A DNA stretch of 64,000 bases from Penicillus capitatus (Eukaryota; Plantae; Chlorophyta). Under the pieces are notes generated by a model. It saw only the letters and a list, made by a program, of their open reading frames with translations, did no database searches and was not told the origin of the DNA. The position numbers and the translations under genes are program-made. The stretch lies in NCBI GenBank assembly GCA_965649825.1, contig OZ287701.1, positions 1,105,101-1,169,100 of the forward strand. Direction: 5' to 3'. Positions 1 to 64,000 of this stretch are shown here, piece after piece; positions within the stretch are counted from its first letter, which is position 1; every line of letters starts with the position of its first letter.

Positions 1-486
1 TCTCGACAGCTGCTTCCAATTCCGCAAAGAATCTTGCGCGACTGAGACGGGTCGCTGTCGTTGATGCACATCCAGTTTTCCACTCCACGTCTGCACCGTC
101 GGCATCTCCACATCACTCTCTGCATTGCATTACCATCACCAGCCCAGAAGAAACCTTCAGACCTGACCTTGAGGCGAAAGATGCCGTCCCATCAACACCA
201 TTCTCGGAACATAGCCTTCCTCCTATCACACCATCAGCAGAACAGCATCACGTCACATCACCGTCTCTCACTTTCTCGCCATGGACACAGTGATGGAGAC
301 GTTCTCTTGGCAGTAACGCTCCTATGTCGTCTCCTTCGCGCTGTTCTCCGTAGACATCTGCCTAAAGACACTCGGCACGCCGTCGGCGGTTCTCATCGCA
401 CGTGTTGTCTTTGCTTGAGTGTTCCAAAAATGTGCTCCCGTTAGATGAGAGGTCTCCCCGACCTGAAACGTCACAATTTCGCGCAT
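1..486 (-). CDS. MSTO1: Misato/DML1 tubulin-like protein, 5' part (runs off the left edge; spliced)
   Basis: Exon 1 reads MREIVTFQVGETSHLTGAHFWNTQ, the Misato N-terminal tubulin-like signature. Later exons give GYVPRMVLM and TWSGKLDVH. Introns are ~50 nt; the first (362-414) is probably GC-AG. Not in the supplied ORF track. Confidence 0.85.
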
Positions 487-541
487 TGCATTACGCGCTT
501 GGAATATTCATCGGCGCGGCATTTCTGGCTCGTTTCTCTCC

Positions 542-1835
542 ATGGCACCGCCTCATCGACATCAAGCCGAAGCTTCGGCGACCGTTTTCGATGCCTTTCC
601 CGAAGAGGAGCTGCATCCCGGACCATTAACGCCAGCCAATGCCCCGCGTCAAACTCAGACTCAGATCGCGCTCAAAATGTTTGCGTCTGGAGGCATCGCT
701 GGCGCCTTCTCTAAGACCTTTACCGCTCCCTTTGCCAGACTGACAATTCTCTATCAAGTCAGAAACATGAGATGACCCGCGATGACCAAGTCGGCTGTCA
801 TGATAGACACAGGGATTCAAATCTCTCGGTCATACACCGAGAGTCGACGCGGCTCTGCTTCACGTTGTGCGTCATGAAGGTGTCCGAGCACTATGGAAAG
901 GAAATCTGGCCACCATCATACATCGGTGCGTCATACGCATGACCTTCACTCATGAGTAACAAGATATCGAAGCAGGATTCCGTACTCCTCTGCGAGTTTT
1001 TTGGCATACGAACAGACGCTGTCGTTTCTGAATGTCGTTCTGCCGAAGCAAGAGGGTGTGATTTCGGGCAAAGTCGATCTCCTTCGGAGATTTCTGGCCG
1101 GAGCAACGGCAGGGAGTATCTCGACAGTCGTGGCCTATCCCATTGACCTGGTTCGCACACGTCTAGCAGCGCAGACCTATCCAGATTACAAAGGTCATCG
1201 TCATCTGCTGCATCACACAAGAGTGATGATGTGACGGATGTGACGTGCAGGGATCTTTGATGTGTTGAGACGGACGTATATGGAGGAGCGTGCGACAGGT
1301 CTGTACAAAGGACTGGGAGGTTCCTTAGTACAGGTCGTACCAAACGTCGCTCTTAACCTTTGTGCTTACGAAACACTTCGTAGTTACTGGATGGCACATC
1401 ACGCCGATACCACATCTCCTGGTTTGGCCCACCCACCTCTGGTAACAGGACGTTCTGAAAAAAGAGTGAGATTTTAGGTTTGGTTGGGAGTGTGGTGTGT
1501 GGAGGAGCGTCAGGAATTCTTTCTTCCAGTCTGACCTATCCCGTTGATCTCATTCGCAGACGTATGCAGCTCCAAGGGTTGCATGGAGCTCCACGTACTT
1601 ACGTGTCTTACGCCGATGCCATCCAAAAAGCGTGGCAGTCTGGAGGGCTACGCGCTTTCTACACCGGCATTGCTGCCGAGTATCTCAAAGTACGTGTGCT
1701 AAAGTATGAGAGTGAAAGAGTGAGAAACGATGGATGATGATGTAGGTCGTCCCAGGAGTGGCGATCATCTACAGCGTGTATGAATTTTCGAAAAAGTCTT
1801 TGGGCGTCGAGGACTACAACGCCAAGGGGCGTTAG
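542..1835 (+). CDS. Mitochondrial carrier (SLC25) family protein, spliced
   Basis: Three carrier repeats with Px(D/E)xx(K/R)xR motifs (APFARLTIL, YPIDLVRTR, YPVDLIRRR) and EGVRALWKG / GLYKG / RAFYTG motifs, joined by GT-AG introns of ~50 nt; stop TAG at 1833-1835. Confidence 0.92.
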
Positions 1836-2031
1836 TCTCTTCATCGTGTGTCCTTACTGGCCACCACCAACGACAACGCCGAGTATGTTCGTTCCTTCCA
1901 TCTGCACTCGATGACGATCGTTCGAATGATTTTCGCGTGGACCGGCTCTTTTAAACGAAGCGAACGTACATACGTGTCAAATTCCGTGTCCACGATTTCC
2001 CTCTTCTCGTTTTTCATTCTCCTTCGGTTTT

Positions 2032-3870
2032 ATGGAATCGATGACGACGACAACGACGACCGCTACGACGACGGCGACGGAGGAGTTGAGTCATCATCAC
2101 GCCACAGCGGCTCGTCCAGACGGAGAGGGAGGCCCTTCCGCCAGCCGCTCCACGGGCCGGTCACTCGAGTTTACGATGCGACAGTATCCGTCTGCCAAGA
2201 TGAAACTCGACCAATTCTTCCTAGAATGGCTCTCCCTGCCGGAATACGAACGTCTTATCGGCACCGTCCTGGACAACGCTGCGAATAACCGCTCCCTGAG
2301 AGCAGGAGTCGAAGAAGCCATACGAGTGGACAACACGATGTCAAGCACGGCTTCATCCATGGGACAGCTGACACCTCCCATGTCACCCAAAAATCTCTCA
2401 TCATCCAAATCAACGGATGAACATACAATGTCATCCATACCATCCAAGATCAACAGCGAGACCGTATTGAGCGATGCATGCTCCAGTCCTGTCCCATCCA
2501 AACGCATCCTGATACCACAGTTCTATTTCCCAGAGGGAAGCCCGGCCGAACAGGAAATCCATTCAATGAAACGCGAACGGATTCGCGAACTCTTTTTGCC
2601 TTTTCATCCCATGGGAATGCAGCAAAGAGATTTCGTCCAAGTTGTCCAGGACGTCTGTGATCTGCCTGGCATGTTGGCCTATCCTCTATTCCGTCGATTG
2701 ACGGATGGGACGACGCTGTTGACGCAAGAAGTCTTTGAAAACTGGTGGGAGAATGAGAGATTGGCCACAGCATCCGCTGCTGCACGTATGATCGCTATTT
2801 TGAGAAGAGATTCCAGTGTACAGTGGTTGAGCAAAGAAGATTTGGTCCCTCTTCTCCGTGCGGTCGTTGACTATCATCCCAGTCTTGAATTCCTCTCAGA
2901 TCATCCAGAGTTTCAGGAGAGATATATCGAAACGGTCAGCTATCGAATTTTTTACGTCATCAATAAATCCAGAAATGGAAGAATCAGTCTAAGGGAACTC
3001 AAGCGCTCCGATCTCATCGACGCATTGTTTGAACTCGATGCAGAGCAAGATATCAACAAAGTGCTCAGATACTTCTCCTATGAGCACTTTTATGTCATCT
3101 ACTGCAAATTCTGGGAACTGGATAACGATCATGACTTCTTACTCGAACGTCATGATCTCATTCGTTATGGCTGTCATTGTCTGACGTACCAAATCGTCGA
3201 CAAGATCTTCGAAGTGATGGTGCGTTCGAAAGCGGGAGGGGAGGACGGCAAGATGGACTATCAAGAGTTTGTATGGTTCATTCTGTCGGAGGAGGATAAG
3301 ACCACAGACGCCAGCATCGATTACTGGTTCAGGTGCATCGATTTGGACGGAGATGGATATCTGAGTGCCCACGACATGCGTCCATTCTACGATGGGCAGC
3401 TAGAGAGAATGGAAAGTACATCCTGTGAACCTGTCATGTTTGAAGACGTCATCTGTCAACTCCATGATCTTATACAGCCGGACAGAGAGGGCTACTTCTC
3501 CATCAAAGTCATCGCTCTTATACATCGGTGCCCTCGACATCGATCTCATGTCTCTGTGCTGTGCAGGATTTGCAGAAGTACCGAGGCAGTGCATCTATTC
3601 TGTTCAATACGCTATTCAATCTGCATAAGTTCATTGCGTATGAGCATCGAGATCCATTTACTATCCGAGCCGAACAGGAATGCTCATTGGCAGACTGGGA
3701 TCGATTTGCGGCCCAGGAGTACGACATCTTGGCGGCAGAGGAAGAACAAGAAGAGTCGTTGCGTGATGGGACAAGTGCTCTCGCCAGTATCTCCTCCCTC
3801 TTCTGCAGATCTGTCCAGAAATCTAAGTTGTGGTGGATGTTACAGATGCACTCGGCGATGGCTTCTGATA
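2032..3870 (+). CDS. PPP2R3: PP2A regulatory subunit B'' (EF-hand, PR72/PR130 family)
   Basis: MKLDQFFLEWLSLPE, IPQFYFPEG, YFSYEHFYVIYCKFWELDNDHD, EF-hand YWFRCIDLDGDGYLS, DWDRFAAQEY. The start (2032/2176/2200) and last exon are uncertain. Confidence 0.93.
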
Positions 3871-4159
3871 AAGTGGAACAACAACTCAGTGTCGTGTCTA
3901 TTCATGTTTTTCATTCTTTCTGTTGCTGCTGCTGTGATGGTCGCGTTTGTTTGTTCGCTGCTGTCGGGGTTATGATGTACGGATGGTCCATGATGAGGAA
4001 GACTCATGCATGCACGCATGCACGCTCCCCTACGTCCATTTCATTGTTTATACGTACAGCTCGTGTCTCTAGCATACAGAGAGGTGAATTAAGCGACAAA
4101 GTCAAAGAGCAATCAATAAGCAAATATGTCTGTCTTTCCAAGTTGAATACCTGCTGCTG

Positions 4160-4260
4160 TCCGCGTGCGTTCGTTCGTTCGTTCGGATCCCGCATGCGTG
4201 CGTGCGTGCGTGCAGCACATGTGTGCGTTCGTTCGTCATTTGTGTGCGTTCGTTCGGTGT
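4160..4260. repeat. Imperfect (CGTT)n/(CGTG)n simple repeats in intergenic DNA
   Basis: gtgcgttcgttcgttcgttcgg, gcgtgcgtgcgtgcgtgc, gtgcgttcgttcg seen directly. Confidence 0.7.
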
Positions 4261-4581
4261 TCTTTTGGCGCAATCGGGGTTCTACGACAAACCTGTTGTA
4301 CGCATCGTCGTTGTCGTGTACGAGTCGAGTGCCCAACAGCCGTGAAAGGTACAACACGCGTTCGTCGTACACGGTTGGTTGGCTGTATTTATGCAAGAGC
4401 GCGAATCTGAAAGCGGTTTCGTTTTCCATGAATTGCTGCACATGTGTCGTGCTGTCTCCTTGTTTCTAGGTCAAATTGAGACGCTTTGGATATCGTCGTA
4501 CAACTTTGGCGCGCTTCGATTTTTCGAAGCCCTCTGAACGACGTGCCACTTCTGTTTGTTCGTTCGAAGGCGCGGCACGGA

Positions 4582-6429
4582 ATGGAACGACCGACACTCG
4601 AGGACAGCTCCACGGCGCCACAACGCCACGTACAGGAAGACTTACCAAGGAATGACGTGCCGTTTCCGTACGGCACTGACGACGCCACTTCGCAAAGCAC
4701 GCTGCCTTATGGATTACGACTCGCATCGTCTCCTGACGCGACGCCTTACCGACCACCGCCTGCTACATTCTCCAGCGCTCCTGTCTTGGTGACCCGAGGC
4801 TCTACGACAAAAGGGACGAAAGGGCCCCTCGTCTGTCACGTAAATCGCGCCGCCGTCCGAACGAAACGGTTGGTCAATAACCTTTGCGTCAGATTGAGGG
4901 ATGCCAACGCGACTTGACGTCAGAGAAGAAATACTATAAGAGATACCGCGTCTGTATGGAACATCTCAAAATGAGTGCGATCTGCGTCGATGGTGAACTC
5001 CAGCGATTCTGTCAACAATGTGGTCGATTTCATGATCTGTCCAAATTCGATGGAGAGAAACGGTAACATCTCTCGTGTCATCTCTATCGAACGCACCTGT
5101 GTGGTGGCCTGGACAGAAACTGTAGAGAACGGTTGAACCAACACAATCGACGTCGGAGAAAGCAGAAGAGAGAGCCAGGCCAGAGCGATGCATCGGAAGA
5201 TCTGGATAGCGAAGAACCATCTGGCAAAGCAGCCAAGGGTCGACGCAGCAAACGTCTTGTCCAGGCAAGCACGGTCGATCCCTTCTGGTCACTGATCCGA
5301 ATGCACTGTCAGAAGACAACGTCCCCTGCGATGTGGACAAATGCCCATCCTGGATACGATGATGGGACGCATGGGATGACATCTGAAGAGCAAAATGCGT
5401 TGGGGACGGTGGGGATGGAGATGATGCATGGTATTCCGGTGGGGGTCTCCACAGGACTGCATCCCTACGGCAGCAGTATGACGCTCTCGACACCGGACAG
5501 CCAGCCAACGACACAGGAGAGGGAGAGCCTGTACAACATGGTCGTCCATCATGTCATGCCAAATGCTTCAGCAGATACGACACCAGTGGATACCAAAATC
5601 CCGCTCCCAACGGAAACTGCTGTTTCGGCAGCGACCGCCGTATCCATTGGTAAGTGCTTTGTCTCGTGGCACGCGAGAGGAGATCTGATGGCAGGGGTGA
5701 CCGCGAGTGGAACGGAACAGAATTTAACAAAGCTCCTGCAAGTGTCGGAGCCGGTCAGTGTGACGGCGGCGCAGAATGAGGCGCTGCAGGCGATATCGAC
5801 AACGACTTCGGTTGTCGGCGTCCAAGGCGGCGTGGATATGTTGCAATCTGTCTGCGCAGCACCAGGTTGGCCGATGGATATTGTCTGCCCCTTTTCTGAG
5901 TCTGGCTGCTTTAGGGAACAGTATGCCAAAGGTACCGATGTTGGTGTTTCCCTCCGCCTCGGCGCCGCATCAGTTGAGTGCCGTCGCCATTATTCCTTCA
6001 GCAACGAGTTCCTGCTCCACGATTGTTCCGTTGCCTTGGCAAGGAGCCAATGTCCAGCCTGCGGTGCAGCCGACCGCTTCTCTGCCGCCTCCCGATCCGA
6101 CGCCGCCACCTTCGGCCGATCCTCCATCGTCGTCGACCGGCGGAGAGTCCAAGGACATTCCGCCTCTTGTCAGTTTAGCATTGAGTGCTTCAGGCATTGC
6201 ACAGGCCGCAGGGTCAAATGCCTATCATCCATCGATCAGTCCCAATCAACTAGCACATTTTCAAATGCTGATGGCGCGGCAAATTGCCACGAGTCAGGCC
6301 ACACCATTAGAGCCATCCGATATCGTTATCCCCGAAGCAACGGTCCAAGCAGTGAGGGCCCCTTACGATCATAAGGAGGAAAAGAAAGAGATCCAAGATG
6401 AGAAACGCCCTCCACCTTCTGCAGAATAG
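4582..6429 (+). CDS. SBP-box (SQUAMOSA promoter-binding) transcription factor, spliced
   Basis: C-(Q)IEGCQRDL..KKYYKRYRVCMEHLK..QRFCQQCGRFHDLSKFDGEKR | SCRERLNQHNRRRRK; low-complexity C-terminus. Confidence 0.92.
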
Positions 6430-6584
6430 AGTGCAGCTTTGAGTTGTTGATAGGAAAAAAAATCCTTCCAGTTTTCAGATATGCTGTTGAGATGTCGGAC
6501 AGAGGAGGAATATGGATCGTCGAAGGCATGTGTCTTTGTGTGTGTCGAACGTCAAACTTACATTTAAAGACCCAAGCTATCGTT

Positions 6585-7271
6585 TTAAGTCAGACTCTTT
6601 GTATCTTCCCCAGATGGATCCTGACAGAACGGCTCCTCTGGGTGCACTCGGCAAAAGGCCTCCTTCATCTGGGCGTACTGCCGATGGAGTGCTTCAATTT
6701 CGTGCGTCTGCTTTGCCATCTGAGACGCCAGAGATGCTTTCGTTTCTTGGAATGCCTTGTCTCGGTCGCTCTCGTCGACTGGCTCTGATTTACGTGCCGC
6801 AGAACGATGAGATGGTCCGTGCGGTATATGGAAGATGCGTTGGACGATGGACTGCGTTTTCTTCAAGGCGTTTTCTTTTAGCAGACATCCAGCTCCGTAG
6901 CCGTATCCAATTCCCACACCACATCCCAGTCCTGCACCGAAATGGGGAATCCCGACATGCTGTGCAGCTCGAGAACATCGATAGGCGATGGTGCCAATAA
7001 AAGGCAATTGCCCCAGTCCTGTCGAGATGCCACGCATCGCGTCACCCACAACGGGAACACCTCCTTATCCTCCACAACCCTCGTGCCGTTCCATGCGATC
7101 GACAAAACGAAACGCACCGAATTGAAGTGGCTTGCCAACACCGACGCCGATCCCGCAGCCGACGCCCAGACCTATCGAAGCACTGCATCGGGGCAAAAGG
7201 GATAGGTGATGGAGACCGAATCCCACGCGGCCGACATCGAAGCGCACGGGCCATGGATTGTCGTCATCCAT
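6585..7271 (-). CDS. Uncharacterised glycine-rich protein with C-terminal coiled coil, 2 exons
   Basis: Duplicated GLG(V)GCG(I/V)G(V/I)G motif (SIGLGVGCGIGVGVG; GAGLGCGVGIGYGYGAG) and helical tail QMAKQTHEIEALHRQYAQMKEAFC. Confidence 0.7.
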
Positions 7272-7309
7272 ACGATCGTCTTCGGCTCTGCGTTCGACAA
7301 AAGAACAGA

Positions 7310-7381
7310 TTCCGCTGCCGGGAATTGAACCCGGGTCTTCTGAGTGAAAGTCAGATATCCTAGCCACTGGACTACAGCGGA
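7310..7381 (-). tRNA. trnE-UUC: tRNA-Glu(UUC)
   Basis: Reverse complement TCCGCTG-TA-GTCCAGTGGCTAGGAT-A-TCTGA-CTTTCAC-TCAGA-AGAC-CCGGG-TTCAATT-CCCGG-CAGCGGA-A folds as a cloverleaf with anticodon TTC; a T-rich terminator follows. Confidence 0.95.
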
Positions 7382-7531
7382 GTTCGGACTTCGAACCGCA
7401 CCAAACCTACAACAGCACCATCGAGGCATGGATTGTCTAGTTAATCCCTCGTCGCCCGTTCGTCTGTCTTTATTGTCTCGGCGTCTTTTCCTCGTCGTTT
7501 TTCTTGCGTTTCATTTACTTGACAACGAAGG

Positions 7532-8313
7532 ATGGGTGTCTTAACTGTCTGTCTTTTTCTGTGCTGGGCAACGTTGTCCGTGGGGGACCGGATTCCGTGT
7601 ACACAGCCGGTCACTTACAATGTGGTTGCTGAGTGCGAATGGACCTCCGCCACGCATCCCACCGACTATCCCGCGAACGCGCATTTCAGCAAGATGTGCG
7701 GCACGGTCCATAACAGCGCCTATCGAATGTGGCAGTTAAACGGATTCGCCACGCCTGGGGTGAAAGAGATCGCCGAGACCGGCAGCTGTGCCATTTTCTC
7801 GAGCGAAGCCTCAAGCTGCGAGAAACAGAAAAATTGCCTTGCGAACAGTCAGTTTGCTTGGGCATGCACCTCTGGGGAGGAAAACAACCCAACCGTTTGC
7901 ACGTTCAGTGGCAGCGTCAAGGTGACCGACACATACCGTCATGTCTCGATGCTCTCTATGCTGGCCCCATCTCCCGACTGGATCATCGGCGTCGATTCGG
8001 CTGACCTCTGTCAAGCAGGTATTCCTCTACCGACCGTCCATCCACCTTATAACCGACTGTCTGGTATGCAGATGCGAAAACGGGTGTCGAGTACTGGAGA
8101 GAGTCGTATCCGGATAACGATGCTGAGGATCTCTATGCTATCGATGCTGGAACAGACGGCGGGACGACGTTTACCTCGGCCGATGCCCCGTTGTTGGACG
8201 AAGAGAAAAAATCCATCCAATTGTTTGACGCTCGGGACTTGAGCAATATCTTCTACAATCCGAAACTGAACGATGTGTTGCCGATCTGCAGCATCGAATT
8301 CATACGCCAGTAA
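7532..8313 (+). CDS. Secreted Spondin_N-domain protein, 2 exons
   Basis: Signal peptide, then HPTDYPANAHFS, FATPGVKEIAETG, SMLAPSPDWIIGVDSADLC | DLYAIDAGTDGGTTFTSAD; intron ~8018-8067. Confidence 0.88.
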
Positions 8314-8752
8314 GAAAGCGTGGAGAGGTTTTCTGCTGCGTGTCCTTCGGCCGGGGATCACCAGAAGCCTCTGTTGCTTGATGGGACTTAGTTTGACTGT
8401 TGTCTGTGACTAATCGTAACAACGGACGATGAGACAGACCATTGCTGCTGACGCGGCGTGGCTTCGGTGACGATTATCGTCGATTTAATAACGTCTGTTG
8501 TTTTCTTGCGTCGTCGCCACGCGCAAACGTCTCGTCTCTTTGTCGGCGTGACGATCCATCGATATGACGCTGTCGCCTTCGAAATCGTCGCCGTCATCTC
8601 GACCGCCGTCGCCAACGACACGACACACCGGCAACGACGTTGTTTCCAAACCGCAACGTCTCAGACAGTAAGTCCATACCTGATGTCATCCTCGCGACAA
8701 GACGATTTTTCACTTGATCCGTTGGGCTCGTCTGTATGACCCGCGGAGCGAC

Positions 8753-10227
8753 ATGTTCACGCGTCTTGTGGCGATAGGGTGGTTGAAAGGATGTCGAAGT
8801 TTCGGTTCCTTCCTCATACGGCGACCGAGCCGTCGCTCATTGATGGGTCCAAATTTATGACCCATTTGTCGCTTTGATTTTGAATCTCTTGCTCTCAGGG
8901 ACGATCTCGCAGTGGAATTGCCGAGTGTGTGCGCATTTGATGTCGTCCGAGAGGTCCCGCCTATCGATCTGTCGGCTGAGGGAGCCCAGATATCAGTTCT
9001 ATTCTAGGCAGAACAGCGTCTGCAGCGGAAGGCACTGGACAAAGAGTATTCTCTCTTGGATGGCGATCCTTCTTTTAACGAAGCCACCCGTCGATTTCTT
9101 ATCGGTGCTGATCCGCATTCCATCATTCCGAAGGTCTAGTCAGACAGACACACGTGTGATGCATCCGGGTGATATCTGAGGCGATGCTTTGCAGGATCGG
9201 GTGTCCACAGCGCAAACCTATGGCGGAATTGGAGCGCTTAGAATGTTGGCTGCCTTCATAGAGAAGTTCGTGCCCAATAGGACCGTCTTCCTTCCCGATC
9301 CATGCCCGGCACTCCACAAAGCTGTCTTGTCAGATGCGAGAGTTGCATGGCAGACGTACGCGTACTATGACACCGAGACACAGACACTCTGCTTCGAACG
9401 CATGCTGAATAACCTTATGGAAATGCCAAACGGCTCATTTGTCTTCATACATGGTTTTCTTATAACAGTGACGAGGCAGATGTCGATGGTGTGCCTTAGG
9501 TTGTGCCCACGATCCCACAGGAGTGGATTTCACCACGGAACAATGGAATCAGATTTCAGATGTCTGTGTCGAAAAGGAGCTGATGCCGCTCCTGGATTTG
9601 AGTCATCAAGGATTGGCAACGGGGTCTCTGGAACGCGATGCCGCTGCTGTGAAGGGCTTTGTCGAAAAGGGACTCGAAATCTGTGCGATTCAGTCCTATT
9701 CTAAAAACTTGGGCCTGCGTCAACATCGCATCGGCGCACTGCATTTCTTGCTCAGCAACAGCGGAGTCGTCGAGCGCGTACAGTCGCAGCTCAGATGGAT
9801 CGCTACTGGACTGTATGCGTTTCCTGCGATACATGGCGCACGTATTGTCACCGAAATTCTCAACGATCCCGCCCTGCTAGAGCAATGGAGTCTGGAGATC
9901 AGGCAACGCCACTCCGATATTGATCGTCGTCGTGAGGCCCTGACGAAACATTTGATCCACTATGCTCCCGAGAGAGACTGGACATACCTCTCGCAACAGA
10001 AAGGCTTGTACGTGTATACCTCCCTTACGCCTCTACAGGTGTGCTTCCTCAGTATGTGCCATATCCATCAAGGGAGACAAAACGATGTGTCCCAGATTGG
10101 AAAGCTGAGGCGTGATTATGGTTTATGCATTCAAGATGACAGCAGAATTTCTTTAGTCCATTGCACGACGTGCTCCACTGAGGCGATTGCAAAAGCGATG
10201 GTGGCTGTTCTCAGAGAGACCTCTTGA
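8753..10227 (+). CDS. Divergent aspartate aminotransferase-like (fold type I PLP) protein with putative transit peptide
   Basis: RDD..VVREAEQ, DKEY, QTYGGIGALR, HGCAHDPTGVD, DLSHQG, QSYSKNLGL, HGARIV, QKGLY, SRISL. Confidence 0.88.
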
Positions 10228-11554
10228 AAAGGGCATAGATCGCAGCAGAGGTGAATAGAGCGGTCGGAAACAATTGCAAGAGCAAAGATCGTTATTTACG
10301 GTGAACAAATCGAACAAATCGAACTCCATTATCACCAACCAATACGCAAGCGAGGAAGCATTGAGTTTATTGGAGATGGAGACAGAGTTACGCGGAGATT
10401 TATTTGACGCCGCTTGTTGCATCTCAATTGACTTTTTGTTTTTAAGTATCATTTTCGATATGCGCCCTCCCGCGCCAAGAATTCAGTTGCTAGTCGCATT
10501 CGAGAAATCGCAGGCCTATTGTTCTTACACATCCATCGATCTTGCCCATCATCCTGAAGCAAAACGATTAAAGAGATGTCTAAATGCAGGATGGTCCCAT
10601 CTCGACACAACATACTTCGCAGAATCTTGATCGCGCACAGGAATGGCTGAAATCGCCGCAACTGGACGACGAGCTCTGTCCGTTAAATGGGCCAAGAATA
10701 GAGATTAAAGTGCTCAGGGATGAACCCGCTGAAAACTTCGTGGCCGAGGAAGCTTCGATCATATGTCTTTGCCATTCCTACAAGCTACGTCTCTCTTTGC
10801 CCTCTAATCAAACCGACGAAGGATGTGAAAAAATTTGGCATGTCCACGCTATATGTGCATAAAGTGCCGTCTCAAACAAAGGATCATTGCTCAAGGACTA
10901 ACGTCGGAACCGTTCGGGAGCGACAGACGAGGATAGAAACATCAAATTCGACAATCCGAGGATAGAACAGACGGCGGATCGTGACAAACCATCGGGTCTC
11001 GTTCCTCTCTCGAGGTGGCGACGTACTTTGCAAATCTCCCCAATAAAAAACAATTCTGGCAGATACCGGCGAAGATTTTTGTTTCGCCTTTTCCCCTTGA
11101 GTCATTGTTGGCGTTGGGAGCTGAAAGCGAAGCGTCTCGTTTCTTTGTTCAGGCTCTGAAACCGTATGCAGCGACACTCAAGTTGTCGGCAAGATGGCGA
11201 TCTGCCGATGCGACTGTCTTGTTCCTAAGGGGTTCATGTCTCAAGGGGGTGCAGGTTGAATCATCCGAGGCGCTTTTCCCTGGTTCTGGCGCTAGGGTGA
11301 TTCACCTGCTTATAGAAGTCACCTCACTGAGCGGGTACTTAAGGGAGAAACCAGACGATTCGAGACCTTGCTCTGAAAACTGTAAACAAGTCTTCCGCTG
11401 TGTGAATCTTTCGTCCGGCCCGATCGCCGACACAAGTCGCTCGTGATTTCCTGTCTCTACCGTTTCGTCTTCGGACACGATCCCAGATTGAGTAAGTGTC
11501 AACGATGCAGTAGTCACGTCGCCTGCCGCAGCCATCGGAACGGTTGAGTCCATG

Positions 11555-11830
11555 TGTAACCACCCTGGCGCGCTGACCATCGGTCGCGACGAGTGTTTGC
11601 ATCCGACCGGCCTTTCTAACAATGGTCGGACGATGGTTGCTGAGAGTAGGCTGAAGTTCCCAGCCGTTAGACTTAAGGTTAATGAAGCCCCGATTATTCT
11701 GAGAATTTAATACGAATAGTCTCGTATCATTAATCTTGAGTTCCTGTTGCTACATCTGAGCGTTCGTTTGCGTCGTCGTCGCGTGCCGTTTTGACTCCGA
11801 GTTTCTGAAAAAGATTACATGATCCCAATA
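11555..11830 (+). repeat. LTR (subfamily related to the 41.4-kb element LTR), TG...TA ends
   Basis: Shares aacca(c/t)cc(t/a)ggcgcgctgaccatcggtcgcgacg and the ...ttacat(c)gat(t)cccaata terminus with the LTRs at 41420 and 46332. Confidence 0.75.
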
Positions 11831-12193
11831 GTTGGACACCGCTCTCTGCGTACTTTCAACTTGAATCACTCCTTGTGCAGCCCGCCGGCAGGGTGGACAT
11901 CAGTCTGTTCAAGGAGTTAAGTAAAATGACTTATCTGACGGAAGTGGACATCGGCAAAGTAGATCTGGCCTCCCCGAGTGTCGCCGTTTTTCCCCGACCA
12001 ACTCGAAGTCGCTTACAATTCTTTGATATTACCGTACAGAAGACGATCCGTTCAGCCACAAATGGTATCAGCCACAATGGTATACAGTATCTGAAAGGAC
12101 CGACCAAGCTAAACACAAGCAGACTGTTCCGTGTATCGTCCCTCTGTCGCCTCGCATACCTTGTGACGCTTCAAGCGATTGGAGGAAGTTAGG

Positions 12194-12520
12194 TGTCATA
12201 ATCGCCAAATACAACCGTCGCGAACTGTCGTCGAATCAATAACTACCGAGGCGCCTCTGTGCCATGAAGAGCGACTGGTGCATATCCTTTGTGACAGTTT
12301 TGGATAAAGGTAGGGAGGTTGCGGGCGAACTCGTCCTGAAGTTCCTGGCAGTTAGAAGTGGAGGATTGGGAACTTTAAACCATCCTGGGTATTTAAAAGG
12401 CAACAATTTCTTGCAAATAATCTTGAGGTCTTGATGCTACAGCTGAGCGCGTTTCTATCGACGTCCTCGCGTGCTAGTTCGACTTCGCGTTTTCTTTGAA
12501 GTGTTTACACGATCCCGACA
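12194..12520 (+). repeat. LTR (TGTC...GACA) preceded by a polypurine-like tract
   Basis: ggaggaagttagg|TGTCATA...gatcccGACA; TATA-like gggtatttaaaa; 3' half homologous to the 11555 and 41420 LTRs. Confidence 0.75.
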
Positions 12521-13690
12521 GCGGGTGTTGCAGACGGTGAGTTTTATGGCCTGGAATGTCCACCTATTGGCCTACCTTCTGGAAGAACTGGATCTGTCTC
12601 TATCCGTGAACGTCTTCCAACCAGACTATTGTTAAATCTCGGAAGATTGAAGAGTTTTCGCCTCTCCGTTGCTCATGATGATCTCGATGAAGATTTCAGC
12701 CAAGGGCGATGTAAACTTCTTTGAGAATTCAGAGTCGAAAGGCGCGTGAACAATGACGATAAACCGCACTCGGATTTAGCACAGGGAATATTAGATTGAT
12801 TACGGAGAACTGTCGCGTTCAAGTAGTCGCGGTGGTTGAGGATTTCTCTAACCTTACGTCTAACGGCTGCGAGCTTTACGCCTCCTCGCACCATATCCAT
12901 AGGCCTGATAGGCTAATTATTTACTCCCAGACATCAGAGGTTTACAGTCTGCTCCAAAAATCGTTTAACATCTATCCGACAGCATACAGTCTACAACAGA
13001 AAATCCGACAATGGTATCTGTCTGGAATGGAAGCTTTCTAGATTAAACCGAACTGGAGGGACGATCAGAATAAATCTTGGCTGATGCCAACGAAGACTAG
13101 AGCACGAAACATCCCTACAGAAGAAGCAGAAGCAACGGACACACCCCAGGCGGGGCCTTCGCAAGAAGAATCAAACAGCATTATCCGTCAAAGCCTCAAC
13201 TCACGTACCCAAGCATTTCTTAACGAAGAACCAACGGGAAAAGCGTTGACCGAGACTGGGGCATTCCCATTCGGAAACAAATTCTTTCCGTCCATCCGTT
13301 TAAACCGTTCTCTGGGATATAAGCGCTCACAGTTTCTGAGTGGCCATTTTCCTTCCAAGACGTACTTCGAACGTTTCTCCATACAAACTAATGAAGACCC
13401 ACAGCTCTGCTCATGCGAGTGTGAGGATTCGCGTGATCATTTACTGTTGACATGCCCTGACTTTTCAGAACACAAACAGGGGCTCTGCTCAGACCTGGGA
13501 ATCGATCCATTCAGTCTATCGTGCCAAAAAGCAACAAGAGATTTCCAGTCCCTTGCAAAGTCTATTACGAGAGTATTACGCTGTTGAGTTTTCAAAATCT
13601 GCGAATCAAACATAAACGACCGACCTCAGGAAGGGGATTCATGCTTATTGGAGTTCTTGCCAACCTGTTTCTTTCTTTCTTTCTATCTGT
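12521..13690 (+). mobile_element. Degenerate 3' fragment of a non-LTR retrotransposon (RNase H-like + CCHC)
   Basis: SQFLSGHFPSKTYFERF..LCSCECEDSRDHLLLTCPDF; 3' motif AAGGGGAT...GCCAACCT followed by (TTTC)n. The 5' boundary is uncertain. Confidence 0.8.
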
Positions 13691-13829
13691 CCGCAAAACA
13701 AACAATCGTCAAATCGAACTGTTCTGAACAGACTTAGATTGACAGTCCCTTAGTAGCTGATATGCTCTGCCAAAAGCTACTTTAAAACCCCCACATTCTC
13801 TCTCTCGTACCATATCCATTACCCGACCG

Positions 13830-14590
13830 TTATTGGACGGCCAGGTCGGAGCTAACATCTGTCGCGACCAATGGTCTGGAACGCTTCATTGACTCCGACG
13901 AGAGTAGAGGGATAGGCAAAGATCGAGTTCTCGCAGGCACATCGGATGTCAAATTTGGGCACCTCCAGATTTTGCCGAGGTCAATGAAGGCTGCGGTTGA
14001 AAAACTAGGCTCAGGAACTAGGATACTAGTACCAGCAACGCCAGGCCTCCGGCAGCGGGTTCCGGAAGGGGAACGACAGCCAACGGTGGAATTCCGCCCG
14101 CCGGCGTCCCGAATCCTGCGGCCAGGATGGAGCCCATACGACACATGGTCTCTTCTGTCTTGTCGGCGATGGATTTTTCAAGCTTCTAACAGAAACTGGC
14201 GACTTGGGACTTGAGCGATTGGACCAGGGTAGTAGGGGCTATGGCAATGAGGACACCTTGACGAATGGCATCGACGGGATCGGACAGTATCGGCCGACGA
14301 AGACTTCTCGCTTCTTTGAGGCCGGTCCCTCCGCAGACGACCGCCATCGCCATGGCAGCGCCGTAGCATACGTGCGGGTCGTAAGATTCAAAAAGCAGGG
14401 AGAGCACTCGGGGGTATCGATATGGATCGCCGAGCAAAGAACGAATGCGAGACAGAAACGGTAGCACGACATACGTCGTCGCTGACATCGCCCACGACCG
14501 AATTCTTTGACCGCACGCGTTCCACATGACGGATCGGTTAATAATGGTCCGTTATATAACAGAAGCTGCCGACAATCACCCTTGCTGAAT
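13830..14590 (-). pseudogene. RPN2: Frameshifted internal fragment of 26S proteasome subunit RPN2/PSMD1
   Basis: VGDVSDDV, SLLFESYDPHVCYGAAMA, DPVDAIRQGVLIA, DAGGRN, FSTAAFIDL spread over several frames. Confidence 0.8.
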
Positions 14591-14802
14591 ATCATTGCGC
14601 AACTGCGTCCCTTTCAACTCGGTCCTCCCGTGGCGCAACCCGAACCGGCAACAGACTTAACTTCGAGAAGCATTGCGCAGCGCTCTTCTTTTAACTATCC
14701 ACACAGCGCATTCGATTTCTTCTTGAGTCTTTCCGGTCACCTCAAATGTTCCTCCTTCGTTGGTTGCGGCAACTCTTCAAGAATGGCGAGCCAAAGACGT
14801 CG

Positions 14803-16882
14803 ATGCTCCTCAGCGACGATTTGAACGCTCCGCTTATACTCACCGTCGACCCGAGGGGTGAAGATCGCCATTGCAGCTACTGTGTCACGTCGCATGGGGA
14901 GTGCTCACCTGGATTATTGCAATCTCCCTTTGAAACGGCTCGCCCTGTCAACGCCGACCATATCGACGTCTGCGAACGCACACTGTACGCGCAGTCTCTT
15001 CGTCGTTTTTGTGCCATTTGCCATGTAGTCATGCCATTCGAGAGGGTTCAGGAATCCAAGAGCTCATCGACACGTGTCCAGAAGACGTGCTCACGGTATT
15101 GAAAGAACTCGCCGTTGTAAAGCTCGGCACGTTCCAAGCCACCGTACGATCTTGTATGCACCATGCGCATAGGACAGAGCCGTGCCTTCTACAGGACTCC
15201 GAGGTTTTGAACGCCTTTGGAAAGAACTCTATGTTGACGATGGGATGTGAGTCGGTTGATGTTCCCGACTGGAAGGAAAAATGGACCGAACGCATCCGAC
15301 AGAAAGCATCGGCACAGAAGAGGATCGTTTCGGGTATATGATTTCGCACACCTGACCCATGGGACACGCCTCGGTCGGTGTAGTTGGATGGGAGGAACTG
15401 GTCACTCTCGGAGCGTACGCAGTGAACATTAAACATGCGGCGACGCGCGATCGTGGAGCAATTCTACAGCTTCTTTCTCAGAAACAGTCGGCTGGAGCTG
15501 CATCGCGAAAGATTTGGGAATTTCCTGCCGTGCGCGCGGTCATCAATTATCACTGGCAACATTGGGCTGAGAGATTTCTGATGGCCGCTTCTCTGCTATT
15601 CGTTGGCTGGTTCCTCTCCTTCTCCGGCTACTGCATCGTTTACATCGTGATGCTCGATGCTCAATACCAGCGAACATTTTTGATGTTTCCTGTGCAGGAA
15701 GCCGATGTCGATGCCTCCGGTATCGGAGGTGCCATACCCTGGATCCATCTCCTTTCGTATGTGCTCAACCTTCTCTGCTTCATTTTCATGTTCCCTTTCG
15801 CCGTCATGGAATACTGGACGATTGTGGAGCAAGGACGACGGTGGATTCAGCCAAGGAATGTGACGGATGTGTGTGCCATCGTGTTGCAAACCCTGATTTT
15901 TGTCTGTCACTTGCTGAACTGGTCGGTGGGTCGAGAATGGTTTGCCTACGTCCTTGCTTTGCAGTGCGTCTTCCTTCTGGCCAAACTGCAGATCTTTGGA
16001 CGGTTCGATCTCGATTCCGTCCTCGCCGGGGCCGAAGACATGTTGTTCCAGGGCGTTGAATTCCGGCGCTTCTTGCTGCGGTGTCTTTCTCTCCGTTCTG
16101 TACGATGTTCGATATCTGCTATCGTATATCTTAGCTACTGGATTTACTGCAGCCCTCTGCTTGGGTGCTATATACAAGCACGATAAAGTAGGCGACGGCT
16201 GTCTGTCTGTCACGGATGGCTGGTTTATTAAGACGCGTGTGTTTAGGGCTACACTGAACAAAAGCACCATCTCCAGTTTAATTCGTTCAGAAATGCTCTT
16301 GTGACAACATTCGAGATTGTTTTCGGCCAATTCGATGTTTCCTATATCTTCGAAGCCGACTACCCATGGATCAAGTTTATTTTCTTTTTTGGGTTTCAAA
16401 TGCTGATGACCGTAACCATGCTGAATTTGCTGATCGCCGTAATGACACAATCGTACTCCAAAGTCACGCTGCTGTTCGCAAAGGAGCGCATCACAGTGGT
16501 ATCTGCGTGATCTAGTTATCGGAGAATCATCGCTCTCGCTACAATAGCGGGAGAGCAAGTATGATTGATGAGCTAGAGGCTCTAAACATTCCGTCCATCT
16601 TCTGCGGCGAGATGCATCCTTACATCCACTTCTTAGTGGTTGAAAACAAACCGAGGTGCGGTCTCTCTCCTCTGTGCGTCTAGCACTGGGTTTTGTTGCA
16701 GGGTCTCTCAGGAAGCCCCTCGGGCCAGTTGCGTAGCTCCGGATGGGTCCCTTGAGGAACTGAGACAGAAAGTAGATTCGATGACAAGCCAAATCAAGGT
16801 CTTCTGCGCATGCGCACATTGCTGCCTGACGCGTTCTCTCTGCCGCCAGATATTGATCGATCTGCTGAATACGAAGCAGTAG
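14803..16882 (+). CDS. TRP-family cation channel, paralog A (apparently intact, multi-exon)
   Basis: WEFPAVRAVINYHWQHWAERFL pre-S1 motif, six TM segments, pore TTFEIVFGQFD, S6 TMLNLLIAVMTQSYSK, TRP-box-like GRASMIDELE; exons join in frame. Confidence 0.85.
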
Positions 16883-17467
16883 GTGAAGACAACAGGAGTA
16901 TGCAGTTTTTCTGTTTGTTCTAAGAAATGCCTTTGCCTGGCACGGTTCCAGATTTTTAGCTTTCCCGAGTAACAGAATCTCCGAGAAATATCTTCGAGGC
17001 GCATCTTTAGCGCGGTCTCGACCTTCTCGGTCATGAACTGACAGAGTGCGGACCCGGCGTCCTCTTCTGGCGAATTCTTTAGCCGGCAGTATGGTTGTTT
17101 GCATTCAATATGTCAAGCGGTCAACAGTCCGGGAGAGGACGGGCGATTGCGGTCGGGTCCTCTGTCGATGAAATCTTTCTTCTTATCTAGCGAAGGCACT
17201 GTTCTTAGCCAATGATAAACCGATCCCGCAAACGTTGTATCATTCATCGTGCACAATGACAGCACTTTCTATGGAAACCGGCACAAGTGCGGCAACAGCC
17301 ACACTTGACCTTCCGCAGTCTCTGCCCTCTCGCGCGATACGCCGATCGCAGCGGCCGATCGCTTGGGGAAACGAACGCCGTCTGCTGTGCATCTTTCTTT
17401 ATTGTTCGTCCCAACTCATCAGTCGTACTGTTCAGCCATTCTATCAGCGCATCATAAGGAATCAATT

Positions 17468-19002
17468 CTAACAGAGATTCAGGAAGAATGAGACTAAAGG
17501 GGAGAGCCGAATCCACAGCATCATGTCTCCATTCGAATTGAGAGGTCGAAAGGCCAGCGGAACGTCGTCGAACATCTTCACAAGATCATTGAGGCACTCC
17601 GTTCGATGCTGCCGGCCACACACTCCTCTTCACGCCATGCTGCTGATCGGAAGAGTGCATACCCGATTGTGGTGCGCATCGCTGCTGATGCCTTTCACTT
17701 TGAACGGTCCCTTTCCGGAATCCGTAACCCTGTTCAAAGGCAGACGTTTTGGGAGTCCGTCCGTCCGTTGGGGAGAGATGACCATGGACTGTTGACGAAT
17801 TTTGCAGGCTCGGAACTGTAGTTGGCGATCAGAAGCTGCATCGCAATGTCTTCGCAGTTGCTGACCCAGAGACCAAACCCTTTAGGGGAACAAACACACG
17901 GTGTCTTACTGTTTTGCATCGACGTAGTCTCGAATGCTCTGCGGCATCCTTTCCGAAAAGATCGTCAAGTAAGCTGCATCGCACACATTGCCCGCCCTCG
18001 TGCACACATCCAAGAGACGCAGACCTCCGTGGAACAGTGCGGCTTTCGTGAGAAGCATCGAGTATCTCCCTTCAACGTACGTCTTCGTCCCCAGGAAGTA
18101 TTCGTATCTGCGGCGCAGACGTGAACGTGTACACGAGAGAGGGCGTCTGTACGTGCATCCTTCGTCGATGCTGTGTGCCCGTGGGAAGAACCCGACCAAA
18201 GAACTCTTGCTCTCTTTCCAGACCTGCTCGTCTCAACAGCCATCTCGAAGAGAATCGGGCGTCGGGGATACGTGCTTTGAAAACTCTGTGCAGATCTGAG
18301 CACGTTGCGTAGATATCGTCGTCGATGCTCATGACAGCCTCCGTCTCCAAACCTACGCAGCACTCGTGGACGCGCTCTCACTCGCGAAGACGTGAAGTAC
18401 TCTCCAGCGGAGCGAATCGATTGTTCAGACTGGTGCCGTTCATGACATCGTAGAGCACGCTGACACCTTTGGCATCGATTCTGGCAGGCGGCGGCTCTCC
18501 GTCTTCGCACCAGACGACACGAATCTGGTGCACGATCGACGTGCACTTGGAGTAGTGCCGGATCGATCGCTGCATCAGATCCAGTCGATGAAAGGAATTC
18601 AGCATCAGCGTCAGCCGATTCTCGAACAGAACTGAAACCGACAGGTCCATGCGAGCAGCCTCGCAGAGACACGCACCGGGCTGGTTGGAATGGACTGGCA
18701 GGGGCGACACCGTTTCTGCAGGACGTCGCCGAACGCAGTGGTGCATCTCTTCGGCAAGCCGTGGTCTCCCGTTCAGAATCGTCCCCATGAACATGCCTAT
18801 GACCGAGCGGTTCATGGAGGTGCGCAGGAGGGCGGTCGTGACATGGGACGACGAACAGGAGCAGCCAGGGCCCTGTGCATAGATGCAGGCTTCTCGGTCG
18901 CCAGAATCGAATGGGTGCGGAATTCGGACGGGCGGCTTTTGAGCGACAGAAGGCCAAGAACGACGGCCGACGTCGTTTTCCGCGATCGGACTCTAAATCC
19001 AT
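17468..19002 (-). CDS. Glycosyltransferase family 64 (EXTL2/EPC1-like), copy 1
   Basis: LTLMLNSFHR, SLNNRF, TEAVMSIDDD (DxD), LVGFFPRAH, YSMLLTKAALFH, NCEDIAMQLLIAN, GISSDAHH..RTECLN; ~8 short introns. The N-terminal splice is uncertain. Confidence 0.88.
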
Positions 19003-19227
19003 TCCTCGCCACCTCGTCGGCGAAACGGACGGAATGCCTCTCTTCACACAGAGAAGACGCTCCGCGGTCGTACGGTCTTGCCTAGGGACGTCCCATCGCG
19101 TCACCTCACGAATCGCTGCGCAGGGACACAACACAGACACTGTTTACATTGGACATCAACCACCCATCTATCGAAAGCAATCGTCTAATAATTGGCGTCA
19201 ACTCAACGCCTGCGGCTTGGTATCGCA

Positions 19228-21575
19228 CTAGTTGTTGGTTCCATTGGATCTTGTTTCTGTTGGAAGTGCTCGGGTGGCGGACTTCAGCTGATTGAGAACG
19301 TCCTGCAGAAGAGACCATCTGAATCCACCGGCAGAGATCGTTGCTGATCAGAGCTTACATCCAATTTCGTCGAGAGATGTCGGACTTCGCGTCTCAAGTC
19401 CTCCACTTCCAGATGCTGTTCGACTCCGTGGGCCGGACGTTTCATACTTGTGTTGCGAGAAACCCTTCATGCCACAGATGATGTCAAGACCGTCGATTCA
19501 GACAGAAGGCTAGGCTTACGCAGCTGTGTTCTTCTTCTCCTTCTCCACGGTCAGGAAATGAAGATAACGCTTCGGATCTGGCGTGATGAACTTGGTAAAC
19601 GGCAAATCGTACATCTCGTTGATGGCTTGGGCTCTTCCCCTGTAAAGCTGTGCCATTTTGTCTCCAGCCGTCTGGGCAATGAGACATATATTGAGTGACA
19701 CAGAATGCAAGACGGATGGCGGCACACCTCGCTGTAGGCCTGGGACATTGCAGCGATGAGCAGGTTCAGAACCGTAATCGTCATCAGGATTTGGAATCCG
19801 AAGTAAAAAATGAACTTAACCCAGGAGGACTCTGCGTCGAAGATATAGTGAAGCTCAAAGTTTCCAAAGATGATCTGAAATGTCGTCATCAGTAGTTTCT
19901 TCACATTCCTAAATTCGTCGTGGCATTCGTGATATTGCTGCAGAGCACAGAGCCGATGATTCTGTTTGTCAAATAGAAGATTGAAGGGCCGACCTCGTCG
20001 TGTCGGTAAAGAGATCCGATACAAAGGGAGGCGGCCACACCAGCAATTAATATATATACAATCCACAATCGCACGGCATAGATAACCTCGATAGCAGAGT
20101 CCAAAAAAGTTGATCCTTCCCCCAGTAGCCTGAGAAAATGGGCACACACCATCCTTCGATGGTCTCAGCGACAAGTCTCAGGGTTACCTGAAGTAGCGTT
20201 GTACTTGGACGAGAAGAAGTATGGTCTGGGTGGCCAGCAGCCATCCAAACCATTCCTCGGTCAGGCCTTGATTTGTCATGTGAAGAATAAAGATGACAGC
20301 TTGGAGGACCTGCAGACAGATGTCCGCCAGATTCTGCAGCTCAAACCACCCATATTTCTGCGTCACCATGGACCAGAGCTCTTGGACAAGGAATGGACAC
20401 GAGCAGACAAAGCAAATAATGTTGGTGATGTGTGTCAGCAGAGTAATGGTGCTATCGCCAGAGAAGGCCCCGGAGTCATGCTTAATATCACAGAGGAACT
20501 CTTCTTTCAGTATGACAGAATTCTCGCAGCTGAATGCAGACTCGTCGGAGACGTCAACAGGAGAATCTGCACTGGCATCACTGGCATCTGTGATGTCCTT
20601 GTCAGAATACGAAGGACAATGCGTCCGAGAATCCTACAGCATAGAGTCCGTCCGTCCATGTCGACCGAATGGAGGCAGGAGAACAAACGATATAGAGGCA
20701 GATGTAGAGACCGAAGGATACGGTCCAGATCAGGAAGATGCAGAAAACGGCAAGGAGGAAGCGTCGTGCCCAGTGACTCCAGTGATAGTCGACCACAGCA
20801 CGAACAGCCGGAAACTCCCAGACCGAATACGTGGCAGCACCGGAGCCGGATTTCTGGAGAAGAAGGGAGAGAAGATTCCCTTCCTTTGGATTTGCAATAT
20901 CTCGCATGCAAACGACATACGCTGTCAGGGTCACCATCTCTTCCCAGCCCACTACACACCACAGGCACAGCTGACCCCAGGGTCATCCGTCTCGAGGGGC
21001 TCCCCACCATCGATGTGTTGTATGTTCCTCGTCACACGTCCCGCGATGAACTCCGTCCAGTTCGCCTCCCAGTAGGGATCATCTTCCAGATCCGAACATC
21101 GCGTCAGGAAATTGCATCGATTAAAGGCACGCAGGATGTCAGAGTCCTATCGAGATGCATCGTTAGGTGGTATCGAGGAATGACGATTTTGCCGGACCTT
21201 TGCCTTGAATGTGCCTTGTTTTGCGACGAGCATGTTTTTCAGAACAGTCAGCACATCATCTGGACATGCATCGATAAGATCCTGAAGCGAGCATTCGGTC
21301 CTCAACATCAGCCTAAGACAGCCACAGTTGCACACAGCACGACCGCTGCGGTACGTCTACACTGTTGCTGGATCGACATCGACACAATCCTCAGGAAACA
21401 CCGATTCGCTAAACGGAGACGCAGCGCCCGCCAAAAACGTGTCGATTTCGGATGGCTGTGTCAGAATGGAAGTAGTGTGCCTCTCAATGATGATATCATC
21501 TCTCTCTTCGTCCACCGGCGCCAGTTGCTGGTAGAGATGCGAGACAGGCGAGTTCTTTCCTCTCCAGTTTTTCAT
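19228..21575 (-). CDS. TRP-family cation channel, paralog B (apparently intact)
   Basis: WEFPAVRAVVDYHWSHWARRFLL, pore TTFQIIFGNFE, S6 VLNLLIAAMSQAYSE, RGRAQAINEM; exons join in frame across ~50-nt introns. Confidence 0.85.
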
Positions 21576-21900
21576 GTCCTCTCAAATTGGCGTGCGAACA
21601 GCGGCGGTCGGCTCAAGAAAGCTGCAACGACGACGTGGGAAAAAATAACACGCGGACTTTGGACGTTTTGAGCAGACGGCTTATGGATGTCTAGGGCTCA
21701 GCGCTAAAACGACTGACTGCCTAAACAAAGGATGCTGCCGCTGATGACGATGACGATGACGTAATCCGATTTGCAGGAAAGAGGTAGGCGGTCGCCAGGG
21801 GCATGTATCCCTGTCGTCCAGATCGGAAGCTACAAAGCTGATTTAAATGATTGTATGCAATTGAAATTAATAGTGTGCAGGATGAAATCAAAACAATAAT

Positions 21901-23053
21901 TTTTTTAGGTTGGCGGTACTTACATCCCCTTTTAAAGTGAAACATCAGAGGAGAGGCCGGACACATTGTTCATTGTTCATAATGACTCAAACTAGTTCAT
22001 GTGGATTAACACCACCTTCTTCCTTGTGAGTTCCATTCTCTTGCGATGTTGTCGAGGAATGCCGCCAGCGAGCTCGGGGCATTCCAAAGAGAGTGAGATT
22101 GCCCTTCACTAGTTAACAGTTCTTGCTGGTAAGTCCTTCGGATGCCATCAAATCGGGTGCAGGAGTGGAGCAGGTGATCTCTGTCTTCGTCTCCTTGCCC
22201 ACATTCGCAGGTTGCGTCTACCTTCATGAGGTTGAAGCGCTTAAGATACGCCTTTGACGGGAAGTGATTCGCCAGAAACTGGTTGACCCGAGAGGCGTTA
22301 ATACGCTGCAGTCTTCTTGATGGGAAGTGGCCTTTGCCTGTTGTTGGCTGTAGATCCAGCACCGCTCTACCCTTGTCCGCAGTCGCCTGTTGTGCCTGTG
22401 CTAAGCTGTTTAGCGTGAAGCTGATGTGTCTTTTGCACCAGCCAAGGTCAGTGTAAGTGGCATGATCCAGTCTGGTCCGATCTTGAGACATGAGGAGCTC
22501 TGCTGTTCTTTTTGCTGCTTGATAGGGGCTTCTTCCTGGGGCCCAGTTCTGCGTAAACCAGTTGACTTTGTTTCCTGCTCGTCTCCAGCTGATCCACCAT
22601 TTTTGGATGTGATGCATATTCTCTGTCACGTTGAATGGATTCGTGCGCTCTTTCTGATACATCACTCTTCTAGTTATGATGCCGAGGGACTGCGGCCGAT
22701 TCTCCGTTTGCCTTAGATCTGACAGGGAGAGTAAACCTTCCCTGATAGCCGAGAGCACCACTTCCTTTACTGTTTGATGCGGCGCCACGAGGACCCCTCT
22801 CCCTGAACGCTCTTCCGGTCCTGTGAGCTTCCAAATCACAAGTGACATTGTGCCAGAGGTGCAGGGCTGCTCCGTTTCTGCGATAGCCAAAATCCACGTT
22901 GGTCGTTGATCCTGATCTTCCTCATCAGCCTCTAAGGCCGCCAGCTGTTCCGGAGGGAAGCTGCATAACCATCTGTCTGGGAGGCGGATGTTCAGTCCAT
23001 TTGGGAGACTTCGATGCCATTGTCGTGTGGTTATCTGCCTTCTATGGGACGCC
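21901..23053 (-). mobile_element. 5'-truncated LINE insertion with short poly(A) and 14-bp TSD
   Basis: TSD ATCAAAACAATAAT at 21887-21900 and 23054-23067; T6 at 21901; open frame through an RNase H-like region and CECGQGDEDRDHLLHSC; the empty site is present in the paralogous block at 39285-39298. Confidence 0.92.
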
Positions 23054-23829
23054 ATCAAAACAATAATAGAAGAACAAGGATATGTAAGAAACGCAGACAG
23101 TTTTCGTGCAAGCTTGGGTGAAGGATGATGTGTTAGATGGAAGGTCAGAGATCGTCGGCTAGATCCAAATGCTTTCATCCGAGCCTCTTGAGTGAGTAGG
23201 GCTGTGCACCAGAGCAGATGGTTGCTGGTTTCAGGATGCTTTGAGTAGAGACGGTATTTAGTATCTGAAAGGTCATGGCCACGCGCCACAAAGTAGAATC
23301 TTATTGGGAAATGTGCGAATAGAGACACGAAGATCAGCCGGGCGTCTAATCTATTCATGTTGGTCTGTGGAACAGGTTTGGCATGTGTGTGGTGTATCTA
23401 GCCTGGTTCTTTGATCCCAGTGGCCTTTGAGCCTGTAGTCCAAAAGCGAGAGAGATGGTCTTATATGTAGCTTCTGACGGTAGCCTTGAAATGCTTTTGT
23501 CCATAACAGGAGTAGGTGACATTATGGATGATTCGCAGCAGGGTCCGACATCACATGGAACGCCCGATTGGCGGAGTCTTCGAATTTTTGTCCGCGGTAG
23601 GTCTGTCGGAGAACAGTGCGTTGCCCTGTCGGTCATGAGTTTAAGTCTCTGATGTTTTCTTTCAGGATCCGTGGTCCGAGGACAAGAAGCTCGTATGTTA
23701 CATGTTCTTTGATGGGCCACGGTTAGGCTAGTGTTCTCTGATGAATTGCGATGGTGATCATCTAAAAAAATGAACACATAAACGAACGCGCACAATCAAA
23801 GAATTGTAACCGCGATCTACACGTTTTTG

Positions 23830-24940
23830 CGAACGGGCAGCATTCCGCGAACGCGCATTGCTCCAACTTTCCGAGCGAACCACAGTGTGGTTTCGGAGCG
23901 AGGTCTGCATGGTCTGCTCCTCTTCGGATTGAGCCTATTCTGGATGACTACACTTTGGGGCCGTCAATCTGCCGATCGTTCAGATGTCAGAGAACACACG
24001 CTTGAGACCATCCGAAACTCCGATTCAAGGACAAGGCGACTGGACAGACGACTACATCTTCAGTATTAAAAGGAATCTGGATCTTCAACTGCTCCACGAG
24101 ACAAGGGAGATGAAGGCCATGGCAGTAATCTTGTATTCTACAACAAACAAGTGTGACGACATCGTGGAACAGCTTAGGACAATGCGAACAGAAGACAATT
24201 CACACATGGAATCCTGCACGCACTACAAAAGGGGACACAAGTGAAGAACATAACGATCTTGGAGGACGAACGCAAAAATCGGTCATTGATGCGCTGGGCG
24301 AATATCCGAACAGTGTCATCGTGTACGACGCGCCGCAGGGAATGGCCCTAAGTGAGGCAAAGGTTCTTGTCAATGTGCTATTAGAGGGAGGATCACTTCC
24401 ATGGGACGGAAGAACGATAAGAACCACAAACAGTTTGCTATTCTTAGTAGTGAGTGGGACATCATCCGATATTGAATGGCGACCGACGAAGCTGCTAGGT
24501 ACAGCGGACACCGAGTATACGAAATGATCGTCGGAGATAGCGAAGACAACGAAACCCATGTCTCGATCGCAAGGGCCCTGCGTCGAAGATTTGAAGACGC
24601 TGTGCCCATCTCCCAAAATGATCATCTGAAGGCACAGGAAAATGAACCGGAGGTGATGATAGAAGAATCTACAGGGAGTCCAAAGCTAACGCTCGAGGAA
24701 AGTGAACGGTCGATGGAAATACCAGAACAAGAAGCAGTGACAGAGATGACACGGAAGATGTCTTCGATCTGCCAGAAGTTGAAGACGCTCTGCTTCAAAC
24801 CGAGTGGCCGCTGTCGTCAACGAGGTACGAGGAAGATCAGGAGTTACAAAAAATGGTACAATCGGAGACATCATTCCCATCTATATATGTCTCTTCGCAG
24901 TCAGATCACACCGCTCAGAGTGGAATAGGAGGAGGTTACG
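23830..24940 (+). pseudogene. Torsin/ClpB-D2-like AAA+ pseudogene, copy 1
   Basis: TM-like N-terminus, PIQGQ, ALGEYPNSVIVYD..VLVNVLLEGGSL..DGRTIRTTNSLLFL, ARALRRRFEDAVPI, broken by several frameshifts. Confidence 0.55.
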
Positions 24941-24944
24941 CTAG

Positions 24945-25885
24945 AGCTGGGTTTTCGAGAACGCGCCTTCAACGTATCAACACAGTCTATACTGACAATG
25001 GGAACATGGAATCTTCAATTGGATGGTGGGAGGGCGGGTTACCGCAACAGTATCATCAGCTGGTATAATCTTTGCCTTGTTCACCGCAGTGACCCTCAAC
25101 AACGTGCCGGAGAAAGAAAGTGCGAAAGAAAGCCAAATGGAATAAGACATGAAGGTTTTCCTCTGAGCAGCTCACGAATTCATCAAATTGATGAATCACA
25201 CCGCAGAAGTAGGAGAGAAACACAAGAAGTGACCGATCGGGAGCGATGACACGTCGTCGAACGATACGGAAGATGAAATAAAGACGTTACACAACATATA
25301 ATCAGTAGGATCAGGCTCATATATGGCAGAGGGAATCTAGATCGGATAGTAGACACTAATGGGAAAGAGCAAGCACCCTTTGAAAGACACCGCGAAAAGG
25401 ATACAAACGGGATATGTCACGACAAGGGTGACGAGAACACACTCTTAATGAAGAGATTAGAAAGAGTGTTTCCAAATGTGTTTTCTGGAAGAGTTTGATG
25501 TGCTAACGAAAAACTATTAAAACTTAGAGTACGCGAAAAGGATCTTGCATGAAATTTTGAACCTAAGTTATGTCGTCGAGAAAATCACTTCTCGGAACTG
25601 TTTGATAAAGAGATATCTGAGGTGATAGATTCATTATTGCAAGAGGAAATTATTCGCGAGTTGGCTTTTTGGAATCAATGCACGCGATAGTAGCATCGTT
25701 GAATTTCGTGCAAAACCCGAATGGAAAGATTCGATCGACGATTGATCATAGAGATGTGAACACGTACCTGAGGGGAACTCAAAACGGGTCAATAGAACCA
25801 GTTGCGAATGTCATTACAAGGATCGACCCTGACTGGACGGTGTCTAACATTGTAGATGTGGTACATGGGTATGGGTCGATTCTAA
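24945..25885 (+). mobile_element. Highly degenerate Gypsy pol (RT N-terminal) remnant
   Basis: LERVFPNVFSG, SLLQEEIIRE, NPNGKIRSTIDHRDVN, IVDVVHGY with multiple stops. Confidence 0.6.
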
Positions 25886-25889
25886 CATA

Positions 25890-26240
25890 ATTGGGTGGGT
25901 CTTACATCCCCTTTTTGCAAAAATTGGAAGAGTCTTCAGCCTCGAGTTAATTCTTATTCGGGCATTCTAGAGACTTATCCCCATTTTCTTCCTTGTTGCT
26001 TTCGTTTGGGTAATAGCCGACAAAAATTCCGAGAGTTGTCGTGTTGCGTGCCAAAGAGTGTTATCGCGTTCTTCAATCTTCTGGGGGTTCTGTCGGAAAT
26101 CAGTTCTGATCTATTGGAAGCGAGTGCTTTCATTGAACAGATAGTCTCGGTTCTCCGTTCTGACACGTGAACTTTGGCGATATGCGAACGATAACGTTTT
26201 TCCGTAAACGGTGAAACAACAGTGAAACTTTTTGTAACAA
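25890..26240 (-). mobile_element. Third, decayed 3' fragment of the same LINE family
   Basis: RDYLFNESTRFQ*IR and TLWHATRQLSEFLSAI align to RDHLLHSCTRFDGIR and SLWNAPSSLAAFLDNI; shares the cttacatcccc(c)tttt 3'-end motif with 21918. Confidence 0.7.
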
Positions 26241-27235
26241 TTGGCAAATGTCTGTTCAGCTCCCCCATTTTATAATCGAACATGACGTCATTTTCTCGTC
26301 ATGCTTCATCCTTCGATCTGGCTTCTCCGCTTCTGTCCTTCAGTATCATGACAGTACGACGGTCCAATGTCAGGTGTCATGGAACGGATGTACAGTCGAA
26401 TTTGAAGTTAACGCGTCGACAAGTTACGCGCAGCTGCGTGACGCTGCGTGCGATTTTTTTCGTCTTAAGCGCGGAGACGTCGCACTCTTGACGGCGCAAG
26501 GGAGATATGGTGTGCGACTGCGGGATCCAATTTCTGTCAACGCGATGGAACTGATTACTCGAGACTGCGTCGAAGACTCGGGACTCGACGCGCCGACAGT
26601 ACCTCTTTATCCATGGGACCGATAAACGTACAGAAGAGTCGTCAATCACTTGGAGTCCTGCACAAATGCGGGTAATGAGCGTCTGTGATTGTTTCTGTCG
26701 TGGATCGACTATACCAACCCTCTAGGAGAGTCTCTTCTCGAGGCCGTGCGCTGCGTGAAAAGATTACCACCTGAACAAGTCAAAACGGGATATTACGCTG
26801 ATAAGGACAAGGCATTCTTCCGAACTCAGACTGATGAACTGCTGAGATAGGGTACCATCAAGTGTGAGTTGAAGAAATTGGTTCCACAAGAGAGCGCTCT
26901 TGAGCCCCTAGCTCAACCGAAGGCCTTGGAGAAGAAACCTACCTACAGAGACGGTCCTTGAAATCGTTGTTCGATTCGGAAGAGCCAGAAAAACGTATAT
27001 TGATGAAAAACTCCTAGCACAAGAAAATGTGACTCGTCTTTTAGTCCAGAAACTCCCTGTCGACTTTGTGTATCATCTGTCGACTGTGGCCATCAATCAG
27101 CTCACTCTCAGTTCATCTACGACAGAGTCTGTGATGTGATGGATTACATTCGATTAAGATCGGGAGAGGTCCGACCGTCGAGGAAACTTGGTGACTACAT
27201 GGATCTCGGATCGATGCAAACGATGTCGATTGCAG

Positions 27236-30200
27236 TGTGAACTCCTCATGGTACGGAACCATGATGTCACATTGGTGACGAGGGATCAGAAAAGATGACA
27301 GTCCGATGCGACAGGCAAAACTGATGGTATGCTGCGATCGAAGCGATAAATACCGACTCCATGATGAATTAGGTGTAAAAACGTTTTGGTCTTTTGAAGA
27401 ATTCACGACGCGGAACCAATGGCCGATGCCAAACGTGCTCGTCCGAATGACATGGTTTCGGAGCGAGGTTCTCAAACGAGAACCTGCCTGGTTTACTCGA
27501 AGTATACTCGAGACATTCACGAGTGGTTGTTTGAATCGCTGGAAATCACTACGGCGGTAGGACATGAACGAGATCGAACCCCAGTCGGCAGCCTCGAATC
27601 TTGTTTTGCCTCAGCTAAAAGCCGTCCGACGCCTGGACGAAAAGGCATGTCACGAAGAGCTTGGAGGTGAAACGGCGTCCGAAGAAACCGCAGTAGACGA
27701 TCTTCGTTGGCAAGTATTAAATAAACGTTTGGCAGCGCTGTTGCCGAAAGATGACTTCGTGGCGCCCGAGGACCAGCTCCGCAGCATGAAACGTGATATA
27801 GCGAAGGAAAACTTGCTTGTCTACGTGGACCGTTTTGTTCGGGTAGCCCAGTCCTTTGTCTCCCAGCAAAAAGTATCGATGGAGAAGGCCGTCCGGATCC
27901 TTTATCATCAATGCCTGAAGAGATACGTCGGGCATTGATCCTGTGGCGCGCCCGGCCACCTCCGGCCGCTGGCGACCAGAGGCGACGGGCCGCTTACTCT
28001 GGGTGATGCGTTTGATGTCACATTCACAGCGGAAGTCGTGTTGCTCGCGTTCCTGGCCTCCTCCTGCGGTCGAGGACGTCGTATGCGTTGCTACGCATAC
28101 GGCGTCCTTGGCCGTATCTTCTTTCCATGCATGCGCGTTACACCTGAATCTGCGCGTCATGCGACTTCTCGGTTCTCAGCGACGGGGCAGTCGTTCCGGG
28201 CACTGTCTTCGGCGTTCGATAGCGGGTCTCCGGAGATGCCTTCTTGCCAAGTCTCAACTCAAGCGACGTCCTCTGTGGGAAGTTGCCCGTGTTACAGTGA
28301 AGTGGCGCCAACTTGGTTGAGGCGTTCTGCGACGGCGCTTTCGGCGGCGACGGCGTTTTCTGGCGGCGGCGACTCAGGAGACAAGGCTCTGGTGGTCAGG
28401 GCAGTGCTCACGGCTTCGGGGCCTCGAAATCGGACAGTTCTGCAGCTTGTTCTTGTCGATTGTGGATTGGTGTGATGCGCGAAGTATTTTTTCAGGTGCG
28501 CGCATTGGGTTTTTATATGTGAGTAGGCCTTCCGGCCAGATTCGGTGGATGTTCAGCGCAGAGGAGTCATGCGCGGCCTCATTAGAGTGAGGCATGTGTT
28601 TTTGCGGCGCAGAGCGCCTCTACTATGTGAGTGTCCCATCAGATTCAATGAGACTCGAGTGAGATCAGTGGGGTTGGCTATGACAGAGTGAGGGACATGG
28701 TTCTGTAAGGATATGGTAAAGAGAATAGGATGATTACTCAGCATGCAGAACGCAGTGTCATGTCACATCACTCACTGTATATAAGGTACTTCGCCGATTC
28801 TCTGTCGTTTCACGCGTCGCGTCGTCGCCACAGCAAAGCACTGAGTCCTCGGCCCGAAGTGCGTTACAGATCCACACCGGAAAAGCCGGACTGAGTTTGA
28901 TACAAATAGAGACGCTGGTGCGAAACAAGCTCGAGGTGCTGGCCATTACGGACGCAGGAGAATACTCGTATCGACAACTGATCGAATACCTCGATGAAGC
29001 TACTTGTCGACAAAAGGCTAATGGCAAACCGGAGACCGCAGTTTGGAGCTGCCACTTGCGGGTGGAGAAACACCGCAGCTATCAAGCGGACAACACCGAC
29101 GGTTGGACATCAATAACCCGAACCATGTGATGATCGCATGGAAACGTTTGATGCGGGTGCCCCGCTTTCGACGAGAGGTGCAGAAATATCTCGCTTCGAA
29201 TTCCTTTGACGCGAGGCCGGCCACCCAACTCAGGGCTTTACAAACCGAAACCGAAGATATTGACGATCCTTTGGAGCCTGAACTGGCCGAAGAAGACGGG
29301 GATGTTCTTTCCAAACCAGGGCTGTATACCATGTACAAGGGTTACCCTCTGGTCTGCTCTCGAATTTCCCCTGTGGAAAAGGCTAGCATGAATGTGCCGA
29401 CCTGCATCGAAGGGACCAATATCAGTGGTTTGGTGGATACTGGCGCCACTGCATGTTTCATTCAAGAGGCTACTGTGAAAGCATTGGGAATCCAGCAGAG
29501 AGTAACACAGTGTGGAAACCTATACGTTTCGCTGGGAAATGGAAGTGCCTTTCCAATTCTGGGACGCATAAACATCGAAGCCCATATAGATGACCATCCA
29601 TATGAGATGGAAGCGTTTGTGATTGGAGGCAAAGGCCCGCCGCTCATCCTGGGATTCCCCTTCTTCGCTACGAATCAACTTCTCATTGATTGCCAAGAAA
29701 AGAGAATCTGGCGCAGAAATGGCGAGGAAATAACATGCACGCAGTCACAGCTAAAGGTCCTTAACCAAACTGATGTGACCCATCTCCTCGAAGAAATGCA
29801 AAGACCTCCAAACTGAGCTCGATGAGCTAAAGGGGCAAAAAACATCCAAGGAGCATCACTGAATCCAGCCCAGTGGTGTTGAGCTTTGAGTTGCTGGAGA
29901 CTCCTCTATACCTCCCATTTCTGAGAAACTGCTATCTGGTACTCCCTTTCAACAGATCGTGGGTGCTGGGTCCAGGGGAATGCCGAAAGCTCATCCTTCC
30001 CGTTAAGTTTATCAAGGGAAGTTTAGGGTCCATCACGGACGCGCTTAATTGCCCAGGAGTCAGGTTTTCTCCACAAAGCAATGGATGTAGGGTCTGGGGA
30101 ATGCTAGAGAATCGAGGACGAATGCCACAACATTTGATGCCTAGGATGCCACTGTGCATCATCCAAACCAATGTGACGCATGTACTGGTTCCAGACAGAG

Positions 30201-33043
30201 GGCAAATTCCGTTGACAGAAAGAGGAATTCCGTTGCCGCTGAGAAGCATTGTTGCGTATGGAGAAGATTTGCAGAATATATTGCGAGAATTCCACGACTT
30301 AACCAGTGGCAATCTTGGGAAATGTGTCGATCATGTGGTGACAGATATCCCATTTCAGCATCGCCTGACAAGACAACAATCATCGCCCTCCATATCACCC
30401 AGCGAAGAGTTGTTAGTTCTAGAAGAAATCAACAAGTTAGTAGAGTTGGGGGTGGTCAGGGAGACGTCCCGTGAGCCATATTTGATCCCGGCGTTCTGTA
30501 TTCCGAAAAAAACTGGAGATGTGCGATTGGTGCTCGATTTTCGAAAGCTGAACTCGTGCGTAGAAGCGCAGCCCTTCCTGGCAGTGAATAGAGAGCATAC
30601 GATCGCTGGGTGCGCCCGTATGTGGTCGGGTCAGCAATCGATTTGCAAAACGCGTATTTCCAAGTAGAGCTGGCCCCTAAGCTGCATCATTGCTTTGGAG
30701 TGTGTTTGCGACGGAAATTCTACGTCTACGAACGACTCCCCTTCGGATACGTCAATTCACCTAGTGAATTCCTAAGAGCATTGAGACCTGCGATTGCAGA
30801 AATGGATGAAGCAGTGCAGAGCCAGGTGGTGGTTTACATGGATGATATTCTTTTGCTCTCGCAATCAGTCAGTGCCAGAACATCTCCGAGATCTACGTCA
30901 AGTACTCCAGATTCTGGAAAAACGGGGATGGCGAGTGCGACCGGATAATTGCTCCTTCATGCAAGAGGTATTTGACTTCTTGGGACACGTTGTGACCCCT
31001 ACAGGTTGGCGTGCAAGTGCCTCAGCAACAGAACGCCTTCAAAAGCTACAGCCTCCCAGAACGCAAACAGAGTGGAGAGCGATAAAGGGATGGTTCCAGC
31101 AACTTGTTCGATTCGTGGTGAACGGTAGAGTGGTGCAAGGAGCGCTACGGAAGGCGAAGAATCGGGAAGGGTGGAGGATTGGCAGACATTTCTGAGTGGA
31201 TTGGAACAACACACAGTGGCATGTACACACGCAAAAGAAACAGCGGACTTTGGCATCGCAGTGGACTCGTCGGGAAGTGGCTGGGGTGCAGTGCTATTGC
31301 AACAAAAGCAAATTATTTGCTGTGCTTCTGGTTTGTGACCACAAGCATTGAAGCATCAGATTTCGAATCACTTGGAAATGGAGGTAGTGGTCAAAGCTCT
31401 TCGCAAGTTTCATCTATGGATCTTTGGAGGGAGAGTGACGGTGTTCAGTGACAACTCTTCGGTGGCCAGCCTCGCAAATGCAGACAAACGAAGTCCTTTC
31501 GTCCGACGACGGCTGGACCAAATCCAGGAGTGTTGCCCACGGTTGCGTTTCTTGCCGGGGCACTCCAATGTGCTGCCAGATCTTCTCTCGAGGCAGAGCG
31601 AGCTATTTCCGGATTCGTCAAGTGGTATAACGGCCGCCACAATGAGAGAGAGGCCATCGGATTTGGCCGGAGCTCACGCGGGGCATTTCGGAGTCGAAAA
31701 GACCTGGGAGATTGCCAAAGAACTAGGATTATCAGTTACACGGGAGGAAGTCAAAGCCTACTGTCGTCAGTGTCGTGTGTGTCAACAATTTCAACCAAAG
31801 ATCAGGACCGTGCCGTTGGGACGGCTGCCCGAAGCCCTCCGTGCTGGAGAACTCATTTCTATTGACTTCGTTGGCCCCCTACGGGCTGCCCGTACGGGGG
31901 TACGTTATGTCTTTACAATGGTCGATCATTTGACGAGGCTGGGAGCGGCTATGGCGTTCAAGCGATCCACGACGGCTTCGGCTCAGAAAGGGGTGGAATG
32001 GTGGTTTCGAGAGAATGGAGCCCCTAAGCGAATTCTGTCAGATCGAGCAAGCTATTTTAGCTCGCCGACCTTCAGCGCGTGGACAGAGGAATGGGGCGCT
32101 CAGAGTATACCGACTGCCCCGTATGCCCATCATTCGAACGAACTTAACGAACGATGGAATCAGACGTTGGTCAATCGTTTGCGCAGAATGTTGCTCGATC
32201 ACCCTGGAAAGACGTGGATCGACGTGCTGCCATTGGCAGTCGACTGTACAAACCAGGCACCGCACAGCATTACCGGATTCGCTCCTTGGTACCTTTGGTC
32301 GGGCATCACTATCGGAGGTCGGCAGGCTACACTCGAAGAGGTGACGAGAGATAGACAGATTTCCGCTTGGATGACCAGAGAAGCTCGAGACAAAGAACTC
32401 GGGGTTTCTGGACGAATAGAACCGTTTCAGCCATCCATCGGAGAGGAAGTATGGGTCTTCGATGCCGTGTGGATGGAAAGGCTCGACGACAAACTGAGTC
32501 CCTTCTGGGTTGGGCCCTTTGTGATCGTCGAACAGTGTTCTCCGCATGTTTGCCGATTGAGACGTATTGGGTCAAGTCAGAAGATCATTTGCCATGTGGA
32601 CAATTTGAGGCCTTATGTATGACACTCTGTCGGGAGAGGGTCATCCAACAGTGAAGCGCTCAGACTGTCTTCCGTTGGTACATCACTGGGTAGAGATCCC
32701 GGGCCCTTGAGGGCTGGCTAATGTGATACGCCTATCGAATCTTCAAGCTGTTGACCACTGCAACGAGCGAAGGAGCTCAGAGTGGAAGCGGAGATCCCTT
32801 CGGACTTTTTGATCGCGCAGAGAAGCGTGTGAACTCCTCATGGTACGGAACCATGATGTCACATTGGTGACGAGGGATCAGAAAGATGACAGTCCGATGC
32901 GACAGGCAAAACTGATGGGATGCTGCGATCGAAGCGATAAATACCGACTCCATGATGAATTAGGTGTAAAAACGTTTTGGTCTTTTGAAGAATTCACGAC
33001 GCGGAACCAATTGCCGATGCCAAACGCGCTCGACCGAATGACA
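27236..33043 (+). mobile_element. Ty3/Gypsy LTR retrotransposon G1 (full structure, frameshifted)
   Basis: LTRs 27236-27452 and 32828-33043 (TG...CA, ~5 differences by eye); PBS TGGTTTCGGAGCGAGG at 27453; PPT before 32828; LVDTGAT protease, YMDD RT, RNase H, HHCC + DDE integrase (31348-32622); flanks GCAG/GCAA. Confidence 0.93.
27942..28868 (+). repeat. 927-bp TG...CA insertion (probable solo LTR) in G1 gag
   Basis: Perfect 5-bp TSD GATCC (27937-27941, 28869-28873); the gag frame MPEEIRRALI|HTGKAG is restored on removal; TATA-like ctgtatataagg near the 3' end. Confidence 0.88.
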
Positions 33044-35715
33044 GCAACCACAGACGAAGACGAAACATGTCGTGTTGTGAGAGATGTGATTGTGAAGGAA
33101 GGCAAGCTACAATTCCCTCTGACACTAAAGACGAAGAATCAAATCATGATTGCGTTCAAAGAATTACTCTCTGAAAATCGCTATTTTGAAGAGAGCCAAC
33201 GTGTAGTTAGAACCGAGGCGGATCGACGCCGGACGCATTTTTCGAAATCCAAAAAAGAGCGCCATGCAAATGTGGACGAAGATGAAGAAGCCATTAACAG
33301 AGCTTATCTCTGCGATGTTGAAAGCAGAAGTGGAACTGAATCCCCGCATGTGTGCAGAAGCTTTCGGTCTAAAAAAGCGTCTATGCACGCGAATCTTAAG
33401 ATGACACGAAAATCAATCCATGCTCTCATAGACACTGGTGCCACAGATTATTTCCTACAAGAGGAATCTATGAGAGCTCTCGGATTGGCCTCAAGCATGC
33501 ACCCTTCAGATAGACACGTCGTCCTGGCCATCGGTGAGCGAGAGAGGATCACGGGATACTTAGATGTACCGGCGAAGCTAGATGGTCGACCTGTCAACTT
33601 CAGCGCTTATATTTTAAGGGCAAAGGCGAAGAAGGGATTATAGAATACAAGTTCCCCGAGACAAACGGCTACCTCGTGGATTGTAGCTCACAAAAAACTG
33701 ATCAAGGTCGGTGAACCAGAAGTGCAATGCTTCAAGGCACACGAGCCTAAGCAAAAAACGGGTCTGGTCTGGATGCGAATCCGGCAAACAGCCAGGCCTA
33801 GTGCGTTTGCTGGAGCCTCTCAAATACATGCCCTTTAAATGAAATTATAGATTAGTGATCCCCTTAATAGGAATTGGATGGTAGGGCCACAAGAAAAGAG
33901 AGCCATCAACATCCAAATCCAATCAAGTAACGTTCAACTGATCGAAGACGCTACCCGACCAAATTACATCGAGTTTCATGCGAAGACCGACGGGAAGCGC
34001 ATCTGGGGTGTGATGACAAACCACTCCAAAACGGCTGTTGCGCTCACACCGAAAAGCGATCTATGCAATATGATAACACATCTGCAATCATAATGATTCC
34101 TGACCGAGGCATCCGAATCATTAAAGACCGAGAGAAGGTGTCGATGTGTCGAAGCACAGCACTCGACGGAGAAAAATGGAAAGAAGAGTTCCCAGAGCTA
34201 TTTGATGAAACTTTAGGTAAATGTCAATATTATATTGTCAACATTATATTGTCAACCATATCCCCCTCAAATGTCCGCTTGACCCGCGCCAGCAACCGAA
34301 ACCGCCTCCAAGAGGAACGGTCCAGGAGCAAGTTCTGCAGAAAATTTGGACCAGTTGATAAAAGATGGTATCGTCAGTGAAGCGACTCAAGAGCCTCTAC
34401 TCATGCCTATTTTCGGCATTCCTAAAAGGAAGGCGGCGATCGAATTGTGGCTGACTTGCGAAGACTCAACAGTTTTGTGAGAAAAGAGCCTTATGCGAAA
34501 ACTTCGAGAACGAATGTCGTGGCAAGCATTCAACCATTTTTTATCGGTTCAAGCTTGGACATTTCCCAGAGCTTACAACCAGATAGAGTTGGGTCAACAG
34601 ATCAGACTGTTTTTCGGTTTCTCTTACCAAAACAAATAGTATGTTTTTAACAACTGCCGTTTGGTTATTCGAATTCCAGCGGGCGCTCGATAAGACCTTG
34701 CGTAATGTCAAAATGCAATCGCAATTAGTAGTGTATGCAGATGACATCTTGGTGCTGAGTTGTTCCGATGAACAGCATGAAGAAAACCTTCAATTGCTCT
34801 TGATGGCTCTGGTCAAAGACGGCCGGAAACTCAATCCCAAGAAGAGTAAATTCGGAAGAACAAGCTTCCAGTATCTGGTCATGGAATTGACAACTGAAGG
34901 GTGGACCCCAGCGTTAGCAGTGCTCGCCCAATGGAAAGACATGAAGCCCCCTCAAGGAATAAAAGAGTGGCGCAAGGTGAAGGGTTAGTGGAATGAAATT
35001 TGCCGATTTGTATGGAAAGGAGCTACTGTTTCGCAAGCATTAAAGTGCGAAAAATATGGTACATCAGAAGACTGGACAGAATTCTTGAAATTACTCGAAC
35101 AGCACCTTGCCAAGACTACTCTACCATCATCAACGAAAGATTACTCGGTTAGTGTGGACGCATCAAGCACTGGATGGGGCGCGTGCCGGCAGCAAGATCA
35201 AGCCATCATAGCGTCACGTCTGGCCTGTGGAATTTGTAGATGCAGAAGCACCGTTCGAACGAACTTGAAGCTGAAGCGCTGCTACAATCGTTACAGCGAT
35301 TTAAGCCGTTCATCTACGGACAGGGGTGGAGTGGCTGATACGGGCACAGAACATCAGATGGTGATTCCATGTACCTGTTGATTAGACACTCTTCTGTCGA
35401 ATCGTCAGACCGTTCGTGTAAGAAGTCGTGATTTGTGTCTTGTCGTCGGGGCGTCGAAGCGATTGCTACGTCATGGGCCCGAGACGGCATTTTACAACAG
35501 GACGTCACCGTCTACACCGAAAACAGTTCTACGTTCAGCCTGGATAATCCAGACAATTGCAGTCCATTTATGTACAGCGTCTTGTGAAACTTCTGGAGTT
35601 CTGTCCCGACATTCGATTCGTCAACGGCCGAAGCAATGTAATCCCAGACTTTCTGTCACAGATGCCTCATTTGAGAACCATGCAAGATGATCCGTACCGC
35701 CTGTTGACAAGGGCA

Positions 35716-36387
35716 CATGACGACCTCCGTTTCCAGATCTACGCAGCACTCATGGACGCGCTCTCGACAGCGAAGACGTGAAGTACTCTCCAGCGGAGCG
35801 AATCGATTATTCAGACTGGTGCCGTTCATGACATCGTAGAGCACGCTGACACCTTTGGCATCGATTCTGGCCGGCGGCGGCTCTCCGTCTTCGCACCAGA
35901 CGACACGAATCTGGTGCACGATCGATGTGCACTTGGAGTAGTGCCGGATCGATCGCTGCATCAGATCCAGTCGATGAAAGGAATTCAGCATCAGCGTCAG
36001 CCGATTCTCGAACAGAACTGAAACCGACTGGTCCATTCCGGCTCTTCGCAGAGACACGCACCGGGCTGGTTGGAATGGACTGGCAGGGGCGACACCGTTT
36101 CAGCAGGACGTCGCCGAACGCAGTGGTGCATCTCTTCGGCAAGCCGTGGTCTCCCGTTCAGAATCGTCCCCATGAACATGCCTATGACCGAGCGGTTCAT
36201 GGAGGTGCGCAGGAGGGCGGTCGTGACATGGGACGACGAACAGGAGCAGCCAGGGCCCTGTGCATAGATGCAGGCTTCTCGGTCGCCAGAATCGAATGGG
36301 CGCGGAATTCGGACGGGCAGCTTTTGAGCGACAGAAGGCAAAGAACGACGGCCGACGTCGTTTTCCGCGATCGGACTCTAAATCCAT
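35716..36387 (-). pseudogene. GT64 copy 2, 3'-truncated (5' exons only)
   Basis: High similarity by eye to 18320-19002; ends at the junction with the G0 RNase H/integrase region. Confidence 0.85.
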
Positions 36388-36612
36388 TCCTCACCACCTC
36401 GTCGGCGAAACGGACGGAATGCCTCTCTTCACACAGCGAAGACGCTCCGGGGTCGTACGGTCTTGCCTAGGAACGTCCCATCGCGTCACCTCACGAATCG
36501 CTGCGCAGGGACACAACACAGACACTGTTTACATTGGACATCGACCATCCATCTATCGAAAGCAATCGTCTAAGAATTGGAGTCGACTCAACGCCTGCGG
36601 CTTGGTATCGCA

Positions 36613-38991
36613 CTAGTTGTTGGTTGCATTGGATCTCGTTTCTGTTGGAAGTGCTCGGGTGGTGGACTTCAGCTGATTGAGAACGTCCTGCAGAAGTGAC
36701 CATCTGAATCTACCAGCAGAGATCGTTGCTGAGCAGAGCTTACATCCAATTTCGACGAGAGATTTCGGACTTCGCGTCTCAAGTCCTCCACTTCCAGATG
36801 CTGTTCGACTCCGTGGGCTGGATGTTTCATACTTGTGTTGCGAGAAACCCTTCGTGCCACAGATGATGTCAAGACTGTCGATTCAGATCAAAGGCTTACG
36901 CAGCTGTGTTCTTCTTCTCCTTCTCCACGGTCAGGAAATGAAGATAACGCTTCGGATCTGGCGTGATGAACTTGGTAAACGGCAAATCGTACATCTCGTT
37001 GATGGCTTGGGCTCTTCCCCTGTAGAGCTGCGCCATTTTGTCTCCCGCCGTCTGGGCAACAAGACGCAGTGGGTGACACAGAATGCAAGACGCATGGCGG
37101 CGCACCTCGCTGTAGGCCTGGGACATTGCAGCGATGAGCAGATTCAGAACCGTAATCGTCATCAGGATTTGGAATCCGAAGAAAAAAATGAACTTAACCC
37201 ACGAGGACTTTGCGTGGAAGATATAGTGAAGCTCGAAGTTTCCAAAGATGATCTGAAATGTCGTCGTCAGTAGTTTCTTCACGTTCCTAAACTCTTCGTG
37301 ACACTCGTGATATTGCTGCAGAGCACAGAGCCGATGACTCTATTTGCCAGATAGAAGATCGAAGGGCAGACCTCGTCGTGTCGGTAAAGAGATCCGATAC
37401 AAAGGGAGGCGGCCACACCAGCAATTAAGATATACACAATCCACATTCGCACGGCATAGATAACCTCGATAGCAGAGTCCAAAAATGTTGATCCTTCCCC
37501 CAGTAACCTGAGGAAATGGCAACACACCATCCTTCGATTGTCTCGGCGACAAGTCTCAGGCGGTTACCTGAAGTATCGTTGTACTTGGATAAGAAGTAGT
37601 ATGGTCTGGGTGGCCAGCAGCCATCCAAACCATTCCTCAGTCAGGCCTTGATTTGTCATGTGAAGAATAAAGATGACAGCTTGGAGGACCTGCAGACAGA
37701 TGTCTGCCAGATTCTGCAGCTGAAACCAATCAAATTTTTCCGCCGCCATGGACCAGAGCTCTTGAATAAGGAATGGGCACGAGCAGACAAAGCAAATAAT
37801 GTTGGTGATGTGTGTCAGCAGAGTAATGGTGCGATCGCCAGAGAAGGCCCCGGAGTCATGCTCAACATCACAGAGGAACTCTTCTTTTAGTTCACCGCAT
37901 TCTAGCGCTCCGTGACCATGCTGTCTCTTGTTACTAAAGGAATCAGAATACGCGTAGCTGACTGCAGGCTCGTCGTAGACGTCAACAGTAGAATTCGCAC
38001 TGGCATCTGTGCTGTTGTTGGAATACGAAGGACAGTGCGTCCGAGAATCCTACAGCACAGAGTCCGTCCGTCCATGTCGACCGAATGGAGGCAGGAGAAC
38101 AAACAATATAGAGGCAGATGTAGAGACCGAAGGATACGGTCCAGATCAGGAAGATGCAGAAAACGGCAAGGAGGAAGCGTCGTGCCCAGTGACTCCAGTG
38201 ATAGTCGACCACAGCACGAACAGCCGGAAACTCCCAGACCGAATACGTGGCAGCACCGGAGCCGGATTTCTGGAGAAGAAGGGAGAGAAGATTCCCTTCC
38301 TTTGGATTTGCAATATCTCGCATGCAAACGACATACGCTGTCAGGGTCACCATCTCTTCCCAGCCCACTACACACCACAGGCACAGCTGACCCCAGGGTC
38401 ATCCGTCTCGAGGGGCTCCCCACCATCGATGTGTTGTATGTTCCTCGTCACACGTCCCGCGATGAACTCCGTCCAGTTCGCCTCCCAGTAGGGATCATCT
38501 TCCAGATCCGAACATCGCGTCAGGAAATTGCATCGATTAAAGGCACGCAGGATGTCAGAGTCCTATCGAGATGCATCGTTAGGTGGTATCGAGGAATGAC
38601 GATTTTGCCGGACCTTTGCCTTGAATGTGCCTTGTTTTGCGACGAGCATGTTTTTCAGAACAGTCAGCACATCATCTGGACATGCATCGATAAGATCCTG
38701 AAGCGAGCATTCGGTCCTCAACATCAGCCTAAGACAGCCACAGTTGCACACAGCACGACCGCTGCGTTACGTCTACACTGTTGCTGGATCGACATCGACA
38801 CAAGCCTCAGCAAACACCGATTCGCTAAACGGACACGAGGCGCCCGCCAAAAACGTGTCGATTTCGGATGGCTGTGTCAGAATGGAATCACAGTGCCTAT
38901 CATTGATGATATCATCTCTCTCTTCGTCCACCGGCGCCAGTTGCTGGTAGAGATGCGAGACAGGCGAGTTCTTTCCTCTCCAGTTTTTCAT
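36613..38991 (-). CDS. TRP-family cation channel, paralog C (B-type)
   Basis: Near-identical to B except in the N-terminal patch and the S1-S2 loop; the indels seen are in frame. Confidence 0.83.
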
Positions 38992-39099
38992 GTCCTCTCA
39001 AATCGGCGTGCGAACGGCGGCGGTCGACTCAAGAAAGCTGCGACGACGTGGGAAAAAATAACACGCGGACTTTGGACGTTTTGAGCGGACGACTTATGG

Positions 39100-41072
39100 A
39101 TGTCTAGGGCTCAGCGCTAAAACGACTGCCTCAGGCGAATGATACTGATGACGATGACGTAATCCGATTTGCAGGAAAGAGGTAGGCGGTCGCCAGGGGC
39201 ATGTATCCCTGTCGTCCAGATCGGAAGCTACAAAGCTGATTTAAATGATTGTATGCAATTGAAATTAATAGTGTGCAGGATGAAATCAAAACAATAATAG
39301 AAGAACAAGGATATGTAAGAAACGCAGACAGTTTTCGTGCAAGCTTGGGCGAAGGATGATGTGTTAGATGGAAGGTCAGAGATCGTCGGCTAGATCCAAA
39401 TGCTTTCATCCGAGCCTCTTGAGTGAGTAGGGCTGTGCACCAGAGCAGATGGTTGCTGGTTTCAGGATGCTTTGAGTAGAGACGGTATTTAGTATCTGAA
39501 AGGTCATGGCCACGCGCCACAAAGTAGAATCTTATTGGGAAATGTGCGAATAGAGACACGAAGATCAGCCGGGCGTCTAATCTATTCATGTTGGTCTGTG
39601 GAACAGGTTTGGCATGTGTGTGGTGTATCTAGCCTGGTTCTTTGATCCCAGTGGCCTTTGAGCCTGTAGTCCAAAAGCGAGAGAGATGGTCTTATATGTA
39701 GCTTCTGACGGTAGCCTTGAAATGCTTTTGTCCATAACAGGAGTAGGTGACATTATGGATGATTCGCAGCAGGGTCCGACATCACATGGAACGCCCGATT
39801 GGCGGAGTCTTCGAATTTTTGTCCGCGGTAGGTCTGTCGGAGAACAGTGCGTTGCCCTGTCGGTCATGAGTTTAAGTCTCTGATGTTTTCTTTCCGGATC
39901 CGTGGTCCGAGGACAAGAAGCTCGTATGTTACATGTTCTTTGATGGGCCACGGTTAGGCTAGTGTTCTCTGATGAATTGCGATGGTAATCATCTAAAAAA
40001 ATGAACACATAAACGAACGCGCACAATCAAAGAATTGTAACCGCGATCTACACGTTTTTGCGAACGGGCAGCATTCCGCGAACGCGCATTGCTCCAACTT
40101 TCCGAGCGAACCACAGTGTGGTTTCGGAGCGAGGTCTGCATGGTCTGCTCCTCTTCGGATTGAGCCTATTCTGGATGACTACACTTTGGAGCCGTCAATC
40201 TGCCGATCGTTCAGATGTCAGAGAACACACGCTTGAGACCATCCGAAACTCCGATTCAAGGACAAGGCGACTGGACAGACGACTACATCTTCAGTATAAT
40301 AAGGAATCTGGATCTTCAACTGCTCCACGAGACAGGGGAGATAAAGGCCGTGGCAGTAATCTTGTATTCTACAACAAACAAGTGTGACGACATCGTGGAA
40401 CAGCTTAGGACAATGCGAACAGAAGACAATTCACACATGGAATCCTGCACGCACTACAAAAGGGGACACAAGTGAAGAACATAACGATCTTGGAGGACGA
40501 ACGCAAAAATCGGTCATTGATGCGCTGGGCGAATATCCGAACAGTGTCATCGTGTACGACGCGCCGCAGGGAATGGCCCTAAGTGAGGCAAAGGTTCTTG
40601 TCAATGTGCTATTAGAGGGAGGATCACTTACATGGGACGGAAGAACGATAAGAACCACAAACAGTTTGCTATTCTTAGTAGTGAGTGGGACATCATCCGA
40701 TATTGAATGGCGACCGACGAAGCTGCTAGGTACAGCGGACACCGAGTATACGAAATGATCGTCGGAGATAGCGAAGACAACGAAACCCATGTCTCGATCG
40801 CAAGGGCCCTGCGTCGAAGATTTGAAGACGCTGTGCCCATCTCCCAAAATGATCATCTGAAGGCACAGGAAAATGAACCGGATGCGATGATCGAAGAGTC
40901 TGCAGGGAGTCTAGAGCTAACGCTCGAGGAAAGTGAACGGTCGATGGAAATACCAGAACAAGAAGCAGTGACAGAGATGACACGGAAGATGTCTTCGATC
41001 TGCCAGAAGTTGAAGACGCTCTGCTTCAAACCGAGTGGCGGCTCAGAGTGGAATGGGAGGAGGTTACGCTAG
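39100..41072 (+). repeat. Duplicate of 21.7-24.9 kb without the LINE; includes torsin-like pseudogene copy 2 (~40060-41072)
   Basis: Near-identical sequence and ORFs; an ~100-bp deletion relative to ~24830-24915; ends at the LTR at 41073. Confidence 0.9.
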
Positions 41073-41419
41073 TGTAAAACCTCGCCTTGGGCCCATGACG
41101 TAGCAGACACGCTTCGACGCCCAGAACGATTCGCGTTACAATCGGTGTCGTCAGAACAATCGCACGAAAAGAAATCCACACAGAGCGATACGACTGATCG
41201 GCTTCCCTTCTTTATTCTTTTGCCGAAAATCGCGTCTCGCTTTCCCCCTTTATTAATCTTGTTCGACAGTCGGGTTTCACAGGCTTCCCGCGCACTCCGA
41301 CCTCGGTACTTCTTCAGCCTATTGGCATGAACAAGTCGTCTAACGGTTCTCTGGGCCCCAGTCTTTTCCCTCATCCTCCACTGTATTCGGTTTCGCTTTT
41401 CAGCGAGGATAAAGGGTCC

Positions 41420-44400
41420 TGTAGGAAATGAACCTCTAACTGTCAGCTGTGTAGCCACCGGAAGCGGTGGAGCCGTCACATAACCATCCAGGCGCGCTGA
41501 CCATCGGTCGCGACGGATGTCGGCTCTCGACCTAACTTCCCCATAACGTAAGGGGTGTGGTTATGCTGCATACACTAGGAGTTCGCAGCTGTTAGGACGT
41601 AAGGGTAGGAAGTCCATAACCACCCTGGGTATATAAGGTCGACAATTCACCTTGTAACAACTCCTATTCGTGTCGCACCAAATCTGACTGCGTTTCTGTC
41701 GTGACGTTGCGCGAAGACTCGACTATCTTTGAAACACGTCGTTACATCGATTCCCAATATCTGGTGGACCTCCGGGGCAACTATCAAGCGTTTCCTATCG
41801 TTTGTGGCAAACCATGCGCATCGAATCGATTTCCTTTCCGCGCTACGACGGACGCACTGACCCTAGGAGATGGGTCAACAAGATGACTTCACTCTTCCGT
41901 CTCCAGCAGATTAATGACGACCCGGGGACAAGGGCCGAAATCGCGGTCACATTGCTCGACGGACCGGCGGCCGACTGGGCCGAGCTCCACCATGACGCCG
42001 ACGCCCATCTGAATATCGACTGGGCCGAATGGAGTCAACTGGTGGTTGACCGTTTTGTGCGCGACCAGGACCCTGACCGCGCCAAGGACCAGCTCAGACA
42101 CGTCTTTCAGAAGCGAAGGGAATCCTTGTTGGCATATGCTGAACGTTTCGCTTTGATGTGTTCCAGAGCTCGACCTGCCATTGACCCAGATGACTACTAC
42201 AAGTACTGGCTGAGAGGCCTGCAGAACGACCGCGCGGCAGAGTACGCGTTCACTCGGCTTGTTGCAAGCAACAACGCGCCGACCTTTGAATATGCCGTTC
42301 GCTATGCGAAATACGCGACGGAGGCGCGCAAGAATGTCCGAGGGTACGAGGAGACCGACGAAGAAGAAGACGAACCAGAACCCAGACAAGAAAACTCAAA
42401 CCGCCAGACGGTCCTCAGGGAGCATGGAGCCCGTCGCCTTGCGAAGTCAGGGCGAAAAACGACAACCGTCGTTGCTGAGGAACCGGCAGCGGATGACTCA
42501 GAGGACGAAGAACTTCGCCAACTCATAACCGGACTCACAAGCCTGCTCGCGAAAAAGCAGGAGAAGCGACGCGCAAGACGCGCAGAAGCTAATGCTTCCC
42601 GCTTCGTGGAGTCGATGTCTGAAGACGAAGACAGCGAGACTGCCGCCAGGATGGCGGACGAAGAAGAGAATCAACCCAGCAAAAGGCGCCGAGGAGCGCC
42701 AGGAAAGAAAGCACGGAAACCGCGCAAGAAACCTGAACTTGACCGTGAATGGGCGGACTATGCTGCGCAAGCATGGGCCATTCCGCTGCGTTTCCTGAAA
42801 GGACGCAGCAAACGTGAAGTGTACTCGCAGGTGATACTGGCGCTGAGGGATGCGTTCGGCTTCACGCCAAAGCCAAGGAAGCAAAAGGCCAGTGAAAACC
42901 AGCCCTCGGCTTCTGCGCCCCCACCACAAGTCGACGTAGAAATGGAGCCGGAAGTCGCCCCAAGACAAGTACCAGAACCAGAGCAACAAGTGGCCCTTGC
43001 TCGACAAGGGAACCAGGAAGGGAACCGCTGCAAGGTGTTTGTTGCCTGCCGGTTTGCTAACAAAGTAATTATTGACCCCGGCTCGACCCAGTCTATCCTT
43101 GACAGTAACTTCGCAAAGCGCGAACGCATTCGCTTTGCAACACCAAGCCGAGGTAATCTCCTCCTGGCAGACGGGACCATGCAAAAGCCATTGGGTCGCA
43201 CGGAAGAAGTGCGGGCCGACGTCGGAGGCGTCGCCGTGCAACAGGCGTTCAATGTCCTGAACGCCAGGAACTCATATGACGTTTTGTTGGGCATGGATTG
43301 GCTGCGCGCCGTTCGCGCCCAAGCCAATTTCGAGGACGGCACCTACACCATTGGCCTCGCAAAGCGCATAACGGTTCTTCCCAAAGGACGGAAGATCTTC
43401 ATACAACCGGAACCGGTCGCGGACGATGTGTCCGAAGCTCAGAGCGAATCTGACATGGAGGCGGATCTGGAGGAGTTGCTCGAGCAAATGCGCGCCCTCT
43501 GCAGTGAAGATGATGACTCGGAGGAAGAGTGTTTCATGGCCCTGAGTGACCAAGTACTTGATGACATTCACGTAAGCCCTGATTTGAAGCCTGAGGTGAT
43601 TTCGAATGTCCGCTCAGTAATCGTGGAAAATGAAGATTGTTTTGCCCTGACCTTTCAAGACATGGTCAGAACACCACTCATGCAATTTGAAATCGAGCTG
43701 CGACAAGGAGAAGTCGCAAAGCGTTGTGGTCGAACGCGAAGATTGGCCCCAAAGGAAACGGAGTTCGTCAAGGCCCAAATCAACGAGCTGCTCGAAGCCA
43801 AACTCATCTTACCTTGGGAAGAAGCCGCGAGACGATACGGCTGCCCAAAACGCAAGGATCGTTGGCTGTCGCCAATCACCATCGCGCCGAAGAAAGATGG
43901 TACCTTTCGATTCTGTTGTGCGTACCAGCGCCTCAACGACGCCACCATTCCAGATAAGTTCGTGCTGCCACGGGCGGACGACCTGTTGGACCGCGTCATG
44001 GGTCACGCATGGTACTCGGCCCTCGACGGGTTCAGCGGATATTATTCCCTTGGTCTGCATCCTGAATCCGTACTAAAGACGGCCTTCGCCACAAGCTTCG
44101 GTGTCTACTGCTGGCTTGTCCTCCCCTTTGGAGTGACGAACGGTCCGGCTGCCTACTCTCGTTTGGTCGAGCAGGTTTATGGCGGACTGGACCGAGTCGG
44201 CGTCTTCATTGACGACGTCTGCTGCGCGCACCAAAGTGAAGCTGGTATCGTGGAAGACTTGCGACGTGTGTTCGCGCGTTGTCGCGACGGAGGACTCAGG
44301 TTGAAGCCGAAGAAGTGCTTTATTGGCTACCGAGAAGTCGATTTCCTCGGACACCGCCTGTGTCCTGACGGGATGAGAATGGACGAAGCCAAGGTCAATA

Positions 44401-46671
44401 AAATCACGAAGATGCCCTCCCCTGTGGACAGGAAACAATTGCAGTCCCTCTACGGCATGTTCTCATACTATCGCCGTTTCTTGAAGAACTTTGCAAGCAT
44501 CAGCGCACCCCTCTCAAGCCTTCTCTCCACGCGGCAGGATTTCGTGTGGAATGCCCAAGCGCAAAACGCACTGGAGGAGTTGAAGAAGCTCCTTGTCGAC
44601 GGGGCAGTCCTAGCTGCTGTCGACGAAAACCTTCCCTTCCTTGTCGACACAGACACCAGCGCGTACGGGATCGGCGCCGTCCTATCCCAAGAGAGAGAGG
44701 GCGAAGAACGTCCGATCTACTTCTACTCCAGACTCCTAAAGGACGCGGAGACGCGATACTCGGCCACCGAGCGAGAAGGGTTGGCCTTGGTCGTCGGACT
44801 CAAGAAGTTCCGCGTCTATGTTCTAGGACGCAAAGTAATCGCCCGAACCGACCATGCAGCACTGTCCCACATGCTGCGCAAGACAGACCTGACGGGTCGC
44901 ATTGCCCGCTGGAAGCTCATCCTCTCCGAGTACGACGTCCATTACGTGACAAGGCCCGGAGAAAGACACCGCAACGCCGATGGACTGAGCCGTTTGGTCG
45001 ACGAAGATTCGGCGCCACGACCAGTCAATAAAGAAGAGGACTGCGACGAGTGCCCTGCCCTCGTAGCCGAAGACGTTGCTGCGGCGTTCCAGGCCTGTCC
45101 AGAATACGCAGAAGCCCTCTCAACAGCCCACGAACCGGACAGTCGCTACCGATGGGGTGAGAAAAATCTTTTCTATGAAGACTTGGATGGACGGCGCAAG
45201 ATTTGTCTGCTGCCGCACCAAGTCCGCGCGGTGATCTCCGAGGAACATTGCCTCGGACATTTCTCCGCTGAAATAACTCTGCAGCGCGTCAGACACCGGT
45301 ACTGGTTTCCGAAGATGCGCAAGCAAGTGCAAGACCTCGTGAAGACTTGTCAAACCTGCCAGCTGTTCGGTCCCAAGCCGCCCATTCGTAGCACCATCCC
45401 CATTGCCGTCGAGGAACCATGGGAGCTGGTTGAGTTGGACACGGTCGTCGGCTTGCCGGCGACGCCAAGGAAGGCTGTAGGATTCGTCACGGCGATCGAC
45501 TGCTTCACCGGGTTCGTAATAACCGATGCGTTGACGTCCTTGGGAGCTGCGAAGACCCTCAAGTTTTTCATAAATAAAGTCATTTGTGCTTGGGGTGTGC
45601 CGCAGAGAATCCTGACGGACAATGGAACGGAATTCCAGGGTGTTTTCGACCAGACAGTGAAGGGCCTGAGAATTGAGCATCGATGGTCCACGCCACGATA
45701 CCCCCGCAGCCATGGCAAGGTCGAGAACGTGCAGCGCCTCATTCTTGACCGCCTGAGAAAGTGCCCAAACCCGCGAAGCTGGGACGAGAATCTCCCGGTT
45801 GCGACGTTCGCCGTGAACGCCCGTCGAGGCAAGTTTCTCTCGCCACTTGAGCTCCTCTCAGGGGTCGTGCCGAAAAGCCGTACCGAGGTGAACCTGTTGG
45901 CCGGCGAAAGCAAAGGGGATGCGGAGCCCTTGCGGACCGCCCTTGCGGACCGTCTGACCGGTCTCGCTCTTGGTCGCGAGCGTTTTCGAGATTCCGCGAG
46001 GAAGATCCGCGAGTCCTGGACTACGGAAGCCATCCTTCCACGCATCGAGCCTGGAAAGAAGGTTCGCGTCTACCGACTCGAAGACCATGGGAAATTGGAG
46101 GCAGCATTCGAGAAGGGCGTCGTGACGTGGTGGGGCAACCAAGGGGCGTGCAGAGTTCGAGTTGGAGACCGCGCAAAGAGAGTCCCGCAGTTCTGCGTGA
46201 AGCCGTGGATCGCTCCCCAATAAATTCTTCATAAACGCTCAAATGGTTCTACCCTTTACCTGAGTGTGTCTTTTGTTCGTTCTGTGTCACTTAAACGTCG
46301 AGACGTGACGTGTTAAGTGAGGAGGAGTCACTGTAGGAAATGAACCTCTAACTGTCAGCTGTGTAGCCACCGGAAGCGGTGGAGCCGTCACATAACCATC
46401 CAGGCGCGCTGACCATCGGTCGCGACGGATGTCGGCTCTCGACCTAACTTCCCCATAACGTAAGGGGTGTGGTTATGCTGCATGCACTAGGAGTTCGCAG
46501 CTGTTAAGACGTAAGGGTAGGAAGTCCATAACCACCCTGGGTATATAAGGTCGACAATTCACCTTGTAACAACTCCTATTCGTGTCGCACCAAATCTGAC
46601 TGCGTTTCTGTCGTGACGTTGCGCGAAGACTCGACTATCTTTGAAACACGTCGTTACATCGATTCCCAATA
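41420..46671 (+). mobile_element. Intact young Ty3/Gypsy element G4
   Basis: 340-bp LTRs 41420-41759 and 46332-46671 (2 differences seen); 5-bp TSD GGTCC; PBS TGGTGGACCTCCGGGG; PPT aagtgaggaggag; a single uninterrupted ORF. Confidence 0.97.
41814..46223 (+). CDS. Gag-Pol polyprotein of G4 (Gag, protease, RT, RNase H, integrase)
   Basis: FPRYDG..W gag; IIDPGSTQS; SALDGFSGY, LPFGVTNGP, FIDD; DTSAYGIGAVLSQ; HCLGH..CQTC; ELD..LTDNG..GKVEN. Confidence 0.96.
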   Translation: MRIESISFPRYDGRTDPRRWVNKMTSLFRLQQINDDPGTRAEIAVTLLDGPAADWAELHHDADAHLNIDWAEWSQLVVDRFVRDQDPDRAKDQLRHVFQKRRESLLAYAERFALMCSRARPAIDPDDYYKYWLRGLQNDRAAEYAFTRLVASNNAPTFEYAVRYAKYATEARKNVRGYEETDEEEDEPEPRQENSNRQTVLREHGARRLAKSGRKTTTVVAEEPAADDSEDEELRQLITGLTSLLAKKQEKRRARRAEANASRFVESMSEDEDSETAARMADEEENQPSKRRRGAPGKKARKPRKKPELDREWADYAAQAWAIPLRFLKGRSKREVYSQVILALRDAFGFTPKPRKQKASENQPSASAPPPQVDVEMEPEVAPRQVPEPEQQVALARQGNQEGNRCKVFVACRFANKVIIDPGSTQSILDSNFAKRERIRFATPSRGNLLLADGTMQKPLGRTEEVRADVGGVAVQQAFNVLNARNSYDVLLGMDWLRAVRAQANFEDGTYTIGLAKRITVLPKGRKIFIQPEPVADDVSEAQSESDMEADLEELLEQMRALCSEDDDSEEECFMALSDQVLDDIHVSPDLKPEVISNVRSVIVENEDCFALTFQDMVRTPLMQFEIELRQGEVAKRCGRTRRLAPKETEFVKAQINELLEAKLILPWEEAARRYGCPKRKDRWLSPITIAPKKDGTFRFCCAYQRLNDATIPDKFVLPRADDLLDRVMGHAWYSALDGFSGYYSLGLHPESVLKTAFATSFGVYCWLVLPFGVTNGPAAYSRLVEQVYGGLDRVGVFIDDVCCAHQSEAGIVEDLRRVFARCRDGGLRLKPKKCFIGYREVDFLGHRLCPDGMRMDEAKVNKITKMPSPVDRKQLQSLYGMFSYYRRFLKNFASISAPLSSLLSTRQDFVWNAQAQNALEELKKLLVDGAVLAAVDENLPFLVDTDTSAYGIGAVLSQEREGEERPIYFYSRLLKDAETRYSATEREGLALVVGLKKFRVYVLGRKVIARTDHAALSHMLRKTDLTGRIARWKLILSEYDVHYVTRPGERHRNADGLSRLVDEDSAPRPVNKEEDCDECPALVAEDVAAAFQACPEYAEALSTAHEPDSRYRWGEKNLFYEDLDGRRKICLLPHQVRAVISEEHCLGHFSAEITLQRVRHRYWFPKMRKQVQDLVKTCQTCQLFGPKPPIRSTIPIAVEEPWELVELDTVVGLPATPRKAVGFVTAIDCFTGFVITDALTSLGAAKTLKFFINKVICAWGVPQRILTDNGTEFQGVFDQTVKGLRIEHRWSTPRYPRSHGKVENVQRLILDRLRKCPNPRSWDENLPVATFAVNARRGKFLSPLELLSGVVPKSRTEVNLLAGESKGDAEPLRTALADRLTGLALGRERFRDSARKIRESWTTEAILPRIEPGKKVRVYRLEDHGKLEAAFEKGVVTWWGNQGACRVRVGDRAKRVPQFCVKPWIAPQ

Positions 46672-48179
46672 GGTCCCAACCATGGGGACTCCGGTGCATG
46701 ACGCCGCTTTTCTGGTTGGTACAATAACACATCATCGCCGATCTGCGGGCGGGGCCCTTGTCGTTTCTTCCGTCGCTTCCAGCGTTCTGTCATTTGGGAC
46801 TGTCACTGGAGTCTCCTATCCAGAACCTCGGCCCTCCATCTCTCGATCTGGGCGGCGTCTACCCTTGTGCCATCTCGGCGACGGCCCCACACAAGCTCGG
46901 TGGCAGTGTGATCCGTACCCTCGTTGTGTGCGTCGTTGAGGATGTCCTCGATGTGTTGGACGTTTACCGGACCCTCGAACGCCATTCGCTTCACTCTTCC
47001 TTTCAGCGTTCCCACCATTCGCTCGGCTGTGCCGTTGGACCACGGCGAGTAAACCGCCGATCGGATGTGTTGGATCCCTCGCGATGCCAGCCACTTCGCC
47101 AGTTCTTAACTCACGAACCCGGACCCGTTGTCGGTCAGCAGGTTTTCACGGTGCCATGGGCGTGACTGAAGGTCTCGATCCATCGCTGTAGTCCCCGAAT
47201 CATACTTTGGCTGTTGGTCTTCGTGCAAGTGGTGACCTGCACCGCCCGACTAAATAGGTCCACTAGGACCAATCCGAAGCGTCTGCGGCCTTGCTTCCAC
47301 CGCATCGGGCCGCAAAAATCGGCCGCCGCAACTTGGTTGACGTGAGTTAGTCGAAGGCCCTGCCATGATTCGCTTTCTCCGGCCGCCTAAACCTCTGACA
47401 CCCCTCACACTCGGCCACGTACCTCGAGACGTCTTGCCTCGCCGTCTTCCAGAGGGTCCCATCGCGCTGCAGGTGCTTCCAAGTCTTCCCCTCACTCCAG
47501 TGACCGGCGCGGGCACGCCTCAGGCGGTACTCCCACTCTTGTTCGGACAACTAGACGGTAGCACATATTTGGTCGGTGGTCTCATCGCCGAGGTTTTTCC
47601 ATTGGCTCAACAGGTCTGCCAATTGATTGTCCTCTCCGGGGAGATACACCACGTCTTTGATGGCTTTACCGATCGGAGGCCGTGTCAGATGCCACTTCGC
47701 GCTTTCGGAGTCTGTCTCCACGACGATCTTCGTTCCTTTGGTAAGTTCGGATGTTTCCTTGAGCGCCCACACCACCGTCTGTAGCTCTCCCGGCATCGAC
47801 GAGGTCGGCAGCGTATGACGAGAGCTCCCTATCCCGACGAGCGACCCATTCTGTGGAGTCCTTGCCCATGAAGCGTATCCTCTCGCCTCGGTGCTCCAAT
47901 CGACTCCAGGATCTCGGCTAGATGCTTGTGAAGATGCATCTCGTCCGGTCTTCGTGCCCACATCAGCCACGACATCTTCCGCCGATACTTTGCGGACGCG
48001 CGGCGGTGGTTCACTAGGCAAGACCGGGCCTTCGACGTCTCCGGAATGACTCATTTCACAAGCGCAGCGGAAGTCTTGTTTATGGAATGAGCGGCGAGCG
48101 GTCCTTGAGGTATTCACGACGTTTGGGAGCTTCAGTGATTGCAGCCAACAGACAACTTTTTACAAAGGAGGATAGACGG

Positions 48180-48514
48180 TGAATGTTGTTTTTGGACTTA
48201 AAACAGATTGTATGCGATTCAGAACACAAGTGTAAACTTAGATGTTAAACGAAAGGTGGTTTATGTGCCCGAGCCTCGCTTAAATACTCAATCCCTGATG
48301 TGACGACAGGAAAAATCGATGAACTTCAAGAGTGAGTTCGCATTGAGATTCTCAATGAGACTAGGAAGTTCTATCTGAACTTCTAGAAGTTTCCTAGGAA
48401 CTTCTTAGGAACTCACTCCTAGTCATCCCGACTTATTTGCGACTCAGCAGTGACAGTTACGTCGCACAGCCAAAGACGCGACAAGTGCCAAGTGACAGAA
48501 ATGTCACTATTACA
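48180..48514 (-). repeat. Probable solo LTR (TG...CA) inside G2
   Basis: Flanked by TAGAC(G) on both sides, with one or two extra G on the left; AT-rich; minus-strand TATA GAGTATTTAAG; splits the G2 RT/RNase H region. Confidence 0.7.
48380..48394. promoter_or_regulatory. Heat-shock-element-like motif nTTCnnGAAnnTTCn
   Basis: cTTCtaGAAgtTTCc within a cluster of GAA/TTC inverted repeats in the solo LTR. Confidence 0.5.
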
Positions 48515-49520
48515 TAGACGTCCCGTCACCGTTCCGTCAGAATTGCGCCATTCTTTCACAATGCTCACAGGTAGGTCTGAAGACACTCAGGACTCCTAGG
48601 ATCTTCCGTAATTGCCGGGAAGTCGACGCTGTCGGTAATTTATCGACCTGCTGCTTGAAGTAGCTCTCGAGACCGAATACCCCTTCGGAGATATCGAAGC
48701 CTAGGAATACCACCGATGGTTTCGCCAACTGGATCTTAGTCACGTTGAGGTGGAGGCCGTATCGGTCTAGGCGGTCGAGCACTTGTTCTAGCGCGACGTC
48801 GTGTTCGGTCCTCGTCGCTCCTCCTATCAGGATGTCGTCGCCGTACGTCACCGACTCGGTATCCTCGAGGATGGACCGGACTCGGCTGCTGAACAGCCCC
48901 GGAGAGCTCGACCAACCCATCGGGAGGACTCGGTAGGTCCATCGCTTTGAGTCCCACTCGAACCCGAACAGCTGCTGTAGGTCCCAATCGATCGGCAGGT
49001 GGAAGAATCCCTGCGCTAGGTCGAGGATCGTGAAGACTATCTAGTAGGGAGGTGTACGCCGCAGCGTCGCCAAGACTCCGGGGTTCACGTTCCGCCACGT
49101 CTCCGATTATCGATTAACCAATCGCAGGTCGATTGTCGGTCGTACCGAACCATTTGCCTTTCTCACCCATAGTACGGGACTGAAATAGGCTCTTTCCTCT
49201 GGCTTCATGTGTCGGATCACTCCTTGGCGCTCCATCGTTTGCAGGGAGTGTCCTTCGTGCTTCCTCAGTGGACACCTCTCCCATACCATACTCCAGGCTT
49301 CGGCTCACCATGGGGATGTCTCTCAGCCGTTGCGTATCGTTTGGGACAAATTTTCCTATTCGTCCTTCGGCGTAGTTGGATCCTCTTGAGTACGCCGACG
49401 CGGTGGACAGCGGGGCTGAGTGAGGAATTTCACGAGCTCCTTTAGCGTTTGCGGGAAGTAGAGATCGAAGCTTCAGGATTCGCGTTATAGGGACTGCTAG
49501 TGGGCAATGCAATGCGGATG

Positions 49521-52500
49521 CTACTGAGGCTTGTCTGGCGAGTCAAAGATGCACTCCCGTTGCGAATGAATGATGTCACTCGATAGAAGAGTGATGCGAG
49601 AATAACCAAACCTGAAAGCGCTTTGGAGCGGTTGGTTGTCGCACAGACACAGGCTCAGATGCCGGTATCTGGAGTGCAGTCTGACGGGAAGGCCCCTAGG
49701 AAGACCAAGAAACCTTGTCCGAATTGCGGACAGCATGGACACACCTTATGGACCTGCCCACAACCAAAGCGATGTCCGTATTGCCTCCGGGAAGACCACC
49801 TTGCAAAGGATTGTCCTCAACATCCTAGAGAGAATTCAACGAACGCTGAGGCCACTGGGCCGTTGTTAGCTGAGGAAGGAACTGAACTGAGAGCTCTATT
49901 GAGACTAGCATCGACCAAGTCGATGGGCCAGGGTCCAGTAGTCGTCGTTTGCTTCACGTGCGTGCTCACCTTGGGACGCTCAGGAGGACGTCCTTCTTGA
50001 CACTGGCAGCTCCGTTAATGTGCTGCCTATCGAACTGGCGAACTCGCTCCAATGGAAGGTGGATCCGGAATGCGAGGAAACTAAGCTTACCCTGGTCGCC
50101 TTTAATCGATCAAGGAGCCACATCGTCGGTCGTGTTCTGTTACCAGTCCGCATTGGCATGTGGAGGGCCACGGTGCCATTTGTGATGACCGACGTGCCGT
50201 CTCAGATCTCAGATCATCCTGAGACTTCCGGCCCTCGCGGACCTAGGAGTGCAAATTGATCCTGCTTACTCCCTCGTTTTGGATCGGGAAGGAAATCAAG
50301 CCGATGCAATCTTACTGAAACGATGCCTCCGGAATTCAGATTCGGAGACCGTACCTCAAAAAACTGAGACTCGTGATCACCCTTCAGAGGCAAGGGCAGA
50401 AGACCTTGCCGCGTCCATTGTGGATGAAGACCCGATCGCAATCCGAGTCAAAGTTTTTGAAGTTGCCTTTTGGAAAGGCCGAGATTCTAGGACCGCGTGA
50501 ACACCGATTGTTTGTCTTTCCATACCGCGTGGAAGGTGCCCTGAGTGGTCTGGTGCCTGTGAGCCAGATTCCGGGTGTATTTTATTCAGTCAGCCTTTCA
50601 CCTAGTGGACAGGTTCGCCTGCAGTGCTATAACAGCCGAGATGAGGCCATCCGTTTTACTCCGAAGACGGCCATCGCGGCGTTGATAGTGCAGGCGGATG
50701 TCACCGTCGAGATTGTGGAAGAAGGAGGACACCTTTGTGCGAACACTAGCGAGGAGGCGATTCCAGGATTGCCGAGCCTCCGCAGACAGTACTCAGATGT
50801 GTTCTCCCGTTCCTCAAGCACTGATCAGGAAAAGCTCTCTGCTCTGACCGTCCGAGCGAATGAGATCCACTGGAAAGTTCCAGTTAAACGAATCCCCCGA
50901 TCCAATCGAGGGATCGAGTATTCAGAGGGAGAGCTATCATAAACTCGGATCCGAGAACATTTGGATGATCTCGAATCTCGACAAATCATTAGAAGAAGAG
51001 TCAGGCTTGGCGCGTCAATTTTTTACAGTCCTGTCTTGTTCCTCCCGAAGCCGAGGTCAAAGACGAAGATTCGGACTGTACAAGATTTTAGATTACTGAA
51101 TTCATATATGCATCCATACAAATTCCTCGTACGACACACGTTCGATTCATCGTTTCAAAACCCTCGCGGAACGACGGTGTCCATTCATGCGAAAAAGCAC
51201 GCTAAAGCCCTCAGGCTCTCGGTCCAGAGGCCTTGACGCCGCCCCCCACCCAAGGCGCAAGGCGGCCGCTCAGACGCCACCACGTGACCGCGCCCCTCCG
51301 CGCGGCGGAATGTACAGTTCTACCCCAGAACCGAGGGACTCTCCAGAACCGGGGGAACCGCCCGACGATGGGAACCTAGAGAGGCTTCTGTACACCCGCG
51401 CGGCCCCCACGGCCGACTTCTGGAACCTTCTATGTCAGCACGAACACCGACTGGCTACGCTGACCGCCATCTCCCTGAAAGGCGTATTCGACGCCGCTGT
51501 CCCAGGTAACCAGCGCGACTCGTCCTGGTCGAAGACGAGGATTCTCAACGCACTCGCCGTTTTCCTCAAGGACTTCAGAGCGACTTCCGCCGTGAAACCG
51601 TCGGAGCTGCCGTGCCCCACAGCAGTGCCGGAACACCCAGAGCAACCTCTCCCTCACCCCGCCCCACGAGACTCCTCGGCCCAGCAGACGGATAGGCACT
51701 CCTTCCGAGTGTCGCGTAGAAACGTCCCCTGTGGCCTGGTCAACATGACTGTGTCTGGAGGTCCGGGGGAAGGTATGTCTTCCGGGCGTGGCACTACGAG
51801 GTCGATACTGGCGTCTTCTGAGCTTCGCTGCGACCCGTAGATCTCTGCGTTGTCAACGATCTGTTCGGCGCCTCGCAGTCGTAGGTCAGAAGCCTCTGCC
51901 TGGCGGAACCGATTGAGACGGTCTTCGAATGTGGGATAGAGTGGCGCGTAGGGTATGGCCGCGCGGTGAACGTCGCGTCCTGCGTTGCGATCTGCCAGGA
52001 TGCAGTAAACGACAAACTTACACAGTAATCGTAAGACAAGAGTCCGTTCAGCCCCCCCTTTTTATGCGGTCCGATGATGCGACTTCCACGAAGGAGTGTG
52101 TCAGCGCGTCATCAGAACCAGAGAAAAGTGCCCCGAGACACAGCTGACAAGACGACCAGCGCCCCCGCGCACAGCTGACCCCCATAAAACTAAGCAGTGT
52201 CACATCGCTCGGCGACACCGAGCATGGATGAAACTCAGCATGGAGGGGATCTCGAAGGCACTCAGTGCTCTGGGAGATACCATGGAATTCCTGGGAGGCA
52301 TCGAGCAAGGAATGACGTTCTCCAGAGAACAACACCAGCACCTGAAGGAAATCGCGGCTTGCGCACATTCGCACCTGCAGGGTCTTGTCCCCGCCTTCCA
52401 GCTCATGAATGACGTGTATCAAGACTGTCGTGCGTCCAAGTGCCGATGACAGCAGCTCGCATCAGAGGAGTCGGAGAGAAGCAGACAGCCCCGCAGCTAT

Positions 52501-55500
52501 CATACGCACAAGTCGCTCGCACTGCCCAGACTTCTGTCCAAAAGCAGCGCCCCGAACAGACCCGAGCGATCAGAAAACACACCCAGGAGATAAAGGCCCA
52601 GATCCGCTGTGATGAGCGTAGTTTCCAGTTCTGCCCAGTTTCCTTGAAAGGCGACCGACCATCACTCCGACAACTTGGCATAGGCCTGGAACGGAAGCTG
52701 AAGCTCCAGAACCTGAAGGCTTGCATCGAAGACATCCGAACCGATCAGGGCGGCAGATTTTACGTCCAGGTGCGAGACGATCATCGCGAGCAGTTCGAGA
52801 AGGCACTGGATCGAGCCCTAGAATGTACGGATGACAGATGGAACATGGTTCTCGAAGACTTGAGCACATTTGCAGTAAACAATCCGTACACCTCGTTCAC
52901 GCGCGACAAAGTACCTATTGTGATTGGAAACGTTGACCTGGACATCGACCCGGAAGCAGCCATCACTGCCATCGCTGATCAGAACGCAACCCGCTGGAAG
53001 ATACCGGCAACAGAACTCGAAGAATCGCATTTTGCGGCCCCGCACCGACTGAATCGCAGAAAGCGGGACTCCTCAGGACAGCCCTTCCCGGAATGGTCAC
53101 CGAGCAAAAACTTGAAAGTCTTCGTTTCGAAGACTCTCCACGAGCAACTGTTTGGGGATCAAAAGGCCGCGTTTGCTACCCTGGACTACATGATATTGCC
53201 CATTCGCCCGTTCGCGCGGTTCCCTAGCGCACCGCGAGGTATCACCTGATCTACCATTTCATTCATTTCTGCCGGTCTATTCTGCTTGGACGCCTGATTA
53301 TTGTTTGCTACACTGAATGTGTACAGTATCACTCCCGATCTTTCCAAAAAGGAGTAAAAGCAATCAATCGAATAAAATATATGCATCCATGGCGATGTAT
53401 ATTCCCAGGGACTCTAGCGACGCTCCGTCGAAATCGACCGGAGTGGATGGTCTTCTCTGTTCTGGATCTATCTGATGGATTCTGGAACATCCCTGTGGAT
53501 GAAGACCTACAACAGACGTTCGGGATGGAATCCCTCCAACATGCACACACTTGGCAGTGACTGCCTGAAGGCCGGAGTGCAAGTCCGGGCCTGTTCCAGA
53601 GCTGTATGATGAGGCTATTTGAGGAGTTTGACAACGTGATTGTCTACATGGATGACCTCCTTCTGGGCTCAACGTCGTTCTCCGCTCATGCCGCCCTCCT
53701 CCACCAGGTCTTGAGCAAGATGAAAGAGTACGGGCTGGCCGTGAACGCTGAAAAGTCTCAGATCGGTCAGAAGGAAGTCAAGTTTCTGGGTTATAACGTG
53801 GAAAATGCCTCCATCTCCCTCAACACGTACCTGGAGGAGCAGTGCAACAACTTACCGCGTGCCAGGACCAAGAGAGAAGTCCGGCGATTGGTGGGAATCA
53901 TGAACCTGTGCAGATCCTCATGCCCCCGATTGGATGCAATTCTGCAGCCGTTGACCGATCTCCTCAAACAAATGACGATGCTGGACTTGGAAACGGTGAA
54001 ATCCTACACGGTGGTGGCCTGGAAGAGCATCCTGACTCAGACGAAGCTGCACTTACTGCACTCAGAGGAGGACCTATATCTAGAGACCGATTGGTCGCAG
54101 ACGGGGTGTGGCTTCGTCCTCTTCTCGGGAGCTCCTGAGCTTGGACGGGTAGTTGCAGTGAACTCAAGAACCCGCGATGAGAAGCATCTGTCCTCTTATC
54201 TGGGAGAGTTACGTACGATCCAGTGGGCACTGGCACAAGTGAAGACCATCAGTTTAGGTCGGAAGATTTACCTGTATAACGATTCTAACTCATGCTGCTT
54301 ACGTCTCAATGGCACGCCAAAGGCAGGTGATCTTCTGGATGTTCGAGTCGCCCGATCGTGGTCTTGGATCTTGGAGAATTATATCTTACCGGGACGACTC
54401 GAAATTGCCTTCCTGCCAGGATTGACGAGTGAGATTGCAGATCTCCTGTCGAGGTGGTCTACTGAGGAGTTAGTCGGAAGCGTAGAGGACCGCGGCGAGA
54501 TCCAGGATCTCATACTTTCAAGACATGCAGCTTGGGTCACTTTAGGGCGGCAGAAACTCGTCGAAGACTACTGCCAGAGGGAATTAGATGCTCGTACAAG
54601 GAAGTCAAGACGGCTCTCCGCGGATGCACTAGTTGTGCCACATTTCGCTGTCGACGTCCGCCACCTCCGCTTGGTCACCTACCTGACCCGTCATCAGCAG
54701 GCGAATTGATAAGCGTGGATGTAATCGGGCCATTGTCTAGAGCTCCGAGAGGCTTCCGGTATATCATCACGCTGATCGATCACCTGACTCGTTTGGGACA
54801 TGCCTACCCTGCGAGAAACCCAACATCGTGCGCGATGATTCGCGCGATCGAGAGGTGGATCGAGGAACGCGGAAAGCCGCGTCGTCTGCTGAGTGACAAC
54901 GCTGTTTATCTTACATCTCGTTTGTTCAAGCAATGGACCCAATCCCAGGAGATCCAGCACATTACCATCCCATCCTACAGTCATAATTCTAACGGGATGA
55001 TCGAGAGGTATAACGAGACGCTCACTGGCCGCCTTCGAAGACGACGGCAAGCTGAAGGAGGGAATTGGCTCAAGCATCTGACCCAGTCGGTTCAAGATAT
55101 CGCTTTCATGCAACACTCTACGATCCGGTTTGTGCCGCAAGAAGCCTGGGACGATCCAGCGATCTGGCCTATGTTGCGCCGGCGGACTACCGCCATGAGA
55201 GATCGGGTGAATCAAGACCGACGTCGGTTTGTAGTCCCTCAACCGGAATATCAAGTTGACGATCGTGTATGGTACTGGGATGAAGCTCGTGCTGAGAGAT
55301 TGGATGCGAAACTGTCTCCCTTTTGGCGCGATCCTTGCGTGCTTAAACAGCAGATTTCGCAGCATGTGTGGGAAGTCTCCGAAGTCGGATCCAAGCGAAG
55401 ATGGTGGGCTCATTCAAGTTTCCTGGCACCGTATCATTCGTCAAGCGGTGTCTAGGCTCGGGGGAGTGTTGAGACGGAAGAATTTAGAAGTGGACATTAT

Positions 55501-55570
55501 CGACATTACCGACTCTTCTGTTAATCATTCGACTTTAGCGACTGACAGCGCGATTCTTAATGGCGTTACA
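49521..55570 (+). mobile_element. 5'-truncated Gypsy element G3 (gag with 2 CCHC knuckles, PR, dUTPase-like, RT, RNase H, integrase, short 3' LTR)
   Basis: CPNCGQHGHTLWTC/CPYCLREDHLAKDC; LLDTGSSVN; YMDD; TDWSQTGCG; integrase 54532-55455; PPT gggggag then TGTTG...GTTACA (55467-55570). Confidence 0.85.
51118..53376 (+). mobile_element. Non-autonomous LINE derivative carrying only ORF1-like sequence, 14-bp TSD
   Basis: TSD ATATATGCATCCAT at 51104-51117 and 53377-53390; ends ...AATAAA; ORF 52440-53249 has SYAQVA and RLNRR..KVFV..LDY..IRPF ORF1-type features; no endonuclease or RT; the G3 RT frame YMHP|WRC is restored on removal. Confidence 0.85.
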
Positions 55571-56849
55571 AGACTAGCCAGTCGTATCCCACTCGCAGCC
55601 GGCGTATCGCTGGGATGCTGGCTCCTTTCTTGCCCCAGTCGACGCCGTCTCTCGGTAGTTGCCGCAGCCAATATCCGACCGCGATTCCTCCGTTTACGAC
55701 CCCCAGCCACTGGAGGATTCCAACGGCGACGTGCTCCACCTCTCGAAAGGCTTCCAGCAGATCCTTAAGCTCGTCGCTGATCTGCGCTGACCACCCTTTC
55801 GGGTCGGTAAGTATGATCCATATTTGGCTCGCGCCGAATCTCCGTAGCTCGGCCGCCTTCTCCACCAATTCCGGCATGCACTCGGCGACTCCCGCGCAGA
55901 CATCCTCCGGCGCCGGCACCAGCGGCACCCGGGTCCGGAACACAGAGCTCCACCCCATGCCCACCATGCCGATCCGGAAGTCTGTCGTCGGTCGCCTTCC
56001 GTGGCGCTCCGCTCCGATCCGTCCACTGGCAGCTCCCTGTGCTCAACAAACCGGTCTCCCACGGGCTGGGTTGACGCGCGGTCCCCTGTGTTCCTCCCGG
56101 CCTCGTGATCACGGCGGTCGCTCCATGCGCCGCAACAAGACACCAGATCGCCAACGATCCGAAACCAACTGTAAAATCGCGTCTCGGGCCCATGACGAAG
56201 GACACTCTTCGACGCCCAGAAGAACGCTCACTTACAAAATGGTCAACGTTCGACAAAGGTAAACGCTGGAAATTCGATACGACTGTTCGGCTTCCTCCTT
56301 TATTCTCTTGCCGCCATTCGTCTCTCTCATTCCCCCTTTATTCATCCTAATCACGGGTCGGGTTTCACACAAATGCAGGACGGCCATTGTTACAAAATAG
56401 AATGACCGATCACAAGAAAAATGTCAACATTTATGCCTTGTTGCAACAGCAGCATGACGTTATGGTGTCGTCATGCTTCTTGTAATGATGTGACCTGTTC
56501 CCCTTTCTTTCTTCTTCCCACTTCATCTTCAGGTCCACGACAGTATCTACAGGTTCATATTTCACGTATTTATACGGTGCATGCGACATGACTTGTCTTG
56601 GCAGGTGAGTTACCCACCTCTCAGAGCCATGGAAAAGGAACCCTGAGATGACATAAACCCCTCATGAGTGCCCCTTGGGAGATAGAACCCCTAAGTAACG
56701 AGGCAATCACGATGTGACAGCCAAATTCTACTAACCAACATACGTGCACGATCAAAGAATTGTAACTGCGATCTGCACGTTTTTGCAAACAGACAGCACG
56801 CCGCAAACGCGCACTGCTTCACCTTTCCGAGCAAAACCCCCACAGTACC

Positions 56850-57978
56850 GGTTCTTCTAGATTAATCAAACGATTTTAGAAGAGTGAGATTTCTCTTGCT
56901 GATGAATCTGTGTAATATTTCGAGTCGATCCAGTAATCTTTCATGCAGATTTCTGCGTCCATACAGTAATGCTATTCACCTCAGTCAGTTGGATGGTCAA
57001 CGGTGACTGAGAAAATGATTCTGCATTCAAGCCAGAGGTTCTGGATGCTTTGTTTGTTGCTCCCGACTGTGCTGCTGCCATAGGGCGACAAAGTGGATCG
57101 ACAATCCTCGTTACGACTACCGGCGCCGTCCATACAAAGTTTATCCAGAGTGTAGGGATCGCATGGCATCCGGCCACGTGGTCGCTCCGACGCGCGGCAA
57201 CGCAACGGAGGAACTTGACGTGAGTCAATGCGAAGACTACAGGTCGGGGAACACGGTCAGCTAAATACCCCGAGCGACCCTCGGCCTCACGTCGCGCTAC
57301 GAAGCTGCGACGTGTCTGGTCCGCGGGCAGGAAACCGTTCCCATACTCAGATCACAGATCCATCTCCTCAGTCCGGGATATTCCCCGTTCAGCAAGGACG
57401 CACAGAACGCGATCGCCGGATTGAGGCAACGAGTCAGCAGAGTTGTGCCTTGCTTCTACAGACTTCTTCTTGCAGACTTGATGGCTCGGTATGTCGCGAC
57501 ACCTAGTCTTCCGTCTCTGACTGCTTGGCCGAAGTCCATGTCCACTGCATCTGCTTGTTCTCGCGTGAACAAAGGCTGAAACACGCCGCCTCTTGGGAAA
57601 AGCTTGCGGTTTCTTACAGGTGCGACATTCCCAGTCTTCGGCTCCATTGACAGGGAGTTCAACGCGAACCCTAGGACGACTGCGACTGTAGCGAATCCGG
57701 TTGCGGTCGCGTGCGAGTCTCGCTCCGAAGCCATGTAGACAAGGGTCACAAACGTGGCAAGCAGCAGTTCTAAAGGATGAACTGCAATCGTCTTAAAGAG
57801 TTGTCACGCAGGAGGCGCCGCGCTAAACAAACGTGCACAACGGAAGGCTTCACAGCTTATAGAGCAATGTTGTTTGTCGACAGAATGCGCCCATTTATAT
57901 GTGGAATGGGACACGACTTAACAGGTTAGGTGATTCATCCAACGCTCAAGGCCATACGAAAGTGCCCCTGACAAGACA
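56850..57978 (-). mobile_element. 5' remnant of an LTR element G5 (LTR ~57734-57978, PBS, decayed gag region)
   Basis: Minus strand ...TTGTCTACA|TGGCTTCGGAGCGAG (PBS 57718-57733); TATA-like CATATAAAT in the LTR. The outer boundary is uncertain. Confidence 0.6.
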
Positions 57979-58159
57979 TTGAGTGCCTCTTCAAGAACAG
58001 AACACCTCAGAATCGAGGCAGATGATGTGACTTCCACGCGAGAGAGTGACCAAAGTCGAATGTCTTTACAACGTTCCTTTTCGTCAGTGTACATTCTGCA
58101 GATTCTTGTCAGTTCTCACAACGGTATGGACGCGTCTTTGCTCATCGATACGCATTGCA

Positions 58160-58718
58160 TGGGCAATTCGAGGTCTCCTATATCCTCGAAGCCGACTCTT
58201 CATGGTTCAAGTTTGTTTTCTTTTTTGGGTTTCAAATGCTGGTAACCGTAACCATGCTGAATTTGCTGATCGCCGTAATGACACAATCGTACTCCAAAGT
58301 CAAGCTGCTGTTCGCAAAGGAGCGCATCACAGTGGTATCTGCGTGATCTAGTTATCGGAGAATCATCGCTCTCGCTACAATAGCGGGAGAGCAAGTATGA
58401 TCGATGAGCTAGAGGCTCTAAACATTCCGTCCATCTTCTGCGGCGAGATGCATCCTTACATCCACTTCTTAGTGGTTGAAAACAAACCGAGGTGCGGTCT
58501 CTCTCCTCTGTGCGTCTAGCACTGGGTTTTGTTGCAGGGTCTCTCAGGAAGCCCCTCGGGCCAGTTGCGTAGCTCCGGATGGGTCCCTTGAGGAACTGAG
58601 ACAGAAAGTAGATTCGATGACAAGCCAAATCAAGGTCTTCTGCGCATGCGCACATTGCTGCCTGACGCGTTCTCTCTGCCGCCAGATATTGATCGATCTG
58701 CTGAATACGAAGCAGTAG
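58160..58718 (+). pseudogene. TRP channel paralog D, 3' fragment (pore-S6-C-terminus) of A-type
   Basis: GQFEVSYILEADSSWFKFVFFFGFQMLVTVTMLNLLIAV, then near-identical to A; upstream exons are absent. Confidence 0.8.
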
Positions 58719-59303
58719 GTGAAGACAACAGGAGTATGCAGTTTTTCTGTTTGTCCTAAGAAATGCCTTTGCCTGGCACGGTTCCAGATTTTTAGCTTTC
58801 CCGAGTAACAGAATCTCCGAGAAATATCTTCGAGGCGCATCTTTAGCGCGGTCTCGACCTTCTCGGTCATGAACTGACAGAGTGCGGACCCGGCGTCCTC
58901 TTCTGGCGAATTCTTTAGCCGGCAGTATGGTTGTTTGCATTCAATATGTCAAGCGGTCAACAGTCCGGGAGAGGACGGGCGATTGCGGTCGGGTCCTCTG
59001 TCGATGAAATCTTTCTTCTTATCTAGCGAAGGCACTGTTCTTAGCCAATGATAAACCGATCCCGCAAACGTTGTATCATTCATTGTGCACAATGACAGCC
59101 CTTTCTATGGAAACCGGCACAAGTGCGGCAACAGCCACACTTGACCTTCCGCAGTCTCTGCCCTCTCGCGCGATACGCCGATCGCAGCGGCCGATCGCTT
59201 GGGGAAACGAACGCCGTCTGCTGTGCATCTTTCTTTATTGTTCGTCTCAACTCATCAGTCGTACTGTTCAGCCATTCTATCAGCGCATCATAAGGAATCA
59301 ATT

Positions 59304-60838
59304 CTAAAAGAGATTCAGGAAGAATGAGACTAAAGGGGAGAGTCGAATCCACAGCATCATGTCTCCATTCGAATTGAGAGGTTGAAAGGCCAGCGGAACG
59401 TCGTCGAACATCTTCACAAGATCATTGAGGCACTCCGTTCGATGCTGCCGGCCACACACTCCTCTTCACGCCATGCTGCTGATCGGAAGAGTGCATACCC
59501 GACTGTGGTGCGCATCGCTGCTGATGCCTTTCACTTTGAACGGTCCCTTTCCGGAATCCGTCACCCTGTTCAAAGGCAGACGTTTTGTGAGTCCGTCCGT
59601 CCGTTGGGGAGAGATGACCATGGACTGTTGACGAATTTCGCCGGATCGGAACTGTAGTTGGCGATCAGAAGCTGCATCGCAATGTCTTCGCAGTTGCTGA
59701 CCCAGAGACCAAACCCTTTAGGGGAACAAACACACGGTGTCTTACTGTTTTGCATCGACGTAGTCTCGAATGCTCTGCGGCATCCTTTCCGAAAAGATCG
59801 TCAAGTAAGCTGCATCGCACACATTGCCCGCCCTCGTGCACACATCCAAGAGACGCAGACCTCCGTGGAACAGTGCGGCTTTCGTGAGAAGCATCGAGTA
59901 TCTCCCTTCAACGTACGTCTTCGTCCCCAGGAAGTATTCGTATCTGCGGCGCAGACGTGAACGTGTGCACGAGAGAGGGCGTCTGTACGTGCATCCTTCG
60001 TCGATGCTGTGTGCCCGTGGGAAGAACCCGACCAAAGAACTCTTGCTCTCTTTCCAGACCTGCTCGTCTCAACAGCCATCTCGAAGAGAATCGGGCGTCG
60101 GGGATACGTGCTTTGAAAACTCTGTGCAGATCTGAGCACGTTGCGTAGATATCGTCGTCGATGCTCATGACAGCCTCCGTCTCTAAACCTACGCAGCACT
60201 CGTGGACGCGCTCTCACTCGCGAAGACGTGAAGTACTCTCCAGCGGAGCGAATCGATTGTTCAGACTGGTGCCGTTCATGACATCGTAGAGCACGCTGAC
60301 ACCTTTGGCATCGATTCTGGCAGGCGGCGGCTCTCCGTCTTCGCACCAGACGACACGAATCTGGTGCACGATCGACGTGCACTTGGAGTAGTGCCGGATC
60401 GATCGCTGCATCAGGTCCAGTCGATGAAAGGAATTCAGCATCAGCGTCAGCCGATTCTCGAACAGAACTGGAACCGACAGGTCCATGCGAGCAGCCTCGC
60501 AGAGACACGCACCGGGCTGGTTGGAATGGACCGGCAGGGGCGGTACCGTTTCAGCAGGACGTCGCCGAACGCAGTGGTGCATCTCTTCGGCAAGCCGTGG
60601 TCTCCCGTTCAGAATCGTCCCCATGAACATGCCTATGACCGAGCGGTTCGTGGAGGTGCGCAGGAGGGCGGTCGTGACATGGGACGACGAACAGGAGCAG
60701 CCAGGGCCCTGTGCATAGATGCAGGCTTCTCGGTCGCCAGAATCGAATGGGCGCGGAATTCGGACGGGCGGCTTTTGAGCGACAGAAGGCAAAGAACGAC
60801 GGCCGACGTCGTTTTCCGCGATCGGACTCTAAATCCAT
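59304..60838 (-). CDS. Glycosyltransferase family 64, copy 3 (apparently intact)
   Basis: Near-identical to copy 1, with the same exon structure and DxD motif. Confidence 0.86.
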
Positions 60839-61063
60839 TTCTCACCACCTCGTCGGCGAAACGGACGGAATGCCTCTTTTCACACAGAGAAGACGCTCCG
60901 CGGTCGTACGGTCTTGCCTAGGGACGTCCCATCGCGTCACCTCACGAATCGCTGCGCAGGGACACAACACAGACACTGTTTACATTGGACATCGACCATC
61001 CATCTATCGAAAGCAATCGTCTAATAATTGGCGTCAACTCAACGCCTTCGGCTTGGTATCGCA

Positions 61064-63477
61064 CTAGTTGTTGGTTCCATTGGATCTTGTTTCTGTTGGA
61101 AGGGCTCGGGTGGCGGACTTCAGCTGATTGAGAACGTCCTGCAGAAGAGACCATCTGAATCCACCGGCAGAGATCGTTGCTGATCAGAGCTTACATCCAA
61201 TTTCGTCGAGAGATGTCGGACTTCGCGTCTCAAGTCCTCCACTTCCAGATGCTGTTCGACTCCGTGGGCTGGATGTTTCATACTTGTGCTGCGAGAAACC
61301 CTTCATGCCACAGATGATGTCAAGACTGTCGATTCAGACAGAAGGCTAGGCTTACGCAGCTGTGTTCTTCTTCTCCTTCTCCACGGTCAGGAAATGAAGA
61401 TAACGCTTCGGATCTGGCGTGATGAACTTGGTAAACGGCAAACCGTACATCTCGTTGATGGCTTGGGCTCTTCCCCTGTAAAGCTGCGCCATTTTGTCTC
61501 CCGCCGTCTGGGCGATGAGACATATATTGAGTGACACAGAATGCAAGACACATGGCGGCACACCTCGCTGTAGGCCTGGGACATTGCAGCGATGAGCAGG
61601 TTCAGAACCGTAATCGTCATCAGGATTTGGAATCCGAAGAAAAAAATAAACTTAACCCACGAGGACTTTGCATGGAAGATATAGTGAAGCTCGAAGTTTC
61701 CAAAGATGATCTGAAATGTCGTCGTCAGTAGTTTCTTCACGTTCCTAAACTCTTCGTGACACTCGTGATATTGCTGCAGAGCACAGAGCCGATGATTCTG
61801 TTTGCCAGATAGAATATTGAAGGGCAGACCTCGTCGTGTCGGTAAAGAGATCCGATACAAAGGGAGGCGGCCACACCAGCAATTAAGATATACACAATCC
61901 ACATTCGCACGGCATAGATAACCTCGATAGCAGAGTCCAAAAAAGTTGATCCTTCCCCCAGTAGCCTGAGAAAATGGGCACACACCATCCTTCGATTGTC
62001 TCGGCGACAAGTCTTAGGCGTTACCTGAAGTAGCGTTGTACTTGGATGAGAAGAAGTATGGTCTGGGTGGCCAGCAGCCATCCAAACCATTCCTCGGTCA
62101 GGCCTTGATTTGTCATGTGAAGAATAAAGATGACAGCTTGGAGGACCTGCAGACAGATGTCTGCCAGATTCTGCAGCTCAAACCACCAAAATTTCTGCGT
62201 CGCCATGGACCAGAGCTCTTGAATAAGGAATGGACACGAGCAGACAAAGCAAATGATGTTGGTGATGTGTGTCAGCAGAGTAATGGTGCTATCGCCAGAG
62301 AAGGCTCCGGAGTCATGCTCAATATCACAGAGGAACTCTTCTTTTAGTTCACCGCACGTTTGCGCCCCGTGACCATGCTGTCTCTTGTTTGCGAAGAGTA
62401 GTTGTCTTTCTTTACTAAAGGAATCAGAATACGCGTAGCCGACTACAGGCTGGTCGTCGACGGCAACAGTAGAATTCGCACTGGCATCTGTGCTGTTGTT
62501 GGAATACGAAGGACAATGCGTCCGAGAATCCTACAGCACAGAGTCCGTCCATGTCGACCGAACGAAGGCAGGAGAACAAACAATATAGAGGCAGATGTAG
62601 AGACCGAAGGATACGGTCCAGATCAGGAAGATGCAGAAAACGGCAAGGAGGAAGCGTCGTGCCCAGTGACTCCAGTGATAGTCGACCACAGCACGAACAG
62701 CCGGAAACTCCCAGACCGAACTCGTGGCAGCACCGGAGCCGGATTTCTGGAGAAGAAGGGAGAGCAGATTCCCTTCCTTGGGATTTGCAATATCTCGCAT
62801 GCAAACGACATACGCTGTCAGTGTCACCATCTCTTCCCAGCCCACTACACACCACAGACACAGCTGACCCCAGGGTCATCCGTCTCGATGGGCTCCCCAC
62901 CATCGATGTGTTGTATGTTCCTCGTCACGCGTCCCGCGATGAACTCCGTCCAGTTCGCCTCCCAGTAGGGATCATCTGCCAGATCCGAACATCGCGTCAG
63001 GAAATTGCATCGATTAAAGGCACGCAGGATGTCAGAGTCCTATCGAGATGCATCGTCTCGTGGTATCGAGGAATGACGATTTTGACTGACCTTTGCCTTG
63101 AATGTGCCTTGTTTTGCGACGAGCATGTTTTTCAGAACAGTCAGCACATCATCTGGACATGCATCGATAAGATCCTGAAGCGAGCATTCGGTCCTCAACA
63201 TCAGCCTAAGACAGCCACAGTTGCACACAGCACGACCGCTGCGGTACGTCTACACTGTTGCTGGATCGACATCGACACAATCCTCAGGAAACACCGATTC
63301 GCTAAACGGCGACGCGGCGCTCGGCAAAAATGTGTCGATTTCGGATGGCTGAGTCAGAATGGATGTAGTGCGCCCATAAGACTTCTTGTAGTCGATTTTT
63401 TCTTCCTCTTCGTCTACCCGCGCCAGTTGCTGGTGGAGATGCGAGACAGGCGAGTTCTTTCCTCTCCAGTTTTGCAT
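61064..63477 (-). CDS. TRP-family cation channel, paralog E (B-type)
   Basis: Near-identical to B/C, with in-frame insertions in the N-terminal patch and S1-S2 loop. Confidence 0.83.
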
Positions 63478-64000
63478 GTCTTCTCAAATTGGCGTGCGAA
63501 CGGCGGTCGACTCAAGAAAGCTGCGACGACGCGGGAACGAATAACACGCGGACTTTGGACGTTTTAGCAGACGGCTTATGGATGTCTAGGGCTCAGCGCT
63601 AAAACGACTGCCTCAGTCGAATGATACTGCCGATCCGAACAAACTTACTCTCTTCAACGGCGTGATGCAGCATGATGTCATAAAAGCTTCCAGAAATGCC
63701 GCGCGGGTACCTCTCATCCACCAGTAAGGCCAACAGCTTCCTGCTCCACTGCGGTTAAGTCGCGATGACGTAACAGCATCGAAGTGAACCATGCTGACTA
63801 GGAACCCAGCTAAGAACGCAGTCATCGCCTTGTGGCGTCTGATGCATCCCTGAACTACACATCTGAACTACACATGAACACACTCAGCACATGTCGTACG
63901 ATCGCCCAGCAGTTGGTTGTGACTTGCCATGGGCGACGGACATTGCAAATCATACTCTTAACCACAAGACAAGACGGTACAGACGCGTCTTTGTTCGTCG

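Follow-up and report, generated by a model that had tools for sequence, protein, structure and literature searches.

Why do three tandem copies of one channel gene, near-identical in their cores, differ mainly in a single outer loop, including two conserved predicted glycosylation sites? As read from its sequence, the locus is the expanded S1-S2 loop of a TRPV-like channel, predicted to conduct cations, that has been tandemly triplicated in a bryopsidalean alga. The window (the whole stretch of DNA that we analysed, 64,000 nt) contains the three B-type genes B, C and E along with two A-type features:

15036..16656, plus strand: gene A, an A-type paralog with a canonical short S1-S2 loop
19228..21575, minus strand: gene B, a TRPV-like channel of 10 exons and 618 aa, intact
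36613..38991, minus strand: gene C, 10 exons, 630 aa, intact
58161..58492, plus strand: D, a truncated A-type 3' fragment, co-duplicated with the E unit
61064..63477, minus strand: gene E, 10 exons, 641 aa, intact, the last copy of the array

All introns have canonical GT-AG splice sites. Those of gene B are 48-58 nt long, and the gene aligns end to end with the homologs P0001-P0005. The relatives are green algae, and this, together with the uniform GT-AG introns, led us to reject a dinoflagellate origin with non-canonical splice sites. Some ulvophytes read TAG as an amino acid, and exons 4 and 5 of E are in frame across one TAG. We rejected such a non-standard code here because B and C are out of frame at that site and because TAA and TGA occur inside other introns.

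By profile, fold comparison and structural prediction, B, C and E are TRP channels with a TRPV-like core and without ankyrin repeats, in agreement with the TRP identity given in the first-pass annotation. A profile of the 26-member family matched solved TRPV3/5/6, TRPV2 and TRPA1 at 1e-18 to 3e-23 over profile positions 130-450 (about 1e-23 to solved TRPVs), and Pfam recognised Ion_trans (4.5e-08) and, weakly, PKD_channel over S5-S6. Both matches appeared only once the exons were joined, as single exons gave no Pfam match. Across all 26 members Pfam found nothing but these two domains, and no ankyrin repeats. The N-terminal ankyrin repeat domain of a strictly defined TRPV is therefore missing; the N-terminal region of about 150 residues has no Pfam match and forms a small alpha/beta domain in the AlphaFold2 model. 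This model, built on the 26-sequence alignment (pLDDT 76.7, pTM 0.70), has six transmembrane helices (204-248, 305-340, 343-364, 371-395, 401-434 and 476-511), the last two, S5 and S6, separated by a re-entrant pore helix (450-461). The best 50 Foldseek matches in the PDB, all of them TRP channels, were 49 TRPV structures and one TRPA1 at probability 1.00, with 386-514 aligned columns and TM-scores of 0.39-0.44, the best being TRPV6/5/3/1.

The variable segment is, by homology to these channels, the S1-S2 loop; lying between S1 and S2, it is predicted to face the outside or the lumen. The extracellular surface proposed earlier is thus borne out as an extracellular or lumenal one, and the structure prediction suggested as a check places the loop (249-304) between S1 and S2 as a coil with pLDDT below 50. 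The remaining low-confidence segments, 1-63 and 557-577, coincide with the remaining variable segments. The loop is only about 12 aa long in 20 of the 26 family members; in the B-type clade it is enlarged by an inserted stretch of 50-80 residues with predicted disorder. The features in and around the loop are as follows:

20634..20688, minus strand: intron 4 of B, 55 nt, directly 5' of the loop, phase 0 after LYI
20188..20633, minus strand: exon 5 of B, encoding the S1-S2 loop, S2, S3 and part of S4
20604..20633, minus strand: anchor DSRTHCPSYS of B, holding Cys1
20511..20603, minus strand: variable loop segment of B, DKDITDASDASADSPVDVSDESAFSCENSVI, 31 codons, without a sequon
38049-38020, minus strand: anchor DSRTHCPSYS in C
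37891..38019, minus strand: variable loop segment of C, 43 codons, with sequons NNS, NST and NST and Cys2 within ECGE
62530-62501, minus strand: anchor DSRTHCPSYS in E
62348..62500, minus strand: variable loop segment of E, 51 codons, with sequons NNS, NST and NST and an extra KERQLLFA

Splicing of intron 4 joins LYI to DS, giving the LYIDS of P0002 and P0003. The intron has a 4-nt deletion in E, and an intron at the same position is also present in paralog A (51 nt, 15647-15697). LKEEFLCD follows the variable segment in all three B-type genes. Minus-strand translation reproduced exactly the three loop peptides reported earlier, and most of what had been said of them stands. The indels are in frame, each loop has three Cys, sequons are present in C and E (two positions, NNST and NST) and absent from B, and the loop of paralog A, whose codons start at 15698, is very short (about 12 residues). 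Exon 5 measures 446 nt in B, 482 nt in C and 506 nt in E, so that all differences are multiples of three, whereas introns of the same genes carry indels of 1, 2, 4 and 5 nt. In-frame indels indicate that the segment is coding and nothing more. The variable segment of B has a deficit of 16 codons relative to C and contains a 9-nt perfect tandem duplication. B has also lost the ancestral second Cys and gained a replacement through a Tyr-to-Cys change. Since the count of three is kept by replacement, the B loop is probably still partly constrained.

The ortholog of these genes in a related species (O) is single copy, which indicates that the tandem triplication is specific to this bryopsidalean lineage. 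Three Cys, two sequons and a basic NK(R/Q)(Q/R)H motif (NKQRH in O) are common to C, E and O. The sequons of the ortholog are NDT and NST, the second with the codons AAT TCT ACT, identical in O, C and E. The S1-S2 sequons are therefore conserved across species in C, E and O, while B has neither, nor the NKRQH motif, and is the outlier among the copies. That three Cys and two sequons also occur in the ortholog shows constraint, not diversification. The KERQLLFA segment of E resembles LLSLLVS of the ortholog, and C has probably lost the corresponding segment. Few codons were polarisable, as ancestral states in the loop cannot be read reliably from the four-way MAFFT alignment. At the alignable sites B matches O at three and C/E match O at two; changes thus fall on both the B and the C/E lineages, which weakens the case for B as the sole derived copy.

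A distant B-type homolog, P0001/L006, consists of 2.8-kb contigs with a single uninterrupted ORF that look like transcripts and encode a loop of 54 residues. A scan of JGI metagenomes yielded nothing beyond the distant relatives already known, at 36-46% identity. The related genome has further paralogs, such as the A-type P0007 about 320 kb away. A supposed third-genome homolog, P0126, was rejected, as it is copy C on the same contig. In L005, a second copy of this genome region, the loop is unchanged; the differences from the window amount to four single bases and one 2-nt indel, all outside it.

No other part of the gene evolves as fast as the loop, whether the paralogs are compared with one another or with the ortholog, against which the loop is saturated and effectively unalignable (dN about 1). 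The loops of B and C differ by 21 mismatches in 97 nt, compared with three in each flanking 100 nt, a rise of about sevenfold. The C and E loops differ by about 6.5% and one 24-nt indel, which is near the C-E background, so most of the hypervariability lies between B and C/E. A second segment behaves similarly:

21366..21575, minus strand: exon 1 of B, codons 1-70, a second hypervariable segment with low pLDDT, cytosolic by homology

These codons show 5-14% nucleotide divergence, a 9-nt in-frame indel and a dN/dS of about 1, a variability similar to that of the loop. As a cytosolic N-terminus behaves like the loop, rapid change is not specific to the outer surface. The hypervariable loop of the first-pass annotation is therefore upheld by the sevenfold mismatch rise found here, but the variation is mostly that of B against C/E and is shared with exon 1. 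Sequence outside the loop is under purifying selection, with a dN/dS of about 0.2 between paralogs and of 0.09-0.14 relative to the ortholog.

The flanks of the loop have a mosaic ancestry, which is most evident in one tract:

20690..21350 in B and 38106-38766 in C, minus strand: 661-nt tract in which B is identical to C, covering exons 2-4 and introns 1-3

We infer a recent gene-conversion event here, whose tract stops about 85 nt short of the variable loop. Upstream, B is 99% identical to C over about 1.8 kb; from the 3' edge of the loop, B is 97.9% identical to E over 4.2 kb. The introns follow the same pattern: divergence in introns 1-4 is 1% for B-C and 4.9% for B-E, and in introns 5-9 it is 10.2% and 3.9%, respectively. 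The earlier statement that neighbouring exons and introns are much more alike than the loop is thus firmly borne out on the 5' side alone (B-C 0-1%); on the 3' side, introns 5-9 differ by 3.9-10.2%. Along the gene the closest pair changes from B-C to C-E in the loop and then to B-E. A runs test on the site patterns gave 91 runs, compared with 144 +/- 6.9 expected, a value reached in 0 of 20,000 shuffles (P<5e-5). Both the mosaic phylogenetic signal and an identical tract spanning introns and exons are hallmarks of concerted evolution.

We therefore favour, with a probability of roughly 0.55, the reading that the contrast between loop and flanks comes mostly from weak constraint on the loop combined with flanks homogenised by gene conversion. 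Gene conversion and unequal crossing-over among the tandem copies would homogenise both sides of the loop in mosaic fashion, and the homogenised tracts would end at or near the loop, where indel heterology may block conversion. With tracts blocked at the loop, B would retain an older, divergent loop form, one now devoid of both sequons, shorter by 16 codons and with the replacement Cys in place of the ancestral second one. Apart from the Cys, sequons and basic motif common to C, E and the ortholog, the loop changes freely through point substitutions and through indels from slippage or deletion; positive selection may contribute to the pattern. Several observations fit this reading less well. 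The identity of B to its neighbours outruns the gene on both sides (4.2 kb 3' and about 1.8 kb upstream), a reach that would suit a recent segmental duplication better than a short conversion tract; were the duplication recent, the B loop would have changed much faster than neutral. An old, neutral B loop should show about three synonymous differences, and one was seen (Poisson P about 0.16). Five of the 12 codons changed in B relative to C/E are sequon-critical (P=0.063), which hints at directed loss of glycans in B, and the three Cys were retained through replacement.

The strongest rival is diversifying or positive selection on an exposed surface, in which amino-acid and length changes in the loop are favoured, for instance through contact with a cell-surface partner, a ligand, or a pathogen or toxin, and in which selection also prevents gene conversion from merging the loop forms. 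The loop has 16 nonsynonymous changes to one synonymous, counted over 25 safely aligned codons. This nominal dN/dS above 1, which exceeds the neutral ratio of about 3.5:1, is not significant (binomial P=0.08). Tree-wide, loop dN is 0.27 per site, which is higher than the divergence of introns 5-9 (0.116, P=0.003) and than that of synonymous sites elsewhere in the gene (0.105, P=0.001). However, both yardsticks are lowered by gene conversion. Exon 1 is less homogenised, and loop dN does not significantly exceed its synonymous divergence of 0.148 (P=0.14). Older divergence thus persists outside the loop as well, the exon-1 dS of E against B and C (0.13-0.18) being comparable to that of the loop. 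The comparison of loop with neutral divergence that had been put forward as a refuting check gives a split answer, exceeding two yardsticks but not the third, and the diversifying selection proposed earlier has a nominal ratio above 1 behind it, not a significant one. Other evidence is similarly divided. The mismatch jump falls exactly at the loop, the loop dN of about 1 against the ortholog contrasts with a tightly constrained core, and the loss of two conserved sequons in B took at least two changes each. On the other hand, the cytosolic N-terminus is much alike, the C-E loop difference is no greater than background, and disordered insertions, as this loop is predicted to be, often evolve at a near-neutral rate. 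All of this comes from three copies and a single outgroup, too few to judge whether particular sites changed repeatedly. A literature search found no paper on positive selection on TRP S1-S2 loops. Diversifying selection on the loop is possible, though on balance improbable to us, and it is not needed to explain the data. A more specific form, in which the array keeps distinct loop forms (predicted glycan-bearing in C and E, glycan-free and shortened in B) and selection shields the loop from conversion, strikes us as unlikely.

A burst of change in the B lineage could also have arisen without selection, through mutagenic repair at a recombination junction or through overwriting from a divergent B-type paralog elsewhere in the genome. 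The B gene does switch at the loop from C-like on its 5' side to E-like on its 3' side, four indels and at least 12 substitutions are packed into about 100 nt, and the family has further paralogs in the related genome. The substitutions are nevertheless spread one per codon without multi-nucleotide clusters, the outgroup places changes on both lineages (3 vs 2 sites), and no donor turned up in the part of the genome that the search covered. We regard such a burst as quite unlikely. Even less credit goes to B as a redundant duplicate whose loop decays under relaxed selection while conversion from C/E alone maintains the remainder. B differs from the other copies in that neither sequon, nor the NKRQH motif, nor the ancestral second Cys survives in it, and its flanks were recently homogenised, but its 10-exon frame is intact with canonical splice sites, every B indel is in frame and its Cys count is held at three, which makes decay a very doubtful explanation. 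Finally, a cryptic intron or alternatively spliced piece that removes the variable segment from the mature mRNA can practically be dismissed, since the frame-keeping GT..AG pairs of 40-70 nt found in each loop are not at conserved positions across the copies, loop indels are all multiples of three, unlike those of true introns, the 31-53 loop codons are free of stops in four genes, Cys and sequons are conserved between species, and the transcript-like P0001/L006 contigs retain the loop. From its coding pattern, the variable segment is predicted to be translated.

Under the favoured reading of weak constraint and converted flanks, the divergence of this loop is a well-resolved example of ordinary evolution. 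To our knowledge, hardly any gene-level work exists on the TRP channels of green seaweeds, and the array offers a natural experiment in which one gene in a related species corresponds to three here. If the loop differences alter trafficking or gating, they would reveal a role of the first outer loop in TRPV-like channels. If they are without effect, the locus would be a textbook case of gene conversion making a weakly constrained segment seem hypervariable, and a caution that loop-flank contrast in tandem paralogs is weak ground for reading selection. Should the array instead keep distinct forms, the loop might tune trafficking or gating, or take part in surface recognition or pathogen contact, in a giant single-celled siphonous alga.

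The algal genes share with TRPV5/6, TRPV3 and TRPV1 the six-helix core, the pre-S1 linker and the pore helix, and with TRPV channels a TRP-helix-like RAxxIxE segment after S6. They differ from TRPV in lacking ankyrin repeats, in an identity of only 11-15% and in an expanded S1-S2 loop, 59-79 residues long, for which disorder is predicted; unlike vertebrate TRPV, their host is a green alga. An enlarged outer or lumenal S1-S2 segment is also shared with polycystins and TRPML, and the weak PKD_channel match over S5-S6 points the same way. However, the S1-S2 segment of polycystins and mucolipins is a folded domain of about 200 residues, whereas the algal insert is a short, low-complexity stretch with predicted disorder. 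In both structure and profile comparisons, the algal channels match TRPV best, not PKD2 or TRPML.

[quoted passage not shown] At the sequence level there is a likeness to this in the sequons that C, E and the ortholog have in that loop. The paralogs TRPC3 and TRPC6 carry different numbers of N-glycans on their extracellular loops, and this number sets their basal activity (PMC4092855). The zero sequons of B and the two positions of C and E would be a comparable paralog difference, seen on the algal side in predicted sites. In the MHC and some receptor families, divergent islands are demonstrably held by selection, while for the algal loop selection is possible. With the concerted evolution of tandem duplicates, the algal array shares a mosaic signal and an identical tract that spans introns and ends at an indel-rich segment.

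Gene models for the three B-type TRPV-like channel genes (B, C and E) were obtained by building B by hand, using frame shifts together with GT-AG pairs as guides, and carrying it to C and E via a three-way alignment. The window is eukaryotic in character (about 52% G+C, Ty3/gypsy elements and short introns), and each of the three genes comprises 10 exons and nine introns:

21575-19228, minus strand: gene B, intact reading frame, 618 aa
38991-36613, minus strand: gene C, intact reading frame, 630 aa
63477-61064, minus strand: gene E, intact reading frame, 641 aa

Homologs from elsewhere (P0001-P0005) align end to end with these models. Intron 4 (55 nt in B and C, 51 nt in E) immediately precedes the variable S1-S2 loop, and its splice junction, between LYI and DS, agrees with the LYIDS of homologs P0002 and P0003. 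In B, C, E and O, the single-copy ortholog of a related species, introns are notably uniform in length (48-60 nt) and all GT-AG, with a weak donor consensus (GTAGAC, GTCCGG, GTGGGG, GTTTGT and others).

The loop sequences lie between two conserved anchors, of which LKEEFLCD directly follows the variable segment on its 3' side in all three genes. By translation, the other anchor and the loops are:

20633-20604 (B), 38049-38020 (C) and 62530-62501 (E), minus strand: anchor DSRTHCPSYS
20603-20511, minus strand: B variable loop segment, 31 codons
38019-37891, minus strand: C variable loop segment, 43 codons
62500-62348, minus strand: E variable loop segment, 51 codons

The three loop peptides of the first-pass annotation match the minus-strand translation exactly, and each loop has the three Cys it described. 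The sequons it placed in C and E are NNS, NST and NST in both, while B has none. Its in-frame indels were likewise recovered, as exon 5 measures 446 nt in B, 482 nt in C and 506 nt in E, differences that are all multiples of three. In the A-type paralog A (plus strand), a 51-nt intron occupies the position equivalent to intron 4 and precedes the very short loop reported for that gene, of about 12 residues.

The encoded proteins match Ion_trans and, weakly, PKD_channel in Pfam. A profile of the 26-member family matched solved TRPV3/5/6, TRPV2 and TRPA1 structures (1e-18 to 3e-23) from the pre-S1 to the post-S6 helix. An AlphaFold2 model from the 26-member alignment (pLDDT 76.7, pTM 0.70) returned only TRP channels among its best 50 Foldseek matches, 49 of them TRPV (probability 1.0). 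An ankyrin repeat domain is absent. On these grounds the B-type protein belongs to the TRP channels and shares a TRPV-like core, without being a strict-sense TRPV. By TRP homology, the S1-S2 loop is predicted to face the outside or an organelle lumen, with which the conserved Cys and sequons are consistent. In the model the loop (residues 249-304) is coil with pLDDT <50; the remaining low-confidence stretches, 1-63 and 557-577, coincide with the remaining variable parts of the protein. The S1-S2 loop is about 12 residues long in 20 of the 26 family members; the B-type clade owes its long loop to an insertion.

Divergence among B, C and E was scanned in 100-nt windows. Mismatches per 100 nt fell into three zones: 0-6 between the end of exon 1 and exon 4, 16-21 plus indels between B and C/E in the first loop window, and 0-13 3' of the loop. 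Between B and C, 21 mismatches fell in 97 nt of loop and three in each adjacent 100 nt. C and E differed in the loop by about 6.5% and one 24-nt indel, close to their background, and the hypervariability is therefore mostly that of B versus C/E. Nei-Gojobori counts gave a dN/dS of about 0.2 (dS 0.06-0.09) outside the loop and N-terminus. The 25 safely aligned loop codons had nonsynonymous to synonymous changes of 11:1 (B-C), 16:1 (B-E) and 5:0 (C-E), or 16:1 on the tree. A second hypervariable segment, predicted to be disordered and cytosolic, lies in exon 1:

21366-21575 (B), 38782-38991 (C) and 63268-63477 (E), minus strand: codons 1-70

Here dN/dS was 0.7-2.9 (about 1) and dS up to 0.18, with a 9-nt in-frame indel in E.

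The flanks of the loop have a mosaic history. Neighbouring introns had been described as much more similar than the loop, which holds strongly for B-C introns 1-4 (1% divergence) but less so for B-C introns 5-9 (10.2%); the B-E values were 4.9% and 3.9%, so that B's nearer partner in the introns switches from C to E across the loop. Variable sites 5' of the loop nearly all set E apart, those within it set B apart, and those 3' of it form alternating runs setting B, C or E apart. Site patterns were clustered at high significance, forming 91 runs versus 144 +/- 7 expected, and none of 20,000 shuffles was as extreme. B and C are identical over 661 nt including three introns, a tract that stops some 85 nt short of the variable loop, and B and E share 97.9% identity over 4.2 kb from its 3' edge. 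Part of the flank similarity thus stems from homogenisation, whose tracts end at the indel-rich loop. Regions that escaped homogenisation, such as exon 1 and E's 5' flank, have diverged to a degree similar to B's loop.

The closest named relatives of the channel are in Caulerpa lentillifera and Bryopsis, and the PP2A B'' protein of the window shares 62% and 59% identity with Caulerpa proteins, 54% with Bryopsis and 53% with Ostreobium. The source is thus placed among the bryopsidalean (siphonous) green algae, with Caulerpa the nearest named taxon. The window falls within the metagenome-assembled ENA contig ERZ25074695 ctg340446_32x_l (776,749 bp), which is 99.95% identical to window positions 64000-52021, with four single-base differences and one 2-nt indel over 12 kb, and in which E proves to be the final copy of the array. 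ENA ERZ26696514 ctg303815 (about 459-496 kb) comes from a related species and is syntenic with the window; nucleotide identity is 79-89%, and the genes stand in the window's order (PP2A B'', Spondin_N, aminotransferase, A-type channel, B-type channel, DHDPS). Since it has one A-type and one B-type gene (O) and lacks the inter-copy transposons, the triplication and the transposon insertions are specific to the P. capitatus lineage. The features of both regions are:

2032-3975: PP2A regulatory subunit B'', single 647-aa ORF
7310-7381, minus strand: tRNA-Glu(TTC)
7532-8242: Spondin_N-domain protein
21900-23054: insertion upstream of B, missing from the otherwise 99% identical upstream region of C
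27235-33043: second, degraded LTR element, 218-nt direct repeats (97.7% identical) around broken protease and integrase ORFs
41413-46671: Ty3/gypsy LTR retrotransposon between C and E, LTRs of 347-349 nt, 98.9% identical
58161-58492 (to about 58800), plus strand: truncated copy of the A-type gene 3' end, adjoining E
9393-11798 of related-species locus L004: ortholog O, 10 exons, 642 aa

The A-type fragment beside E shows that a unit containing both A and B was the template for the E unit. The Ty3/gypsy element, with an uninterrupted 1473-aa gag-protease-RT-RNaseH-integrase ORF (41802-46223), is probably a recent insertion. The 450-aa ORF of the insertion upstream of B (22006-23358, minus strand) had no Pfam match; its C-terminal Cys/His motif is reminiscent of non-LTR retroelement tails.

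Against O, the core has a dS of 0.6-0.9 and a dN/dS of 0.09-0.14, 31% of intron positions differ, and dN/dS is about 0.4 in the N-terminus and 0.3 in the C-terminal tail. Loop dN is about 1, saturated and hardly alignable. The O loop, ESRTYCPSLEGNDTSPDVDNSTSASGNHGLNLLSLLVSNKQRHQSGDDEGSCGITLPDEQPCDD, shares with C and E three Cys, two sequons and an NK(Q/R)(R/Q)H motif, and the codons of the second sequon (AAT TCT ACT) are the same in all three. The extra KERQLLFA of E resembles LLSLLVS of O, which makes a deletion in C probable. B lost both sequons, via N-to-K with an inserted codon and N-to-D with T-to-P, and 16 codons, among them the basic motif and the ancestral second Cys. It carries a perfect 9-nt tandem duplication and has a new Cys (TAC to TGC) 11 residues before Cys3.

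We consider it somewhat better than even (probability about 0.55) that the loop is a weakly constrained, disordered insertion in the outer loop of B-type channels. Concerted evolution among the copies would homogenise the flanks and magnify their contrast with the loop, and B would retain a divergent form that conversion could not overwrite. The ratio of nonsynonymous to synonymous changes is not the same in the loop as elsewhere in the gene (P=2e-4), which shows only weaker constraint.

Diversifying selection, as first proposed, is a live but less probable rival, at perhaps one chance in four. It is favoured by the high loop ratio, by high B-C and B-E identity that continues far past either end of the gene, a hint of recent duplication, and by the concentration of B's changes on glycosylation sites (sequon-critical codons were five of the 12 hit, P=0.063). 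Against a neutral expectation of about 3.5:1, however, the 16:1 ratio has P=0.08. Across the tree, loop dN is 0.27 per site, which does exceed the divergence of synonymous sites in the remaining gene (0.105, P=0.001) and of introns 5-9 (0.116, P=0.003). The refuting condition set by the first-pass annotation, a loop no more divergent than introns or synonymous sites, is therefore not borne out, but both yardsticks are compromised because gene conversion homogenised the flanks. The excess was not significant over exon-1 dS (0.148, P=0.14) or exon-1 dN (0.169, P=0.08). A non-selective burst of change, or an unseen donor, is doubtful; at positions alignable with O, changes fall on the B lineage and the C/E lineage alike. 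Decay of B, whose reading frame is intact, is improbable. Splicing out of the variable segment is very unlikely: loop length differences are all multiples of three and intron indels (1, 2, 4 and 5 nt) are not, and the segment therefore behaves as coding sequence.

Two family members in Bryopsis sp. KO-2023, GMH44220.1 and GMH44224.1, have locus tags four apart (BSKO_12154 and BSKO_12158), and their genes lie on the same 4.6-Mb contig, so it may be common for such channels to be clustered in tandem in siphonous green algae. The locus is a fresh example of an already known mode of evolution.
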